From: Candidatus Hermodarchaeota archaeon
GTDB taxonomy: Archaea > Asgardarchaeota > Hermodarchaeia > Hermodarchaeales > Hermodarchaeaceae
Direction of reading: 5' to 3'
Assembly: GCA_016839805.1 (NCBI GenBank)
Contig: JAEOTO010000015.1
Coordinates: forward strand, 21,778-85,777
Length of the DNA stretch: 64,000 nt
Position 1 is the stretch's first letter. Each line of letters starts with the position of its first letter. The translations under genes were made by a program, and so were the position numbers. This document shows, one piece after another, positions 1 through 64,000 of this stretch. The notes under the pieces were generated by a model. That model had not been told where the DNA came from. It did not search any database and saw only the letters and a program-made list of their open reading frames with translations.

Positions 1-2
1 TG

Positions 3-665
3 CTCTTTGGTCGCCACGATGGAATAAACGAACATGGTTTAGTAGTTTCAATGTCTGGAGGAGGAATTTTTCGAGTGTCATTCAAAAATCGAGGACCCAT
101 GTTCTGGCTCACCATCCGCGCTTTACTCGACCAAGGTACATCGGTCAAAACAGCCTTAGACCTCCTTGAAACGCTTCCCATGACCGGATACCTCACCTTC
201 ATGTTGGTGGATAAGACAGATTGTGCAGCTCTGGTTGAAGTAGCCGATGGATCGATGAGTGTAAAGAACATCAATCGCGATAGCCCAGAATCCTATGACT
301 TCTCACTCAACCATTTCCGTCACCCGGACATGGTCAAGTACAATGAACTCAATGTTGGAATCATCCACCACTCCAAAATCCGAGAAGCTATAATCAACAA
401 AAGCATTGAACAGCATTCTCCGAAAATGACGAAACAGAACGTCCAAGACCTGTTTGCAACCCTCCACCCTGATGGTTTGTGCAACCACTTCTATAATGAT
501 GGGTTTGGCACATTATGGTCAATGATTTTCAATGTCACAGAGATTTCGGTCGATATCTGCTGTGGTGCCCCCACACATAATGCGTATCACACGTATCGAT
601 TAGATGATCCAATCGGAGTTACTCCTATTCCAACCATAATACCTATCACCAAGGCCAAGCTATAA
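3..665 (+). CDS. Peptidase C45 / acyl-CoA:6-aminopenicillanic-acid acyltransferase-like Ntn hydrolase, 5' partial
   Basis: Frame 3 is open to the window edge (LFGRHDGINEHGLVVSMSGGG...), so the gene starts upstream. The blocks GINEHGL, TALDLLETLP, FMLVD..ALVEV and GTLWSMIF resemble the C-terminal half of C45-family hydrolases. Confidence 0.55.
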   Translation, partial: LFGRHDGINEHGLVVSMSGGGIFRVSFKNRGPMFWLTIRALLDQGTSVKTALDLLETLPMTGYLTFMLVDKTDCAALVEVADGSMSVKNINRDSPESYDFSLNHFRHPDMVKYNELNVGIIHHSKIREAIINKSIEQHSPKMTKQNVQDLFATLHPDGLCNHFYNDGFGTLWSMIFNVTEISVDICCGAPTHNAYHTYRLDDPIGVTPIPTIIPITKAKL

Positions 666-692
666 CCCGTGAGAAATGGAAAGCCGGTGTAG

Positions 693-1190
693 GTGACGAT
701 TGTGCCGTATAAACGGAAGACCTGGCAAGAAAAGCTCGAAGATTCCAAAAGCATGCCAAAAATCGTTCCCCTTCAAGCCAATTTTCCTTGTCAGCGAGCA
801 CTCGAAAAAATGGGCGCAACAATCGGAGATAGTGTCGTCCTTGCACCCCCCTCTGATGTCTTAGCAATCATGAGCACCATACCCAAAGGTAAACTCATAA
901 CCTTAACACAGATTTGTGAACGCCTTGCTCTTAAGCATGGAGCTCAATATTGTTGCACCCTCACCACGGGCATCTTTATCACCATCGTTGCAAATGCCGC
1001 TGAAGAAACCGGTAGTGACGTACCCTTTTGGCGTACGATTAAAAACAATGGAGAACTTAACTCCAAATATCCCGGTGGTGCAGAACATCAAAAAGCACTA
1101 CTCGAAGATGAAGGTTACACCATAATCCAAAAAGGCAAAAAACATATCCGATATCTTGTCAAAGACTTCGAAAAGTATCTTCTCAAATAA
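693..1190 (+). CDS. MGMT-family DNA-binding protein, alkyltransferase-like (Atl/COG3695-like, no active-site Cys)
   Basis: GTG start. GKLITLTQICERL, PFWRTIKNNGEL and LLEDEGYTI match the MGMT C-terminal DNA-binding domain. The PCHR active site reads PFWR, as in Atl-type proteins (PWHR/PWWR). Confidence 0.55.
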   Translation: MTIVPYKRKTWQEKLEDSKSMPKIVPLQANFPCQRALEKMGATIGDSVVLAPPSDVLAIMSTIPKGKLITLTQICERLALKHGAQYCCTLTTGIFITIVANAAEETGSDVPFWRTIKNNGELNSKYPGGAEHQKALLEDEGYTIIQKGKKHIRYLVKDFEKYLLK

Positions 1191-1211
1191 TCTGAATCGT
1201 GTAGATATCCT

Positions 1212-2555
1212 CTACAGGACCTCCAAAATTTTCTCTAAAACCTGAAGCCCTTTAGATTCAGCTTCTCGAGCCGCTTCTAGTGCCTCAACAGCTTCTCTAC
1301 TCTGATCATTAACTTTGATGGGATCCATTGTGAGATCTGGAGAAAACGGAAAGAGTTTGTTGACTTTAACGAGATTTCGAGACACAGCATCATAATAGCC
1401 GATTGCTTTCTCTAGAATCGGATTGAGTCTTTCATCTAACCGATCTTGGGCTTCCTTCAAAAACTCGACAGCCATAATGCGACATTCAGCCCATACAGCA
1501 GCATTATATGCTACACCAAAAGCTATGGCCGTTCCAGACTCCACCGCATTAATCCAGGTGTCATATCCCTTCAACCCTGATTTGTATTGAGGATACTGAA
1601 TCCAGTCCTTCGGGTTTTGGGCATGTTTCAGCACATTCTGAAATGCTTGTTTCACCGTAGTGATGTCATCAGCGGATTTTATCTTCCTCACGCTATTTAT
1701 TTCCAACAAAGTGACGTCAGTGGTCCCAACCTCCTGCCACGGCTTCGGACCCCCTCCATCTTCCACACGGTACCCCTTATAGTAGTATCCGACATCATCG
1801 TATCCGTAGATGATGTAGAAATCAGCAATATCACCAATCTGCCACCCAAAGCAGGGTTGTTCCGCATCAATGGCTTTTTGAACAAATTTCCAAGCCTGTT
1901 TCTGTTTCTCCTTGAAATCAGGGTCGCTTTTCCATGCTATCAGGCCATCGATTTTCGCTCCAAGATTACGAGCCAATTCATGGATCATTATCGTCTTCCA
2001 TGCTGTCGGTCCACTTGGGCAAAGATCTTTGGCAATATTCAGAATAAAACCATGCCCCGTTGCCCCATATAACCAGGGTTTTGAGACACTCAATCCCAAA
2101 TACTCCAAACACCCATCCAAACAACCTAAATGTGAAACATAATGTGGCTTAAACTGCAAATTATTCAATCTCTTCATTTGACGACTTCCCGTCCGTAATC
2201 CAGCATAGCGATCCATTATGCGTCGACGACCATTGGTAATCCGAATCTGCGAGTCTACATACGATTCAACAATCGCCTGAAGCAGTTCCCGACCATCCAT
2301 TGAAATTTGATAGGAACCCCGTTCCTTTCGCACTACTAATCCTCGTCCGATAAGTTGTGTGAGGTGATTAGCGAGTGCCGTTCGACTGATCTGTGTCGCC
2401 CGAAGTATATCCATAAAGGACTTTGTATTATCTGCGAGGAGTGTGAGAATCTCCAGCCGTTTGGAATGTGCTACTGCTCGCAGGGTTCGGGCGATATCAC
2501 TTTTCGCTTCATCGACTGTTGCTCTCAGATCCTCCAATTTGATCGGCTCATCCAT
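1212..2555 (-). CDS. ArsR-type winged-helix regulator fused to a BtrH_N/DUF4872-like (papain-like) domain
   Basis: The N-terminus (HSKRLEILTLLADNTKSFMDILRATQISRTALANHLTQLIGRGLVV) is a typical ArsR HTH. From residue ~135, HLGCLDGCLEYLGLSVSKPWLYGATGHGF parallels GLHCETSAVQKVYRHHGLPITEEMLFGLGGGIGF of the BtrH-like protein at 11896..13059. Confidence 0.6.
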   Translation of the reverse strand: MDEPIKLEDLRATVDEAKSDIARTLRAVAHSKRLEILTLLADNTKSFMDILRATQISRTALANHLTQLIGRGLVVRKERGSYQISMDGRELLQAIVESYVDSQIRITNGRRRIMDRYAGLRTGSRQMKRLNNLQFKPHYVSHLGCLDGCLEYLGLSVSKPWLYGATGHGFILNIAKDLCPSGPTAWKTIMIHELARNLGAKIDGLIAWKSDPDFKEKQKQAWKFVQKAIDAEQPCFGWQIGDIADFYIIYGYDDVGYYYKGYRVEDGGGPKPWQEVGTTDVTLLEINSVRKIKSADDITTVKQAFQNVLKHAQNPKDWIQYPQYKSGLKGYDTWINAVESGTAIAFGVAYNAAVWAECRIMAVEFLKEAQDRLDERLNPILEKAIGYYDAVSRNLVKVNKLFPFSPDLTMDPIKVNDQSREAVEALEAAREAESKGLQVLEKILEVL

Positions 2556-2640
2556 CGGAATCGCCTGCTGAAAACAGATGACCAGTTTCTGGAATATAAA
2601 TGTATTTGTGAATAATAAACCTAAATTTTGTGAATAATGT

Positions 2641-3375
2641 TTAGGTGGTTTTTTGCCTCCGTTTCACTTCACGGTTAATTCGGAGTTCTCGTACAAAACG
2701 GTAGAGTTCACCTGTCTTCATACGATAAATGGCTAGATAGAAGATGACAAACATAACGATCAGGATTAACGGAGCCCAGATGCCACGTGGATTCAAGAAC
2801 CATGCAATCGGCAGTAAGATGAATAGAAATCCAAAGACCCATAGGATGGGAAAACCAAAAACCCATTTACGACAACTTTGTGTAGTTTTCAAATAACTGG
2901 TGTATTCAATCTTTAATCCGAGTTCTCCAGGAGAGTAACGGTAGAATCCTTCGAATTTAACACGGGCGATAATGCCACCGAGGTATCGACCCCATGGATA
3001 TACGCCATAGGAAACGAAGACGCTTCCTATTGCTAAAAGAACGTTCATAATGACAAGGAAAAGAACTGGGTTATACCCAATTACTACGATTAGCCAGCGT
3101 TCAAGATATAGGAGGATGGTGATGTTTCCCCAGAAGAAGACTGAGGCAATGAGGAAAAAGAGCAAGAGACCTTTTCTGACACCAAAAACAACTTTCTGTT
3201 TGAAAAGTCGATTTCGAACCTCTGCAGCTTTAATAATTGCTGACTCATCTAAATCCTTGGGATCTTGTCGTTTCATTTGACCTATAATGCGCCAGAAGGC
3301 TCTTCGAACAACTTTGGTGTCCCCCTCTTGGTCTAATCGTTTTTCAATTTGGTTTAATTCAGCTAAAAACGGCAC
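2641..3375 (-). CDS. Hypothetical multi-pass membrane protein
   Basis: 244-aa ORF with a soluble charged N-terminus, then several long hydrophobic helices and a basic C-terminal tail. No family recognised. Confidence 0.5.
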   Translation of the reverse strand: MPFLAELNQIEKRLDQEGDTKVVRRAFWRIIGQMKRQDPKDLDESAIIKAAEVRNRLFKQKVVFGVRKGLLLFFLIASVFFWGNITILLYLERWLIVVIGYNPVLFLVIMNVLLAIGSVFVSYGVYPWGRYLGGIIARVKFEGFYRYSPGELGLKIEYTSYLKTTQSCRKWVFGFPILWVFGFLFILLPIAWFLNPRGIWAPLILIVMFVIFYLAIYRMKTGELYRFVRELRINREVKRRQKTT

Positions 3376-3555
3376 GAGAACATCCTCATGACTTGTGGGA
3401 TTCTTCTTGTATAAAACAAAGAATGGTTGTTTAGCGTGTAAAAAAAGTATTAGGCAATTGCCAAGAAGGTGAACCTTGGTAATGCTTAGATGATTTCAAA
3501 ACATCTTTTAATTGGACCAAATCGCTATACTGACAAGAATATGAGAGAAAACGAT

Positions 3556-5190
3556 TTACCAACCGATGGCAATTCCATCCGCTCTGGGACTAGATCCGCC
3601 ACACAACACACCTGTGTTTGGATTCCGGGTGATGATTTGACCCCGACCGAACATCATTCTAGCACTGCCTGAAATGGGAATGACTTTGTGTCCCATTTGT
3701 TGAAGTGCCTTTAGGGTGGATTTAGGTATTTGATCTTCCAGTGCCACTTCACCATAACTTGTTCCTCCCCGAATGGTGAATCGGGGAGCATCGAGGGCTT
3801 GTTGGCTGTTCATTCCAAAATCAATCATGTTTAATACCACCTGTACATGTCCTTGGGGTTGATTGAAACCTCCCATTACACCAAAACTTGCGTAAAGTTC
3901 CTTATCCTTAGTAGCCATAGCGGGGATGATGGTGTGATATGGTCTTTTTTTAGGAGCAAGTGCATTTGGGTGCTTTGGATTAAGGGAGAAGTTGGCGCCG
4001 CGATTTTGTAACGTGAATCCGCAGTTTTTTGGTATCAATCCCGTGCCAAAGCCCATATAATTTGAATTAATAAAACTACAAGCATTTCCATCACCATCCA
4101 CAACCGAAAAGTACACCGTATCTGAGCTTCTCAATGGTGATCCTTTCTTGAAACCTAAATTCGCTTTTTTAGGATCGATTAACTTCCTTCTTTGGGTGGC
4201 ATAGTCCTTCGAAAGAAGTTCTTTAATTGGCACTGAAACAACCGCAGGATCAGCCACATACCATCGGGTATCTGCAAATGCAAGCCGCATTGCTTCAATC
4301 ATAAGATGAAGATGTTCAACAGATGAATGTTGTATTGATGTAAAATCATACTCTTCAATTATATTTAGAGCAATAAGTGCTGTTATACCTTGTCCATTCG
4401 GGGGTATTTCAAACACGTCAATCCCCCGGTAATTAACTGATATGGGTTCATCGAAGGTGTTTTTATGGTTCTTTAAATCCGTATGGCTCATCACGCCTCC
4501 TTTTGATTGAAGTAATTCAATAATTGCCTCCGCTACACGGCCCTCGTAAAACCCACTCTTTCCATGTTCAGCGAGTTCGCGAAAGGTCTTAGCCATTGTT
4601 GGGATCTTCATAATTTCTCCAGCTTTAGGGGCTCTTCCGTCCACCATCATCTCATTAGCATGAGGTCCCTGCTTCAATTGTTTAACACCTCGTTGCCAGG
4701 AAGCTGCAGTTAAAGGGGCAACTGGGAAACCTCTTTCAGCTAATTGGATTGCTGGAGCTAACACCTCTTTCAACTTCATTGTACCAAATTTTTCAACAGT
4801 ATCAACCCATCCCGCAGCAGCTCCAGGCACCGTTACTGTGTGAACGCTATAAGGAGGAAGCCTCTTGGAGTAGCCTAATTCACTTAATGTCTCTAGACTC
4901 AAATTAGCCGGAGCACGGCCACTAGCATTTATTCCTTGTATGCTCTTCCTTTTCCTATCGAAAAAGAGACAAAAGCAATCTCCCCCAATTCCTGTTGAAC
5001 ATGGCTCAGTAACATTCAATACTGCAGTCGTTGCCACCGCAGCATCTGCGGCATTTCCACCAGCTTGGAGAATGCGGATACCAGCTTCTGAGGCAAGCGG
5101 TTGACTCGAAGCAACAATACCATTCTTAGCATAGACTGGTGAGCGATACGATATGAACTCCATAAATGGATGATACTTACGAAAACTCAA
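3556..5190 (-). CDS. ggt: Gamma-glutamyltransferase (Ntn hydrolase)
   Basis: Full-length 544 aa with GGT hallmarks: GGNAADAAVA, TGIGGDCF, GNACSFINSNY, RPYHTIIPAM (catalytic Thr region), GVMGGFNQPQGH, GGSSPRADG. Confidence 0.9.
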   Translation of the reverse strand: MSFRKYHPFMEFISYRSPVYAKNGIVASSQPLASEAGIRILQAGGNAADAAVATTAVLNVTEPCSTGIGGDCFCLFFDRKRKSIQGINASGRAPANLSLETLSELGYSKRLPPYSVHTVTVPGAAAGWVDTVEKFGTMKLKEVLAPAIQLAERGFPVAPLTAASWQRGVKQLKQGPHANEMMVDGRAPKAGEIMKIPTMAKTFRELAEHGKSGFYEGRVAEAIIELLQSKGGVMSHTDLKNHKNTFDEPISVNYRGIDVFEIPPNGQGITALIALNIIEEYDFTSIQHSSVEHLHLMIEAMRLAFADTRWYVADPAVVSVPIKELLSKDYATQRRKLIDPKKANLGFKKGSPLRSSDTVYFSVVDGDGNACSFINSNYMGFGTGLIPKNCGFTLQNRGANFSLNPKHPNALAPKKRPYHTIIPAMATKDKELYASFGVMGGFNQPQGHVQVVLNMIDFGMNSQQALDAPRFTIRGGTSYGEVALEDQIPKSTLKALQQMGHKVIPISGSARMMFGRGQIITRNPNTGVLCGGSSPRADGIAIGW

Positions 5191-5236
5191 AACCGTATTG
5201 GTTCATAGGATATCTGACTTGATTCAGGAGTTATGT

Positions 5237-5279
5237 AAAAAAGAAGGGAGAGGGGGCGTTCGAGTTTCTGTTACCCCCT
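5237..5279 (-). terminator. Hairpin plus oligo-T downstream of the 751-aa surface protein gene
   Basis: On the minus strand, AGGGGG(17 nt)CCCCCT is followed by CTCCCTTCTTTTTT, 37 nt after the stop of 5316..7571 and upstream of ggt. Confidence 0.35.
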
Positions 5280-5315
5280 AGGTTCTATTTGGAGTTGTGA
5301 CGGTTGTTACTAGAT

Positions 5316-7571
5316 TCACCTACGTCGTTTAGCGACAAAGTAGCCAATGAGTAATCCAATCACCATCATGATAACGCCAACGGCGATGATGATTCCAATA
5401 GTAGTCATCGACATCGGTGGTTCTCCAAGGGAGAAATCGACCGTACTTGATGCCATAACCACAAAGGTGACTCTACCCGTGTACCGTGCAGTGTAACTGG
5501 CAGTGTAGGTCATACTGAATGGAAATGATGCACTAGCTGCAATGATGTATTGGAAGAGTGTGCCCACAATGAATGGGGTATTCCCATAGATATCGATGAA
5601 GTAGCCGTAGGCGATATCGCCATCGTAATGTAGTACTAAGTTTAGAATGTAGGTGTTACCGGCGACAACATTGAATGTATATGTAGCGTAGTCAAGATCG
5701 AATAGGGTCACTGTACTGACTGTTCCTAGCGTGTAGGGCATTGGTGGTGTAATGTCAAGACTGACTTGGCACTCTGTAGTATCGCCACCAATCATCCCCG
5801 GTCCTCGCACCCAAAGATAGTTGATTCTATCTCGAACTGCGACATAGGTTAAAGTTGCAGAATCATTGGTGTTTTGAGCCCAAGAACCCCCTGAGGGTGG
5901 GTCCGATTTACCAAGTGCGGGGCCAAACATGCTCATCCATTCCCAGTCAAGGTATGGGCTGGGTTGCATCATGTCTTCTATACGAATGGCTCCAGTCGAT
6001 GTATAATTGGTTGGGATTGCACTAGCTGAATAAATGTTTCCGCTCGCTTCGGGGATAGCAAAGATGTGGTAAAATGGTCCAATAGTACTGTTGAAATCGA
6101 AGCTAAGTCCACCAGGCGTTAATTCAGGGAATGGTGTAATTTCGAAATTAGCTGTAATATTAAATGTTGTACTGTGAATTCCACTAGTTGGGGCGGCTTC
6201 TACATGGAAGTAGAATGTGTTAAACCAGCTATTTACGCCAAATGGACCTGGCGGAATAGCTGCGACATTAGTTCCATTAATATACACTGTATAGGTGGCT
6301 TGCGCCTCCCACTGTTCAAAATACATGTTCCCATCTAAAGCAGGCGTTGGGTAACCCATACCCATGGCGGTTGCCCAACCACGTTCAAGGGTCTCACTTT
6401 CATTGTAAATCGAAGAGGGATCCTTGTATTCTTCAAAATAGGGACCAGAATATGAACCCGTCCAGGCATCTTCTCCCCAAACTGTCCAGTTAGAACCAGA
6501 TGGGTTGGAGAAATAGGCGTTGAAGTAGTGGCCTTCTGGAATGGTGACAGCTACGTAGGTATCAAGAACATTGGGCGTCGTATTGAATTGAAGCTCGAGG
6601 GGTTGGTTTGGTAAGAGGATTTGGGTTGGAATAGCAGAGATGCTCAAAGTGAAGTTTGCCATAGAAGAATTGAGAAAGGTGAAATCATTACTCTTTCCAA
6701 GTAGGTAGTAGTCTCCACCTTTCATTAAATTCCGATTAATCATTGGACCAATGGTGCTGCTATTCGCATCTGGTCCTGCTGGAACACTATGACCAGGGCT
6801 CCACATGTTATAGGATAGATATTGACCATGTTCGAGATCAATCAAAAATACTCCTACTGGGCTGATAAAGCCGCCAGGATATCCTGCCGTTGTGTCCCAA
6901 TCCAATCGAGTGTAAGCACTGATATTGTATAAATTATCAGATGGTAGGTTGATCCGAAGGCCTTGCCAAGTTTGATCTGTAGTCCACTCTAGTGTGGAGT
7001 TTTGACCTAATGGCATAGCATCAGGTAGCGAAGAGAAAGCAAATAACTGGTCAACTGTAAGGTTTGCACTAACTTGGTCAATTGCACTTGGACCAGAAAT
7101 CCCAAAGTCAACTCGAATGAAACCAGTACGGACAGCAATAACGTCCGTATCATAATAGTCAGCTGAATCATTCAACATGCCAAACCAAGTACTACTGTCA
7201 AAGAACTGTTGTGTTTGAAGGTAGGTACCCATTCCAGGCATCCACTGGCTAACACTTTGATAGAATTCTACGAAGGGAAAAACACCTCCAATGGGTGCTA
7301 TGTCAACGTAGAAGGATATGTTGAGTCGATAAATTCCTGGTTCAATAATGACTACTTCAAGACTTTCCATGGGATGACTCTCATTCACCATGAACGAGGT
7401 TACATCATTCACAGGAGCCGGTAATGCGTAAACAGAAGCCTGATTAGATAATCCCTCGTTACCGGGCATATTGGGTAAAAGGGAATTCACTAATCCAAAC
7501 TGAAATACTAGTAAACTGATCACTAATAGACTAACTTTCCAAATTTTTCGATTCATTTTCTCAGATCTCAC
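5316..7571 (-). CDS. Secreted, C-terminally membrane-anchored surface protein (unknown family)
   Basis: N-terminal signal-like helix (KIWKVSLLVISLLVFQFGLVNS). C-terminal TM plus basic stop-transfer (IIIAVGVIMMVIGLLIGYFVAKRRR). Many N-x-S/T sequons. No catalytic motifs recognised. Confidence 0.6.
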   Translation of the reverse strand: MRSEKMNRKIWKVSLLVISLLVFQFGLVNSLLPNMPGNEGLSNQASVYALPAPVNDVTSFMVNESHPMESLEVVIIEPGIYRLNISFYVDIAPIGGVFPFVEFYQSVSQWMPGMGTYLQTQQFFDSSTWFGMLNDSADYYDTDVIAVRTGFIRVDFGISGPSAIDQVSANLTVDQLFAFSSLPDAMPLGQNSTLEWTTDQTWQGLRINLPSDNLYNISAYTRLDWDTTAGYPGGFISPVGVFLIDLEHGQYLSYNMWSPGHSVPAGPDANSSTIGPMINRNLMKGGDYYLLGKSNDFTFLNSSMANFTLSISAIPTQILLPNQPLELQFNTTPNVLDTYVAVTIPEGHYFNAYFSNPSGSNWTVWGEDAWTGSYSGPYFEEYKDPSSIYNESETLERGWATAMGMGYPTPALDGNMYFEQWEAQATYTVYINGTNVAAIPPGPFGVNSWFNTFYFHVEAAPTSGIHSTTFNITANFEITPFPELTPGGLSFDFNSTIGPFYHIFAIPEASGNIYSASAIPTNYTSTGAIRIEDMMQPSPYLDWEWMSMFGPALGKSDPPSGGSWAQNTNDSATLTYVAVRDRINYLWVRGPGMIGGDTTECQVSLDITPPMPYTLGTVSTVTLFDLDYATYTFNVVAGNTYILNLVLHYDGDIAYGYFIDIYGNTPFIVGTLFQYIIAASASFPFSMTYTASYTARYTGRVTFVVMASSTVDFSLGEPPMSMTTIGIIIAVGVIMMVIGLLIGYFVAKRRR

Positions 7572-7785
7572 TAAATTTTCATTTTTTTCTGAGTTGTAAT
7601 ACAGACGATTCCCGCTGGAATATCAGAATCGTGCAGTACGTACGGCTTAATACAGAAACCGGTATAAAAAATTGTATCGGTTACCCTGTTCTAAGGATTA
7701 ATCAATTAAACTTCTTTGAAACTTGTAGTTTCATTGATCCGGATCGAGACTAGCGTATGATGGGATAAGTCAAAGTAAATGGGTG

Positions 7786-8634
7786 TTATACAATTTTGTT
7801 CCCGCATTTGGGACAGAATTTACCTTGGTACATGAATAGGGGATACTCTGAATCACATTTAGAACAACGTGCAATGAGTTTTTTGCCACAGTTTGTACAA
7901 GCTTCGCTAAGGGTGACCATGGCTTTACAATGTGGACACTGCACCTGTGGCATCGATGGCATTCCTCCAGGTATCATAGTGGGAGAAGATATCGGAGTAG
8001 GCGGTGCCAGCGCTGCTGCTGATCCGGTTTTCATGGGAGCCGAACAATGGGGACAATGGGTATCACCGGCAGGAACGTGTGTTCCACAGAAAGGACACTT
8101 GTTCTTAGATTTAGCGGTTTCAATTTGAGCTTCCACGATGGCGAACATCTGCGGTTTCTTACTTTCGAACTCGATATCTTCGCCACTACTCAAAGTTATG
8201 ACTAGTTTGTTCTTTGGACTGTCGATGTTATCAATTGCCATGAGAGGAATCGCCAGGGATTCTGCTACTCCACCTTGGCCACGAGCTACCATTTGGTTAC
8301 TAGACAAGGTGTCAAATACAATGGCACTAGCAGCGACATGGGAAGCATGACGAACGCCCCGACCGACAGCTCTGCCAAAAACACCACCATGGCGACCCAC
8401 GGCGTCAGCCGCCACTGATCCTGCTACACCCACTGCGAAAGCCTTGGCTAAACCACCGAACAATCCACCACCTTTTGGTTTCTCTACTTTATACCAGACA
8501 ATACGTACATCCGAAACCACAAGGCGTCCAGTGTTCCCTTCAAATTTCACGTCATCAATTTTTGTGGCTACCTTTTCATACCCCAGTGGAACTAGTTGAC
8601 CGTTCTGGACCGACACATTCAGAAATTCAGTCAT
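7786..8634 (-). CDS. PH/GRAM-like domain protein with Gly/Ala-rich insertion and three C-terminal zinc ribbons
   Basis: GNTGRLVVSDVRIVWYK is a GRAM/GLUE/PH-like strand motif, followed by a G/A-rich low-complexity insert. CPFCG..CPHC, CPHCK..CTNCG and CSKCD..CPKCG are three CxxC pairs. Confidence 0.55.
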   Translation of the reverse strand: MTEFLNVSVQNGQLVPLGYEKVATKIDDVKFEGNTGRLVVSDVRIVWYKVEKPKGGGLFGGLAKAFAVGVAGSVAADAVGRHGGVFGRAVGRGVRHASHVAASAIVFDTLSSNQMVARGQGGVAESLAIPLMAIDNIDSPKNKLVITLSSGEDIEFESKKPQMFAIVEAQIETAKSKNKCPFCGTHVPAGDTHCPHCSAPMKTGSAAALAPPTPISSPTMIPGGMPSMPQVQCPHCKAMVTLSEACTNCGKKLIARCSKCDSEYPLFMYQGKFCPKCGNKIV

Positions 8635-8716
8635 AACTAAAAGTCACCGTTTTTGACACCTAAAACCTTTCTACACGAAGTGATTTCATCATCTGGGATT
8701 TAGGAGAACTAAGTAT

Positions 8717-10039
8717 TTATTTTTCCGGGTTGGGATGAAGATTTTCTCCATTCTTTGCTTCAGTAGATTTGGCTTTTCTGTTTTCGTTATTTTCGTCAAG
8801 TTGTTCTTCAATATGAGGGAGTGATGTTAATACCCAGGATAGGACTAACACAATAATTAGCGTTGACCCAAAGAGAAGAAAAATCAACGGAATCGCAAAG
8901 AACTCACCTAAGATTCCTCCCACAAGAAAAGCAAATGGAGCAGTAAACTGGGCGATTGTTGTTCGAACCGAAAAGACGCGACCGATTTTTTCGGGTGGAA
9001 CTACTTTTTGCCAAATCGTCTGACTTGAAATATTGGCTAACGGAATGGTGAGTCCGATCAATGTGACTCCCAAGGCTGCAATCCAAAAGCTGCCTGGGGG
9101 AGTTAATCCAAGAACAACCATTGAAAGAGCACCAAAGAATATGCCAACAAAGACTCCGATGATGTTACGTTTGAATCCTCCCCATGCGGACATAAAGCCA
9201 GAAGCGATCATCATACTTAGACTTTGTAAAGACATCAGACCGGCTAAGAGTAATACGGCTAAAGTGACATCGCCCAAGGCTAGATGGAAGGTGCTATACA
9301 GGGGAAGTAGGATGAAAATTGGTGGGAGTAAGAAATTGGTGATAGCAAAAACTGTGAGTAGCGTAATTAATCCAGGACGTTGTTTCATGAAGGTTAACCC
9401 TTCACCGAATTCTTGCCTGAAAGAGGATTTCTCTCCAGGTGGTTTGATTCGAACCGCTGGGATGAACACCAGAAGTGTCGGAACGATAGCGATCAGATAT
9501 GTGCTAATATCAATTAACAGAATTTGTGCCATATTTCCGAGAAGCAAGGAGAAAACCAAAGCTCCTATTGTCGGGCCAATTGTTTGAATGAGGCTAGTGG
9601 CGAAATATTGCATACTATTCATTCGGCTCAGCTGTTTATCAGGTACCATTATGGGAATGATGGCTTGGACAGCCATCTGATGAAAAGCCCCGAGCATTCC
9701 ACTGAGCAGTTGGATAATTAAAACATGGATGATGTTTGCAATTCCCAACGCGAACAGGATAACTAGAATGAAGCTTAACAGTGCTAGTAAGCTATCGGCA
9801 ATAGCTATAATTTTTTTCCGGGACCAACGGTCTACCAACACACCCGCAATGGGTGTTATCAAAATGAAGCTTCCAAAGGCAAAAAACGCTGATAATCCAA
9901 GAAGAAATGCACTTCCGGTTTGGACAGTTATCCACCAGGTTAAACTGAAATTGACGATATTGGTTCCTGCTAGTGACACAAGTTGACCGAACCAGAAAAA
10001 CAGGTATCCACGAAGATTGTATTCTCTTTGTTCATTCAT
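8717..10039 (-). CDS. MFS transporter (EntS/macrolide-efflux-like subfamily)
   Basis: 440 aa with about 12 TM helices. The loop motif GVLVDRWSRKK after TM2 is typical of the MFS_3/EntS-like group. Confidence 0.85.
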   Translation of the reverse strand: MNEQREYNLRGYLFFWFGQLVSLAGTNIVNFSLTWWITVQTGSAFLLGLSAFFAFGSFILITPIAGVLVDRWSRKKIIAIADSLLALLSFILVILFALGIANIIHVLIIQLLSGMLGAFHQMAVQAIIPIMVPDKQLSRMNSMQYFATSLIQTIGPTIGALVFSLLLGNMAQILLIDISTYLIAIVPTLLVFIPAVRIKPPGEKSSFRQEFGEGLTFMKQRPGLITLLTVFAITNFLLPPIFILLPLYSTFHLALGDVTLAVLLLAGLMSLQSLSMMIASGFMSAWGGFKRNIIGVFVGIFFGALSMVVLGLTPPGSFWIAALGVTLIGLTIPLANISSQTIWQKVVPPEKIGRVFSVRTTIAQFTAPFAFLVGGILGEFFAIPLIFLLFGSTLIIVLVLSWVLTSLPHIEEQLDENNENRKAKSTEAKNGENLHPNPEK

Positions 10040-10311
10040 CGGTTTTCAGTCAACCCGGTATGTTCTATAATGGGTTCAATGTTGGTAGCAATTTAATGAA
10101 CGAGAATTCTGGTTGAATTATTATTAATACTTTCTCACTATTCGAAAATAAACTCTCGCTCTTTGAGAAAAGAAAGGGTCGTTGTAATACTCATCAGCGG
10201 TCTTTAGAATAACAACTGATTTGTCTACAATTGTCTGTTGAAAATAAACCATTCATCTATCAGACCAACTAGTGGGTCTTTTGATATGAACAGGAATGGG
10301 TTCCACCAATA

Positions 10312-11088
10312 TTAGGATGGAATGAAGGCGGTTGCTTGCCAATAGTTGAGACTAATAATTTGGCAGTTGGTGACCTGTGATCCATACGTTGCGATCCATT
10401 CAGTGTTAGAATCTACAGCATAATGAATTGGGATGAAGAATCGAGGCTCGATTACATTCAGAGCATGGACGACTTCTTCGTTAGCCATGGTCTGACATCC
10501 AGGCCCTAGAGGGAGGAGTGCCACATCAATCTCGCCTGTTATTTGATAATATTCAGGGATGTTCTTTGAGTCTCCAGCGTGGAATATCGTAAAGCCATTG
10601 ATGTCGATGATGTAGCTGGTCCAGTTCGCTTCTTCTGGATGACTAGCTGGATACCCTTGGAGAGAAAATGTGTACATATAGAAGGCTGTAATCGTGATAT
10701 GTCCCACTTGGAGTTGGTCTTCCGGATTCACGCCGATTCCATCATGAACCAGAATCTCTGCGCTCATGTTCTCTGGAAAGATATTTACTGTCCCCTCCCT
10801 CTGCAAAAGAGTAACCACATCACCCTGATAATGATCACCATGGGGATGTGTGATCAACACTGCATCAGCAGGTAAGTCTCCATATGTTGAATCTAGGTTA
10901 ATTGGGTCCACGTAGATGCGTATTCCCTGGTGTTCAATCATTACTCCAGCATTATCCAATAAGGTGAATCGAATTGAATTGGCATTTTGGTTTAGGAAAG
11001 AAAACGCTACAACGGATGAACCTACTACGACAATGGTGATAATCGCTGTTACAGTGACTGTAATCTTCATTCGTTTGGAAAGGCTCAT
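10312..11088 (-). CDS. MBL-fold metallo-hydrolase with N-terminal membrane anchor/signal
   Basis: VLITHPHGDHY is the HxHxDH metal motif. FHAGDS and later His/Asp residues are present. The N-terminus has a hydrophobic helix. Confidence 0.8.
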   Translation of the reverse strand: MSLSKRMKITVTVTAIITIVVVGSSVVAFSFLNQNANSIRFTLLDNAGVMIEHQGIRIYVDPINLDSTYGDLPADAVLITHPHGDHYQGDVVTLLQREGTVNIFPENMSAEILVHDGIGVNPEDQLQVGHITITAFYMYTFSLQGYPASHPEEANWTSYIIDINGFTIFHAGDSKNIPEYYQITGEIDVALLPLGPGCQTMANEEVVHALNVIEPRFFIPIHYAVDSNTEWIATYGSQVTNCQIISLNYWQATAFIPS

Positions 11089-11279
11089 GTCATTTCATAG
11101 AATTTCGTGGAATATATTTTCATGGAATCCGGTTAGTTCGGAATTTCGCTTTTAGGTGAGGAGGAGTTACGATATTCGAACTAATTGGTTCGGGTTTGTA
11201 ACCATAGAATCGAACTCATGCTCTCTTGAATGTGTCCTAACTTGAATGGCTGGCTAACGGTTTTGTATTCATCCGTTAC

Positions 11280-11894
11280 TCACTCATTCTTGAGTGGTTG
11301 CCTAATCACGGTTCGTAGCTTTTCTGGGGTTGTCCGTCGTGGATCACTGAGGTAGATTTCATGGTGTTTTCCTCGGAGTTCATAGCCCTGATTAAAGGCG
11401 TATTGGTGCATGGTTTCAATGACTGGGCCTTCTTCGGAGAAGGGACCGATATGCATCACTTGGACTGATACACCTTCTTGGTAGGTTTCTAATCGCATCT
11501 TTGACAAGGCAGTTGGATTCTTTTTCTCTTGCACAACTTCAATAGCTTCTCTGTAGTGGTCTGTAGTTACTTCAGGAGGTTGCATAATCATGGATGTCCA
11601 CAGCCATTCTTCTTTTCGGCTGTTGATAATGAACGCGTTCATATCCTTTGCCCACCATAATCCTTCTAAGGGCATGACCGTGTAATCGATAACTTCGGCT
11701 TTTTTTAGTGCGAATTTTAAGGTGTACGCTATGGGGTAGAGGGCTTCCATGGCCTCCTGATATTCTTGAGAGGTTTCGGGGTAGCCCTTTCCGTCAATCA
11801 TAAGAAACTGCATGTCTGGCACATAAACGATGACCGGTGTTAGTGGGGGATTATAGAATTCCTTGAAGATTTTTTTGTGGTCAACTTTTTCCAT
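11280..11894 (-). CDS. GyrI-like small-molecule-binding domain protein
   Basis: The N-terminal KEFYNPPLTPVIVYVPDMQFLMIDGKGYP block and the HHEIYLSDPRRT C-terminal block are the conserved signature of this GyrI-like (SOUL/Rob-like) family. Confidence 0.8.
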   Translation of the reverse strand: MEKVDHKKIFKEFYNPPLTPVIVYVPDMQFLMIDGKGYPETSQEYQEAMEALYPIAYTLKFALKKAEVIDYTVMPLEGLWWAKDMNAFIINSRKEEWLWTSMIMQPPEVTTDHYREAIEVVQEKKNPTALSKMRLETYQEGVSVQVMHIGPFSEEGPVIETMHQYAFNQGYELRGKHHEIYLSDPRRTTPEKLRTVIRQPLKNE

Positions 11895-11895
11895 T

Positions 11896-13059
11896 TTATA
11901 TCACATCTGCGTTACTCGCGTTTTTGAGTAGTTCAATTGCCTCCTTTTCCACCTCATAGAGCTGTAAAATCCATTCCTGAGTAATGGGGAGAAACTTCGG
12001 AGCATTGGCAACTTCGACTAGGATTTCATCCAAATTCGAAGCGAGTTCACGATTAATAGCTTGCAACCGCTCTGTGGCCCCTGGTGCCTGTTCCTCACCA
12101 ATACGATTTTGTTCCAGAATAAGTTCACGGGCTCGACGGAGCATCGGATACTCGTCGGGTAGTAAAAAGGTAGCAATCTCACTCCATATAGTTGCCGCTT
12201 GCTGATACTTGGTAATCACTGCGTCCAACCCCGGCATGTGGAAAAGCTCAGATGCCTCTTGCAGGTATCGCGCATACATGGGACGAAATGCACTTCCGCC
12301 AGTGCCACCTACTTCGATATAGATGAAGCCTTGATAGAGGGCGTTCCATAACTTTTCTCCAGGGAACAGCTTTGGCCATTTAACGATAAGCTTCGCCCAT
12401 TTCTCGATGCCTTTCAATCCGATATTTCGTATCGGCGGATTCAACATCCCATCAATTGTATGGTGTATAGATTCATTTATCATCTCTCTGGTGATGTTCA
12501 ATTGTTCAGGGAGTTCGAGATCAAAAATTGCATGCTGGGGTGGCCAAGGAGGAAACTTAGACGCTCTCGCCCTCTTCAACTCATCTATCCTTACTGTCAC
12601 ACCTCGGTGTGCCCGATCAGAGATGTACACAATATCCGCGGCTTCGTCGATACCGTAGACGACGAAGACGTGCTGCCCAAAATGGGAGTCTTCAGGAACC
12701 CCCATATAGGGAAGATAGGCCATGTCCGCATAAATCACGGCTGGCTCCATGTTCGCCAACTTTTCAAGCAGCCAGGTATGTCCCTTTTTGCTACTCGTTG
12801 TTCGCTGCACGACCAGTGAGGCACCAGTCCGTCGGACCGCATCATCGATGAAATGCCGTCCACCACCACGACCACCTACCATGGGTGCTGGCATCTGCTT
12901 AACATACCAATAGATGAACCCGATTCCGCCCCCGAGTCCGAAGAGCATCTCTTCCGTTATTGGTAATCCATGATGGCGGTAAACTTTCTGAACGGCACTG
13001 GTTTCACAATGCAGCCCACCAAACAAGTTGAAATCATCAACGACAAACTGATTACTCAT
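11896..13059 (-). CDS. BtrH_N / DUF4872 domain protein (papain-like fold)
   Basis: The N-terminus GGLHCETSAVQKVYRHHGLPITEEMLFGLGGGIGFIYW matches the butirosin BtrH N-terminal domain signature. Start is 1 nt after the stop-to-start junction with the GyrI-like gene, and it overlaps the PadR gene by 4 nt, indicating an operon. Confidence 0.7.
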   Translation of the reverse strand: MSNQFVVDDFNLFGGLHCETSAVQKVYRHHGLPITEEMLFGLGGGIGFIYWYVKQMPAPMVGGRGGGRHFIDDAVRRTGASLVVQRTTSSKKGHTWLLEKLANMEPAVIYADMAYLPYMGVPEDSHFGQHVFVVYGIDEAADIVYISDRAHRGVTVRIDELKRARASKFPPWPPQHAIFDLELPEQLNITREMINESIHHTIDGMLNPPIRNIGLKGIEKWAKLIVKWPKLFPGEKLWNALYQGFIYIEVGGTGGSAFRPMYARYLQEASELFHMPGLDAVITKYQQAATIWSEIATFLLPDEYPMLRRARELILEQNRIGEEQAPGATERLQAINRELASNLDEILVEVANAPKFLPITQEWILQLYEVEKEAIELLKNASNADVI

Positions 13060-13613
13060 ACTCTATTCTCACTCCGTTCTTTCAGCTGATGTGTCACACT
13101 TTCAATCCACGCAAGTTCTGCTTGTCCACGAACAAGCCCGTGATCGAAGATGATTTCTGCTCCGAAGGGAAGGGGGCGTTGTTCCTTGCGTAGCTGCTTT
13201 AGGTGGTTAATCCGTTGACGCAATTTTTCAGCGTAGCCTACAAGACCTTTGATAGCTTCTTCGACGGGAAGTAATTCAATGTACGCAGCGCCTAGATCAA
13301 CACGCCCACGTGGACGTTCAGGTTCTGAAATATACAGTTTGATGATGTGCTTCAAAGTAGAACGTCCCCGACGTGTCAATCGGTATAACTTCCGAGCTGG
13401 ACCTTTCTCCGATGGGTTCAGTCGGCTTGTAATTAATTTGACTTTTTCGAGTCGATTAAGAATTGCATAGATTGAAGAAAAGCCGATATCTGTCCAATTC
13501 CGAACTCCCCGCTCTTCTATGGCTTCGTTTAGTGCATATCCGTGGGCTTCACCTTCACTGAGTAAACTAAGTACTGCGACTTCAGCCTGTGTTAACTCAT
13601 CAGGTATTCTCAT
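13056..13613 (-). CDS. PadR family transcriptional regulator
   Basis: AHGYALNEAIEERGVRNWTDIGFSSIYAILNRLEKVKLITS...ARKLYRLTRRG is the PadR wHTH signature. It is the first gene of the PadR/BtrH-like/GyrI-like operon. Confidence 0.85.
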   Translation of the reverse strand: MRIPDELTQAEVAVLSLLSEGEAHGYALNEAIEERGVRNWTDIGFSSIYAILNRLEKVKLITSRLNPSEKGPARKLYRLTRRGRSTLKHIIKLYISEPERPRGRVDLGAAYIELLPVEEAIKGLVGYAEKLRQRINHLKQLRKEQRPLPFGAEIIFDHGLVRGQAELAWIESVTHQLKERSENRV

Positions 13614-13619
13614 GATATA

Positions 13620-13639
13620 GTATTCTAATAATAGAATAC
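13620..13639. promoter_or_regulatory. Perfect 8-4-8 palindrome GTATTCTA-ATAA-TAGAATAC, candidate PadR operator
   Basis: Read directly from the sequence. It lies 7 nt upstream of the PadR start codon, in the divergent intergenic region shared with the giant surface-protein gene. Confidence 0.5.
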
Positions 13640-13832
13640 ATATTAATGTTTCGAATTCAACAAACCAAGGAATAGATTCGACTACTCGGCATTTCGAAAG
13701 GTCAACCGATTTCTTTAGCCGGATGTCTAAAATTTATATAGCTCGCATTCCTTTTGCATCATGATGTTTGGGAATAGTGGGTAGGTTATTCTGGCCATAT
13801 TCTACGTCAAGATCGAGCTTGGTGGGTAGAAG

Positions 13833-16800
13833 ATGTATAAATTCCGATTTAAGCAATTCATTTGCCTCCTGGCGATTTCGTTTTTAGTTGTTCCATCATT
13901 GGTAGCAACTGCAACACCATCTTTTGCAGTAAGGGACCCTTCAAGTTCTTCCAGCTCTCCTACTGTTAATACTTTAGACACTAATCGATTTGAGGGGCTA
14001 ACAGAGGGAGTTGGAAGCTTAGATGATCGAGTTAGTGATAAAGAACGAGAGTGGTATTGGCGTGATGCGAAGGGATCTTGGCAGGATTATCGTGATAGTT
14101 TAACATCATATCGTCAGGCTGCGGAAAGAATCCGCCATCGGCAAACAAGCTATTTTACTCAAATGGGTTCAGGAATGCTAATACAAGAACAAGTGGAAGG
14201 GAACCGACTTCGAATATCGGTACGTATTGGGAGTTATAGTATTCTCTCCTATGCTTTTGATGAAGGTATGTATCAGACAGTTATTGTGGAGGGGGCAGAG
14301 ACATCGACAGATTATGGATGTCCAACACTTCCATATAAGAACCTCTTGTTTTCTCTACCTGCTGATGTTCATCCACTTTCTGTTCAAGTGAATTCACGAT
14401 TAATGGAATCTATTGATGGGTTATCTCTAGTCCCTGGTCCTGAACCTCTGCGTCTTGCGAGTACTTATCCTAATAATCCCACAATTTACTTTGATGAGCA
14501 AGCATATTCAACTTCAAGTTTTATGCCTACATCCTTAGTGGATTACAACGAGGTGGGAATGCGAGGGACTAAGGGCTTATTTGTGAAACTGAGTCTCATG
14601 CAATATAATCCTGTTCAAAAACACGCTAGTATCGTGGTCGCCCTCGAAGTCGATATCACCTTTTCAGAACCCGTAACATCTGAGGAGTTGCACATCAATC
14701 CATATGAATCCCAGTTCAACGGTGGGGGACAGGATTATGTGATAATTGCCCCCGCATCATTTGTACCAAATTTGGGTTCCTTTCAGCAGTGGAAGCAAGA
14801 TTTGGGATATGACGTCTCCATTATGCCTGTGGAAACCATCTATGCTACCTATTCCGGACGGGACTACGCTGAGCGTATGCGGACTTTCATCCAAGCGTCT
14901 TACACACAAAATAATACGTTGTTCTTTCTCTTTGTTGGAGATGGTGATGTAGTGCCGACACGAATGGTTTGGGATCCATACCTAGCAGGTGGACTAGATA
15001 ACGGCACCGAACCCAGTGATATGTATTTTGAGTGCCTAGATGGCGATTGGGATGCAAACGGTAATAGCCTTTTTGGGGAGACGGACGATAACGTTGATTT
15101 CTTCCCTGAGGTTTTGGTTGGACGTATCCCTGTTCAAACTGTTACTCAGGCTGAAGACGTACTTGACGCCATTATTCAATTAGAAAGCAATCCCCCACCT
15201 GGTTCATGGATGAATGATGTTCTGTTGATTGGACCCGATTGTTTTGGATCCGGGGATGGTGCAAATATGATTGAAGAGGAACTCAATCAACAGTTCCTCT
15301 ATGATTCTTTCTTTGATGTCTATCGTACTTATCCTACTGATGGATCTTTATCCAACATTAACGTGATTAACCGGATTAATACTGGTGTGGGTATCGTCGA
15401 CTTCTTTGATCATGGGTGGTATGGAGGCTGGGTTGGGGCATTAGATGAAGAAAGCGGAAGTGAGGTTTCGAATCTTCTGAATGGTGCGAAAACGCCCTTT
15501 GCCTTTGCTATGGCCTGTGAAACTGCGGCCTTTGATGCTGAAGCTTACGAGCCAACAATTGGTGAAGCTTTCTTCCGGAATCCCAATGGTGGTGCCATTG
15601 CTTATATTGGTGCTACTCGGATTGCTTGGGCAGGCTATCATGCTTTTGACGGGCTTCATAATCGCTTCTGGCATTATTTCTTTGACTCAGCACTCACTAA
15701 ATGGTTTGCCAGTCCGAAGCTCGCTCTCCATGCAGCTCGTCAAGAAATGGTAACGACCTATTCTATGACTGATCCAATCAGTCTTGAGACAGTCTATCAG
15801 GCCATCTATTTCGGGGACCCCTCAATGTCCCTATACTGGAAACACAATATAACCAACTCTGCCACTCAGGTTGAAATCAACGAAGTTGTGCAATTGAATG
15901 GAACCTGTAATCTACTCTACAATAATACACCTATCAGTGACACCGTCAATGTACTTGTTCGTGATCCTCTTGGACACGTCGTCTATAATAGCCCTCACAT
16001 TACAGATAGTCAAGGCAGATATACTGCAACTTTTACTGTCAGTGAAGTTGCTGGGAATTACACTGTTGAAACCACTATTACACAACCTTTTGACTATACG
16101 GCCGTTAACACCTTTTATGTTGGCAACCATTCACTAACGCTTCAGTTGGATTCTTCTCCCCAATACTTCAATTTTCTCGACTTCTCAGGAAGTGCCACAG
16201 CTGATGGAACTGGAAATGCTACATTGGTTGATGCTGAAGGAAATCTCGTTTCCAGTAAACTCTTTACTATAACGGGTGGGGCATATTCAGAAAGTCTGAA
16301 TCTCACTGCATTTGGCTGGCTTATTCTCCATTTAACCTTAGAAAGTGGCATGGAGCATGGTGGAGTTAGCACGAACTTTTTGGTACGACGTGGTGACATA
16401 CTTGTAATCGCTGATGATACAGGTGCATTTGGACCTGACTATCCCGGTGGCTGGACCGCTAATAATCGCGGTGATTCAACAAATCTTGGTGATTATTATG
16501 TTGCACTCAAATCCGAATATGCGGTCTCTATTTTCTATCCTAGGTATGAGAGAGAACCTAGCCTTTCATTACTTCAGAGCTATGACGCTGTCATAGTTAC
16601 CGTCGGAGATAACTTTGGATATCCTCTCATTTCACCAGATAGTTTTCTCCTCGATGTGTTATTCTCCTACCATAACAGTGGTGGTCAAATCCTCTTTGAA
16701 GGATGCTTAATGTCCGAAGACCTTGCAAATTCCATGCATAATGCAACTTTCAAGAGCCTTACCCATACCGAACACGTAAAGAACCTAGCAAATACTGGCT

Positions 16801-19800
16801 CATTAACACTGGAAAACACTTTGCATACAATCACGTCTGGATTACCTGCTACTATTGCCCTGCTTGATGGTCTTGGAACACCCTATGCGGATGTCATCAC
16901 GGCTTTTAATGGTTCAACCTGTGTAAGTGGTTATGTGGGGGAGGTGGCACCACATGCCGCTATCACTGCTCTCACTCCAACTCCTACCTATGGAGGTGTG
17001 GTCTATATCGGATTTTCTATCGACGCGATTAGTAATCAGGATCACCGCACACTCCTCATTCAAAACGCCATCGCCTTTCTTCTACAACCTAGTATTGAAG
17101 CTATTCTTTCCGATGATGCCTTACAAACAGGTACTACAGAAACTATCATTATCGAAGTCTTTGAGGCTGCTACAGGTCAACCCATTTCTGGTGCAGAAGT
17201 AACCTTCAATGGATGTGGGATTTCAGCTACCAACCATACTACTTCCTTTGGCAACTGTTCACTCATCATCACACCTACCAGCGCAGGAATAATTACCGTT
17301 CAAATCACCAAGTATGGGTTTCTAAATTTGACTGGTGCCATCATTGTCTACGATTTACCCATAATTGAAGTCAACACTATTCCAACCTATCTGGTCAGAA
17401 CCACACCCCAAGACCTAGTGGTGATTGCCACCAATTATTATGAACACTTCCCTCTCGATGGCTGTTTCATTAATATTACAGGTTGTGGCGTTAGCGATAC
17501 TGGTTTCACGAATTCTTCAGGAATGGTGGAATTTACAGTTTCACCAACCATCTCTGGATTAATATCAATACATGCCAACCTCAGTGCTTATGTAAATGTC
17601 ACTAGCTCAATCGGCGTTCGTCTAATTGCATTAGTATTACCAAGTGCTGGAACCGAGTTTCCCAGTGACTTTTGCTGGGACGAAATTAACCTAAATTGGC
17701 AGGATTATGGCACGATACCACTATTCATCAATTATACGACCTTTGCTGGTACAAATACTAGCTTCACTATTCAAGACCTCGAAACAAGCAATGCTGATGC
17801 CCTTATCATTCCATATCTCTTTGAACCCTATTCTCCCCAAGAAATTGAAGCGATTAACACTTATGTGCGTGCTGGCCATGGATTATTTGCCAGCGGTTTT
17901 GCCATAGCATTGCATTCGGAATCGATGGGTCCCTTTTTTGGTGTAAAAGAGAATCTGTTCTTCGACACATATTATAGTCTATCCAATCTGAATATATTGC
18001 AGCCTGGACACGCTATTTTTCTGAATCTTCCTGATCCCTTCACAACATCATATCCGTTCTCCTTTTATCCAATGGGTACAGGTTGGGACCTTTCAGTACT
18101 CCAAGGGGCTAGTTACCTTGCCATAGATACATCTGGATCAAATTATGGAACAATTCTTACATACCGAGGAATAGTCTACACATCATACTTCCCTGAATTA
18201 CTATCCAATAGGGACGATCGACAATTAGTGTATAACATCCTTACCTGGTCTGAGTATGAGATCCCCGACCATGAACTTCGTGTAAGTCTGGCAGCTCCTA
18301 ATTACTGTGAACCCGGTGACACAGTGCAAATTAACGCCACCGTATACAATGAGGGCTTGAATAACGAAACTAATCTTCTGCTTCAGCTCTTCATTGATAG
18401 TCTACAGGTGGCATCACTCCCAATTCCTGAACTAGCAAATTTCACGAGTGAAACCTTGTCGTATCTTTGGACACCCTTAACGGAAGCTATTTACAACATT
18501 ACTGCCTACGTCGCGCCAGTCCAAGATGAAACAGACACGAGTAATAATGCAGTTACAAGATTTGTCACCGTTAGACCTATTGAAGGTTGGATTCTCTGGG
18601 ATAGCATACACCTCACAGATCCCATGAACTATTACTCAGACTGGTTAACAGATTTGTCGAATTTAGGGTACGTAATCGAGGAAATTTCAAGTGGCTCTAT
18701 TACATCTGTTCTTCTGGATAGTTATGATATCCTAATATGTGCCCAACCCTATGCCAGCTACTCAGGTGCAGAACAGACTGCCATTCAAACCTTCGTTTTG
18801 AATGGAGGCGGATTACTAGTCATTGGTGATGATTCACCCACCATCTTTGATATGTTGACACTCTTTGCGGGGATCGACTGGGAATATGGAGGATATGCTG
18901 GGACCACATCAGATATCACTCCTCATCATGTTACAACTGATGTTTTTTCTGCCTACTTCGATTCTCCAATTTGTGAACTTTTGGTTTCAAGTGGTGCAAT
19001 TAGTCTCATTCGGAATGGTGGGGATACACTTCTAGCGGTTTCTGAAGTTGGATCTGGTCGAGTTCTAGGGATTGGTGATGAGCACACGATTCAGGATGGT
19101 GCTATCAATCAAGCTGATAATCGTCAATTAGCGCTCAATATGATTGACTGGCTTCGTCGGATTCAATATCTCCATGATCTCCGTGTGTTTCTTGAAGTTC
19201 CTCTCTATGGCTTACCTGACGATCCGGTATACATCAATGCAACAGTCAGAAACAGTGGCTTAGAAAATGAAACTAATATTACTGTCCGTTTTTACGTCAA
19301 TACTTCCTTAGAAGATACAATCACAATACCTGAATTAAATAGCAGCGATTCAATCAAAGTTGGAACGATATGGACAACCTCCACCCTTGGACACTATAAC
19401 ATCACTGCATTCATTGTCCCAGTTCCCTTGGAAAATGTCACAACAAATAACATTGACACACGATGGATACGAATCCGTGAAATTAGCACATATGTGTTAT
19501 TCGATCGATCCCACGAGAACATGTTTGAAGAAAATTACACTCAATGGTTTGCTGAGTTATACACCTTAGGCATTTCAGTTGATGTTTTATATTCTGGTCC
19601 TATTGATGCTTCAACCTTGAGTGGTTATAATGCACTTTTGTGTATGAATCCCTGGCTCACCTATTCTAGTGCTGAACTAACAGCAATCCACAACTTTGTT
19701 GATAATGGTGGTGGACTATTCGTGACCGGTGGATGGAACCCTGCTGTTGCTTCCAGCCTTACGGCGCCTTTTGGTATCACATACGAAGATGATTTTAATT

Positions 19801-20759
19801 CGAGCATTGTCAGTGATATAACAAACCATCCGGTAACTGAGAACGTAAATTATATTTATCTAGAATGGATGGAGACACACCTTGTAGTGTCAACTCCGGC
19901 GATATCTCTTGCTCGAACACCAGGAGGTGATACAATCCTTGCTGCTTCAGAATCTGGTGGTCGGGTCGTCGGCTTCGCATCAGGTGTCGCACTTTCCGAT
20001 TACCTAATTCAAACCATGGACAACTTTCAGCTAGCTGTAAATATTATTACATGGCTAACTGATGACAACATTGCCCCACTCCCACCCATCCTTAATGAGA
20101 TAGCAGAAACTATAACTTCACCTGACTTTACCGTCACTTGGTCTACCGCTACAGATCCTGATGGTGTTATCAGTTTATACCACCTGCAACTCGATGACGA
20201 TTCTGCATTTATTGGAGTCATCGGATCGTGGTCTACAAGCGACACAAATTACACGGTGACCATAGTACTTGATGGAACCTACTACTTGCGAGTCCGGGCC
20301 CGAGATGATGGGGGTCGGTTTAGTTCATGGAGTAATGTCATCACGATTACTGTTGAATTACCCAACCTTCTACCCATTGCACCGGTTCTCAGTATTACTG
20401 ATTTTACCGGTACGACTGTGACTTTAAGCTGGACTGAATCAGATGATCCTGATGGCTATGTAAGTAACTATCTTATCCAACTGTCTCCAAATCCTGCTTT
20501 TACATTCATCTCCGGAACCTGGTTCATCAATGATACTTCCCTAGCCATCGCAAATCTTCCCGCTGGTCCCTGTTTCTTCCGCGTCTCAGCCATCGATAAT
20601 GAAGACGCCTTAGGTGAATGGAGTAATGTCTGTGACATTCTCGTTCCTGGTATTCCCACTACAATCTTCATCGCTGTAACTGCAATAATCGCTACTAGCG
20701 TTTGTGTTATTGTCATTGCATATTGGGTCCGAAAACGACGAATTCCCGGCAAAGCTTAA
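13833..20759 (+). CDS. Giant (2308 aa) surface protein: signal peptide, peptidase C25 (gingipain-like) domain, Ig-like/GATase1-like modules, 2x[CARDB + DUF4350-like], 2x FN3, C-terminal TM anchor
   Basis: Signal peptide: FICLLAISFLVVPSLVATATPSFA. C25 blocks: DYVIIAPASF, FLFVGDGDVVPTR, PSDMYFECLDGDWD, VLVGRIPV, candidate catalytic His527 (FFDHGWYGGW) and Cys562 (FAFAMACETAAFD). CARDB-like: INATVYNEGLNNETN. DUF4350-like: VLFDRSHEN...NGGGLFVTG. Two FN3-like repeats (TVTWSTATDPDG, VTLSWTESDDPDG). TM plus RKRR tail. Confidence 0.85.
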   Translation: MYKFRFKQFICLLAISFLVVPSLVATATPSFAVRDPSSSSSSPTVNTLDTNRFEGLTEGVGSLDDRVSDKEREWYWRDAKGSWQDYRDSLTSYRQAAERIRHRQTSYFTQMGSGMLIQEQVEGNRLRISVRIGSYSILSYAFDEGMYQTVIVEGAETSTDYGCPTLPYKNLLFSLPADVHPLSVQVNSRLMESIDGLSLVPGPEPLRLASTYPNNPTIYFDEQAYSTSSFMPTSLVDYNEVGMRGTKGLFVKLSLMQYNPVQKHASIVVALEVDITFSEPVTSEELHINPYESQFNGGGQDYVIIAPASFVPNLGSFQQWKQDLGYDVSIMPVETIYATYSGRDYAERMRTFIQASYTQNNTLFFLFVGDGDVVPTRMVWDPYLAGGLDNGTEPSDMYFECLDGDWDANGNSLFGETDDNVDFFPEVLVGRIPVQTVTQAEDVLDAIIQLESNPPPGSWMNDVLLIGPDCFGSGDGANMIEEELNQQFLYDSFFDVYRTYPTDGSLSNINVINRINTGVGIVDFFDHGWYGGWVGALDEESGSEVSNLLNGAKTPFAFAMACETAAFDAEAYEPTIGEAFFRNPNGGAIAYIGATRIAWAGYHAFDGLHNRFWHYFFDSALTKWFASPKLALHAARQEMVTTYSMTDPISLETVYQAIYFGDPSMSLYWKHNITNSATQVEINEVVQLNGTCNLLYNNTPISDTVNVLVRDPLGHVVYNSPHITDSQGRYTATFTVSEVAGNYTVETTITQPFDYTAVNTFYVGNHSLTLQLDSSPQYFNFLDFSGSATADGTGNATLVDAEGNLVSSKLFTITGGAYSESLNLTAFGWLILHLTLESGMEHGGVSTNFLVRRGDILVIADDTGAFGPDYPGGWTANNRGDSTNLGDYYVALKSEYAVSIFYPRYEREPSLSLLQSYDAVIVTVGDNFGYPLISPDSFLLDVLFSYHNSGGQILFEGCLMSEDLANSMHNATFKSLTHTEHVKNLANTGSLTLENTLHTITSGLPATIALLDGLGTPYADVITAFNGSTCVSGYVGEVAPHAAITALTPTPTYGGVVYIGFSIDAISNQDHRTLLIQNAIAFLLQPSIEAILSDDALQTGTTETIIIEVFEAATGQPISGAEVTFNGCGISATNHTTSFGNCSLIITPTSAGIITVQITKYGFLNLTGAIIVYDLPIIEVNTIPTYLVRTTPQDLVVIATNYYEHFPLDGCFINITGCGVSDTGFTNSSGMVEFTVSPTISGLISIHANLSAYVNVTSSIGVRLIALVLPSAGTEFPSDFCWDEINLNWQDYGTIPLFINYTTFAGTNTSFTIQDLETSNADALIIPYLFEPYSPQEIEAINTYVRAGHGLFASGFAIALHSESMGPFFGVKENLFFDTYYSLSNLNILQPGHAIFLNLPDPFTTSYPFSFYPMGTGWDLSVLQGASYLAIDTSGSNYGTILTYRGIVYTSYFPELLSNRDDRQLVYNILTWSEYEIPDHELRVSLAAPNYCEPGDTVQINATVYNEGLNNETNLLLQLFIDSLQVASLPIPELANFTSETLSYLWTPLTEAIYNITAYVAPVQDETDTSNNAVTRFVTVRPIEGWILWDSIHLTDPMNYYSDWLTDLSNLGYVIEEISSGSITSVLLDSYDILICAQPYASYSGAEQTAIQTFVLNGGGLLVIGDDSPTIFDMLTLFAGIDWEYGGYAGTTSDITPHHVTTDVFSAYFDSPICELLVSSGAISLIRNGGDTLLAVSEVGSGRVLGIGDEHTIQDGAINQADNRQLALNMIDWLRRIQYLHDLRVFLEVPLYGLPDDPVYINATVRNSGLENETNITVRFYVNTSLEDTITIPELNSSDSIKVGTIWTTSTLGHYNITAFIVPVPLENVTTNNIDTRWIRIREISTYVLFDRSHENMFEENYTQWFAELYTLGISVDVLYSGPIDASTLSGYNALLCMNPWLTYSSAELTAIHNFVDNGGGLFVTGGWNPAVASSLTAPFGITYEDDFNSSIVSDITNHPVTENVNYIYLEWMETHLVVSTPAISLARTPGGDTILAASESGGRVVGFASGVALSDYLIQTMDNFQLAVNIITWLTDDNIAPLPPILNEIAETITSPDFTVTWSTATDPDGVISLYHLQLDDDSAFIGVIGSWSTSDTNYTVTIVLDGTYYLRVRARDDGGRFSSWSNVITITVELPNLLPIAPVLSITDFTGTTVTLSWTESDDPDGYVSNYLIQLSPNPAFTFISGTWFINDTSLAIANLPAGPCFFRVSAIDNEDALGEWSNVCDILVPGIPTTIFIAVTAIIATSVCVIVIAYWVRKRRIPGKA
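18255..20078 (+). repeat. Tandem duplication of a 304-codon module (CARDB-like + DUF4350/GATase1-like) inside the giant ORF
   Basis: Unit 1 spans 18255..19166 and unit 2 spans 19167..20078. They align colinearly at protein level (HELRVSL/HDLRVFL, INATVYNEGLNNETN/INATVRNSGLENETN, IPEL, YNITA, NGGGLLVIG/NGGGLFVTG, NMIDWL/NIITWL) at roughly one-third identity by eye. Confidence 0.8.
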
Positions 20760-20787
20760 CTTCAGTTAAACCCCGCTTTGCATCAGT

Positions 20788-21627
20788 TTGCTTATCTTAG
20801 TGCATGGTGAAAGAGAAATGGTATCCTATGCTGGTATGGTAACCAAAACAAAACAAGCGTTATTAGAAATTAGTAAAGCAGAGTACCGCTATCCTGAAGT
20901 GATTGAACAAGCCGAGAAAATAGGTTGGTATGAGGATTTTTCATCTGGTTATAAGGGACTTTACTATTTTGTTCCGATCTCTATTTCTCCGAACTATCAA
21001 CGGCGATTACGAGTGTCCGCAGTAGATGTTCCGATGGTTCGAAAAGTGAGTGCAACACTATTTCAATCCCTAAAAGACGACGATATTAGTGACGTTGATA
21101 CGGTTCTTTCCCTTTGCAATGAATTATTGGAGAAGTGGAGTTGGGAGTATCGTACCATTGCCTTCGACTGGTCCTTCCGGGTCCGCAAGCAATTGAAACC
21201 ACGGCATTTTCCGCTTTTTAAGGATTGGACAGAACTCTATCTTTCAACCTGGGGTAGTGTCGACGATTTTTGCACTCACACAATAGGTTACTTCTTTCAT
21301 GCATTCCCAGAATTCGCATCCCAAGTAAAAAATTGGGCTACCTCTCAAAATCCATGGATTCTGCGTGCAGCTGCCGTGTCACTAATTTATGGTTTGCGGC
21401 GTGGGGTGCATCTTGAGTATATCTTCGATGTTGCAGATGCCATGTTGTTGGATCCTCGGAAGTATGTCCAAAATGGGTATGGTTGGATGCTCAAGGAAGC
21501 AACCAAATTTTACCAAGATCAAGTCTTCGAATACATTATGCGAAAAAAGGACGTGATGCCGCGTCGGGCTCTCCGTTATGCTATTGAGAAAATGCCGAAA
21601 AATCTTAAGGTTCAGGCGATGGCATGA
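20788..21627 (+). CDS. DNA alkylation repair protein (AlkD-like HEAT-repeat family, PF08713-like)
   Basis: The C-terminal blocks WILRAAAVSLIY, VQNGYGWMLKEATK and RRALRYAIEKMP match the DNA_alkylation family. The ATG at 20818 is a more likely start than the TTG at 20788. Confidence 0.7.
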   Translation: MLILVHGEREMVSYAGMVTKTKQALLEISKAEYRYPEVIEQAEKIGWYEDFSSGYKGLYYFVPISISPNYQRRLRVSAVDVPMVRKVSATLFQSLKDDDISDVDTVLSLCNELLEKWSWEYRTIAFDWSFRVRKQLKPRHFPLFKDWTELYLSTWGSVDDFCTHTIGYFFHAFPEFASQVKNWATSQNPWILRAAAVSLIYGLRRGVHLEYIFDVADAMLLDPRKYVQNGYGWMLKEATKFYQDQVFEYIMRKKDVMPRRALRYAIEKMPKNLKVQAMA

Positions 21628-21691
21628 TTTTTTCCGGAACAGTTAGGCTCTTAATGAACTTCATATTCGCTATCACAAGGGTCATGTTCTG

Positions 21692-22132
21692 ATGAAAGAA
21701 AATTATGGATATTGTGGCTATCGATGCCATCTGTGTGCAGCCCAGTCACCTGATAAAGACATCCGCCAGAAACTCGTAGATGGCTGGCGAAAATATTTCG
21801 GACATCAAGATTACACAGCCGAGAATGTCCAATGCGATGGTTGTAAGGCCGATGGCAAACTCGCGGATAAAAAATGTAAAGCTCGACCTTGCGCTAAAGA
21901 AAAAGGCGTGGAATATTGCATGCTGTGTGATGAGTTTCCCTGTGATAAAGTGAAACATCTCATGGGCAGCCGTAGTGGCATGCTCCTCTATTGTTTACCC
22001 CGCACCTTCGAGGTCTCTGAAGACGAGTATAATCTGTGTATGACACAATTCAACAGCATGCCTTTCATTATCAAAACCCTTGTTCAACAAAATAGGGTAC
22101 CCTCCTGGTGGAACAATACAAAAAAATCCTAA
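21692..22132 (+). CDS. DUF3795-like cysteine-rich protein
   Basis: The N-terminal YCGYRCHLC motif and further CxxC/CxxxC groups (CDGC, CKARPC, CMLCDEFPC) are typical of DUF3795. Confidence 0.6.
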   Translation: MKENYGYCGYRCHLCAAQSPDKDIRQKLVDGWRKYFGHQDYTAENVQCDGCKADGKLADKKCKARPCAKEKGVEYCMLCDEFPCDKVKHLMGSRSGMLLYCLPRTFEVSEDEYNLCMTQFNSMPFIIKTLVQQNRVPSWWNNTKKS

Positions 22133-22181
22133 GCCAAATGAATGGTAGAATCGCACTAGCAAAATTACCAAAATACTGGGA

Positions 22182-23441
22182 TTAAGAGGCTAATTTAGTT
22201 TTTAATTGAGCCGGCTTTGCTCTTTCAATCTGAATCCTATCAAGATCATGAAATCTCATAAATCGTACCAATTCCTGTTTAATTGGATCGATAGTTTCTG
22301 AAATTATTTTTCGAGGAAGATTGATTTCCATGTTACGAAGAATCAGAGTCCCTGTCGCTCGATCTGCCTTGGGATCTATTCGCCCAATGAGATTATGTTG
22401 CCATAGAATGGGAGTGACATAATACCCGAATTTTCGATTCGCAGAGGGCGTATAGGCTTCAAGTTTTATTTTAACATTAAAAAGACGTTCAACTCGGGCT
22501 CTGTTCCAAACAACATTGTCAAATGGATTGAGAAACCATGCACGTGAAGCCGAATCACGGCGGTCTTGTACTTCGTGAAGAAAGGGCATTTGTCGAGTGA
22601 GTATATAATACTGGCTTTTAGCGTTGTGAACCGAGATTTTCGTCACCACATCCTCTTGTTCTAAAATGTCAAGATGCCTTTCCATGGTCTTGGTGCGATT
22701 TCCTATGATATCTAACGCGAAATTCCCACAGGTTATGTACTCACACAAGCCCTGGGCCGTGCTAGCAACCAAACAATCCAGGTTGCGTTCCATGAAGTGC
22801 CGCCAAACCTGGTCTTTATCTACATATCCCTCGAAGTATTTACTTGGGATGACGCGTTCGGATAGGTCATAGACTCGTTGGAAATTTTTTCGTTCAGTGA
22901 CCGCAAGACGACCGGTTTGCCAAAGTAGATCTAGTGCCTGTTTTGCTGGTTTCCAGTCCCAGAATCCTCCCCGTTTTTTCCCGCTAGGGTCTTCAAAATC
23001 CTTACTACTCAACGGACCTTCATTTCGAATTCGTGCTTCAACGGTGTCCATGTGGTCTTTGTACTTGTGGAGTTGGTTCTTCTCCCAGTTATTAATTGGA
23101 AACCGCTTCATGCGATAGCGATAGAAAGGATACTCTTCGATGGGTACGAAGCAGCAGGCATGAGCAAAGTGCTCGAATACCTGACGGTTTCGAAGTGCAT
23201 CCCAGATGTGGTCAGGATGATAGTTCTGCACACGGTTTCGAAGTGTTAAATGATGACTCCTTGCAACTACAGAAATCGTATCAATCTGAACGGCTGCAAG
23301 TTGCTGGATGGCATTTTGGACACTATACCATGGAGGCGCATCATCTAAGCCCTGACGTATAATGAAAGCTGCTCGAAGCAATGATGTATCGAAATAATCC
23401 ACAAAACCACATCTAATCTGCTCAGAAAGGAGCCATCTCAT
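22182..23441 (-). CDS. Winged-helix DNA glycosylase of the YcaQ/AlkZ family (interstrand-crosslink unhooking)
   Basis: VQIDTISVVARSHHLTLRNRVQNY and FEHFAHACCFVP parallel E. coli YcaQ LQIDTINIVARS...NY and EYWAHEACFMP. It contains the Q-I-D (Q-phi-D) catalytic motif of the YcaQ subgroup. Confidence 0.85.
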   Translation of the reverse strand: MRWLLSEQIRCGFVDYFDTSLLRAAFIIRQGLDDAPPWYSVQNAIQQLAAVQIDTISVVARSHHLTLRNRVQNYHPDHIWDALRNRQVFEHFAHACCFVPIEEYPFYRYRMKRFPINNWEKNQLHKYKDHMDTVEARIRNEGPLSSKDFEDPSGKKRGGFWDWKPAKQALDLLWQTGRLAVTERKNFQRVYDLSERVIPSKYFEGYVDKDQVWRHFMERNLDCLVASTAQGLCEYITCGNFALDIIGNRTKTMERHLDILEQEDVVTKISVHNAKSQYYILTRQMPFLHEVQDRRDSASRAWFLNPFDNVVWNRARVERLFNVKIKLEAYTPSANRKFGYYVTPILWQHNLIGRIDPKADRATGTLILRNMEINLPRKIISETIDPIKQELVRFMRFHDLDRIQIERAKPAQLKTKLAS

Positions 23442-23574
23442 AATCTGGAATTTTCCTCATCTGCTCGAATAGGGTTCTCGTTGTAACCTAAATAAGTTCA
23501 ACTCTTAAAAAGGTCGTTTGATATTTCTCGTTGTGGAACTTCAGAGTTAATAATAAACATTTTTAAAAATCATG

Positions 23575-24375
23575 TTAGAATTTTGCGAAACCAAGCATTT
23601 GTGGGACTAGCTCATCTAACATCGGATCAAGATTGGGACCCTTTGGGCTCCGTGTCTCATGATATAGCATCTCCAGTTGTTCTGCGAGTGATTGTGCGGC
23701 TTTTCTGGTTACTTGACGACGACCAGATTGACTCGGTTTATAACCTATAAGGCCCGCTGGAATATCGTTATTGATGTCTTGCACTACTCCAAGAAGTGAA
23801 GGGATTTGATCTAAAGCTTGTTTCTTGCGGACATCGTAGAAGAAAAGTGCCCCATGAGCTCCACGATAGTGAGTGAGAAAATAGGGAATATATGGTGGGA
23901 GGATACTCCACGCTAATACTCGAATCTGATATTCGAGACGCTCATAATCCCGAAAGGCTAAATTGAATCCCAAGGTGGCTCGATAATCCGTAGGACTTGG
24001 TTCGAATCCTGAACGTTCCAAGAGTTGAGTTAGATCTAAGTCCTTTTCCGCGATTAATAAGAGTTTTAACCCATATCTTTGACGAGACAAATCACCCACT
24101 AATGCACGTTGCGTAGTAAAGGTGTAGCCACCAGGGAGAATCTCTTTGTCCTTCAACCATTCATGGAACTGGTTCGCCAATTCAGCTTCTTTAAGTTTAA
24201 TGGGGTCTTTTGGATCCACCGGAACTCTTGGTGGTTCTTGGGAACCATCCTCTTCATCGATAATACGGATTCTCATATCAAACCGGGTCAATTGAGTGTG
24301 ACATTTCGGACACTGTCCTCGTTCATCGGGATCTACCGAATGACCACAACTCCAACACTTTTCTGAAATAATCAC
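23575..24375 (-). CDS. Zinc-ribbon protein fused to a degenerate Rab/Ras-like small-GTPase domain (P-loop, DxxGQ and NKxD lost)
   Basis: N-terminal CWSCG..CPKCH. The C-terminal ~150 aa align by eye with Rab: KLLLIAEKDLDLTQLLERS, TLGFNL, IRVLAWSILP, YRGAHGALFFYDV, LIGYKPS, ETRSPKG. Confidence 0.65.
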   Translation of the reverse strand: MIISEKCWSCGHSVDPDERGQCPKCHTQLTRFDMRIRIIDEEDGSQEPPRVPVDPKDPIKLKEAELANQFHEWLKDKEILPGGYTFTTQRALVGDLSRQRYGLKLLLIAEKDLDLTQLLERSGFEPSPTDYRATLGFNLAFRDYERLEYQIRVLAWSILPPYIPYFLTHYRGAHGALFFYDVRKKQALDQIPSLLGVVQDINNDIPAGLIGYKPSQSGRRQVTRKAAQSLAEQLEMLYHETRSPKGPNLDPMLDELVPQMLGFAKF

Positions 24376-24403
24376 TCGCCCCTATTCTTCAGATATTAGA
24401 TGC

Positions 24404-24619
24404 TTATTTCTCTGTTGTGCATTGGCCTAATTTCTCGAATTCATCTTTCAATTCTTTACCAATACTCCAAGCTTGTGCAAATTTATCGCCGACCTGCCAG
24501 TAACTCAACTTTGGAGCATGACTCGCTTCTGTTACGCTACAAGGAAACGCTCCTACATAATCCCGAAGTCCTAGGTATTTGGGTCCCAATTCGTTCTCCA
24601 TAGAAAAATTCACTTTCAT
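24404..24619 (-). CDS. Hypothetical small protein (71 aa)
   Basis: The ORF fills the gap between the radical SAM gene (5 nt upstream) and the Zn-ribbon/GTPase-like gene (28 nt downstream) on the same strand. No recognisable motif, and an overlapping plus-strand ORF of similar size exists. Confidence 0.3.
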   Translation of the reverse strand: MKVNFSMENELGPKYLGLRDYVGAFPCSVTEASHAPKLSYWQVGDKFAQAWSIGKELKDEFEKLGQCTTEK

Positions 24620-24624
24620 TATTA

Positions 24625-25914
24625 TTATTGATTTTTTAGGTGTTCTCCTAATGTATTAAGCTCTTCTTGGGTTCGAGTCAATCCATCAAATGTACCATAC
24701 TTCAGTATGTCATTAATGGCTCTAGCCATTTTGGAATTTATGCCAAGTCGGTCTTCTAGGAGTCCACGATTGGAGAGTTCCTTTACGTCCTCAACGCCTT
24801 TTTCAATTTTGATGGCAAAATCTTGGTAGGGTTTCCACATATTTTTGGGTTTTCCAAGAAGAATCTGACGATAGTAGACGAGGTCAAGGAGCCGGTTAAT
24901 CGCCTGAACATTGGCTTCAGGTTCACCGGGTGGCATATGCCGGACTGAACGATCCGAAATCCCCACTTTTTGACACACAATTCGACCTTGCAGACCTGGG
25001 TGGACTGGTAAGAGATTGAAAATGGGATGACCATAGGTGTGATTATTTGCATAGATCTTTTGCAAATCATCATACATTTGGGGAACTTGACGACGTACCA
25101 CATTGAAGAAATAGTCCTTTTGGCGTCCAGGTTTTAGTGTCATTCCCCCAAAGAGAATAAACTCCGCTCCTGCTTTTTTCGCTTCATTCGCCAGCCCATG
25201 CATATTATCAACACTATCACCCACAGTCGGGATTATTGGATAAGCCATCACTCCGCCAAACAAACCAGCTTTTCGAATCTGTTTCAACGCATCGAAACGT
25301 TCCCATGTCGTCGAAGATTTGGGCTCAAAAATTGACTTCATTTTCTCTTCGTACAACGTGATGCTGAAGCAAACACTGACAAAAGCTTGTTCATGGATTT
25401 CTTTCAATAAGTCAAGATCTCGCAATACGAGATTCGACTTGGTCAAAATGAACACCGGCAGACGGAAATCATGAAGCGTTTCAAGGACCTGTCGAGTGAC
25501 TCGATATTTCACTTCAGCTTGCTGATACGCATCCGAAACGCCACCTGAGACACCAACAATTATTTTTCGGGGTCCTTTATCCAGCACTTTAGATTTGTCT
25601 TGCTCGCTTAGGAACCGGACGAGGGTATCTGACTGCATCTTACGCTGTGACTGGAACCGAGCTCGTTCTAGTTCCCGACGCAAGACCTTCGACGCATTTT
25701 CCTTGACACGGATATGGGTATAGAAATTATCAATGCGGTAATATTGGCAATGCCCATCACAGTAAACACAACCATGTTCACAACCGCGATATGAGTTCAT
25801 GGACCGGTTGCTATGGAACCAGGCATCACCATAAATGGGTTTGGATAAGAGGGTCTTAGCTTGAATACTTTCATACCGCATAGTAGAATCACATTTCGAC
25901 TTTCTATTGCTCAT
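24625..25914 (-). CDS. Radical SAM protein, SplB/COG1533-like (DNA repair photolyase-like family)
   Basis: The NSYRGCEHGCVYCDG CxxxCxxC cluster motif sits in the context typical of COG1533. The downstream blocks VSDAYQQAEVKYRVTRQVLE, FILTKSNLVLRDLDLL and FEPKSSTTWERF match that family. Confidence 0.8.
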   Translation of the reverse strand: MSNRKSKCDSTMRYESIQAKTLLSKPIYGDAWFHSNRSMNSYRGCEHGCVYCDGHCQYYRIDNFYTHIRVKENASKVLRRELERARFQSQRKMQSDTLVRFLSEQDKSKVLDKGPRKIIVGVSGGVSDAYQQAEVKYRVTRQVLETLHDFRLPVFILTKSNLVLRDLDLLKEIHEQAFVSVCFSITLYEEKMKSIFEPKSSTTWERFDALKQIRKAGLFGGVMAYPIIPTVGDSVDNMHGLANEAKKAGAEFILFGGMTLKPGRQKDYFFNVVRRQVPQMYDDLQKIYANNHTYGHPIFNLLPVHPGLQGRIVCQKVGISDRSVRHMPPGEPEANVQAINRLLDLVYYRQILLGKPKNMWKPYQDFAIKIEKGVEDVKELSNRGLLEDRLGINSKMARAINDILKYGTFDGLTRTQEELNTLGEHLKNQ

Positions 25915-26002
25915 TATAATGAGCCTTTAAGCTTGCGATTTTACGGTTCTTCGCTTACCTATGATATTGCCTCTTCATTATGAGAGGACTTGAGTGGGGG
26001 GT

Positions 26003-26371
26003 TTAGGCGTGGTGATGACCGTTGATTTGTTGAATGACTTGGAAGATAAACACGCCAAAGTTACTACTGTTGCGAATGCGTTTCTTCATATAGTCGCGGA
26101 GAATGTGTTTGTCCATTCCGACATCACATTGACTGAGGACCACTACTTCGGTGAGCAGGTCTAAGAGGAGGCGTTGTTCACGCCGTGTGAGGGCGGGTCC
26201 AAGCTTATCGAGGATAAAGAATGCATCCTGGAATTCGAGAGGACCAATACTAGACAGTTCTGTTAATGCGGAGAGGGTACGACCAGCCAAGTAGTCCTTC
26301 CCGATTTCGAGAAGGCGATCATTTAATTTTCCATCCTTTCCCACGGATTTCTTGGTTTTACTTATTGACAT
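26003..26371 (-). CDS. Hypothetical protein (122 aa)
   Basis: Starts 6 nt after the stop of the ArsR-type regulator gene on the same strand. No family recognised. Ends in GHHHA. Confidence 0.45.
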   Translation of the reverse strand: MSISKTKKSVGKDGKLNDRLLEIGKDYLAGRTLSALTELSSIGPLEFQDAFFILDKLGPALTRREQRLLLDLLTEVVVLSQCDVGMDKHILRDYMKKRIRNSSNFGVFIFQVIQQINGHHHA

Positions 26372-26377
26372 GATTGT

Positions 26378-27040
26378 TTACTCCTTTCTCTCCTCAATGA
26401 GAACACGAAAACCGTGAGTCATCGGCTCTGGCATTTCTACAATTCGAACCCGAATCCCGTCAAGTATGCGGGCGAGTCGTTTCCAGAATTCTTGTTGAAA
26501 CCGTATTGCTTGTTCTTCAGGAATGACGCGGAATGCTGGTTGAAAGACATCGTTGTGAATTCTAATTGCATACTGGTTATCAACGAGCTCGAATGATGCG
26601 TAAAATCCAAAATTATCAAGAGCTTCCACTATGGTGCTAATTTGTTCTTGGAGGTTTCCACTTGGTTTATCAGGGAGAATCTGTTGCCATAAACTCGCCA
26701 CAACTTGGCGAATGAGAGAATTGGTCGTTTTCACATCGAATGATCGGGCTATCGCCTCTACTAGTGCGGAGAGGACTTGCCCTGTTTTCACTGGAAAGAG
26801 ACTGTTGGCTAGCAGTGTTAAGCTGTAGATACGTTTGGGACGACCACGCTTGGCTTGTTCGAAGGATGAGGAGACGAGTCCAGCGATTTCCAAAACGTCC
26901 AGATGACCTCGAATAGCACTGATGTTGATATCCAGATTCTCTGCGAGGGTGACAGCATTAGCATCTGTTCTTAGCAAGTACTCGAGAATGACTCGCCGTG
27001 TACCGGTCATAAGTGGGGAGAGCTTGCTAGGTGACGTCAA
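26378..27040 (-). CDS. ArsR-type winged-helix transcriptional regulator with C-terminal effector-like domain
   Basis: RRVILEYLLRTDANAVTLAENLDINISAIRGHLDVLEIAGLVSS...GRPKRIYSLT. The TTG start is at 27040, and the ATG at 27010 is an alternative. Confidence 0.75.
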   Translation of the reverse strand: MTSPSKLSPLMTGTRRVILEYLLRTDANAVTLAENLDINISAIRGHLDVLEIAGLVSSSFEQAKRGRPKRIYSLTLLANSLFPVKTGQVLSALVEAIARSFDVKTTNSLIRQVVASLWQQILPDKPSGNLQEQISTIVEALDNFGFYASFELVDNQYAIRIHNDVFQPAFRVIPEEQAIRFQQEFWKRLARILDGIRVRIVEMPEPMTHGFRVLIEERKE

Positions 27041-27209
27041 GGTGCTGAACCTTAGGGCTTCCTATGTACGCTCCCTATTTAAAACATTATAAGTGATATT
27101 TAGTGACTATAATATGAACGCTAGACCGGCTCTCAGTTGAAATAAGAAAAAGGATGGTGTAGTAAAATGTTAACTACACCGCGCCTTGAATTTCGGTGAT
27201 TTTGTAAAT

Positions 27210-28484
27210 TTATTCGTAGCGTAAGGCTTTGACTGGGTCGAGTTTGGCGGCTTTTCGTGCAGGATAAATTGCGAAGATGACGCTAATGAGAACTGCAAAA
27301 CAAATTGCGATAAAAATGGTTTCCAAGGGTAGAACGGGAACCAGCGTGAAGTTGCTGCTCCCACCAAATCCTCCAAATCCATTTCCGTCACCACCGACGA
27401 ATCCGCCTGTCATTCCTCCGCTGAAGAGTAATGGCAGTGCTAAACCCATTCCATAGGCAAGTACCCAACCGATGATAATGCCAAAGATTCCTCCTATAAT
27501 TCCAAGTAGAACAGCCTCAGAAAGAAATTGACTTAGGATGGTTCGGTCTTTTGCACCCAATGCTTTCATGATACCAATTTCTCGTGTCCGTTCCATGACT
27601 GACACTAACATGATATTCAGAATGGAAATTCCCGCCACGAGTAAGGCAATTGAAGCTATAGCCAACAGAAAGACCTCCATGATATCAAATACACCCATGA
27701 CTGTGTTAATGATGGCTGTTGGTACAATCACCAAAACTTGATCTTCAAACGCAGTGCTTATTTCTTCAGCGATGGCATCTGCTTGAGTTGGATCTGCGAT
27801 TCGAGCGAGAATCATATCGATGCTTTCAGAATTGAAGAGAGTCTGATAGGTATCTAAGGGAATAAAAACGGATCGATCAAAGGGTAACATCCCTGATGAT
27901 CCTACTTCTTCGAGGACGCCACTTACAATGAAGGAAACGTTCACATAGACAAAGGTAAAACCAACACGGACTAGAATCTCGGTTGTGACATTGTCACCAA
28001 CCGCAGCAATTGGGTCTTCAAGATAGCCAATTATGCATGAATCATTGGACCCTGAATCCGGGAACCCGCCGTCTGCAAATCGTAATCGGTGTCCATAGGT
28101 TGCTTCAAGGTCTGTGAAATTAAGACCCACAATTCGGGTATCAAGTGTTCCGTCAGTTTCGTTGTATACGGTGGTTCCAGATTGTGAAAAGCCTAAGGTT
28201 GCTTCAACGCCCGTGATGTTCTGAATGACTACAGTATCGTTCATGTGAAGAGTGGTTAATCCGCCTCCACCAAGAATACCGCCGCCTGGTAAGACAGTTA
28301 GGATATCCATGTCAAGGCCTTGGGTAAGTTGATCAGTTATCTGGGCTTCAAAGCCTCCACTTAGCGCTGAGATCGAAACTACGGCCATTATGCCAACTAC
28401 GATGCCTAGCGTGGTTAGTGCAGTGCGGGTTTTTCGACGCCGCATATTTGTCCATGATAGTCCTAGAATATTTCTGAATTTCAT
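27210..28484 (-). CDS. ABC transporter permease, MacB/FtsX-like
   Basis: N-terminal TM helix, large extracytoplasmic domain and C-terminal FtsX block (REIGIMKALGAKDRTILSQFLSEA). The end reads PARKAAKLDPVKALRYE. It overlaps the ATPase gene by 4 nt. Confidence 0.85.
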   Translation of the reverse strand: MKFRNILGLSWTNMRRRKTRTALTTLGIVVGIMAVVSISALSGGFEAQITDQLTQGLDMDILTVLPGGGILGGGGLTTLHMNDTVVIQNITGVEATLGFSQSGTTVYNETDGTLDTRIVGLNFTDLEATYGHRLRFADGGFPDSGSNDSCIIGYLEDPIAAVGDNVTTEILVRVGFTFVYVNVSFIVSGVLEEVGSSGMLPFDRSVFIPLDTYQTLFNSESIDMILARIADPTQADAIAEEISTAFEDQVLVIVPTAIINTVMGVFDIMEVFLLAIASIALLVAGISILNIMLVSVMERTREIGIMKALGAKDRTILSQFLSEAVLLGIIGGIFGIIIGWVLAYGMGLALPLLFSGGMTGGFVGGDGNGFGGFGGSSNFTLVPVLPLETIFIAICFAVLISVIFAIYPARKAAKLDPVKALRYE

Positions 28485-29269
28485 TGGACCAACTCCTCTC
28501 CTCCACCTTCTCGTTCACTTACAAATTCACCATCACGCATCTCAATGACGCGATCTGCTACGGTGGTGAGTCGGCGGTCATGACCGACTACGATGAATGT
28601 GAGCCCTTGGGTTTGATTGAGGTTACGAAGCAGCTGAATGATTTCAGCTCCTGTCTTGGTATCCAGATTGCCAGTGGGCTCATCTGCTAGAATAATTCGT
28701 GGATTGTTTGCCAGCGCTCGAGCAATAGCAACCCGTTGTTGTTCGCCACCACTTAGTTCGGAGGGTACATGGGTACGACGTTCACCGAGACCTACTCGCG
28801 TTAGTAATTCGCGTGCACGACCATGGGCGTTTTCTGCTGGGACATCTGCAAACTTCAATGGTAATTCGACGTTTCCTTGGGCTGTGAGTTGAGGCATTAG
28901 GTTGAAGAACTGGAAGACAAAACCTACGCGTCGTAATCGGACATCAGCTAACTGATTATGGTCTAAGGTGGATAGGTCTAATCCCTCGACATATGCCTTG
29001 CCTTCGGTTGGTTGGTCTAATGCACCTAATAGGTGAAGCAGGGTTGATTTTCCACTGCCTGAAACACCTAATATTACTAGAAATTCACCGCGGCGAACTT
29101 GAAGGTCTACACCGCGAACTGCATGAACCTCCACGCTACCCATTTGGTAAGTTTTTGATAGCTTTGAGGCTTCGATAATGAATTCTGATGTGCGGGATTG
29201 ATAATCAAATAGTGAAGTTAATGTATCTTCGCTTTGGATGGGTTGTTCTCCGGTCATAGAATCCACCAT
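28481..29269 (-). CDS. ABC transporter ATP-binding protein, MacB/LolD-like
   Basis: Walker [11 protein letters not shown]-loop, signature [15 protein letters not shown], Walker [14 protein letters not shown]-loop VVGHD. Confidence 0.92.
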
Positions 29270-29344
29270 ATTTATTTTTTGGGAGTTACTTCGCTTTTTT
29301 TATGACTCTAAAAGACATGAAATTAACAAACATATATAAGCTTT

Positions 29345-29354
29345 AGGAATTCCT
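29345..29354. promoter_or_regulatory. 10-nt palindrome AGGAATTCCT between a TATA-like box (ATATATAA, 29331-29338) and the PadR start codon
   Basis: Read directly. It sits in the 93-nt divergent region between the MacB-like ABC operon and the PadR gene. Short, so weak. Confidence 0.3.
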
Positions 29355-29362
29355 TATTTGTT

Positions 29363-29848
29363 ATGGCATTTCCCCCGTTCTACCAACGACCTAAAGGCGT
29401 ACTCCTGCGCATATCAATTCTTTGGATGCTCTATGAGGAACCCATGCATGGCTACCAACTCATGAAACGCATTGAGGAACAGACAGGCGGAGCCTGGGTA
29501 CCATCTCACTCACTTCTCTATAATACGCTTGGGGATCTTGAAAAGCAAGGTCTCATCACCAGTCAAAAGGATTACAAAGGCGAAGTGGAACGAACTATCT
29601 ACACTGTCACAGATAATGGAAAAGCCCATTTTGATGAAGAAGTAAGACAGATTGTTCGAATGTTTTCCCAAATGATGGGTGCCGCTGCTAAACAACCCTT
29701 TCCGCGCATGCCACGAATTTTTCTAGAACATTTGGATAATGAAGAACGTAAGACTCTTCTCATCCAAGTTCGGGATCGCTTGAAAGAGGCCCTTAGTGAA
29801 GTGGAAAAGGATCTTGCGGAACTAAGAGAAACGAATGAAATTACTTAG
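29363..29848 (+). CDS. PadR family transcriptional regulator
   Basis: MHGYQLMKRIEEQTGGAWVPSHSLLYNTLGDLEKQGLITS...RTIYTVTDNG is the PadR signature. Confidence 0.85.
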   Translation: MAFPPFYQRPKGVLLRISILWMLYEEPMHGYQLMKRIEEQTGGAWVPSHSLLYNTLGDLEKQGLITSQKDYKGEVERTIYTVTDNGKAHFDEEVRQIVRMFSQMMGAAAKQPFPRMPRIFLEHLDNEERKTLLIQVRDRLKEALSEVEKDLAELRETNEIT

Positions 29849-29891
29849 GATTTTAATAGCCCCACTTCCCCTTACAATTTGAGTGGTTTAA

Positions 29892-30551
29892 TTGACTGTT
29901 AAAATCAAATGGTTAGATCATGCCAGTTTCCAGATTCGATCCGAATCGAGCGTTATCTATGTTGATCTCGCAGAGGAAGCTGAACCCGCTGAAAATGCAG
30001 ACATTATCCTCGTTAGCCACATTCATGGAGATCATTGCGATCCTAAAATCATTAAGAAGGCTCGAAAAGAGGACACAGTTGTTATTGCTCCTGCTAATTG
30101 TTCATCGAAAATTGGTGGCGCGGTGACTTCATTGAAACCTGGAGAAAAAACAACTGTTAGTGACGTAACTGTCAAGGCCGTGGAAGCCTATAATTTCAAA
30201 CGGTTTCGTTCCCCAGGTAATCCGTTCCATCCCAAAGGATTAGGAGTAGGTTACATCATTACACTGGAGGGCAAAACTATCTACCATGCAGGAGACACGG
30301 ATTTCATCGAAGAAATGAAACAACTCGGTCCCATTGATGTTGCATTGTTACCTATAGGTGGTAAATACACAATGGAGGTTGAGGACGGTGCAGAAGCAGC
30401 GATTGCGATTAATCCGAAAGTGGTGATTCCTCATCATCACTGGGAGGGAAAATTCGGACAGACGCCTGACGCATTCAAAAAGAGGGTCGAAGCTACTTCT
30501 GATGTCAGTGTAGTCGTGCTTGCGCAGAATGGCGAATTTCAACTCTCCTAA
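29892..30551 (+). CDS. MBL-fold metallo-hydrolase (UPF0173-like)
   Basis: IKWLDHASFQI, ILVSHIHGDHCD, YHAGDT and LPIGG are typical of the small soluble MBL hydrolases. Confidence 0.85.
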   Translation: MTVKIKWLDHASFQIRSESSVIYVDLAEEAEPAENADIILVSHIHGDHCDPKIIKKARKEDTVVIAPANCSSKIGGAVTSLKPGEKTTVSDVTVKAVEAYNFKRFRSPGNPFHPKGLGVGYIITLEGKTIYHAGDTDFIEEMKQLGPIDVALLPIGGKYTMEVEDGAEAAIAINPKVVIPHHHWEGKFGQTPDAFKKRVEATSDVSVVVLAQNGEFQLS

Positions 30552-30615
30552 ATGTCAAGAATAATAATTCATCCATAAGAGATACTAGCTCAGTTATTGT
30601 GCGATGAGATAGATT

Positions 30616-31395
30616 ATGCCATTGAAAGTTCAACCACTATCGAAATCTACAAAAGAAGTTGAAGATTTCCTTCGCAAAGACCTTCCATTTAATGGTCTAC
30701 CTCTTTATGATTTGACAATAGCAAGGAATCAGTGCGAGTGGTTCACTGCGCATGACAAGAATCGCCTGGTTGGTTGTCTAATCGTTTTCAAAGGAGGACG
30801 GGGTATGTATAGTTTCTTCACCCGAGGAGACCTCAAAGCTGTTAAACTGCTAGTCTCCCTCCTCCCATATTCCTCGATTTTTGCCATCGTTCCACAAGAT
30901 CACCGGGTACTAGTCGAAGAACATTACCAATTCCTAACGATTGGAAAATTTCTCCTAATGGACCTTACTGAAAACCAGTATCGGAAGCCTGAAACCCATC
31001 CAACCGAACGGCTAACACTAAGAAATCTTGAGGAAGTCAATGATTTCTACCTTACAACGAATGCCGGTGCCTGGAATCCCACACAACTGGAAATAGGGTC
31101 ATTTCATGGCATTCGAGTGAGTGAAAAATTAGTGTCCATCTGTGGCACAATTGGTGTCTATCAAAAAAAGCCAGGGGTTTCTGTAATCGGTAATCTAGTT
31201 ACTAAGCCAAAATTCGAGGGACATGGCTTCGGTACAAGTGTCTTATGTGGTGTAATTGATGATCTCTTCAAGAACTATCAACACGTTACCCTCATGGTTG
31301 AATCCGATAATCATACCGCCCTTCGCATCTACGACCGTTTAGGATTTACACTTCATGCAACTCAAACTATTGGTGTATGCCAGCGACGAGTCTAG
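30616..31395 (+). CDS. GNAT family N-acetyltransferase (FR47-like C-terminal domain)
   Basis: The C-terminal GHGFGTSVLCGVIDDL...LMVESDNHTALRIYDRLGF is the acetyl-CoA-binding motif A/B region. Confidence 0.7.
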   Translation: MPLKVQPLSKSTKEVEDFLRKDLPFNGLPLYDLTIARNQCEWFTAHDKNRLVGCLIVFKGGRGMYSFFTRGDLKAVKLLVSLLPYSSIFAIVPQDHRVLVEEHYQFLTIGKFLLMDLTENQYRKPETHPTERLTLRNLEEVNDFYLTTNAGAWNPTQLEIGSFHGIRVSEKLVSICGTIGVYQKKPGVSVIGNLVTKPKFEGHGFGTSVLCGVIDDLFKNYQHVTLMVESDNHTALRIYDRLGFTLHATQTIGVCQRRV

Positions 31396-31649
31396 TCTTT
31401 GAGAGGAAACATTTTTAATTTAGAAAGTTGAACTCGGTCTTGAGGCGTATCCGGTGAGGATGAATCTTCAGGATAAATAGGCCTTTTCGCCATGTGGACA
31501 GTGAGATTGGCGAATCTTTTTCAAAATCATCTTTTGGATGGAAAATGAGATGGAAAGACTGGACAGATAATCGTGTCTGAATGCGATTGGGTTAGTCCAA
31601 TTTATATTAATTAAATACTAATTCTTTTAGAAAACCTTTTATACTAAAG

Positions 31650-32735
31650 GTGCCTACCTCGAACCAAAACATAGGAGGCGTAACCATGCCCCTTACCCAA
31701 GAGCCTATAGCAGAACTCACCAACGTTGTCAGAATCTATACAAAACCCCTCCGACGCCCGAGAAAAGGCACTCTTCGCCGCTTTGTCGGATTCCTTAAGC
31801 GCGAGAAGCAAAAGATCCGAGCCTTAGACGGTGTGAGCTTCAAAATTCATCCAGGTGAATGTGTAGCCCTGCTAGGGCCAAATGGGGCTGGGAAATCCAC
31901 CACCGTCAAACTACTCAGTGGCATCTTACACCCCACTTCGGGTCAAGTACGTCTCTTCAATTCAGACCCCTATCACAACAGAATCGACTGTGCCATGCAA
32001 TATGGAGTCGTATTCGGGCAACGTAGCCTCTTATGGACACATGTTCCGGTTCATGAAAGCCTGAAGTTATATCAGAAAATGTATAACATCCCGAAATCCA
32101 TCTTCGAAGAACGACTCAAAGAATTCACTGAAATCCTTGAAATCAAAGAACATCTTCCGACAGCTCCACGACGTCTTTCCTTAGGCGAACGAATGCGATG
32201 TGAAGTCATTGCAGCATTATTACATCAGCCCAAAGTGATCTTTCTTGATGAACCAACGGTTGGTCTAGATGTTGTAGCGAAAAAACGAATTCGGGATTTC
32301 ATTCGCCGCATGAACCGAGAAGAAAAAGTTACTGTTCTCCTTTGTAGTCACAGCATGCGCGACGTTGAAGAACTTAGTGATCGCATCATTCTAATCTCTA
32401 AAGGTCACATCAAATTTGACGGACCTAAACGCCGACTCAAACACCAATGGAGCAACGAACGCAAAATTCGAATCATCTATAAAAAACCAAACGTTGCTAA
32501 CTGGCAAAACCAACTCGAGGGGACTCCCGGGGTAATAAATATCCAAGCAGAAAATGGTCAAGTTAATCTTCGAATCAATCAAGATCAAGTCCATGTCAGT
32601 GATATCATGAAGAAGCTGATGGACATGCTGATAGTTGATGATATCGAAGTTACTGAACCAAATCTCGAAGACATAATTCGCGAAATATTTGGCGACGAAG
32701 AACGCACCCTCAATCAACTGGCGGAGGTAACTTGA
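31650..32735 (+). CDS. ABC transporter ATP-binding protein (COG4586-type uncharacterised ABC-2 system)
   Basis: GPNGAGKSTTVKLLSG, GVVFGQRSLLW, LSLGERMRCEVIAALLHQPKVIFLDEPTVGLDV, LCSHSM. The ATG at 31686 is an alternative start. Confidence 0.9.
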   Translation: MPTSNQNIGGVTMPLTQEPIAELTNVVRIYTKPLRRPRKGTLRRFVGFLKREKQKIRALDGVSFKIHPGECVALLGPNGAGKSTTVKLLSGILHPTSGQVRLFNSDPYHNRIDCAMQYGVVFGQRSLLWTHVPVHESLKLYQKMYNIPKSIFEERLKEFTEILEIKEHLPTAPRRLSLGERMRCEVIAALLHQPKVIFLDEPTVGLDVVAKKRIRDFIRRMNREEKVTVLLCSHSMRDVEELSDRIILISKGHIKFDGPKRRLKHQWSNERKIRIIYKKPNVANWQNQLEGTPGVINIQAENGQVNLRINQDQVHVSDIMKKLMDMLIVDDIEVTEPNLEDIIREIFGDEERTLNQLAEVT

Positions 32736-33566
32736 ATGCGAACCCAAGATATACTTCGTCAACTAAAACTACTCCCTAGCTATCTACGGCTTTCCCTTCT
32801 TCGTACTGCAGAAGACAAAATCCAGCTTTGGGGAGCTTTCGCCACCTCGATAATAAGCATCGTATTGTATGTGTTCTTCTGGAATGTTATCACATACCAA
32901 ATCCCAGTACTCACAGGTGTTGGATGGGTAGTATGGGGTCGAGCGGAACTAACCTTCCTGATTGGTGTAACAGAAATTGCATGGGGGTTTGGTTCATTTG
33001 CATATATGGGGCTCTGGGAAGTACACTGGTATATCACAGAGATTGGATTAGAAGAATTCCGGATTCGACCTGTAAGCTCTATCTACCAAATATTCGCTCA
33101 GAATTTTTGGGCAGGTGGACTGCTCCAAGTGGCTATAGGGGGAGCTATGCTTTTCCTCTCTACGATTACCTTCGGATTAGTAATAATTCCAATCAATTTG
33201 GTATTAGGGATTTTCGCCCTCCTTATTGGACAAGCAGCCTTGTACATCCTTTGGGGCTGTCTATGCTGTTTGGCCTTTTGGATAGGACGAAATCAGGGTT
33301 TACTCGAGGTCTCTGATGCCGTGGAAATGAATTTTGCCCGAATGCCAATAGACATCATGCCACTTGGTGTTCAGTATTTCCTCACTTTCATCTTACCAGT
33401 GATTTTCATCTCCACTATCCCAACTATGATTATGTTAGGTCAATTACCTCTAGGGTTAATATTGGTCTATTTTGTGATTGCAGGTGTTCTCGTTTTAGTA
33501 TGGAGCGTCGTATTCAGATCTCTCTGGGCAAAGGGGGTAAAACGGTACCAACCTGTTGGAGGCTGA
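32736..33566 (+). CDS. ABC-2 family permease (COG4587/COG3694-type)
   Basis: Six-helix membrane protein that starts immediately after the ATPase stop. This is the typical three-gene arrangement of this uncharacterised ABC system. Confidence 0.7.
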   Translation: MRTQDILRQLKLLPSYLRLSLLRTAEDKIQLWGAFATSIISIVLYVFFWNVITYQIPVLTGVGWVVWGRAELTFLIGVTEIAWGFGSFAYMGLWEVHWYITEIGLEEFRIRPVSSIYQIFAQNFWAGGLLQVAIGGAMLFLSTITFGLVIIPINLVLGIFALLIGQAALYILWGCLCCLAFWIGRNQGLLEVSDAVEMNFARMPIDIMPLGVQYFLTFILPVIFISTIPTMIMLGQLPLGLILVYFVIAGVLVLVWSVVFRSLWAKGVKRYQPVGG

Positions 33567-34395
33567 GAAAATGGCACAACGATCTCGACTTCGTAGTTAT
33601 TTGGCAGTATCTGAAATCTCATTTCGAAATATGCGCCAGTATACCATAGAATTTCTAACTACCTTTGCGTACTTCCCCGCCCAATTAATCGCCCTATTCT
33701 TTGTCTATTCTATCGTTTACTTTCAAGCCCTGATTCTCAATGGTGTCACTGTAATTGGTGGGTTTACATTCCCCCAACTGATTAGTTATCTCTTCATTGC
33801 TATTATCATGTATCACGTTATCCCAGTTTATCGATTGAGTGGTGAAGTGGAAAAGGACATCGTCCGAGGTCCACTCATCTCTTATCTGGCAAAACCCATT
33901 GACTATGCAGGATTCAAATTCTTCGGAGAACTCCCCCGCACTCTTCTCTACCTCTTCTTCGGCGCTATTACCTATAGTATCACATTGATCTTCATACCAC
34001 TCCCAATGCCATCCCTACTCAACATCCTCTTATTCATCCCCTTCTTCTATCTCGGTTATCTAATGGCCTTTCTACTCATATTTACGATGGCCTTGGCCGC
34101 CTTCTGGGTGAGTCACCAATGGTGGTTACGGCATCTGTTCAGCCTGTTAATGGCCATCATAGGCGGTGGACTAATTCCACTCAGCTTCTATCCACACACT
34201 ATTCAACTCGTTCTGAGTATCCTTCCCTTCCAATACCTCTACTTTGTTCCCGCAATAATCTTTCAAGGCTACTACCTCCCTGAACTTCTAATACCACTCG
34301 CTGTACTTGGGGTATTTTGGCTTGTCATCGTTTATGGCCTATCGCGTCTAGTCTGGTATCGAGGACGCCACCAATATGAGGGTGCAGGGGGTTAA
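33556..34395 (+). CDS. ABC-2 family permease (second subunit, COG3694/COG4587-type)
   Basis: Overlaps the preceding permease gene by 11 nt. Multi-pass membrane protein of similar size. Confidence 0.7.
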   Translation: MEAEKMAQRSRLRSYLAVSEISFRNMRQYTIEFLTTFAYFPAQLIALFFVYSIVYFQALILNGVTVIGGFTFPQLISYLFIAIIMYHVIPVYRLSGEVEKDIVRGPLISYLAKPIDYAGFKFFGELPRTLLYLFFGAITYSITLIFIPLPMPSLLNILLFIPFFYLGYLMAFLLIFTMALAAFWVSHQWWLRHLFSLLMAIIGGGLIPLSFYPHTIQLVLSILPFQYLYFVPAIIFQGYYLPELLIPLAVLGVFWLVIVYGLSRLVWYRGRHQYEGAGG

Positions 34396-34485
34396 AGACA
34401 AATTCAAAACCATATTGCAAATAATGATGAATTGATAATTTAGATATCTAAAGGCAAATGAATATGATTGAACTCATAGCGAAAG

Positions 34486-35286
34486 ATGGGATTAAATATA
34501 ACATCATACGACCACCATCGACTACAGATGCCATTTCACCTTATTGACGGAAAACAACTGTTTTATCAGATTCAGGGTCAAGGATTACCCTTAGTCCTAA
34601 TCCATAGTTCGATGCAAAGCCACCGACAGTGGCAATACCAACAGAGCATAGCGAAGCAGGAACGACTCATTTTATTAGATTTGCCTGGGCATGGTCAATC
34701 CGAGCAATTGGATGGTGACGTTTCAGTAAAGCGTTTAACAAGCATTGTTGCCCAACTCATTCAAAAATTAGATTTCGATAAAATCATTTTTCTGGGACAC
34801 TCCATCGGTGGAGCAATCGGACTTCAGTTTGCCCTTGATTATGCTGAACTTTTAGAGGGACTCATATTAGTTGGAACAGGAGCAAAAATGGGTGTGTTTC
34901 CAGCGATTTTGGAAGATATCCGAACGCATTATCATGAGGGCATTGAACTTACCATTGGTCAGCTCGGATTTGGATCAACTGCGGACCCCAAGCTCGTCGA
35001 ATTTGCAAAGCAAGAATGTTTTCACTGTAATCCTAAGGTGGCCTACGATGATTTTAATGCCTGTAACAACTTTGACGTTCGACAGCGACTCAACCAAATA
35101 CACATACCAACCCTAGTCATTGTAGGGGATGAAGACCAACTCACACCCTTGAAGTGGTCTCAATTCCTCGCGAACCAGATACCCAATGCTGACTTGGTGG
35201 TCATCGAAAGTGCAGGTCATATGGTGATGATGGAACAACCCGAGCAATTCAACAATGCTATCAAGTCATTTCTTCAGAAATTTTGA
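34486..35286 (+). CDS. Alpha/beta-fold hydrolase
   Basis: HSS oxyanion region (LVLIHSS), nucleophile elbow GHSIGG, late Asp (GDEDQL) and His (AGHMVMMEQP). Confidence 0.85.
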   Translation: MGLNITSYDHHRLQMPFHLIDGKQLFYQIQGQGLPLVLIHSSMQSHRQWQYQQSIAKQERLILLDLPGHGQSEQLDGDVSVKRLTSIVAQLIQKLDFDKIIFLGHSIGGAIGLQFALDYAELLEGLILVGTGAKMGVFPAILEDIRTHYHEGIELTIGQLGFGSTADPKLVEFAKQECFHCNPKVAYDDFNACNNFDVRQRLNQIHIPTLVIVGDEDQLTPLKWSQFLANQIPNADLVVIESAGHMVMMEQPEQFNNAIKSFLQKF

Positions 35287-35539
35287 GTATTTCATCGAAT
35301 ATTTCTGGATGCCGGTATAGGAGTCCTTATAGAGTTTCACTCCATATTGGGGCTGCTTCTCTTAGATGGGCGGAGATAACGAGAAGCTATTGGAAGTATG
35401 GTCGCATTGGCGGGATTGTCACATGCCACCCAGCTGTTGACGATTCTTCTAGTCTCCGCCCCCCGCCATTTTCTATAATCTGTAAATTTTTCTAAATCTT
35501 ATTGTAAATGGTTAACAAAATTCCATTGAAGGGATTAAT

Positions 35540-36364
35540 GTGCCTGAACTTCCTGATATCCTTCTGCTAGCAGAAAGCATGAACAAAGCATTAGTTGAAA
35601 AGATAATTTTCGATTCCAAGGTGAACCAGCCCAAAGTCTTGAACTATTCTAAATCCACATTTCAAAAGCGTGTTAAAGGACGTTGTTTTCAGGGGTTTCG
35701 TCAACGAGGGAAATGGGTGATTAGTTATTTAGATAATAAATGGATGATTGCATTCAATTTGGGGATGGGGGGTGAACTTCGACTTCATTGGTCCGTTGAG
35801 ACACCAGATCCAAAACGAGAAAGAATCATCTTCTTCTTCGAAAACGGTGATCAACTCTGGGTGCATTTTTGGTGGTTTGGACATGTTCACCTCATTAAAC
35901 CCGGAAATGAAGCAAAACACGCACAATTAGGTACACTTGGTATTGAACCACTTAGTGATGCATTTACATCAGAGGTTCTCGCTTCGATACTTCAAAACAA
36001 AAAGGGGCGCATCAAAAGTTACTTGCTGGACCAAAAGTTCATTGCAGGTATAGGTAATGTTTACGTCCAAGATATTCTCTGGTATGCTCGCCTTCACCCT
36101 AATCGTAAAGCCAATACACTCAATCTAGTTGATATTGAACGCCTCCATGAAGCTATCCAGCACGTTCTTCAGGAGGGCATTCGTTGGGGTCCTGGTCCCG
36201 GAGAGCAAGATGTATGGGGGCAACGAGGTCAGTGGGGAAAAAAACCAGGATGGCCACAAATAGCCTACAGGACAGGAAAATCCTGCCCTACATGTCAAAC
36301 AGTCGTGGAAGAGGTACGGATCGGGAGTACCACGAGTTATATCTGTCCGCATTGTCAAAGCTAG
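35540..36364 (+). CDS. fpg: Formamidopyrimidine-DNA glycosylase / endonuclease VIII family (Fpg/Nei)
   Basis: GTG start giving the (M)PELPD catalytic N-terminus. H2TH region (IKSYLLDQKFIAGIGNVYVQDILW). C-terminal zinc finger CPTCQ...CPHCQ. Confidence 0.9.
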   Translation: MPELPDILLLAESMNKALVEKIIFDSKVNQPKVLNYSKSTFQKRVKGRCFQGFRQRGKWVISYLDNKWMIAFNLGMGGELRLHWSVETPDPKRERIIFFFENGDQLWVHFWWFGHVHLIKPGNEAKHAQLGTLGIEPLSDAFTSEVLASILQNKKGRIKSYLLDQKFIAGIGNVYVQDILWYARLHPNRKANTLNLVDIERLHEAIQHVLQEGIRWGPGPGEQDVWGQRGQWGKKPGWPQIAYRTGKSCPTCQTVVEEVRIGSTTSYICPHCQS

Positions 36365-36387
36365 ACTCACATGCAGGTTTGATTTAT

Positions 36388-36840
36388 ATGACGAAAAAAG
36401 CAATTCAAGACCAGTGGTCTGAACTTGACTCGATGTGTTGGGGTTGTGGAAGAAACAATAAAAATGGGTTGCAATTAAAGAGCTACTGGGAGGGGGATGA
36501 AACTGTTGCCACGTGGCATCCCCAACCATATCATTTAGCCTTTCCAGGAACCCTCTGTGGGGGAATTATCGCCAGCTTAATTGATTGCCACAGTACAAAC
36601 ACCGCTAACGCTGCAGCAAATAAAGAGGCAGAGAAAGAGTCTGGGTCAGATCCACCAAAGGGTTATGTTACAGGTTCATTGTTTGTGAAATACCTCAAAC
36701 CAACTTCTGTGGACAAACCAGTCATATTACGTGCCAAAGTCAAGGAACGTAAAGGACGAAAGATTACAGTGACATGTTCGCTTTACTCAGAAGGTATTGA
36801 AACGGCACAGGGTGAAGTAGTTGCCATACAATTTTTTTAG
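36388..36840 (+). CDS. PaaI-family (hotdog fold) thioesterase
   Basis: I start at the ATG at 36388 (MTKKAIQ...), because the longer track ORF (36184) overlaps fpg. The blocks CWGCGRNNKNGLQLK, HLAFPGTLCGGIIASLIDC and GSLFVKYLKP are typical. Confidence 0.7.
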   Translation: MTKKAIQDQWSELDSMCWGCGRNNKNGLQLKSYWEGDETVATWHPQPYHLAFPGTLCGGIIASLIDCHSTNTANAAANKEAEKESGSDPPKGYVTGSLFVKYLKPTSVDKPVILRAKVKERKGRKITVTCSLYSEGIETAQGEVVAIQFF

Positions 36841-36908
36841 CTAGAATTTATGAATGAGCAAGGAATAATGAGGAACACAATTGGCAGAATCAGGCTGGTG
36901 ATGAGCTT

Positions 36909-37676
36909 TTGAAGAAACGCATTCAACCACATATACGACTCGGTGAAGGTGACGTCGCGAAAATCGTGTTTATTGCAGGAAATCCCGACCGCGTCCCTAA
37001 AATTGCAAATAAGATGAAAGATCCTGCTGAAATTGGAAACTATCGCGGTCTCGTATCGTATCGCGCTTTTACTCCCGAAGGTGTTGAGGTTACAGTAGCT
37101 ACCTCGGGGATGGGTACGCCCTCTACCCACATTGTCATCGAAGAACTCCATAAACTAGGTGCTGAAGTATTTATTCGGATTGGAACCTGTGGCGGTGTCA
37201 ATCCCAAACTAAAAACTGGAGATGTCGTTGTGGCGACAGGTGCAGTTCGTGATGAACTCACTAGCTCCAATTATGCCCCTATGGAATACCCGGCAGTCGC
37301 AACTCCAGAATTATATTTAGCCCTCCTCAAAGCGATTCAAGAGCTTCTTCCTACAACTCGCATTCATGCAGGCCTTGTTTGGTCAACTGATATCTACTAT
37401 GATCATCGTGAGGGAGATATCTTAGGGCGGTGGACACGGGCACGCGTCCAATGTGTGGAAATGGAATCCTCATTACTTTTTGTCTTTGCACAAACCCGTG
37501 GAATCCATGCTGGTTCAATCTTAGCATGTGATGGCAACCTCCATTCCCACCAGAAAGGTGAACAGACCGATGAGACAGAACAAACCGGAGAACAGAACCC
37601 CCTCTTAGTGGAAGCCGTGTCTAAAGAAACTGAAGCCGCAATCAAAGCCGTTGATGAATTATACGCATCAAAATAG
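36909..37676 (+). CDS. Nucleoside phosphorylase, PNP/UDP family 1 (uridine/purine nucleoside phosphorylase)
   Basis: GNPDRV, TSGMGTPSTHIVIEEL, RIGTCGG, RDE, VEMES. TTG start. Confidence 0.85.
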   Translation: MKKRIQPHIRLGEGDVAKIVFIAGNPDRVPKIANKMKDPAEIGNYRGLVSYRAFTPEGVEVTVATSGMGTPSTHIVIEELHKLGAEVFIRIGTCGGVNPKLKTGDVVVATGAVRDELTSSNYAPMEYPAVATPELYLALLKAIQELLPTTRIHAGLVWSTDIYYDHREGDILGRWTRARVQCVEMESSLLFVFAQTRGIHAGSILACDGNLHSHQKGEQTDETEQTGEQNPLLVEAVSKETEAAIKAVDELYASK

Positions 37677-37804
37677 CTACTTTTCACGCCTCAAAGGATA
37701 GTGATAAGAAGGCAAAAGTCAAGATATAGATTGTTAAGGAGCAACAACCCTTAACCCCTAAGCAAGTAGCTCTTCACTCGAAGCGGTCTTCATATCAGTA
37801 ACTG

Positions 37805-38056
37805 ATGACTGATGAGGCTCATCCTAGGAGTGAAAAAACGTTGAGGCTAATCAAATGTACAATAAGAGGTCACGATTATGTACCTCTATACGCTAGACTC
37901 AACAATGACCCGGAAGGGCCCATTGAAGGAATCATGCACGTTTGCCGGCGCTGCGGCAATCAGAAACCATTCCAAGGTTTACTCCGTAAGGGAGCTAAGC
38001 TCTTCAACGATAAGGGTCAGTGGCTGACCACCGTTGAAAAAGAAGCTGTTATCTAA
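37805..38056 (+). CDS. Hypothetical small protein with a possible zinc-binding pair (C..H / CRRCG)
   Basis: 83-aa isolated ORF followed by a T6 run (38058-38063). No family recognised. Confidence 0.4.
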   Translation: MTDEAHPRSEKTLRLIKCTIRGHDYVPLYARLNNDPEGPIEGIMHVCRRCGNQKPFQGLLRKGAKLFNDKGQWLTTVEKEAVI

Positions 38057-38220
38057 CTTTTTTGTCGAAAACTATTACAATTACTTCAGCTAACTGGCTA
38101 TGATTTATCCCTCATTAGGAGCTGTTATGTTTTGCGAAATCAGCTGAAGGGTTGGAACCTGTTCCGTATAGTATACCTCATCGTGTTACTCATTGCCATG
38201 TTGGTGTACTTCGACTTTCA

Positions 38221-40815
38221 TTAACCCGTACTATTTTTGTTAGATATTAATAATCGCCAACCTAAAATGGCCATGATAGTAATGGGGAGAAAAATCGCAG
38301 TGAATGCTAGCACTAAGAGGAATGAGACATTAAAATTTAATCCTTGAGGAAATGGATCTTGGCTTGCTGCGCTTCCCGGAATAATAAACGGTATATCCCC
38401 ATATCCATCTCCATTCAAATCCCATCCAACATAATCCGACCAATAATTTCTTTGAAATACATTTGCCTCCCCTTCATCCCAACAATTTGTTATTCGGTTT
38501 TCTATGAAGATATTATTTACAATTTGGTTGTTAGTACTACTATTGTATAGAAATAGTCCATACTCGTTATCAGCCAAGATATTGAAAAAAATCCTGGCAG
38601 AATTTTCGTTTTGAACTTGTATTCCCCGTCCAAAATTATTGACACAGAAGTTATCTGAAATGAAGTTTAAGCTTCCTTCTTGGAGATTGATACCGGAACT
38701 TAAATTTTGACTACAATTATTGTAATTGATATCTATATAATGGACCTGAACAAGGGAAATCCCGTGTCCATTATCAATGAGTAGATTATGTGACACTGCA
38801 CATTCATTATTATCTTCCATATATTCCAAGTAAATACCTACAGAATTATTCGAACACACATTAGAAGAGATATTCAACCACGATAGTTCAGCTCCCCAAA
38901 TTCCAGAGTCAGAATTTCCTATGCAAACATTATCAGTAATAATACAGCTTCGTTCCCATAAAAGAGAAATCCCTACTTCATTAAATTCGCATGTATTGTT
39001 ATACATGAAACCATCTTCGTTGCCATACATTTCTATTCCATTGTTTTCATTATTTGAACAGATGTTGTTGAGAATGGAGTATGCTCGTCCATTGTTACAA
39101 TATATCCCCACCCGATTAAACTCGCAAAGATTATCGCTTATTGTGATGGTCTCAAAACTCGTTGCCCGTATTCCTATCCAATTATGAGTAAATCGATTTT
39201 CTGAAATCTCAATATATGCGCACTGAGTGATACTAATACCATAATCGCAATTATCAAATTGATTCTGAATGATTTGACAGTGCCTAGAGCTTATCAGAGT
39301 TAAGCCTTCGCCATCCCGAGGGTCATGTTGCCTATATCTATTACAAGTTATTGTACAGGAATCAGAAAATTCCAATCGAGTACCACAAGAGTACCGATGA
39401 TGTAGGTAAAAGAGGCTTTGCTGTACCCTGATGTTCGTTGAAAAACAAATCAGAACACTTGTTGTAAAGGCACTCATATATCGATTCTCTATTTGTATAT
39501 TACTACAATTGAACAGAAAAATCTGTGCAGCATTTGCTGGAATAGCAGCGTTAGTTTGATTGACGCAAAAAATGATCGGTTGCCCATTAATTGTGTTCCC
39601 TTGAAAATTTGACTGATTAATGTTTGGAAGGAGATAGGAGAACTCAATTCCACAGTCAATCAATGAATTATTTACTAAAACAACATGTTCAATGGGGGCT
39701 GTTATGAATCTGAAATCAGCCTTTCCTGTGTTATTAATTATCTTGTTATGGAGTGAACTGGAATAGAGATCGATACAACGCCAGTTTGAAAAAAGGGTAT
39801 TGTGTTGAATGAGATTCGAAGCTGCATGTTCTAATTCGATTGCTTCACGGCTTTGGCAGTTGTTATAGGTAATAGTATTGTTGTTTGAGTGCCAAAGCGA
39901 TATTCCACAATGACCCTCATTGATTGTGTTATTACTCAATTTGTTGTAGTGTGATAATGAAAGGCTGATTGGATAATTAGTGGAGAGAAAAGTATTGTTG
40001 GCGATTGTGTTGTTATGGGATGAATAAATGTAGACTCCATGATAATACCCTTGAAACGTGTTGAATCGCATCAAGTTATTTTGACAGCTATCGTAAAATT
40101 GAATATCGTAATTGTTGTCTATGAATGTGTTGTTTTGTATGGTCGTCCAAGAGCAGCCACACATTAGAATTCCTGTATTATCGGACCAACAGGTATTATT
40201 TCTCAGAGTGGCATTGACGGTGTTGAAGAGATGAATTCCAAACATATAGGGGGCTTCAAAGAGATTACAATTCGCGATAATAAAGTGTGCCTGAGTATTG
40301 CGGATCTCGATACAATCGCTAAGGGTGCCCGAAGCATTAATGTTAAGATTTTCAATGCGATAAGGATCTTGAAAGGTGCCGGATCCGGGCCACCCTTGTG
40401 TGATAAAATCATCATCACCAAGGATCCGAAACGGTTGATGATCGATGTTTGGACCAGGTAGAATAGGAATTGTTGTGTTTTTTTCTTGGAATTCTAATGA
40501 GTGTCCTGTTATGTAGCTAGTATTTTGGTTTTTAATAGGGATTCGTGAAAGTTGGGTAGGTTGGTAAGAATAGTTCGTTTGATTTGGCAATTGTTTGGTA
40601 ACAGATTCAATTTTTGTAGGGGTATCATGAGAGAATGGATAGGTTAAAACTGAATTGAAGTGAAATACTTGTATGAATGGGATAACCAGGGGCCCCGTTA
40701 GTATTAATACAAGGAGGTAATTCCTCTGTTGAATGGTTCTTCTGGTTCTAAACAGTTGCTGATTCACTTTTTGCCCCTCAAAAGATGCATTCAATTTACA
40801 TCTGGTGCCATCCAA
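38221..40815 (-). CDS. Right-handed parallel beta-helix (PbH1/NosD-like) repeat surface protein with N- and C-terminal TM segments
   Basis: Dozens of ~22-residue repeats of the form I..N.c..N..GI.l (for example ISENRFTHNWIGIRA, ISDNLCEFNRVGIYC, ILNNICSNNENNGIEM, ITDNVCIGNSDSGIWG). Many sequons. Hydrophobic C-terminus FLLVLAFTAIFLPITIMAILGW. Confidence 0.8.
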   Translation of the reverse strand: MDGTRCKLNASFEGQKVNQQLFRTRRTIQQRNYLLVLILTGPLVIPFIQVFHFNSVLTYPFSHDTPTKIESVTKQLPNQTNYSYQPTQLSRIPIKNQNTSYITGHSLEFQEKNTTIPILPGPNIDHQPFRILGDDDFITQGWPGSGTFQDPYRIENLNINASGTLSDCIEIRNTQAHFIIANCNLFEAPYMFGIHLFNTVNATLRNNTCWSDNTGILMCGCSWTTIQNNTFIDNNYDIQFYDSCQNNLMRFNTFQGYYHGVYIYSSHNNTIANNTFLSTNYPISLSLSHYNKLSNNTINEGHCGISLWHSNNNTITYNNCQSREAIELEHAASNLIQHNTLFSNWRCIDLYSSSLHNKIINNTGKADFRFITAPIEHVVLVNNSLIDCGIEFSYLLPNINQSNFQGNTINGQPIIFCVNQTNAAIPANAAQIFLFNCSNIQIENRYMSAFTTSVLICFSTNIRVQQSLFYLHHRYSCGTRLEFSDSCTITCNRYRQHDPRDGEGLTLISSRHCQIIQNQFDNCDYGISITQCAYIEISENRFTHNWIGIRATSFETITISDNLCEFNRVGIYCNNGRAYSILNNICSNNENNGIEMYGNEDGFMYNNTCEFNEVGISLLWERSCIITDNVCIGNSDSGIWGAELSWLNISSNVCSNNSVGIYLEYMEDNNECAVSHNLLIDNGHGISLVQVHYIDINYNNCSQNLSSGINLQEGSLNFISDNFCVNNFGRGIQVQNENSARIFFNILADNEYGLFLYNSSTNNQIVNNIFIENRITNCWDEGEANVFQRNYWSDYVGWDLNGDGYGDIPFIIPGSAASQDPFPQGLNFNVSFLLVLAFTAIFLPITIMAILGWRLLISNKNSTG

Positions 40816-40940
40816 TCAGTCGTAAATCGTCTTTATGAGATAAAAATTAGCAGGGTACACGTAAACACGGAGAAGATTGCTTCTAGTAATGTATAAAGAT
40901 TTATTTAGGCAAGTCAAGTGACTTCTATCTATCATCATCT

Positions 40941-41132
40941 TTGGTGACAGATATTATGAGTATTCATTGTCATGAAATGAAAAAGGGACAAATCTTCACT
41001 TGTGAAGACTGTGGGCTTGAACTGCAAGTAGTGACTGAATGTACCGAATGTGAGACGCCGGAAGGCACCTGTGGCTGCGAGGCCCCTTGCACCTTCGAAT
41101 GCTGTGGAAAAGATCTCACTCTCAAGAAGTAA
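40941..41132 (+). CDS. Small cysteine-rich metal-binding protein (desulforedoxin-like CxxC...CC frame with Cys-rich insert)
   Basis: FTCEDCGLELQVV ... ECCGKDL resembles the Dx/Dfx N-terminal FeCys4 motif (C-x2-C-G..V.V ... CCG). Twelve Cys in total. The ATG at 40956 is an alternative start. Confidence 0.45.
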   Translation: MVTDIMSIHCHEMKKGQIFTCEDCGLELQVVTECTECETPEGTCGCEAPCTFECCGKDLTLKK

Positions 41133-41166
41133 TCGATGTTTCTTCTAAAATGGTTCAATAAGGGAC

Positions 41167-41517
41167 TTAGGGTTTTATGTAAACCCATCCCTCTGCCTGT
41201 TTTTTTACCAGTTCACCGACACCTGAGGTCACGAACTCAACTGTATCCAACAAGAAATCTCGTCCTAGATTATTAGCGGCTAGCGAATTCTCACAAATCG
41301 CAAACACAACTCCACAGTTCACCAGCTTCTTGATTCTATTAGGGACTGGGCAGGTCTCAGTCACAAAGAGTTTCACACCTGCACCATTCACAACAAGTTC
41401 TACAGAGACCTCTCCCTCTCCAAGATCTGTGAGTAGATTCTCAATGTTGCTTAGCGCTAGTTTTAGGCGAAAGTTACTGCCTTCATCCAAATGAAACAGA
41501 ACTCGATATTTTGTCAT
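41167..41517 (-). CDS. DsrE/DsrF-like family protein (COG1416-type)
   Basis: From the internal ATG: MTKYRVLFHLDEGS...VELVVNGAGVKLF...FAICENSL...GWVYIKP matches the small DsrE-like family. The 33-codon upstream extension in the track ORF is hydrophobic or low-information. Confidence 0.7.
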   Translation of the reverse strand: MTKYRVLFHLDEGSNFRLKLALSNIENLLTDLGEGEVSVELVVNGAGVKLFVTETCPVPNRIKKLVNCGVVFAICENSLAANNLGRDFLLDTVEFVTSGVGELVKKQAEGWVYIKP

Positions 41518-41647
41518 TAGAATCCATCTCAGACGTTTTTTATTGCCTTGTGTTGTTAATTGGGTTATTTGTCTTTCTAAAACAAAAATACTTGAGAACA
41601 GTAAAGCTAAGGGCATCTTCCTGCACTAATACTGGAATGGTGATTTA

Positions 41648-42130
41648 GTGGCTGTCGGTCGATTTCAAGTCATGGCGGTTCTCCAAGCTGCACGGGCACA
41701 TATCCTCGGCTTAGAAATGTCCACTGCAAAAAGTTGGGGGCTAAATCGGGCGATTTTCTATGCAGCGGCAAAACGTGGCTTCAAAGGAGCCAAACCGTAC
41801 AAACGCTCACGAAGTGAGGTGAAAGAAACACCTGTCGCTGATACGCCAGAAGCCTTTCATTTAGGGAGTGAAATGGCCTTCAAAGCATCCACTGATGAAG
41901 GTCCCATGTTTTTTATGATGGGTGGAAAAGTCCAAACCGAAGAAGAATTCGAAAGACAAATCGCAACCCGATTTGCTGGAACATTTGATCAAGCATGGAG
42001 TGATGCCATTGAATATGTACAAGGCTTTGACAAGTCAACATTATTGTCGCAAAGTGGCTTTTTCAATCAAGTCTACAAACCTCGTCGAGATGAGCTAGCT
42101 ACAAAATGGTCTCAACTTGTGAAAGAATGA
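41648..42130 (+). CDS. Hypothetical protein
   Basis: 160-aa ORF with a GTG start. No recognisable motifs. The true start is uncertain. Confidence 0.4.
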   Translation: MAVGRFQVMAVLQAARAHILGLEMSTAKSWGLNRAIFYAAAKRGFKGAKPYKRSRSEVKETPVADTPEAFHLGSEMAFKASTDEGPMFFMMGGKVQTEEEFERQIATRFAGTFDQAWSDAIEYVQGFDKSTLLSQSGFFNQVYKPRRDELATKWSQLVKE

Positions 42131-42173
42131 AAAAAGAAGGATGGAGTGACGTTTTCTACAAGAACGTCACTAT

Positions 42174-42680
42174 TTAATGACCTACAATGCCTTTGAACAA
42201 CAACGTTAAACCACTGAGAATCGTTGCACCTGCAATGAACCACATCGTGTAAACGGGAAGAGCGAAGACAAGGGCTGCGATAATGAGTTGAACTAACCCA
42301 AGGAGAACCCCCAACCATTTGAAGGCGCCTCGAGGGCCACCGGCAAGCATCCAGAGAATCCAACTGAATCCTTCTAAGATGAGGGCACCGGCAAGCAGCC
42401 AGCCATTATAGGTGAGATAGAAGAATGGTGTCATGGCGGCTAATGCTATCAAGGTAATGCTGAAGATTACAGCAAGTCCTCGTAGCCAGCCGGGTGCGTC
42501 TTTGTGACCAATGGCACGGATAAGCCAGAGAAATCCGAAGAGTGCAATGGCTCCGGTAAAGAGAAGGTATTGTAGGTATTGATCAGCTAGGATGAATGTG
42601 GCTCCTGCGAGAATTATCCCGATGAGGGCAAAGAGTATCTCGAGACCACGCATCCATCCGGGAGTTTTTTCTTCGGCCAT
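42174..42680 (-). CDS. HdeD/DUF308-like membrane protein
   Basis: Three repeated helix pairs begin PGWMRGLEILFALIGIIL, PGWLRGLAVIFSITLIAL and GAFKWLGVLLGLVQLII, as in DUF308 repeats. Confidence 0.6.
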   Translation of the reverse strand: MAEEKTPGWMRGLEILFALIGIILAGATFILADQYLQYLLFTGAIALFGFLWLIRAIGHKDAPGWLRGLAVIFSITLIALAAMTPFFYLTYNGWLLAGALILEGFSWILWMLAGGPRGAFKWLGVLLGLVQLIIAALVFALPVYTMWFIAGATILSGLTLLFKGIVGH

Positions 42681-42920
42681 TATTGTTGACCTCGACGCGA
42701 AGTCACAATCTTTTCCTTAAAAAATTATCTATTGGTATCAACGTTTAATTTAGTCAATTTTCGAAGTATAGCACTCTCCTTCGAAAAACCCAGATACTTA
42801 AACTTTCAAACTAAAATTATAAATAAAAAATTAATAATACTTGACAAATAAATGGCGAAATTACAACAAAAAGACATTAAGTATCCGATAGTACTCGTCA
42901 ATAATTGGAGGTAATAACAA

Positions 42921-44114
42921 TTGCGCCGACGCTGGCTTGCTCTCATCCTAATTAGCATCATAATTATCTCTGGGATAGGTGTTATTATTTTTTGGAATTG
43001 GTTCAAACGCTCTACGCCACTTCAACATGAAATGGTTTGTCAACTCACCGGTGAAGGGGCTCTTAATGACACAACTGTTGTGAATGTCTATGGTGCTGAT
43101 TTAGGTCTAATGATTGAGTATCAAACCCGACTTCACTTCATTTTTGGCGATACTTTTGGTCCTGACAAATGGGACTGGCGATCAAATACTATGGCTTACA
43201 CGGATGACTCAGATCCCTCTGATGGAATTCTGTTAACAGGATGGATTACAGATACGGCCACACATCTGGCGAAAGAATTAATTCATAGCCAGAAAATTGA
43301 CGAGGTGGAAAAGACGGTGATCCCCACTGCAGCTTACAGCCATGATAGTTGTCTGTATATCTTTTACATGTCTGTTATTCAGTGGGGTGATGCAGGCGAT
43401 TGGACTTGTAATAATGCCAGCATTGCTTACTCCTTTGATGGCCACACCTTCATTGAAGCAACAAATATGTCCTGGCCTGGCTCTTCCCACTTCATTGAAT
43501 GGGGCTATATCAAAGGGGATGCCACAGCACCTTCCACAGGAGGATACCTCTACTTTCTCACAACCGGCAGTGGTCGATATCACGACTGTTACCTAGCGCG
43601 GGTCTTAGAAAACCAGATTTTGAATCAAAGTGGCTACCAATACTGTGCAGGGTTGGACTCCAGCGATTTACCTATCTGGTCTTCAAATCATGCTGATGCA
43701 CAACCTGTTATCGAAGCACCAACCGGTGAAGTATCGGTGATGTGGAATTCATATCTTGAGAGGTACATGATGATGAATCTCGACGAGGTTGCAAAGAAGA
43801 TCGTTATTCGGATGGCCCAAATGCCCTGGGGACCTTGGAGTCAACCCCATACGGTGATTACCCGCCCCGAATATATCGGGTTTTATGCACCAAATATTGA
43901 TCCACTAATGGTTGAGGATAATGGGCGAATTGTGTATTTTTCCATGAGTCTCTGGGCTGAGTATAATGTGTATCTCATGAGGGTTGACTTGACAAGTCTA
44001 TGGGGAATATATCATCCGAGTTGCACCATGTTTCTCAATTCCTCTGTGTATTGGGTTAGAGAAATTCACATAAACCTGATGGGCAACCTAAAGGTTGTGA
44101 TGCGAGATGAATAA
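42921..44114 (+). CDS. DUF4185 domain protein (beta-propeller, glycoside-hydrolase-like) with N-terminal TM anchor
   Basis: TTG start. TM is WLALILISIIIISGIGVIIFW. DLGLMIEYQTRLHFIFGDTFG is the characteristic DUF4185 block. Confidence 0.65.
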   Translation: MRRRWLALILISIIIISGIGVIIFWNWFKRSTPLQHEMVCQLTGEGALNDTTVVNVYGADLGLMIEYQTRLHFIFGDTFGPDKWDWRSNTMAYTDDSDPSDGILLTGWITDTATHLAKELIHSQKIDEVEKTVIPTAAYSHDSCLYIFYMSVIQWGDAGDWTCNNASIAYSFDGHTFIEATNMSWPGSSHFIEWGYIKGDATAPSTGGYLYFLTTGSGRYHDCYLARVLENQILNQSGYQYCAGLDSSDLPIWSSNHADAQPVIEAPTGEVSVMWNSYLERYMMMNLDEVAKKIVIRMAQMPWGPWSQPHTVITRPEYIGFYAPNIDPLMVEDNGRIVYFSMSLWAEYNVYLMRVDLTSLWGIYHPSCTMFLNSSVYWVREIHINLMGNLKVVMRDE

Positions 44115-44266
44115 CGTGTATGATATTATTATCATTGGGGGGTGAACCTGCAGGGCTTTCTATGGCTATTTATTCAGCGCTTATGGCAATGAAGACTCTC
44201 ATTTTAGAAGGGCAATGGTTCGGCGGGCGGGCTGCTACCGTTCCTGATGTATGAAACTATTAGGGG
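44107..44266 (+). pseudogene. Decayed 5' fragment of thioredoxin-disulfide reductase (trxB-like)
   Basis: ATG..MNNVYDIIIIGG, then a +1 frameshift at a G6 run (44137-44142). It continues EPAGLSMAIYSALMAMKTLILEGQWFGGRAATVPDV*NY*G, which is the FAD GxGxxG fold and a VENYPG motif interrupted by TGA and TAG. Only ~50 of ~310 codons are present. Confidence 0.6.
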
Positions 44267-44407
44267 GTAATGGCGGGAACCAATGCATACTGATATGTGA
44301 AGAAACGGAAATCTAACTAGTTAATATTAAGAATTTAGTAGATTCTGAAATCTAATCTCCATGTGATACGCTTAGGAGACACACAATTTCAGTAACTTTG
44401 AGTTGGT

Positions 44408-45760
44408 CTAATTTGTGGGAATGGATAATTTAGTCCAGTCAACGAAATCTTCGCGTTTACGGTCAATGCGCGTACTTAACCAGGTAATAAGGTCATGAAC
44501 AGTTTTGATAGCAGCAGGGTGCATCATCATGAAAACATCCACACCTGCTAAGAGGAACATCAGTGCTGTTGTACTCTCCCAAATAGGTCCTCGAAGCTCT
44601 CGGGGTCCCAATTCAGGTCGTTTCATCCAGGCTTCCCGGGCTGCCCAGGCATTTGTTGTGCCACTACTTAACGGAAATTGAAGTTCTGAATCCCCTAATA
44701 ATCCCGCTAATCGCATGCGTTCCATGATGGTGAAACTATACTCCGCACCATAGCCCAGAGCTGCCGTTGTCGGATCGATGATAATTTGATCCGGGGTGAT
44801 GTAATCGAGGAGTCGACGATTGAGTTCCTTTTGCTGGTTGATATCAATGCTAGTCCAAGAGAGTACAAGTTGATTATGGGCCTTAGCTGCTTTGGCCACA
44901 GGTTCCCACATATCGACGGTAGCTGACGCAAGCAGGACACGTTCGCCTTCAGCGACTTCAGCAGCCTTAGCGAGTATTTCGGCATCCTTCGTTGGATCGC
45001 CGGAACCCCCGACGATGATTGGTACCTTTACTGCCTGTAATACCTTTTCAAAACCTTTCATTGCCTCTTTTACGCTTGTATCCTCGAGGAGGGGATCGGT
45101 GCTAATCATGTGATAAGTGATGAAGTCTGCATCGAATTTGTCGATGACGAGTCGTGCCCAGTCGACAGGATCATCCATGACATCATCGTAATGGACACGA
45201 ACAGCTTTGGCGAGTTTAATCCGCATGTCAAAGACGTCAGCAGCGACAACAGGTAGATGCTTTGGTGAAGACTGAAAGAGATTCCAGGCAGGAGTCTTAT
45301 GGCCACCCACTGTGATCGTTTTACTTCGCGATCCGCCTTCGGCTTTTGTAGCACCAAGAGTGATTTCACGGATTTGACCGGAATACTCTGTTAGTGGTGC
45401 CTTGAAACGGGCTTTAAGTAACTTATCAGGGCGAACAGCTGTCGGAATCCCTGGGATGGACACAGATGATTGCCCAGTGGACATTTGTACATTGTATCCC
45501 AAGGCTGCGAGCATTTGCTGGGCAAATTGTTGCATGGCAAAAGCGTTTTGCGCGAGGAATTGGTGAGCTGGTCCAGCTATACCCCCAACACCTCCTGGGG
45601 GAACAGTAACTTCGAGTTCATCGACATCAATGGTTATCTCTTCCAGTTCCAATTCTTGGAACTTGCCAAATATGGCTTCCAGGGGACCTAGAATACCTAG
45701 TGCGGGATCATCTCCGGACAGCACGAGCTCGTTTTTCTCTTTCTTCTTTTTTGGCGACAT
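44408..45760 (-). CDS. cdhD: Acetyl-CoA decarbonylase/synthase complex subunit delta (corrinoid Fe-S protein small subunit)
   Basis: 450 aa, last gene of the cdhABCD string. It has a TIM-barrel-like region (ITLGATKAEGGSRSKTITVGGHKTP, VKVPIIVGGSGDP), no N-terminal Cys cluster (so not gamma), and an archaeal-type N-terminal extension. Confidence 0.78.
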   Translation of the reverse strand: MSPKKKKEKNELVLSGDDPALGILGPLEAIFGKFQELELEEITIDVDELEVTVPPGGVGGIAGPAHQFLAQNAFAMQQFAQQMLAALGYNVQMSTGQSSVSIPGIPTAVRPDKLLKARFKAPLTEYSGQIREITLGATKAEGGSRSKTITVGGHKTPAWNLFQSSPKHLPVVAADVFDMRIKLAKAVRVHYDDVMDDPVDWARLVIDKFDADFITYHMISTDPLLEDTSVKEAMKGFEKVLQAVKVPIIVGGSGDPTKDAEILAKAAEVAEGERVLLASATVDMWEPVAKAAKAHNQLVLSWTSIDINQQKELNRRLLDYITPDQIIIDPTTAALGYGAEYSFTIMERMRLAGLLGDSELQFPLSSGTTNAWAAREAWMKRPELGPRELRGPIWESTTALMFLLAGVDVFMMMHPAAIKTVHDLITWLSTRIDRKREDFVDWTKLSIPTN

Positions 45761-45775
45761 GATTCATCGCCTCGC

Positions 45776-47206
45776 CTACTTCTTCGCCTTTTCATCCAGG
45801 CGTTTTATTATGACCTTTTCAGCGTAGATTTTTGCATTCTTGAAGATAATCTGGAATCCTGGACTACCACCAGCCGCAGGCACAGTGGTCATCATTTGAC
45901 CTGGCATCATGAAAGGTTGACTAGCTTGTGTCGTTGGAGCTGCTTCTTCAACGCGTTCTTCTTCCTCAAGGCGAGCCGCTGCACCAGTTTCAGTCCAGCG
46001 CTCAACGACTGGGTGATTATGGTCTTGTAGGTATCGTTTTAATTCATCGATATCAGAAACATCGTTTTCTGTAGGAATGATATCTCTCAGATTATCAGGC
46101 ATGAAGTCATAGATTCTGTCTTTGATAGCTTTGGGCAACCAGACAACTCTTTCCCACCCTCCATCAACTTGAAGGAATTTGGGTGATCGCATATATTCTA
46201 TCGAAACCCCATGAAAACCAGGAATCTGGCGACCACCAGCTGTCGAATCAGCCATCGTTGAAAATGGCAAGCCATTTACAGAAGGACCCTTGTAATCACG
46301 GTGAACTAAACCAAGACCATCAACTTCTGGGATGATAAAAGCAATTGCTTCGAAACAACCACAACTAGTATGTGGTTTATCAAAAGCACTATACAAACAT
46401 ACCTCAGTAACCGCACCCAAGGTTTTTTCCTTGTAGGCTTGATTAACCCCCTTGTATTCGCCTTTGAACTCATCAATGACATCACCTTTCTCTATGGAAA
46501 ATAAAGGTCCCTTCGGATCAACACGTGCAGCCGCACGACCATCGAACCACGAAATCGCACCACAATTTGCATAGCGCTGTGCAGTAATGGTACAACAATG
46601 GGTTGGGGCAAAACTTTGGCAGAGTGTGCAACCATAAAAGACATCAACCTCTTCGTCTTTTAGACCACGAGCGCGAGCGTCACGTTCATCATACCGTTTT
46701 ATTGCAGCATCGAATTGTTCAGCGATTTTATCAGGATCAGTAAAGAAGGTGATTTGGATTTTCTCGATAATAGGTAGTTCACTCTTGTAAAGGCGTTCGT
46801 AAACTTGACCAAATACCTTAAAGGAATTGAGTCCTTTTTGGAATGATTTCTTGCTAATGCGAATCCAAATGTCGTATCTTTGGTTTAGGTGCATAACCCC
46901 TTCCATGAAGTTGGTATATTCGTGGACGTGGCGTTCGAGGACGCCCTCCAGGTCTTCTTCGACTTCTTTACCTGCAACTTCTATCAAGATTCCAAGCGGA
47001 TGGTAACCTCCTTCGTCCAAATCTTTGAGATCAGGACCAACGACAGTAATTTTACCATCTTCGACTTCTGCAGCTTTCTTGGCGAGAACGAGTTCGAATT
47101 TCTTTTCGATTTTTGGTCCGCCGAGTTCGACTTGCATATCGCCCTTGCGAATGCGTTCACCCTCATAGATTACACCTACTTCCATTGGGAGATCTTCGAA
47201 TGACAT
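45776..47206 (-). CDS. cdhC: Acetyl-CoA synthase, ACDS complex subunit beta (A-cluster)
   Basis: CTLCQSFAPTHCCTITAQRYANCGAISWFDGRAA and HTSCGCFE (Cys-Gly-Cys) are A-cluster ligand motifs. I chose the ATG at 47206, which is preceded by GGAGGT. The track ORF starts 6 codons earlier (47224). Confidence 0.9.
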   Translation of the reverse strand: MSFEDLPMEVGVIYEGERIRKGDMQVELGGPKIEKKFELVLAKKAAEVEDGKITVVGPDLKDLDEGGYHPLGILIEVAGKEVEEDLEGVLERHVHEYTNFMEGVMHLNQRYDIWIRISKKSFQKGLNSFKVFGQVYERLYKSELPIIEKIQITFFTDPDKIAEQFDAAIKRYDERDARARGLKDEEVDVFYGCTLCQSFAPTHCCTITAQRYANCGAISWFDGRAAARVDPKGPLFSIEKGDVIDEFKGEYKGVNQAYKEKTLGAVTEVCLYSAFDKPHTSCGCFEAIAFIIPEVDGLGLVHRDYKGPSVNGLPFSTMADSTAGGRQIPGFHGVSIEYMRSPKFLQVDGGWERVVWLPKAIKDRIYDFMPDNLRDIIPTENDVSDIDELKRYLQDHNHPVVERWTETGAAARLEEEERVEEAAPTTQASQPFMMPGQMMTTVPAAGGSPGFQIIFKNAKIYAEKVIIKRLDEKAKK

Positions 47207-47207
47207 T

Positions 47208-47753
47208 CTATTTCTTACCTCCATTTTTAGTGAGGATTTCTTTTAGTGCATCATTCCATTTTTGTTTCTTTAAATTCGGGAAGGACCACGACGCATGGGG
47301 TTGGAAATACCGACCTAAACTGACAGTTTTCATTTCAGTGGAGAAGTTGACTAGGGCGGAGAGCATTAGCCACTCCATATAATAGGGGAAACCAAAGGTC
47401 ATGACAAGGTCATGCGGGCCCTTCTTCGGTGCCACCATCCATTCAGGGTCAGTCAGTAGATATGTGATTTCCATAGCGTTGTGGGAGTATACGTTTTTGA
47501 ATCCTTTTTCCTTGAAGGCTTTAATGGTTTGAGCGGTTGCGACAATGGGGATGTTCCAATTCTCGGAAAATTCGATGAAGTAGTCAATCATCGACTTTTT
47601 CCGAGTTTGCTCTGTTAGGCTGTTGGCACCCACAACAAGAAGAGGATGTTTTGCTTTCTTGAGAAGTGCCTTGACCACGACGGGTTTTTCGAGTGATTGG
47701 GCTTTCTTTGGACCACAGACTTCAGCAGTCTGCCAGGGTTCAGCACGCATCAT
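47208..47753 (-). CDS. cdhB: ACDS complex subunit epsilon
   Basis: 181 aa, with the ATG directly abutting the cdhA stop. The PWQTAEVCGPKKA and AKHPLLVVG blocks and the size match CdhB. Confidence 0.75.
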   Translation of the reverse strand: MMRAEPWQTAEVCGPKKAQSLEKPVVVKALLKKAKHPLLVVGANSLTEQTRKKSMIDYFIEFSENWNIPIVATAQTIKAFKEKGFKNVYSHNAMEITYLLTDPEWMVAPKKGPHDLVMTFGFPYYMEWLMLSALVNFSTEMKTVSLGRYFQPHASWSFPNLKKQKWNDALKEILTKNGGKK

Positions 47754-50207
47754 TTACCCATCACCTCCACCATAGACCATACGCTGTAGAATTGTTGGAT
47801 CTGGAATGGGCTTCTCTTGCCATTTGTGTTCTTTCATGTGAACGTGGATTTTATCTTTAAGGGTGATGGGGATATCCGATTCTCGGCGAATGAAGCTATG
47901 TACGTCGTCAGGGAAGTAACCATAGTACCGTTCATGAAGATCGATGTAGTGGCTGAGCTTTATGGACCGACCTCTGCTAGTGTCGTTGGGTCGGAAGCAA
48001 AGCTTTGCGGTCATTACCATGCACTCTTCCATAGTTTCTACTGCATAGAAGAGGTGTTCAGGAGCTGGCGCAATTTGGACTTGGTTGCCAGTTCGTGCAT
48101 CGTACACCTTCCAGTCCTCTGCTTTGTCTGCACGTCCAAGTAACATTCGGCGATATTTCGTTCCATGTGGACCAACGATTACTGGAACTCCAAGGCGCCA
48201 AAAGCCAGAAGCAATTGAAGCTGCTTTTTGTGACATAGCGCCCCAAGATATACCAACTGCACCAACTCGGTTGAGGATGTAGTCAGCGATTTCTTCATAG
48301 TTTCCACGAAGGTTACGTTTCGCGAAGATGCTTGCAATTTTGATGGCAGCACCCGCAATGTGGGGATTCGAAACACAGGAGCCCACGTTAACGACACCAC
48401 CTGCATCAAAAGCGCCCGTACGTCGTTCGTAGATACTTTTTCCTTCTTCGTCTTTAACAGTACCAACAGTCATAGCTGCGCAACCAGAGAGTACAATGAT
48501 GAAGCGGCGTTTTGCGAATTCTTCAGCCATGTCATGAATTGCTCGTCCTCCGTCAGGATAATTAGCACATCCAACATGTGCAATTACGCCTGGGATTTCT
48601 CCGAAAACAACAGGTTGCCCCACGGCCCGTATCTCTGTATCTTTGATGGCACCACGCCCTGTCCGAACCTTAAAGGACTCGTTCATCCAACGATCTTTTG
48701 CTGCAGTAACCATCCAGCTATGAAGCTCATATTCGTTGGGACAAGCTGATTCACATCGCGCACATCCAATGCATTCATCATAAACATCTACAAGTGGACC
48801 AAAGTTTCCTTCAGATGCTGCTAGTACTGCTTCCATGACTGGTTGATCATTGGGACAAGCCCTTCGGCATTCTGAACATTGTCGGCAGGTTTGGGCGAGT
48901 TCTTTAATTTTGTTCTTGCTTGGCAATGAGGATTTCTTCTTACGTTTTGGTTTCACAGCCAGAGCAGTCTTTACGACTACTTCACCCACTTTACTATGGT
49001 CGCCAATGAAGACTCCAGGCACTTTAAAGGAGACTAAATCAGCAACAATCGCATCCACATCATCATTTGTACGATCTGGTAAGCCCATACAAGATTTATC
49101 ACAAGTAGCAATAACTGGTGTTTTGACTTTTGCTGCATGCAATGGAATATCTGTCCGAATACATTGTTCATCAACAACCAAAACGTCAGCTAAGCCACTT
49201 CGCACAAAACGTAGTTGCCAAGAGATAGGACCGACAATCTTGGCTTTGGAGTCATGTCTGGTTATATCCCAGGCTGTGCAGCAAATTCCACTGACATCGA
49301 CCTTATCTTGGAGTCCGTGCTCCATTGAATAATCAGTTATCGCTGCAGCGGGAACAACATTGTGTCCGATACATAGGATCGTAGCTTTTGACTGATCCAT
49401 GGAGGCGATGCCAGCTTCAACTAATGGTGCCTCTGGATCTGATTGGGGAAAGCCCATTGTGGAGATTTGAACCAGATCCGCGATTTCCATCCCCACTTGG
49501 TCAATCATTCCAGCATGAAGTACCTTTGATTCAAAGTCTAACCAACTGCCCTCTTGACCCGTATGGACTGCTGACAAAGTATGTGTAAGTTGAGTTTCAC
49601 AATAATCGATAATCGATGACGCATCTTCTAAAGAACGAGGGCGAATTCCAGTTACTAACCGTGAAACAGGAGCTTCAATATCTACACCCTCGCCTTGCGT
49701 TAAAGGTGTTCGTGGACCAAATTCATGAATCAAATGATCAACAAGATGTCGAGCATGCGCCAAGTGTGCCGCACACCCGATGTTCGCGGCAGCCAACACA
49801 ATTCGTGCGGACTGTCCCTTAATGTCCAGACCACAAGCTCCGCGTTTTCCACCCGTCAGGTCACATTTACCGAAGGTACAAAGACAGCACAGCTGACAAG
49901 CTGGCATGTATGAGGGTTGGTAACGCTTCAGGAGTTTGTGGTCCCAATCGCGAAGCGTGGTGACTTCTGGCATGGGAGTTGGTCCCATGGGTTCGTCCCA
50001 GTCTTCATCGATAACTCTGCCAATACTGACTTCGACGTTGCGGAAACTTCCGAAACCGGTGTCAAGTCGATCGGCTCGTATTCGGGCCCGTTTTTGTTCT
50101 GTCAATGTGGTTCGTTCCTTCCATTTGCGCGCATAGTAGGAGGGAAATATTGGTGAAATAGTAGCAGTTTCGCCTTTAAGTTTTGATGCTTCTGCAAGGT
50201 TTTGCAT
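47754..50207 (-). CDS. cdhA: ACDS complex subunit alpha (Ni-Fe-S CO dehydrogenase catalytic subunit)
   Basis: 817 aa. N-terminal Cys clusters (CQLCCLCTFGKCDL, GACG). Inserted 2x[4Fe-4S] ferredoxin domain (CRQCSECRRACP, CIGCARCESACP). C-cluster regions (GHNV, VGCANY, SGCAAM, GSCVSN). Confidence 0.92.
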   Translation of the reverse strand: MQNLAEASKLKGETATISPIFPSYYARKWKERTTLTEQKRARIRADRLDTGFGSFRNVEVSIGRVIDEDWDEPMGPTPMPEVTTLRDWDHKLLKRYQPSYMPACQLCCLCTFGKCDLTGGKRGACGLDIKGQSARIVLAAANIGCAAHLAHARHLVDHLIHEFGPRTPLTQGEGVDIEAPVSRLVTGIRPRSLEDASSIIDYCETQLTHTLSAVHTGQEGSWLDFESKVLHAGMIDQVGMEIADLVQISTMGFPQSDPEAPLVEAGIASMDQSKATILCIGHNVVPAAAITDYSMEHGLQDKVDVSGICCTAWDITRHDSKAKIVGPISWQLRFVRSGLADVLVVDEQCIRTDIPLHAAKVKTPVIATCDKSCMGLPDRTNDDVDAIVADLVSFKVPGVFIGDHSKVGEVVVKTALAVKPKRKKKSSLPSKNKIKELAQTCRQCSECRRACPNDQPVMEAVLAASEGNFGPLVDVYDECIGCARCESACPNEYELHSWMVTAAKDRWMNESFKVRTGRGAIKDTEIRAVGQPVVFGEIPGVIAHVGCANYPDGGRAIHDMAEEFAKRRFIIVLSGCAAMTVGTVKDEEGKSIYERRTGAFDAGGVVNVGSCVSNPHIAGAAIKIASIFAKRNLRGNYEEIADYILNRVGAVGISWGAMSQKAASIASGFWRLGVPVIVGPHGTKYRRMLLGRADKAEDWKVYDARTGNQVQIAPAPEHLFYAVETMEECMVMTAKLCFRPNDTSRGRSIKLSHYIDLHERYYGYFPDDVHSFIRRESDIPITLKDKIHVHMKEHKWQEKPIPDPTILQRMVYGGGDG

Positions 50208-50316
50208 TAACGGTGTATATGTTCAGGGCTTACTGACCGTCAACTTAACATCCACAATCCACTTAGCACTCACAGTAATTCGATGGTGAAAATGAATAGA
50301 GAATTATATTCATGTC

Positions 50317-51387
50317 TCACCACTGTCTGCGTTTTACGAGGTAAATTATTACACCAATTAAAAGAATGCAACCACACAAGCTCACAACGATTATGAGTTG
50401 TAATTCGATTGGAATGGGGCTAATCGCTGAAGATCTATTTATAGCGAAGAAATCGATTGCTGTATTATCAGGTTGCATTACTGTAACGGTAACTTGGGTT
50501 GGGTTGACGTCGATTTTACAGTAGTGATAGGTGCGATTCGCGACGTCGCCTTCTTGCCAATGTGGGGCGGTTGGATCTGGAGTATAGAGTGAGGCTCCAC
50601 CACCCCCGCTGACAACATAATAGATGTCATCTCGGACACACCGATAATAATAGTGGTCATGTCCATGAAAAACGAGGTCTATGTCATATTGAACGAAGAG
50701 CTGGTGAAATTCATGGCAAATGGTTTCTGCCTGGGACCATCGATCTACTCGATTTTGGTTAACTGACCATGCCGGTCGATGATATGAGGCTACGATAAAG
50801 TCTGAAGGCTGGGTATGTGCTAAATCATTGATGAGCCAATCCATTTGGGGTTGTGAGCAGTTGTAGGTTTCGGTACCATAATCAAAGTAGTCTTCAGTAT
50901 TTAGGATGATAAAATGGACGCCTCCAAAGTCAAAGGAGTAATGGAGCTCTGTTTCTCCTGGGGTGTCGATAACATTGGAGAAGTTGAAGAACCGTTGGTA
51001 TTGGGTAAAATTCTCATCGAACACATCCCATTGGTCTGTGTATTTTTCGTGGTTGCCTACAACACCGAAAAGGGATATTCCAGCATCCCAGAGAGGTTGA
51101 ATCGAGGCATTGAAACTGAGCCACTGGTTCCAGATACCACCTCGGTTCACCATGTCTCCCGTATGAATAATGAGATCAGGATTTTGCTGCATATACGCTG
51201 TTACAATTTCCGAATGTATCGGTGCGACTGCAGAATCACCCCCTCCACGAGTATCTCCATAGGCGATGAATGTGAAACCTAAGGGTGATTGAGCGTCTAT
51301 TCGAGTTTGCATTATTCCTAGGGGCGTAGATGTTGTCAATATTAGCAACATGATAGATATGAACGTGGTTTTGATTGTTTGAGGCAT
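50317..51387 (-). CDS. Secreted/anchored metallophosphoesterase (calcineurin-like)
   Basis: GDTRGG, HTGDMVNRG, GNHE and GHDHYY are the metal-binding motifs. It has an N-terminal signal-like helix and a C-terminal TM plus KRRQW. Confidence 0.85.
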   Translation of the reverse strand: MPQTIKTTFISIMLLILTTSTPLGIMQTRIDAQSPLGFTFIAYGDTRGGGDSAVAPIHSEIVTAYMQQNPDLIIHTGDMVNRGGIWNQWLSFNASIQPLWDAGISLFGVVGNHEKYTDQWDVFDENFTQYQRFFNFSNVIDTPGETELHYSFDFGGVHFIILNTEDYFDYGTETYNCSQPQMDWLINDLAHTQPSDFIVASYHRPAWSVNQNRVDRWSQAETICHEFHQLFVQYDIDLVFHGHDHYYYRCVRDDIYYVVSGGGGASLYTPDPTAPHWQEGDVANRTYHYCKIDVNPTQVTVTVMQPDNTAIDFFAINRSSAISPIPIELQLIIVVSLCGCILLIGVIIYLVKRRQW

Positions 51388-51583
51388 AATTGTTAACCTT
51401 GCATAAAGCGTTTAAAATGGACAATTTCATTTTGTCATTAATCATACAAAAACAAAGTGTCACCAGCAATCATCGAGAAAAAATGTTATACATTCGTGAG
51501 GATAGCAGTTGTTTTACAATGTACAAGAAAAATAAAGGTTTAAGTAAAACCTTCAAGTGATTTTGGAAGTGAGGTGATGGTAT

Positions 51584-51877
51584 ATGCCAATCTATATTAC
51601 CCTCATGAAATTAACCGCTCAAGGTGTAAAAAATATCAAGGATGCGCCAAAGCGCATTGAATCAGGAATCAAATATCTTGAACGGCTAGGTGGCAAACTC
51701 TTAGCCTTCTATGTGACTTTCGGAGAATACGACTACATCGGGATTGCTGAAGCTCCCAATGATGAAGTAGCAATGCGATTCCTCGTAGGTTTAGGTTCAG
51801 CTGGTAACGTGAAAACAACCACGTTGAAAGCCTATTCGAAAGAAGAATTTGCGAAGGTCATTGAAAAGGTTCCCTAA
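51584..51877 (+). CDS. GYD domain protein
   Basis: The YITLMKLT...GGKLLAFYVTFGEYDYIGIAEAPNDE signature includes the GEYD motif. GAGGTGA lies 7 nt upstream of the ATG. Confidence 0.8.
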   Translation: MPIYITLMKLTAQGVKNIKDAPKRIESGIKYLERLGGKLLAFYVTFGEYDYIGIAEAPNDEVAMRFLVGLGSAGNVKTTTLKAYSKEEFAKVIEKVP

Positions 51878-51973
51878 CTCACAAAATAACAAATCATCAT
51901 AAACCACGTAAATCGGATTAGTGGAAACTGTAACAGTAATTTTCCATTTGCGGTCATCGACTAGTCTGTATCA

Positions 51974-52438
51974 TTAACGACCTAACCCTCGATGTTGGAA
52001 GCAGAACCATCGACCATTCCTATAATAGTTGCCCGAATCCCCGCAGACACAACAAGTGTTGATCTCATTCGATGCTATAAATCGCTGTTTACCGCGAAGA
52101 AGGTTGCTCTCTAGGGGCAAACTAAGATCACGGTAACAGAACCAACAACGTAAGGCATCAGGGTGACAAAAGCTCTGGCACCGTGGACAGAGGTACCCAC
52201 CACTTTCATCGCGCTTCAATGTCTTCTGATAAAAAACGTAACACCATGCGAGTCCTAACAAAACGCTTTCAACAACAAGAATCCCACCCGTTAACTGCAC
52301 ATAGAATAAGGAAAGTCTTGCTGCAGTTTCCACAGGTCCCCAAAAATTCAATCCACTGGTAAGGAGCCACGAACCTACCAATAATACCCCAGTATTCAGG
52401 ATAAAGGGGATAATATCTTCAAATTGCGAAGTTTCCAT
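51974..52438 (-). CDS. Hypothetical membrane protein with C-terminal zinc-ribbon motifs
   Basis: Two or three N-terminal TM helices, then CPRC..CWFC and CCVCG..CFQH. Confidence 0.45.
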   Translation of the reverse strand: METSQFEDIIPFILNTGVLLVGSWLLTSGLNFWGPVETAARLSLFYVQLTGGILVVESVLLGLAWCYVFYQKTLKRDESGGYLCPRCQSFCHPDALRCWFCYRDLSLPLESNLLRGKQRFIASNEINTCCVCGDSGNYYRNGRWFCFQHRGLGR

Positions 52439-52561
52439 TAAATCAACGCACTAACTATGTGTCTCATTTCTTAACTAAAAACCATTTCATTTCGGATGAA
52501 AAGCCATTCAATTTCCATTGGCACAGTCCCGTGATGGACTAATCGTAGTGGGATTAATCTT

Positions 52562-53764
52562 CTATTCAATTGGGATTTTTCGTCCATTTATGTAGACTTC
52601 GGAGACTTCACTATAGAATTCAAATGGATGACTGGTCCACACAACGATATCAGCATCTTTTCCGGGTTCAAAGGAACCAATACGATCCTGTAGATTTAGA
52701 ATCTGAGCAGGATTAATTGTGACACATTTTAGGGCGTCTTCTCGACTCATACCGTGTTTGATGGCATACATGGGCAAGAGCGGAAAATAATGCATGGGTG
52801 TCAACGAATCCGTTTGCAGCGCAACTTTGACTCCAGCCTTATTGAGGATCACTGCGGTCTTGAACCCACGTTCGCGGGTTTCCGGTTTAGAGACCCAAAA
52901 AATCGTCGGACCGATTACAGCAGGAATGTCACTCTTTGCGATGACTTTCGCAATTTTGTGGCCTTCTGTGCAGTGGATCAAAACGAGGTGGAGATTGAAT
53001 TCCTTAGCGATTCGAATAATCGTAGCAATATCATCAGCTCGGTGGGCATGGGCATGCAGAGGTATTTCACGTTTCAGTATCTTAGCGATGGTTTCAAGGC
53101 CGAGATCACGTTTAGGAGGTTTGGGTGCTACTTCTTTTTTCTTCTTGGACTCTTTTACTTTAGCTCCAAAGGCTTTCCATTCATCAAGATAATTTTGACC
53201 ATCGGTGAGTGTTTTTCGGATTAATGCTGCAACGCCCATTCGGGTCATCGGCATACGTTTATTTTCATGTCCATGGACACGCTTTGGATTTTCCCCCAGA
53301 GCAATTTTGAGACCAGAAGGTGACAAGACAATCATCTCGTCGACGACACCCTCAGGTAGTGGTTTAATAACAAAACATTCGCCCGATATCACGTTACCTG
53401 ACCCAGGACCGGTATTCACGGTGGTAACACCACCTTTGAGAATTTCTTTGATAGATGGTTCAAAAGGATAGAAGCCATCCATCCCTCGCATTTCAGGTGT
53501 GACTGGTGTTGTCATCTCATTGCCATCCATGCCCATGGGACCAATACTTCCATCAAAGAGTCCATGATGGGCATGTGCCTCAATAAATCCAGGCACAACA
53601 TACTGTCCCTCAACATCAATGGTTTTCGTCTTACTTGGGATTGGTATTGATTTCCCTACATCAACAATTTTACCACGATCGAAAAGCAAAGTGCCTTTCT
53701 CAATATGTCCCTTCACAGGACAAAGAATCGTTGCATTGGTAATTGCTTTCAATAAATTCACCAA
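52562..53764 (-). CDS. Amidohydrolase family protein (metal-dependent hydrolase)
   Basis: PGFIEAHAHHG (HxH), later His residues (HAHAH, IHC) and GKDADIVVW are typical of the amidohydrolase superfamily. Confidence 0.85.
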   Translation of the reverse strand: MVNLLKAITNATILCPVKGHIEKGTLLFDRGKIVDVGKSIPIPSKTKTIDVEGQYVVPGFIEAHAHHGLFDGSIGPMGMDGNEMTTPVTPEMRGMDGFYPFEPSIKEILKGGVTTVNTGPGSGNVISGECFVIKPLPEGVVDEMIVLSPSGLKIALGENPKRVHGHENKRMPMTRMGVAALIRKTLTDGQNYLDEWKAFGAKVKESKKKKEVAPKPPKRDLGLETIAKILKREIPLHAHAHRADDIATIIRIAKEFNLHLVLIHCTEGHKIAKVIAKSDIPAVIGPTIFWVSKPETRERGFKTAVILNKAGVKVALQTDSLTPMHYFPLLPMYAIKHGMSREDALKCVTINPAQILNLQDRIGSFEPGKDADIVVWTSHPFEFYSEVSEVYINGRKIPIE

Positions 53765-53817
53765 CGCATCAATTAGCCCTGTTAGTTGAGAAAAGCTTTG
53801 CGTGATATAGGTTTTCG

Positions 53818-54426
53818 TTAGTCTTTTGGTTTACGAAGTTTTGGAAAGATAGCTCCGGTCCGTTTTTGGTACTCGCGATACTCATCCCCAAAGCGTTTGA
53901 TGAGATCCTCTTCCTCATAATGGATGATAATAGGACTAACGATGATAATCATGATGATGGCCCAAATAACTAGGAAAAGGGAGTTAATGAAGAGAGGAAT
54001 GATAACAAACCAGGGCATCTCGCCTACGGCTTGGGGGTGTCGAATGTAGTTGTAGATACCGCCATACATTTGTGTAGTTTCGGAGGGTATCATGGTTTCC
54101 GGACCAGCATCTTTGATACCTTTGATCCAAATAGGTGTGAATATGATAGCAAGAATTACGCCAATGAGGATGCTTACGAGATGACAAGGGTTAACGAACC
54201 AGGCTAGTTCTTGAATCGGGAACCATATCCACAGGATAAAATTTATCGTCATAACTCCCATGAGGATTCCCGATGTGGCTCGGAACCGTTTAGAATCTTG
54301 CCAGGCTTTCTCACCATATTTTTCAGAACGAGAAGCTGGTTGAACGCTAAGGATGTAAAAGTACCAACAAAATATCGCTGCAATATTTAGGATAATGAAA
54401 TTTGCCCAAGGAATTAATGTCATCAC
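53818..54426 (-). CDS. Isoprenylcysteine carboxyl methyltransferase (ICMT)/PEMT-family membrane methyltransferase, paralog 1
   Basis: GIYNYIRHPQAVGEM ... EEEDLIKRFGDEYREYQKRTGAIFP is the ICMT-family C-terminal signature. Five TM helices. Confidence 0.8.
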   Translation of the reverse strand: MMTLIPWANFIILNIAAIFCWYFYILSVQPASRSEKYGEKAWQDSKRFRATSGILMGVMTINFILWIWFPIQELAWFVNPCHLVSILIGVILAIIFTPIWIKGIKDAGPETMIPSETTQMYGGIYNYIRHPQAVGEMPWFVIIPLFINSLFLVIWAIIMIIIVSPIIIHYEEEDLIKRFGDEYREYQKRTGAIFPKLRKPKD

Positions 54427-55046
54427 GAGTCAGCTTTTGTAATTTTAGTCCGATTCCTTCTAAGTTTGGGGATTAGTGCAGGTATAAGTTTTCGATAGTC
54501 AATGTAGTCTTGACCAAATCTTTTCACCAAATCTTTCTCTTCAAAATAAATCGCGAGAGGCGTATAGATCAGGACGAATAATGTCATCCATAATACTAGA
54601 AACCAGGAATTCAAGAAAAATCCTAGAGCAATATACAAGGGCATTTCCCCCAAAGCTCCTGGATGTCGAATGTGGTTATAGATTCCTTCATGCATTGTCG
54701 TTTCTTCATGTGCTGCACCATGTTCCTTTCCACCATCTTTCATTGCCTTGAACATGATAATAGAAAAGGGGGTAGCGATTCCAATCCCCAAAGCCATTGG
54801 AATAAATGGATTTAAACTAATAGGCCAGATGAATGAGGGAATCGGGAACCAAAGCCAAAGAATAGCATTGATGATTACAATGAAGATGGCAATGAAGCAG
54901 ATTTGTCGGAGCCAAAAGCATCTTCGCCAAGCCTTTTCTCCCCATCTCTCTGACAACGTTATGGGTAATGTGCTTAATATACTTGTAACTGAAAAAATCA
55001 CGACGAACACATACATGCTAACAAAATTCAACCAATTACCAATCAC
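54423..55046 (-). CDS. ICMT/PEMT-family membrane methyltransferase, paralog 2
   Basis: GIYNHIRHPGALGEM ... EEKDLVKRFGQDYIDYRK. It overlaps paralog 1 by 4 nt (ATGA). Confidence 0.8.
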   Translation of the reverse strand: MIGNWLNFVSMYVFVVIFSVTSILSTLPITLSERWGEKAWRRCFWLRQICFIAIFIVIINAILWLWFPIPSFIWPISLNPFIPMALGIGIATPFSIIMFKAMKDGGKEHGAAHEETTMHEGIYNHIRHPGALGEMPLYIALGFFLNSWFLVLWMTLFVLIYTPLAIYFEEKDLVKRFGQDYIDYRKLIPALIPKLRRNRTKITKADS

Positions 55047-55221
55047 ATTATCGACTCTTTTCTTAGTTGAATTTTTGATCGATGATTATTCTTTAGGGAA
55101 CTATATATAAAAAGTTAAATTTAAATGTTAATTAATTGCTATAATTATTAGTATTTATTCTAATATAATACTGAGTGCCTATAATAAATACCCCAACAAA
55201 CGCAACATAAATTTTGACTGT

Positions 55222-55830
55222 TCAATTGGAATCGTTCCTTTTCTTTAATTTAGGGAAAAGGGCTCCAGTCCGTTGTTGATATTCACAGTATTCATCACCA
55301 AATCGTCGAATCAAATCCTTTTCCTCGACATAAATCATGATTGGAAGATAAATAAGAATGAAGATAAATGTGTAGACTAACAGGAAGAGAGAATTAACTA
55401 CGAAGACTAAGACAAAGTACCAGCTCATTTCACCAAGTGTTTGGGGATGTCGGATGTAGTTGTAGATACCGCCAAACATTTTTGTTTTTGTTGATGGTGT
55501 CTTCGCTTCATCCCCAGATTCTTTTAGACCCTTGTACACAATAGGCAGGGTGCTGAAAAAGATGATGAAGGCAATGGCGTATCCAATCCATGGATTGAAG
55601 AATATTAGCCAGGCGAGTTGGGGAACTGGAAACCATAGCCAAAGAAACATGGTGAAAAGTTGAATGACCATGAAAATTGTGCCAATTGTTCTGAACCGTT
55701 CACAGAGTTTCCAGGCGTTTGGTCCACGTTTTTCTGCTAATTTTGCAGGCATAAGACTGGGGATGTAGAATCCTGCAAAGAGTGCACCACTGATGAACAG
55801 CATAGCAAGGTTGAACCATGGGATTAGCAC
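55222..55830 (-). CDS. ICMT/PEMT-family membrane methyltransferase, paralog 3
   Basis: GIYNYIRHPQTLGEM ... EEKDLIRRFGDEYCEYQQRTGALFP. It is separated from paralog 2 by a 175-nt, very AT-rich spacer. Confidence 0.8.
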   Translation of the reverse strand: MLIPWFNLAMLFISGALFAGFYIPSLMPAKLAEKRGPNAWKLCERFRTIGTIFMVIQLFTMFLWLWFPVPQLAWLIFFNPWIGYAIAFIIFFSTLPIVYKGLKESGDEAKTPSTKTKMFGGIYNYIRHPQTLGEMSWYFVLVFVVNSLFLLVYTFIFILIYLPIMIYVEEKDLIRRFGDEYCEYQQRTGALFPKLKKRNDSN

Positions 55831-55896
55831 TAACTGTTCCCCGATTTTCTTGTAGTCGATCTTCTGGTATTTTAGTCTAAATGAATAAATAGTGAA

Positions 55897-56691
55897 TTAT
55901 AAACTTAAGTGCCTACGCAGTTCTGGAATAAGACCCTGGATGGCGTTGATAGCTGGGGAATCAGCCGCAAAATCTAATGGGGCAATACCTTCGATATTGG
56001 CTTGGCGGATGGCCTTATCAAAGGGTATTACAGTGAGTAGAGGGATATTCAACTCATTTAGAGTTGTTTCGATAACTTCTTTGTCGGTTTCGTCCATTAC
56101 CTTATTCGCTATTGCAAAGACTGTATCGACACCGATATCATGGGCGAGTTTCATGATTCGTCCCACGGTATTGATGGATGTCTGACTTGGCTCAACTACA
56201 ACAAGTAATGCATCCATTCCCTTTGATGTGCCTCGACCAAGGTTTTCAATTCCTGCTTCAAGATCCATCACAAAGGCTTCATCCATTCCAACAATTAAGT
56301 ACCGAATTAGCGCCTTCAGAAGAGCACCTGCAGGACACATACATCCGGATCCTCCAATGGTAACGGTTCCAGCGACAAGGAGGGTAACATTATCTGGTCC
56401 AGCTATTCCAAATTTATCTGCTAAATCGGCTACGTGCGGATTGAGTTTGAACATCTGACCATAAACTTTGGGATCCATACCTGTTCGTTCTTTCACTAAT
56501 TCATCGTTTTCAGTTAGTGGGATAATCTTGTCAGCAACATCAGAAGGAATACCTAACGTTGCAGCCAATGTTGGTGTGGGATCAGCATCTACAGCAAGTA
56601 CTCGGATACCCTCTCGGCCTAATAGACGAGCTAGGGTTCCTGAAACAAGAGTCTTGCCGACACCACCTTTTCCAGCTACTGCGATTTTCAT
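55897..56691 (-). CDS. cooC: CooC/AcsF-type Ni-insertion accessory ATPase (MinD/ParA fold)
   Basis: Deviant Walker A AGKGGVGKT, VDADP, KERTG, the GCMCP CxC metal motif, DLEAGIENLGRGT and VVEPS are all CooC-family blocks. Confidence 0.88.
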   Translation of the reverse strand: MKIAVAGKGGVGKTLVSGTLARLLGREGIRVLAVDADPTPTLAATLGIPSDVADKIIPLTENDELVKERTGMDPKVYGQMFKLNPHVADLADKFGIAGPDNVTLLVAGTVTIGGSGCMCPAGALLKALIRYLIVGMDEAFVMDLEAGIENLGRGTSKGMDALLVVVEPSQTSINTVGRIMKLAHDIGVDTVFAIANKVMDETDKEVIETTLNELNIPLLTVIPFDKAIRQANIEGIAPLDFAADSPAINAIQGLIPELRRHLSL

Positions 56692-56755
56692 TCAATCACC
56701 AACTGCGCGTAGGTACATTTAGCTATTGCTTAAAACCTTCGCCTTTCCCACCATC

Positions 56756-58045
56756 CTACAAAACGGCTAACCATGATGCCAGCTGTTCTAACACTTGTAC
56801 TTCAGTAGGAATGTTAGCTGGTGGCTTAGTTATAGGTTGAACGGGAACAGCGGATCCATCCATTCGGTAAACTACACCAGTCGTTTCTACGCCTGTTACA
56901 GCTGTAGGAATCACAACTGTAGATTCACGTGTTGTAAGACTGGGATGGGTTGAAAGGGTGATGAGTGGAATTTTCTCAAGCGCCCTTGCGATTGGCGCAG
57001 GTAACATACTGAGTGGGTCCCAACCCACGATTAGTGCAGCATCGAACTCGTTAGCGATGAGTCCTTTAAAGACTGATTTGTAGGGTCTAGGGGGTTGACG
57101 GTTGAAATCCACTGAATAGGGTATTTTTGTATCAGTTTGGCTTGCTGTCACAACGCCTATACTATTACAATATGCGACCATAGGAAGAGTAACGCATGGT
57201 CGGCTCTTCTTGTTTAATACTCGAGCGACCTTCGAAAGTAATGGTAATGTTTTCGAAGCATGAGGTGAATGGAGTAACCCATTTCCATAAAAGATTGCGA
57301 TGTAGTTCGCTTCTTGAATTTGTTTAGCAAAACTGAGAAACTCGATGGCGGGTATTCCTCCAACTTTGACAGGTGGGGTTCCAGTTGTGCCCTTGATTTC
57401 AGTTAGGAGCGTAGTTAAAAACTGTTCATCACCATTCTTGAATTCGAGAATGAGTTGGTGGTTGGCCAGTCGCATGGATTCAGTCTGTCGAATATCTAAT
57501 ACGGCAACGGTTCGACTTTCCCGACCCTCTGGTATTTTTTCTCCTGTTGGGAAGACAGTATAACGGCTGGCATGGCGGTGGTGGCTCTCGGCTGGGTTGA
57601 CGCCCCAATAGACGATGAAATCTGCAAGGTTCCGGATATCCTCGAGGTTAACTGTTCCTGTTTCACCACCCACTAACTTATGTTGACGAAGTTGACCATA
57701 CTCAAAGCTTGCGGTGCTATCATAGACTCCCTTCAAAGACTTGGCAAGTTTCAAACCTAAATGTGAAACTTCGATTGGACTATTGGACCAACCAATTAGC
57801 AAGGGACGTTGACTCGAGGAGAGAATGGAACTTGCTTCTTCATAGGCTTTTTTGAATGGAATAGTTTTAGCACTTGTTGATTTGGCTTTCATCTGAGCTT
57901 TCTTTAGCCGCGTTTGACTTCGTATTGACGAATAATAAGCATGACCAAGAGCACATAATCCGAGTGACTGAATGCCAGTTTTTGTTACTTTTGCAGCTAC
58001 ATCATCACAGACAACAGAGCATCCGCAACAAACCGTATCTTGCAT
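56756..58045 (-). CDS. Formylmethanofuran dehydrogenase subunit B-like molybdo/tungstopterin protein (non-canonical active-site position)
   Basis: The N-terminal VCCGCSVVCDD [4Fe-4S] motif, PLLIGWS and ADFIVYWGVNPAESHHRHASR match FwdB/FmdB. The size (429 aa) fits. The expected Cys-His position reads E115-Y116 (see findings). Confidence 0.72.
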   Translation of the reverse strand: MQDTVCCGCSVVCDDVAAKVTKTGIQSLGLCALGHAYYSSIRSQTRLKKAQMKAKSTSAKTIPFKKAYEEASSILSSSQRPLLIGWSNSPIEVSHLGLKLAKSLKGVYDSTASFEYGQLRQHKLVGGETGTVNLEDIRNLADFIVYWGVNPAESHHRHASRYTVFPTGEKIPEGRESRTVAVLDIRQTESMRLANHQLILEFKNGDEQFLTTLLTEIKGTTGTPPVKVGGIPAIEFLSFAKQIQEANYIAIFYGNGLLHSPHASKTLPLLSKVARVLNKKSRPCVTLPMVAYCNSIGVVTASQTDTKIPYSVDFNRQPPRPYKSVFKGLIANEFDAALIVGWDPLSMLPAPIARALEKIPLITLSTHPSLTTRESTVVIPTAVTGVETTGVVYRMDGSAVPVQPITKPPANIPTEVQVLEQLASWLAVL

Positions 58046-58076
58046 AAATTCCCCGACCTACAGGAATGTGCATCCA

Positions 58077-58544
58077 TTACCAGATTTCAATCGCTTTCAC
58101 ATAACAACCTTGTTCACAGACTCGACAATTCATCCGATCTGGAGGAAACCGTCGGCATTTTTCGAGATTAATAATTTTTGCAGTGCCATTTTCAACACGA
58201 AAAACCGTGTCTGTCGACCGAGCAGCTTTACCACTAGCTGTGTCAGGTTCCGCAGAGGCATCTACAGGACATACGACGACACAGTTCCCACAACCGGTAC
58301 ACATGGTATCATCAAGTTTAACTCCCGTTTCTTCAGCAGCCAGTAAGGGTGTTATTAATTCATTGATGGTGGCAAGCTGGGTAGCATATTGTGGGTTCTC
58401 ATGAAGAGGTGGACAATCCTTGAGTTCGACCTCGCGAAGAGCTAGACGTGTCGCAAAAGCCATACAGGTCATTCCACATTGTTTGCAATTGGTTTGGGGA
58501 AGGAGTTTATACAATTGCATTGGATTGAGCTTTTTGTCAACCAT
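58077..58544 (-). CDS. Fe-S protein: RnfB/CdhE-type N-terminal FeS domain plus 2x[4Fe-4S] ferredoxin domain
   Basis: LPQTNCKQCGMTCMAFATRLA...DCP (PF04060-like), then CTGCGNCVVVCP and C..CRVCEQGC. Confidence 0.75.
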   Translation of the reverse strand: MVDKKLNPMQLYKLLPQTNCKQCGMTCMAFATRLALREVELKDCPPLHENPQYATQLATINELITPLLAAEETGVKLDDTMCTGCGNCVVVCPVDASAEPDTASGKAARSTDTVFRVENGTAKIINLEKCRRFPPDRMNCRVCEQGCYVKAIEIW

Positions 58545-58711
58545 TCGATCACGACACAGTTCTTAAGTAATCTTGAACCTGTGTGTACCTTTATCTGTTC
58601 GGTAACGACTATATGATTTGTTGTAGTGTTTGCCTCAATAATTAAATCAGAAGATGGTAAGGTAAGAAGTGTTATAGCGTCTCATGTTGCATCGAAACAT
58701 GGCATAGTCAT

Positions 58712-61174
58712 ATGGTGACATCCGTGTCAAAGTCCACAAAGCGAAAAAAGGCCAAACAAAAAACTTCGCGTAGGAAACCCCGGAAGCAATCTACACCTCA
58801 AGGGGCCCTATTCATTTGTCATTGTGGAAGCAATATTGAAAGTGTTATTGATATTGATCAACTGAAACAGTATTACAAGACGCGACCTAATCTCATTGTG
58901 GTGGATGATGCACACTTTTGTGTTGAACAGGGACTCAATTCGATTCGTGATACAATTCGAGACAATAAAGTTGACCATGTGGTTGTAGCGGCCTGTTCTC
59001 CTCATCTTCATGGAGAATTAATGAGTCAAACCGTAGAAGAGGCTGGATTGAATCGAGGGCACCTTGCTATTGCTAACATTCGTGAACAGTGTAGTTGGGT
59101 CCATTATGGTGACCCGGAAGCAGCGACCACGAAGGCTCGTTTGATGATTGATGCCGCTATGAAAATGGCTGAGCATAGTCTACCTCTCCATTCAATTGAT
59201 ATTCCTATAACAAAACGAGTCCTAGTGATTGGTGGAGGAGTTGCTGGTATTATCACCTCATTACAACTTGCCAATGCCGGCTATGAAGTAATTCTTGTTG
59301 AAAAAACGGGTTTCTTGGGAGGTCACATGGCTAAATGGGACAAGTTGTTCCCAAGTTTGGATTGCAGTTTATGCATTCTAGGACCCATAATGACTCAGGT
59401 TAACACCCATCCCAAAATCAAAACATTAACCCTTAGTGAAATCACAGATGTCCAGGGAACTCCTGGTGCGTATGATGTCCAGATCCACCAAGAACCTCGT
59501 TATGTCGATTTAGAAACCTGTAACGGCTGTAATAAATGTCTTGAAATTTGTCCGATAGAAGAACCCAACGAGTATAATTATGGCTTGGGATCTCGCCGAG
59601 CGATTATCCGACCCTTTCCAAATTCAGTTCCGCTTGCTCCATACATCGATATGGACGCATGTGTCGGCTGTCAATCGTGTGTCGGTGTGTGCGAAAAGGA
59701 ATCTATTCGATTCGAAGATATAGATCGTGATTATACATTCAAAGTGGGTGCCATCGTAGTTGCAACAGGATTCCAACCATTTAACCCACAATCATTAGCT
59801 GAGTATGGGTATGAGAGATATACTGATGTTATTACCGCACCAGAATTGGAACGATTAATGAATCCCACAGGGCCTACAAATGGGATTGTTGTTAATCCAT
59901 CCACTGGTAAGCAACCGAATAAGGTCGCCTTCGTGCAATGTGTCGGGAGTCGCGATATTCGAATTGGTCGACCTTATTGTAGCCGAATCTGTTGTACTTA
60001 CGCTGTCAAGGAAGCAGTGCAACTGCGTTTAGCTCAACCAGAAACGGATGTATACATTTTCTATACCGATATGCGAACCTTTGGCAAAGGTTTCGAAGAA
60101 CTATATGAACGAGCGGCACGAGAACATGGTATCACATTCATTCGCGGTCGTGTAGCAGAAGTCGAAGAGGATCCTCAAACAAAGAAGCTCATTATACGTG
60201 CAGAGGATACCGAACTTTGTGAACCTATTGAGCTACCAGTTGACATGGTAGTATTAAGCGTGGGAGTTGATCCTTCACCCACCAACGCGAAGCTCGCAAC
60301 CATACTTAATATTCCCCTAGATGAAAATAACTTCTTTCTTGAGAAACATCCCAAACTCGACCCAACAGGAACCTATTCCACTGGCATTTTTCTTGCTGGA
60401 AATTCACAGGGTCCAAAGGATATTGCAGATACAGTGGCTCATGCCGGATTAGCTGCAGCTCAGGTTTCCGCCTTACTTCATCGGCGTAAGCTTTCACTTG
60501 AAGTGATCGCCCCACTTTTGGTGGATGCAAATCTGTGTGAGGGATGTAGGCTGTGTGAAAAAACCTGTGATGCCAATGCCATCTCCTTTGAAAATTCTTC
60601 TCTTCCAGAAATTGATGAACTAGCATGTACTGGGTGTGGAGCATGTGTTGCAGCCTGTCCTACTGGTGCTCTAGACCTCCCAGGATATACGCGTCAACAA
60701 TTGATGGCAGCGGTAAATGCGGCCTGTACTGACAACCCATTCCAACCCGTTATTATTGGCTTCCTCTGTAACTGGTGTGCTTATACAGCTGCAGATAGCG
60801 CGGGAGTGAATCGTTTGCGATATCCTCCCCAACTCATTCCTATTCGAGTACCGTGCAGTAGTCGTTTAGATCCACTGCTGATTCTTGAGGCTTTTAGTCA
60901 AGGAGCTGATGGTGTAGCGATTTTGGGGTGTCATGACACTGATTGTCATTACAGGACTGGTGTTGCAAAAGCGAAAACGCGTATTGATAACCTGCTTCCT
61001 CTCCTTGGTGAGATGGGGATTAGTGTTGATCGGATTTTCTTTGGAAGCACCGCAGCGTCAGAAGCTGGACATCTTCAAGAACTCATCTCTGACTTTGTGA
61101 AATTTATTGCTGAGTTGGGTCCACTAGGTGCCGAATTAACAGTGACGACAAAAACTCGTAAGCATAGAAGATGA
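58712..61174 (+). CDS. hdrA: Heterodisulfide reductase subunit A-like flavoprotein fused to an MvhD domain
   Basis: VLVIGGGVAGIITSLQLANAGYEVILVEK...GGHM FAD fold. Inserted ferredoxin motifs: CNGCNKCLEICP, CVGCQSCVGVC, CEGCRLCEKTC, CTGCGACVAACP. C-terminal FLCNWCAYTAAD...RVPCSSR...GADGVAILGCHDTDCHY is MvhD. Confidence 0.9.
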   Translation: MVTSVSKSTKRKKAKQKTSRRKPRKQSTPQGALFICHCGSNIESVIDIDQLKQYYKTRPNLIVVDDAHFCVEQGLNSIRDTIRDNKVDHVVVAACSPHLHGELMSQTVEEAGLNRGHLAIANIREQCSWVHYGDPEAATTKARLMIDAAMKMAEHSLPLHSIDIPITKRVLVIGGGVAGIITSLQLANAGYEVILVEKTGFLGGHMAKWDKLFPSLDCSLCILGPIMTQVNTHPKIKTLTLSEITDVQGTPGAYDVQIHQEPRYVDLETCNGCNKCLEICPIEEPNEYNYGLGSRRAIIRPFPNSVPLAPYIDMDACVGCQSCVGVCEKESIRFEDIDRDYTFKVGAIVVATGFQPFNPQSLAEYGYERYTDVITAPELERLMNPTGPTNGIVVNPSTGKQPNKVAFVQCVGSRDIRIGRPYCSRICCTYAVKEAVQLRLAQPETDVYIFYTDMRTFGKGFEELYERAAREHGITFIRGRVAEVEEDPQTKKLIIRAEDTELCEPIELPVDMVVLSVGVDPSPTNAKLATILNIPLDENNFFLEKHPKLDPTGTYSTGIFLAGNSQGPKDIADTVAHAGLAAAQVSALLHRRKLSLEVIAPLLVDANLCEGCRLCEKTCDANAISFENSSLPEIDELACTGCGACVAACPTGALDLPGYTRQQLMAAVNAACTDNPFQPVIIGFLCNWCAYTAADSAGVNRLRYPPQLIPIRVPCSSRLDPLLILEAFSQGADGVAILGCHDTDCHYRTGVAKAKTRIDNLLPLLGEMGISVDRIFFGSTAASEAGHLQELISDFVKFIAELGPLGAELTVTTKTRKHRR

Positions 61175-61288
61175 AGGCTTATAGTTGGTTTCGCTCTCCT
61201 ATTAGACCAAGTCTAGGATGGCAACAACCATTAAAGGTGTTAATTTGTAAGGCTAGAATAAGAACCTCTATTTGAAGAGATGCTCTAG

Positions 61289-62773
61289 ATGACCAAAGCG
61301 CAAAGGGACCGCATCATTGTTGGTGAACGCCCCAAAGTAACCAGTGAGGTTCTTGACGATACTAATATCCGCTATAATTGGAAAACCTCAATTCTTTATA
61401 AAAATCTGAAATATGACTTATCCCGTTGTGTTGGGTGCAGTCTCTGTCTTCCTTGTCCCTGGGATGCTATTACTTTAGGACCCGTTCAGGAAATTGCAGC
61501 AGGACGCCTTGAGGGCGCTCCCTTGATTTTGATTGATGAGGATAAATGTACTTTCTGTGGGTTATGTGATTCAGCCTGTCTTTTCAATGCCATAGAAGCT
61601 CGATTTGATGATATACCCGCAGATGCCCAATATTCTCGTTTAAAGGGAAAACATGAACTTGACGAGGACAAATGTGCCCCCTGTCTGCTTTGCGCGAAAA
61701 TCTGTCCAAGGGATGCAATATCCGTTGATCTGAAGGTTACACCTAAAACCGAACTCGTTCAATACAAGAATCCCAAAGCGGCCCAACGTGTAGCCGATGG
61801 TGTCCCTGATGCAAAAGGCTCAATAAAAATTGACGAGGACAAATGTACCTGGTGTGGACTATGCGAACTACTTTGCCCGGAATGTATCACTATCTACTGG
61901 CTTGAAGAGAAGCCCAAACCTCCTGATTTTACTGCAGCTGTTGGCATCAGGGTAGACACCAAATATTGTGACTATTGTGGTCTATGCGAAAAGATCTGTC
62001 CCTCTGATGCTGTTCATGTTGAATGTGAGAGTTCACCACACCGTACCATTAAAGATCCAGAAGTCGATGGCACCATGACCATTGATGACGGATTGTGCGT
62101 GGATTGTACGCTTTGCGCTGATAAATGCCCTTATGAAGCCCTTGATGTCACTCTCCCCTTAACTGGAGCTATTGAGATTCAAAACCTCGAAAAATGTGAT
62201 CCCACAGGCTGTGTTAATTGCTTCAATATCTGTCCAACAAAAGCTATCTATGCCACAGGAGATAAGGACAAAATCGCAATAAATGAAGAGATCTGTGTTT
62301 TTTGTGGGGCATGCGAAAATGCATGTCCCGAACAGGTTCTGAAGGTGACACGTGACAGTTATCAATTGTCTCAACTTGAGAAAGCTCGGGACTGGGAACG
62401 CGCTCGCGCACACAGATTCTATGACCACTTAATCGGACGTGATATTCCACCCAACGATATCTACGAGCGAATCATTAAGGTCCCCCCAGTAAAACATCCA
62501 CCTGGGGTACAGACCAAAACGGAAAAGTGGTCTACAGATACAGCAAGCCGCCATTTAGCCCAAGACCGAATTCAAAAACTACAACAAATCATCCGAAAGA
62601 ATTGGCGGCTTCGACTACTCTTTGAAAGAGGTCGCATTGATCCGCTCTGTACTGCGGTCCAAAAAGAGGTTAATAACAAAAAAATATCTAAAAGTAAAAG
62701 CAACACAGCGCCTGTAAAACACAAGGACCCAGCAAAAAAATATAGTAAAAAAACTAGACCCAAAACCCGATGA
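61289..62773 (+). CDS. Polyferredoxin with eight [4Fe-4S]-type motifs (FwdF/MvhB-like) and a Lys-rich C-terminal tail
   Basis: Eight Cys motifs were counted: CVGCSLCLPCP, CTFCGLCDSAC, CAPCLLCAKICP, CTWCGLCELLCP, CDYCGLCEKICP, CVDCTLCADKCP, C..CVNCFNICP, CVFCGACENACP. Confidence 0.88.
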   Translation: MTKAQRDRIIVGERPKVTSEVLDDTNIRYNWKTSILYKNLKYDLSRCVGCSLCLPCPWDAITLGPVQEIAAGRLEGAPLILIDEDKCTFCGLCDSACLFNAIEARFDDIPADAQYSRLKGKHELDEDKCAPCLLCAKICPRDAISVDLKVTPKTELVQYKNPKAAQRVADGVPDAKGSIKIDEDKCTWCGLCELLCPECITIYWLEEKPKPPDFTAAVGIRVDTKYCDYCGLCEKICPSDAVHVECESSPHRTIKDPEVDGTMTIDDGLCVDCTLCADKCPYEALDVTLPLTGAIEIQNLEKCDPTGCVNCFNICPTKAIYATGDKDKIAINEEICVFCGACENACPEQVLKVTRDSYQLSQLEKARDWERARAHRFYDHLIGRDIPPNDIYERIIKVPPVKHPPGVQTKTEKWSTDTASRHLAQDRIQKLQQIIRKNWRLRLLFERGRIDPLCTAVQKEVNNKKISKSKSNTAPVKHKDPAKKYSKKTRPKTR

Positions 62774-62775
62774 TC

Positions 62776-63153
62776 TTAGGGTAATTCCTTGATTTTGGTA
62801 AGGGGTCCCTTACTGGGTTTAATAATGACCGTTGTGCCCTGGCTAGGGATCATGGATTCAATGACCGCGTATGCCCAAGGACTGGGTTGCATAACCACAA
62901 TGCTTTCCGGTTGTTCTTCTTTCAATTTCGCTGCCACAACCACAGAACCAATTTTCGAACCCACCTCGACAAAATCGCCTTCTTTTATATCCAATCGCTG
63001 TGCATCACGAGTCGAGAGAGTAATTTGGGCTGCGACCTTCTCGTATTCTTTGGATATTGTTCCTTGACTTATCTGAACCACATCGACATCCAGTGCCCGG
63101 GCTAGAACTAATTGCGCTTCTATCTGTGGGTAAAGGAAATCACGCAGTGCCAA
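62776..63153 (-). CDS. Formylmethanofuran dehydrogenase subunit D-like (molybdopterin dinucleotide-binding beta-barrel domain)
   Basis: 125 aa. ITLSTRDAQRLDIKEGDFVEVGSKIGSVVVAAKLKEE..ESIVVM is the Molydop_binding pattern of FwdD/FmdD. It is convergent with the polyferredoxin gene, with 2 nt between the stops. Confidence 0.7.
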   Translation of the reverse strand: MALRDFLYPQIEAQLVLARALDVDVVQISQGTISKEYEKVAAQITLSTRDAQRLDIKEGDFVEVGSKIGSVVVAAKLKEEQPESIVVMQPSPWAYAVIESMIPSQGTTVIIKPSKGPLTKIKELP

Positions 63154-63287
63154 GATTATTCACCAATACTACCTTATACAAACAAGACCCCTTTTTTCCT
63201 CTTTTCATAATTCAACAGAAAGCATAATAGGCTCAAACCATCAGCGGAAGCACGGGAAATTCACGCAGTTAACTCTGGAGAAGAATA

Positions 63288-63968
63288 ATGGTGGCCTATT
63301 CTAGTGTAACTCGTCCATTACAACCCTTTATGACATACACGCTGATTCTGTTAAACACCACCATTTTCATTCTGCAAACCATGTATTTCCCACTCACTTA
63401 CCTCTTTGCCATGTACCCCATCCAAATAGTAACAGGGCAGAACCTCCATACCCTCATTACAAGCACCTTCTTGCACGCCGACTTCTTCCACCTGCTCATT
63501 AACATGTATTTTCTCTACATCTTTGGAAGCGTTGTCGAACGCGAAATGCACCCCTTAACCTACCTCCTCCTCTACACCCTCGCTGGAATAATCGGTGGAC
63601 TTGGTCATATTCTCATCGTTTTTACTATTAGTCTGCCCCTCGACCCATTAGGACCCCTTATCCCCACCATTGGCGCATCAGGTGCCATCTTTGGAATAAT
63701 GGCTGCATACGCCTATCTCCTTCCTCGACGGCCTGTCGGAGTATATGGTGCCACACGCACAATGGGCGCATGGAATCTCATCATCTTCTATTTCATCATC
63801 GAAGTTATGTCAATTTTCATCTCAATTGGCAGTGGTGTTGCCCATGGTGCTCATGTTTTTGGCTTTGTCGGGGGTTACCTTTTTGCCCTCTTGTATCGAA
63901 ACATTCGTTTACAAATGAATCGACGAAAACCCGGTGCAGAATACGATCCCTATGAGTACTATGTATGA
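63288..63968 (+). CDS. Rhomboid family intramembrane serine protease
   Basis: HADFFHLLINMYFLYIFG (HxxxN region), catalytic GASGAIFG, and AHGAHVFGFVGG (catalytic His). Six TM helices. Confidence 0.88.
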   Translation: MVAYSSVTRPLQPFMTYTLILLNTTIFILQTMYFPLTYLFAMYPIQIVTGQNLHTLITSTFLHADFFHLLINMYFLYIFGSVVEREMHPLTYLLLYTLAGIIGGLGHILIVFTISLPLDPLGPLIPTIGASGAIFGIMAAYAYLLPRRPVGVYGATRTMGAWNLIIFYFIIEVMSIFISIGSGVAHGAHVFGFVGGYLFALLYRNIRLQMNRRKPGAEYDPYEYYV

Positions 63969-64000
63969 GGTCGTAGGTGGACGTAATGGCAAAGCATGAT

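Follow-up and report, generated by a model that had tools for sequence, protein, structure and literature searches.

This locus raises the question of what could be served by genes that resemble parts of both formylmethanofuran dehydrogenase (Fwd) and HdrABC and that stand without fwdA, fwdC, hdrB or hdrC beside them. The genes lie in a window of 64 kb, the whole stretch of DNA that was analysed, and their host is an Asgard (Hermod-type) archaeon.

Gene content of the locus

All six genes listed in an earlier note on this DNA were recovered, with coordinates and strands unchanged. On the minus strand, an fwdG*-fwdB*-cooC string encodes an Fe–S protein (FwdG*, 155 aa, positions 58077–58544), a non-canonical FwdB paralogue (FwdB*, 429 aa, 56756–58045) and, as its last gene, a CooC-type P-loop metallochaperone ATPase (264 aa, 55897–56691). 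Across an intergenic region of 167 bp that is presumed to hold a bidirectional promoter (58545–58711), the plus strand carries the divergent genes for an HdrA-MvhD fusion flavoprotein (820 aa, 58712–61174) and a FwdF/FmdF-type polyferredoxin (494 aa, 61289–62773); the latter converges with a minus-strand gene for a FwdD-like protein (FwdD*, 125 aa, 62776–63153), the two stop codons being 2 bp apart. The divergent fwdG*/hdrA-mvhD arrangement is kept in Asgard and Thermoproteota loci. No matches to the FwdA, FwdC, HdrB or HdrC families were found among the window's other open reading frames of 110 aa or more. A near-identical Logan contig runs 3.8 kb beyond the window end and adds only a rhomboid protein, CofC and an MFS transporter, so that fwdA/fwdC and hdrB/hdrC, whose presence just outside the window would have made this an ordinary split operon, are absent from that stretch as well.

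The HdrA-MvhD fusion has an HdrA2-type architecture, scoring 921.9 bits against NF040770 (HdrA2) over residues 33–807 (cut-off 1100). Its HdrA part (residues ∼22–673) matches PDB HdrA chain 8rvu_a (E = 1.6e-185 over residues 22–673) and its MvhD part (∼677–805) matches 5odc_D (E = 6.7e-35) and PF02662 (residues 681–803), with a Lys/Arg-rich tail of ∼30 aa at the N-terminus. The polyferredoxin scores 219.8 bits against NF042909 (FwdF; cut-off 375); its eight [4Fe–4S] Cys motifs are kept in all orthologues compared, as is a C-terminal extension of ∼120 aa ('LLFERGRID') that is followed by a basic tail. FwdD* matches PF01568 (E = 1.5e-11) and, as best PDB matches, the FwdD chains 8rja_D and 5t5i_D, which identifies it by homology as a domain-IV protein of the Mo/W-bisPGD fold; its position is conserved in Asgard, Thor and Thermoproteota loci.

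FwdG* had been described as a 2×[4Fe–4S] protein with an RnfB-type domain. An Fe–S protein is indeed present, but three clusters are predicted rather than two, and the N-terminal domain that precedes the 2×[4Fe–4S] domain (PF04060, residues 15–46; ligands Cys20, Cys23, Cys27 and Cys44) scores nearer to CdhE (NF003195, 62.5 bits) than to the RnfB model (42.5 bits). The best PDB matches of FwdG* are the FwdG/FmdG chains 9sfi_U, 5t5i_G and 7bkb_L, followed for residues 6–79 by CFeSP large subunits, and by eye its N-terminus is close to the CdhE N-terminus of a Thor locus (L030). Judged by its sequence, FwdG* is a FwdG homolog fused to a CdhE/CFeSP-type N-terminal [4Fe–4S] domain.

Recurrence of the module and linkage to cdh

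Hermod-, Thor- and Baldr-archaea and Thermoproteota all have versions of the five-gene module (FwdD*, polyferredoxin, HdrA-MvhD, FwdG* and FwdB*). Of the 17 Asgard loci found, 15 species representatives are informative in that their sequence continues upstream of FwdB* into the region of the divergent genes. All 15 have the arrangement, as do loci in other phyla; this recurrence indicates that the arrangement is not a product of chance. The module nearly always adjoins cdh (CODH/ACS) and Ni-chaperone genes. Here the neighbour, and proposed partner, is a cdhA-cdhB-cdhC-cdhD operon on the minus strand (44408–50207), identified by cdhA (TIGR00314, 1134 bits), by cdhB and cdhC (both exceeding their cut-offs) and by cdhD (NF003375, 543 bits); cdhE is absent from the window. 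In Hermod loci cdhA lies 2–6 kb downstream in nine of 11 informative cases, and cdh is also linked to the module in L025, L026, L030, L031 and L033. The gene order is fwdG*-fwdB*-cooC-cdhABCDE-cooC in the Thor locus L030 and cooT-fwdG*-fwdB*-hdrA/mvhD-polyFd-(fwdD*)-hdrC-hdrB-cooC-cdhAB in L031, and in the Thermoproteota loci L025 and L026 fwdD* is directly abutted by cdhCBA. No cdh was found within 8–10 kb of the Baldr loci L028 and L029 or of a dispersed EY locus (L006). The Hermod-type synteny also spans unrelated genes (for a PEMT-like protein, an amidohydrolase and a metallophosphoesterase), so that part of the linkage between the module and cdh could be inherited gene order.

The ATPase encoded by cooC is most similar in the PDB to CooC1 (3kje, E = 4.7e-40), belongs to the CbiA/ParA class of Pfam and contains a Walker A motif (GKGGVGKT) and a GCMCP (CxC) motif, with GGSxCxC aligned to 3kje. 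In each of the 17 Asgard loci the gene comes next after fwdB*. The earlier note had drawn inferences from CooC being co-operonic with FwdB rather than with cdh; these do not stand, as cdhABCD lies on the strand of cooC, 5.7 kb further downstream, and as Thor and one other lineage show fwdB* (or hdrB)-cooC-cdhA without a gap, with cooC directly before cdhA (L030 and L031). This gapless order suggests that CooC most simply serves the CODH, presumably as the Ni-insertion factor that matures it.

The metal-site positions of FwdB*

FwdB* matches TIGR03129 (E = 4e-91, 305.6 bits; cut-off 327.8) and the FwdB chains 8rja_B (E = 1e-54) and 5t5i_B (E = 1e-52) and retains the N-terminal [4Fe–4S] Cys motif. 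In an AF2 model (pLDDT 80.5) the top Foldseek matches are FwdB chains (TM 0.82–0.85). Model confidence is low in the loop with the highest conservation, NPAESHHRHASR, as is common for ligand-binding loops. Canonical FwdB has Cys118, His119, Arg288 and His290 at the metal (for the roles of these residues see PMC11656701 and, for Cys118, PMC7325909), whereas in FwdB* all four are replaced: in the alignment with 5t5i_B and 8rja_B, 'SVCHGP' becomes 'SFEYGQ' and 'PMRGHYN' becomes 'PMVAYCN', leaving E115, Y116, V290 and Y292 around the metal position. FwdB* falls in an Asgard-only clade of 57 homologs with Glu/Tyr/(Val or Ile)/(Tyr, Leu or His) at these positions, in which the open reading frame is intact, E115 and Y116 are invariant and ∼70 columns, including all Fe–S ligands, do not vary. 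This placement outside the canonical FwdB clades and the unconserved active site agree with the earlier view that the region differs from canonical Fwd and Hdr operons and is a redox module of its own, derived from Hdr and Fwd.

Lacking the Cys/His/Arg/His metal environment that formylmethanofuran and formate dehydrogenases have, FwdB* is not a canonical CO2 reductase. The same positions vary from one lineage's orthologous module to the next (Hermod E-Y..V, Thor G-L/V, Baldr C-Q..A, Thermoproteota C-H..S); no non-canonical lineage keeps the Arg, and Thor has Gly at the position of the ligand, while gene order and Fe–S ligands are retained; a conserved function of the module thus cannot depend on one catalytic site. 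The earlier proposal of a module centred on a formate-dehydrogenase-like catalytic unit for CO2/formate is not upheld, since the Cys that ligates the metal and the His, Arg and His near it have all been replaced, at positions that are hypervariable. Purifying selection acts on all module members, with a dN/dS of 0.14 for FwdB* versus 0.07–0.09 for FwdG* and CooC, and FwdB* is the fastest-evolving gene of the cluster (53–69% identity versus 75–85% for its neighbours). The FwdB*/FwdD* pair is probably a remodelled, non-CO2-reducing subunit, with FwdB* most likely serving as a structural and electron-relay platform.

The pair might instead form an active formate-dehydrogenase-like Mo/W-pterin unit, possibly with a Glu-ligated metal, that acts on CO2/formate or in a new redox reaction, is coupled to HdrA bifurcation in either direction and has CooC involved in its maturation. 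In other Mo enzymes the metal ligand is Asp, Ser or no protein residue at all. The intact fold, the invariant cluster ligands, E115 and Y116, the purifying selection on fwdB* and the Cys still present in the Thermoproteota and Baldr versions are in favour of an active unit, as is the constant retention of FwdD*, canonical FwdD helping to fix the cofactor in the B/D interface (PMC11656701). Nevertheless, the four replacements, the rapid divergence of FwdB* and the adjacency of cooC to cdhA in sister lineages count against it, and the general loss of the Arg and the Gly in Thor imply that orthologous modules share no common catalytic chemistry. We therefore consider an active unit rather unlikely, and the platform role of FwdB* is preferred.

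A separate canonical operon, ftr-fwdD-fwdB(Cys-His..Arg)-fwdA-fwdC, was found in an Asgard genome, which marks FwdB* as part of a paralogous system. This bears on whether the locus supplies the redox half (B, D, F and G) of the host's actual formylmethanofuran dehydrogenase and HdrA for an ordinary HdrABC, with FwdA/C and HdrB/C encoded elsewhere. The earlier statement that the module lacks HdrB/C and FwdA/C is correct locally, but hdrCB accompany the sister modules L028 and L031, a fwdA-like gene accompanies L028, and the published tables of the closest MAG (h03m_104) place fmdA, fmdC and hdrB on other contigs, with fmdC beside ftr and mch and with fwdB* itself counted as fmdB. Methanosarcina acetivorans offers a parallel, as the hdrB2C2 genes whose products act with HdrA2 lie in another part of its genome. 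HdrA2 of that species also has an associated polyferredoxin (PMC9012536). However, h03m_104 has a second fmdB with fmdD on another contig, the residues needed for CO2 reduction are missing from FwdB*, fwdC accompanies none of the non-canonical modules examined, and cdh, not fwdA/C, is the constant partner. Together with the canonical Asgard operon, these points make split operons an unlikely explanation.

Proposed electron wiring and comparison with known systems

Homology, the replaced residues, conservation, synteny and purifying selection are direct observations, whereas formation of a physical complex by the module proteins, their coupling to CODH/ACS and the direction of electron flow are what we infer. 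In the favoured reading, to which we give about an even chance, the region encodes a module conserved in Asgard/TACK that derives from the electron-bifurcating Hdr–Fwd supercomplex of methanogens, a bifurcating or confurcating hub that has a non-canonical FwdB* and is coupled to CODH/ACS. HdrA-MvhD would be the flavin-based core, from which a low-potential branch would lead through the eight-cluster polyferredoxin and FwdG*, with its CdhE-type [4Fe–4S] arm, to the [4Fe–4S] cluster of the FwdB*/FwdD* pair. The module would be functionally coupled to the neighbouring cdhABCD products: in the reductive direction it could supply CO2/CO chemistry or the corrinoid protein with low-potential electrons, and in the oxidative direction, which has already been proposed for Hermodarchaeota, it could collect electrons from CODH for confurcation. 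HdrBC or another acceptor, forming the high-potential branch, would be encoded elsewhere in this lineage.

The module could also act mainly through the CdhE-like arm of FwdG*, feeding very low-potential electrons to the ACDS gamma/delta component so as to reactivate its Co(II) corrinoid by reduction. It would then do by bifurcation, and without ATP, what RACo does in bacteria. In CFeSP the equivalent domain is where electrons enter on their way to the corrinoid, which together with the CdhE-type N-terminus and the linkage to cdh and Ni chaperones speaks for such a role. This support is purely inferential, some FwdG* orthologues (L027 and L031) lack PF04060, and an eight-cluster wire with a bifurcating flavoprotein seems excessive for occasional repair, so that corrinoid activation as the main role appears improbable. 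That FwdB*/FwdD* no longer function and are leftovers of an ancestral Fwd, kept by linkage alone, would account for the lost catalytic residues and rapid evolution of FwdB* but is hardly credible given 57 intact homologs, a dN/dS well below 1, invariant Fe–S ligands and conservation of the module across two phyla. The literature searched contained no description of the module; in published reconstructions its parts are labelled FmdB and CdhE. Its tie to the acetyl-CoA synthase genes suggests an undescribed route for exchanging high-energy electrons with that enzyme.

Among the Foldseek fold neighbours of FwdB* are NuoG and Nfn-ABC/StnABC chains, which are not known to carry the cofactor. A precedent for such derivatives of the FwdB fold is FhcB, for which loss of the metallopterin has been reported (PMC11656701). 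The cofactor-less Fhc complex has, however, lost the D subunit (PMC11656701), whereas FwdD* is retained everywhere. As regards the cofactor content of the FwdB*/FwdD* pair, which we infer rather than observe, the retained FwdD*, the invariant E115 and Y116 and the conserved low-confidence loop would fit a pair that has kept a pterin cofactor and takes some part in catalysis.

Gene content and neighbourhood

All six open reading frames described in the earlier note were found in their reported positions. On the minus strand lie a CooC-family ATPase (55897–56691; 264 aa; best solved-structure match CooC1 3kje, E 4.7e-40), a full-length FwdB homologue by TIGR03129 and PDB chains (FwdB*; 56756–58045; 429 aa) and a protein in which a PF04060 [4Fe-4S] domain precedes a FwdG/FmdG-like 2x[4Fe-4S] domain (FwdG*; 58077–58544; 155 aa), the asterisk denoting a non-canonical homologue. 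Facing them on the plus strand are an HdrA-MvhD fusion with PDB HdrA and MvhD matches (58712–61174; 820 aa) and a FwdF-like polyferredoxin with eight cluster motifs (61289–62773), and a FwdD-like gene with a PF01568 domain (FwdD*; 62776–63153, minus strand) converges on the latter. The gap between fwdB* and cooC is 64 bp and that between hdrA-mvhD and the polyferredoxin gene is 114 bp. Correct as it stood, the earlier gene list left out a cdhA-B-C-D operon beside the module (44408–50207, minus strand), with cdhA on the cooC strand, 5.7 kb further downstream; CODH genes lie directly downstream of cooC in the Thorarchaeota locus L030 and in the related locus L031. Five unrelated same-strand genes and a small opposite-strand GYD gene separate cooC and cdhA in the window. 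Three tandem paralogous PEMT/ICMT/NnrU-like membrane protein genes (53818–55830, minus strand; 202, 207 and 202 aa) separate cooC from an amidohydrolase gene and occur in one or two copies in related loci. No cdhE, encoding the gamma (corrinoid) subunit, is found in the 64 kb, where the sole CdhE-like sequence is the N-terminal domain of FwdG*; L030 has cdhABCDE.

All other substantial ORFs were scanned against Pfam and NCBIfam, and no FwdA, FwdC, HdrB or HdrC was detected in the window, nor any Mvh/Fdh electron-input genes or FmdA/C. The earlier note had allowed for fwdA/C and hdrB/C lying just outside; a near-identical contig extends 3.8 kb past the window end and shows just a rhomboid protein, CofC and an MFS transporter there. 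Neither fwdA nor fwdC occurs in locus L001 or within 10 kb on either side of 17 Asgard loci, and hdrB/C are absent from the Asgard loci as from the window, hdrCB being present in the sister modules L028 (Baldrarchaeia) and L031. The amidohydrolase (52562–53764) was rejected as a cryptic FwdA, its best PDB match being 3ooq (E 7e-97) and its match to the FwdA-like protein of L028 reaching just E 0.003. The gene two positions from fwdD* was likewise rejected as a MobA for pterin guanylylation and is CofC (TIGR03552, 127.8 bits versus a cut-off of 105).

Neighbourhoods were read in GTDB species representatives, 17 Asgard loci carrying a gene of the E-Y clade, i.e. an Asgard FwdB* homologue with Glu115-Tyr116. 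Conservation of the neighbourhood, which the earlier note had named as a check on its reading, was borne out in Asgard species representatives and in Thermoproteota. The divergent arrangement of fwdG*-fwdB*-cooC and hdrA-mvhD-polyferredoxin is present in all 15 Asgard loci that reach far enough upstream, with convergent fwdD* in those that reach further, and cdhA-D lies 2–6 kb downstream in 9 of the 11 informative ones. Three Thermoproteota loci carry the five-gene module, and cdhCBA abuts fwdD* in both that extend far enough. The Thorarchaeota order is fwdD* / polyferredoxin-hdrA-mvhD / fwdG*-fwdB*-cooC-cdhABCDE-cooC, and an unassigned archaeal contig carries the single string cooT-fwdG*-fwdB*-hdrA/mvhD-polyferredoxin-(fwdD*)-hdrC-hdrB-cooC-cdhA-cdhB. 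In Baldrarchaeia the module occurs with hdrCB and a divergent fwdA-like gene, and cdh is absent within 8 kb. What is constant is the quintet of FwdD*, polyferredoxin, HdrA-MvhD, FwdG* and FwdB*, the Fe–S ligands and, in most lineages, CODH/ACS and Ni chaperones; what varies is the `active-site' residues of FwdB*, the presence of HdrBC and the insertions.

Several departures from this arrangement were observed. The FwdA-like amidohydrolase of the Baldrarchaeia loci L028/L029 (2185–3735; 516 aa), directly after fwdD*, scores 184 bits against TIGR03121 (cut-off 393); fwdC is missing from every module examined, these two included. In L006, a JGI 3300060621 contig from a distant E-Y lineage (FwdB* P0043), the module is spread over ∼15 kb, with unrelated genes separating hdrA-mvhD, fwdG*, fwdB* and cooC and with MtrH, URO-D and B12-binding methyltransferase genes in place of cdh. 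Many Hermod-type loci hold a gene of 460–560 aa without a confident Pfam match between hdrA-mvhD and the polyferredoxin gene (L002, 5124–6698; L004, 4681–6063; L033, 4909–6594), the product of which appears to combine a signal/TM segment with a beta-propeller-like part and, in one instance, to carry a RING-like zinc finger. It was discarded as a missing subunit since it lacks Fe–S and flavin domains, varies by locus and is absent from the window.

Elsewhere in the window, a giant 2308-aa ORF (13833–20759, plus strand) combines a C25 (gingipain-type) peptidase and its propeptide with CARDB, DUF4350, IFT52-GIFT-like and fibronectin-III domains. A 266-aa Ras-family small GTPase domain protein (23575–24375, minus strand), a typical Asgard eukaryotic-signature protein, fits the taxonomic assignment. 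The lowest-GC stretch (0.36 versus about 0.43–0.44) coincides with the gene for an 864-aa NosD/right-handed beta-helix repeat protein (38221–40815, minus strand), possibly a horizontal acquisition. A DsrE/DsrF-like sulfur-relay family protein (41167–41616, minus strand) is encoded 2.8 kb beyond cdhD.

Features of the module proteins

FwdG* had been credited in the earlier note with an RnfB-type FeS domain. The N-terminal PF04060 [4Fe-4S] domain is present, but it scores best against the CdhE model, at 62.5 bits versus 42.5 for RnfB, and by eye it is close to the genuine CdhE N-terminus of Thorarchaeota L030. The nearest solved relatives of its 2x[4Fe-4S] domain are FwdG/FmdG. An argument for domain transfer from CdhE to FwdG* on the basis of Fe–S loss in CdhE was abandoned, as the Thorarchaeota CdhE keeps the domain with a GTG start.

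The HdrA-MvhD protein contains the HdrA domains (N-terminal, FAD/thioredoxin-reductase and two ferredoxin domains) followed by the fused MvhD; residues 22–673 match PDB HdrA (E 1.6e-185), residues 677–805 match MvhD (E 6.7e-35) and PF02662 spans residues 681–803. Its best family model is HdrA2 (NF040770), matched over the full length at 921.9 bits, below the cut-off of 1100. A Lys/Arg-rich N-terminal tail of ∼30 aa (58712–58810 in the window; also in L002, L004 and L030) is limited, among the versions compared, to the Hermod-type and Thorarchaeota proteins. The polyferredoxin carries eight CxxCxxCxx(x)C-type motifs in four ferredoxin domains and matches NF042909 (FwdF) over residues 38–371 with 219.8 bits versus a cut-off of 375. 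It has an additional C-terminal extension of ∼120 aa with an LFERG(R/K)xD motif common to all orthologues compared, an extension that we take to be lacking from canonical FwdF (349 aa in the PDB). A Lys-rich C-terminal tail ends the protein (62660–62773). FwdD* is FwdD-like both by PF01568 and by its PDB FwdD matches. CooC has the deviant Walker A motif GKGGVGKT, and its GCMCP segment aligns with the CxC metal site (GGSQCYC) of CooC1 3kje.

FwdB*, the partner of the polyferredoxin, lacks the catalytic residues of Fwd/Fmd. It matches TIGR03129 over residues 4–423 (E 4e-91) below the equivalog cut-off (305.6 versus 327.8 bits) and PDB FwdB chains at E 1e-54 to 1e-46. Alignment to crystal-structure sequences shows that the canonical TASVCHGP (Cys118-His119) is replaced by TASFEYGQ and PMRGHYN (Arg288, His290) by PMVAYCN. 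The position of the Cys/Sec W/Mo ligand (Cys118 in M. wolfeii) is Glu115 in all 56 homologues covering the segment, and that of His119 is Tyr116 in every E-Y clade member covering it. The position of Arg288 is Val290 (Val/Ile across the clade) and that of His290 is Tyr292 (Tyr/Leu/His across the clade), the roles of the second-sphere His119, Arg288 and His290 having been described (PMC11656701). Every clade member keeps the N-terminal [4Fe-4S] ligands C6, C9, C13 and C31. A database search returned 57 FwdB* homologues of at least 51% identity, with canonical FwdB coming next at no more than 35%; those few members that bear an organism name are all Asgard (Hermod-, Prometh-, Thor- and Hod-archaeota). 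The gene is not decaying: dN/dS is 0.14 at dS 0.53 between the window and L010, its orthologue in a published Hermodarchaeota genome, about twice the values for its neighbours FwdG* (0.07) and CooC (0.09).

The AF2 model of FwdB* is confident (pLDDT 80.5) and in Foldseek superimposes on FwdB chains (8rja_B, 5t5i and 7bkb_H) with TM 0.82–0.85, so that the Mo/W-bisPGD domain I–III fold of FwdB is kept. Confidence drops at the N-terminus, which binds the cluster, and in the invariant NPAESHHRHASR loop. Residues 151–167 (NPAESHHRHASRYTVFP, nearly all invariant) form the most conserved segment and have the lowest confidence (pLDDT <50); judging from the model, this loop may become ordered only on binding a ligand or partner.

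When 50%-identity representatives were searched exhaustively and a neighbour-joining tree was built, the E-Y clade fell among non-canonical FwdB-like lineages that have in common an N-terminal C[TS]GCSLLC, have all lost Arg288 and are separate from canonical `CxFCGxLC ... CH ... R' proteins. At the catalytic positions these lineages show C-H..S (Thermoproteota), C-Q..A (Baldrarchaeia) and G-L/V..V/A/T (Thorarchaeota), and the series C-H..R, C-H..S, C-Q..A and G-L or E-Y supplies evolutionary intermediates for a Mo/W enzyme converted to another role. A canonical ftr-fwdD-fwdB-fwdA-fwdC operon was found in Hodarchaeales (L032), with a 568-aa FwdA and a FwdB that retains CPFCGSLC, Cys-His and Arg and shares just 31% identity with FwdB*. 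Like the window, this Asgard genome holds FwdB and FwdD homologues; unlike fwdB*, its fwdB is flanked by ftr, fwdA and fwdC. The window gene would therefore be a paralogue of the real Asgard Fwd and not an orthologue of the L032-type operon, the canonical operon having been seen in a Hodarchaeales genome. A search with a canonical query for FwdB of the same lineage matched Bathyarchaeia and TACK names only.

These results support part of the earlier interpretation, which had proposed an electron-bifurcating or confurcating module built around a formate dehydrogenase-like catalytic unit. The Hdr-Fwd variant is real and conserved, and its B-like subunit falls outside the canonical proteins with its catalytic residues replaced; an active catalytic unit is judged unlikely. 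Such a unit would place a new activity at a W/Mo-pterin site of FwdB*/FwdD*, either with Glu as the ligand or without one. Mo enzymes are known in which the protein ligand is Asp or Ser or is absent. This precedent, the invariance of Glu115 and Tyr116 within the clade, the retention of Cys in some FwdB-like lineages and the retention of FwdD* in every lineage, in contrast to the loss of the D subunit from the pterin-free Fhc complex, keep the catalytic reading alive at low probability. Against it, the terminal-site residues of FwdB* differ between orthologous modules, so that the conserved function is not one catalytic reaction at that site. Retention of pterin-binding motifs was uninformative as a proxy for the cofactor, 47 of 71 canonical-conserved columns being kept in the E-Y clade and 48 of 71 in the FhcB-like group.

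Proposed coupling to CODH/ACS

In canonical complexes, HdrA sends low-potential electrons by way of FmdF and FmdG to the FmdB cluster, from which they reach the W/Mo site. The parts list of the module matches the methanogen Hdr-Fmd supercomplex minus its amidohydrolase half; the electron wire is kept and the terminal site, variable between orthologous modules, is not. The most economical reading is that of an electron hub with a FwdG* arm and CooC as a predicted CODH maturation factor, the low-potential end of which would serve CODH/ACS, its constant gene partner. The CO2/CO couple and the corrinoid of CODH/ACS need electrons of as low a potential as Fwd does. FwdG* would have acquired a CdhE-type cluster domain, which fits a docking or electron-arm role towards ACDS. 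The identities of the components, their residue losses and their synteny are established here; we infer complex formation, the link to CODH and the direction of electron flow, and hold the overall model of a hub serving CODH/ACS with about even confidence.

Separate encoding of the high-potential branch appears workable, given that HdrA2 of Methanosarcina partners a polyferredoxin and that hdrB2C2 presumably lies apart from it. In Hermod-type genomes this branch is not local, published tables placing hdrB on other contigs of the closest MAG (PMC8163825). Hermodarchaeota have been proposed to oxidize acetyl-CoA by the reverse pathway (PMC8163825), and the module may therefore be a confurcating collector of CODH electrons and not a donor.

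The constant partnership with cdh suggests a direct Hdr–CODH/ACS link, which would answer a published call for structures of Hdr complexes from TACK archaea (PMC13580544). A more specific proposal, which is possible but doubtful, is a hitherto undescribed supercomplex that would wire an Hdr-type bifurcating flavoprotein directly to CODH/ACS through the polyferredoxin and a FwdG*/FwdB*/FwdD* platform. If this is true, the conversion of CO2 to CO/acetyl-CoA in Asgard/TACK archaea, or its reverse, would be driven by flavin-based bifurcation and not by free ferredoxin, FwdB*/FwdD* would be a docking adaptor or a new Glu-ligated pterin site, the whole would be a carbonyl-branch counterpart of the methanogen Hdr-Fmd supercomplex, and current Asgard Wood–Ljungdahl reconstructions would mis-assign the module genes.

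Table S9 of PMC8163825 names the FwdB* orthologue of L010 (h03m_104_k127_1779544_9) fmdB and its FwdG* neighbour the ACDS gamma subunit (`acetyl-CoA decarbonylase/synthase gamma', CdhE); both labels are annotation transfer. Without the residues that CO2 reduction requires, FwdB* should not be assigned step 1 of the methyl branch. A further fmdB is listed for the same MAG on another contig, six genes away from an fmdD (PMC8163825); the two could be a second module or a canonical pair. Asgard FmdB is taken to be Cys-containing in a selenoproteome study (PMC11227280); this is true of the canonical operon and not of the E-Y clade. A full-text literature search found no description of the module or its cdh linkage, although one may still be published. 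The module, a conserved Hdr-Fwd variant with a remodelled FwdB and a consistent CODH/ACS association, is thus apparently undescribed; its building blocks all belong to known families, and it is of interest for archaeal bioenergetics and Asgard metabolism.

Comparison with known systems

The window CooC has the P-loop, CxC motif and CooC1 homology of the CooC/AcsF-type Ni-insertion ATPases and is encoded with cdh in sister lineages; unlike those next to CODH, the window cooC trails fwdB* and is 5.7 kb from cdhA.

Fold neighbours of FwdB* in Foldseek include FhcB (PDB 6S6Y), NuoG/Nqo3 and the large subunits of Nfn-ABC/StnABC, which have a FwdB/FDH-like fold, have lost the catalytic ligand and now serve as scaffold or electron relay. 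The NuoG/Nqo3 and Nfn-ABC/StnABC subunits are not known to carry the cofactor. FwdB* is much nearer to FwdB (TM 0.82–0.85) than to FhcB (0.65), and its loss of cofactor is only predicted. In the pterin-free Fhc complex the D subunit is gone and FhcB sits with fhcA/C/D (PMC11656701), whereas the window keeps FwdD* and has no adjacent A, C or Ftr genes.

HdrA2 of Methanosarcina acetivorans has the same HdrA-MvhD fusion architecture and an associated polyferredoxin, as in the window, although the window protein falls below the HdrA2 cut-off (922 versus 1100). We take hdrBC (hdrB2C2) not to be adjacent to hdrA2 in M. acetivorans, and to our knowledge the Methanosarcina HdrA2/polyferredoxin pair is not accompanied by FwdB/D/G-like genes or cdh. 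The substrates of the HdrA2B2C2 heterodisulfide reductase are heterodisulfide and F420H2. The association of HdrA2 (MA2868) with a polyferredoxin has been reported (PMC9012536).

The best solved-structure matches of the module proteins are subunits of the Hdr-Fmd/Fwd complexes, known as Fdh-Hdr-Fmd from Methanospirillum hungatei (PDB 7BKB) and as Mvh-Hdr-Fmd from class I methanogens (PMC13580544, PMC13518236). A 2026 survey of Hdr-Fmd describes the FmdF groups beyond class I methanogens, Methanomicrobiales and Methanocellales as uncharacterized (PMC13580544). The building blocks in common are HdrA, MvhD, FmdF, FmdG and the FmdB and FmdD folds. However, of the full set (HdrABC, MvhD, FmdABCDFG and Mvh or Fdh) the window has just the A(+D), F, G, B* and D* homologues, with no local FwdA/FwdC or HdrB/HdrC. 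The module departs from the supercomplexes in the missing Cys/His/Arg/His metal environment of FwdB*, the fusion of MvhD to HdrA, an additional CdhE-type cluster domain in FwdG* and a conserved extension at the C-terminus of the polyferredoxin. It is, moreover, linked to cdh and not to fwd, mvh or fdh, and its host is a non-methanogenic Asgard archaeon.
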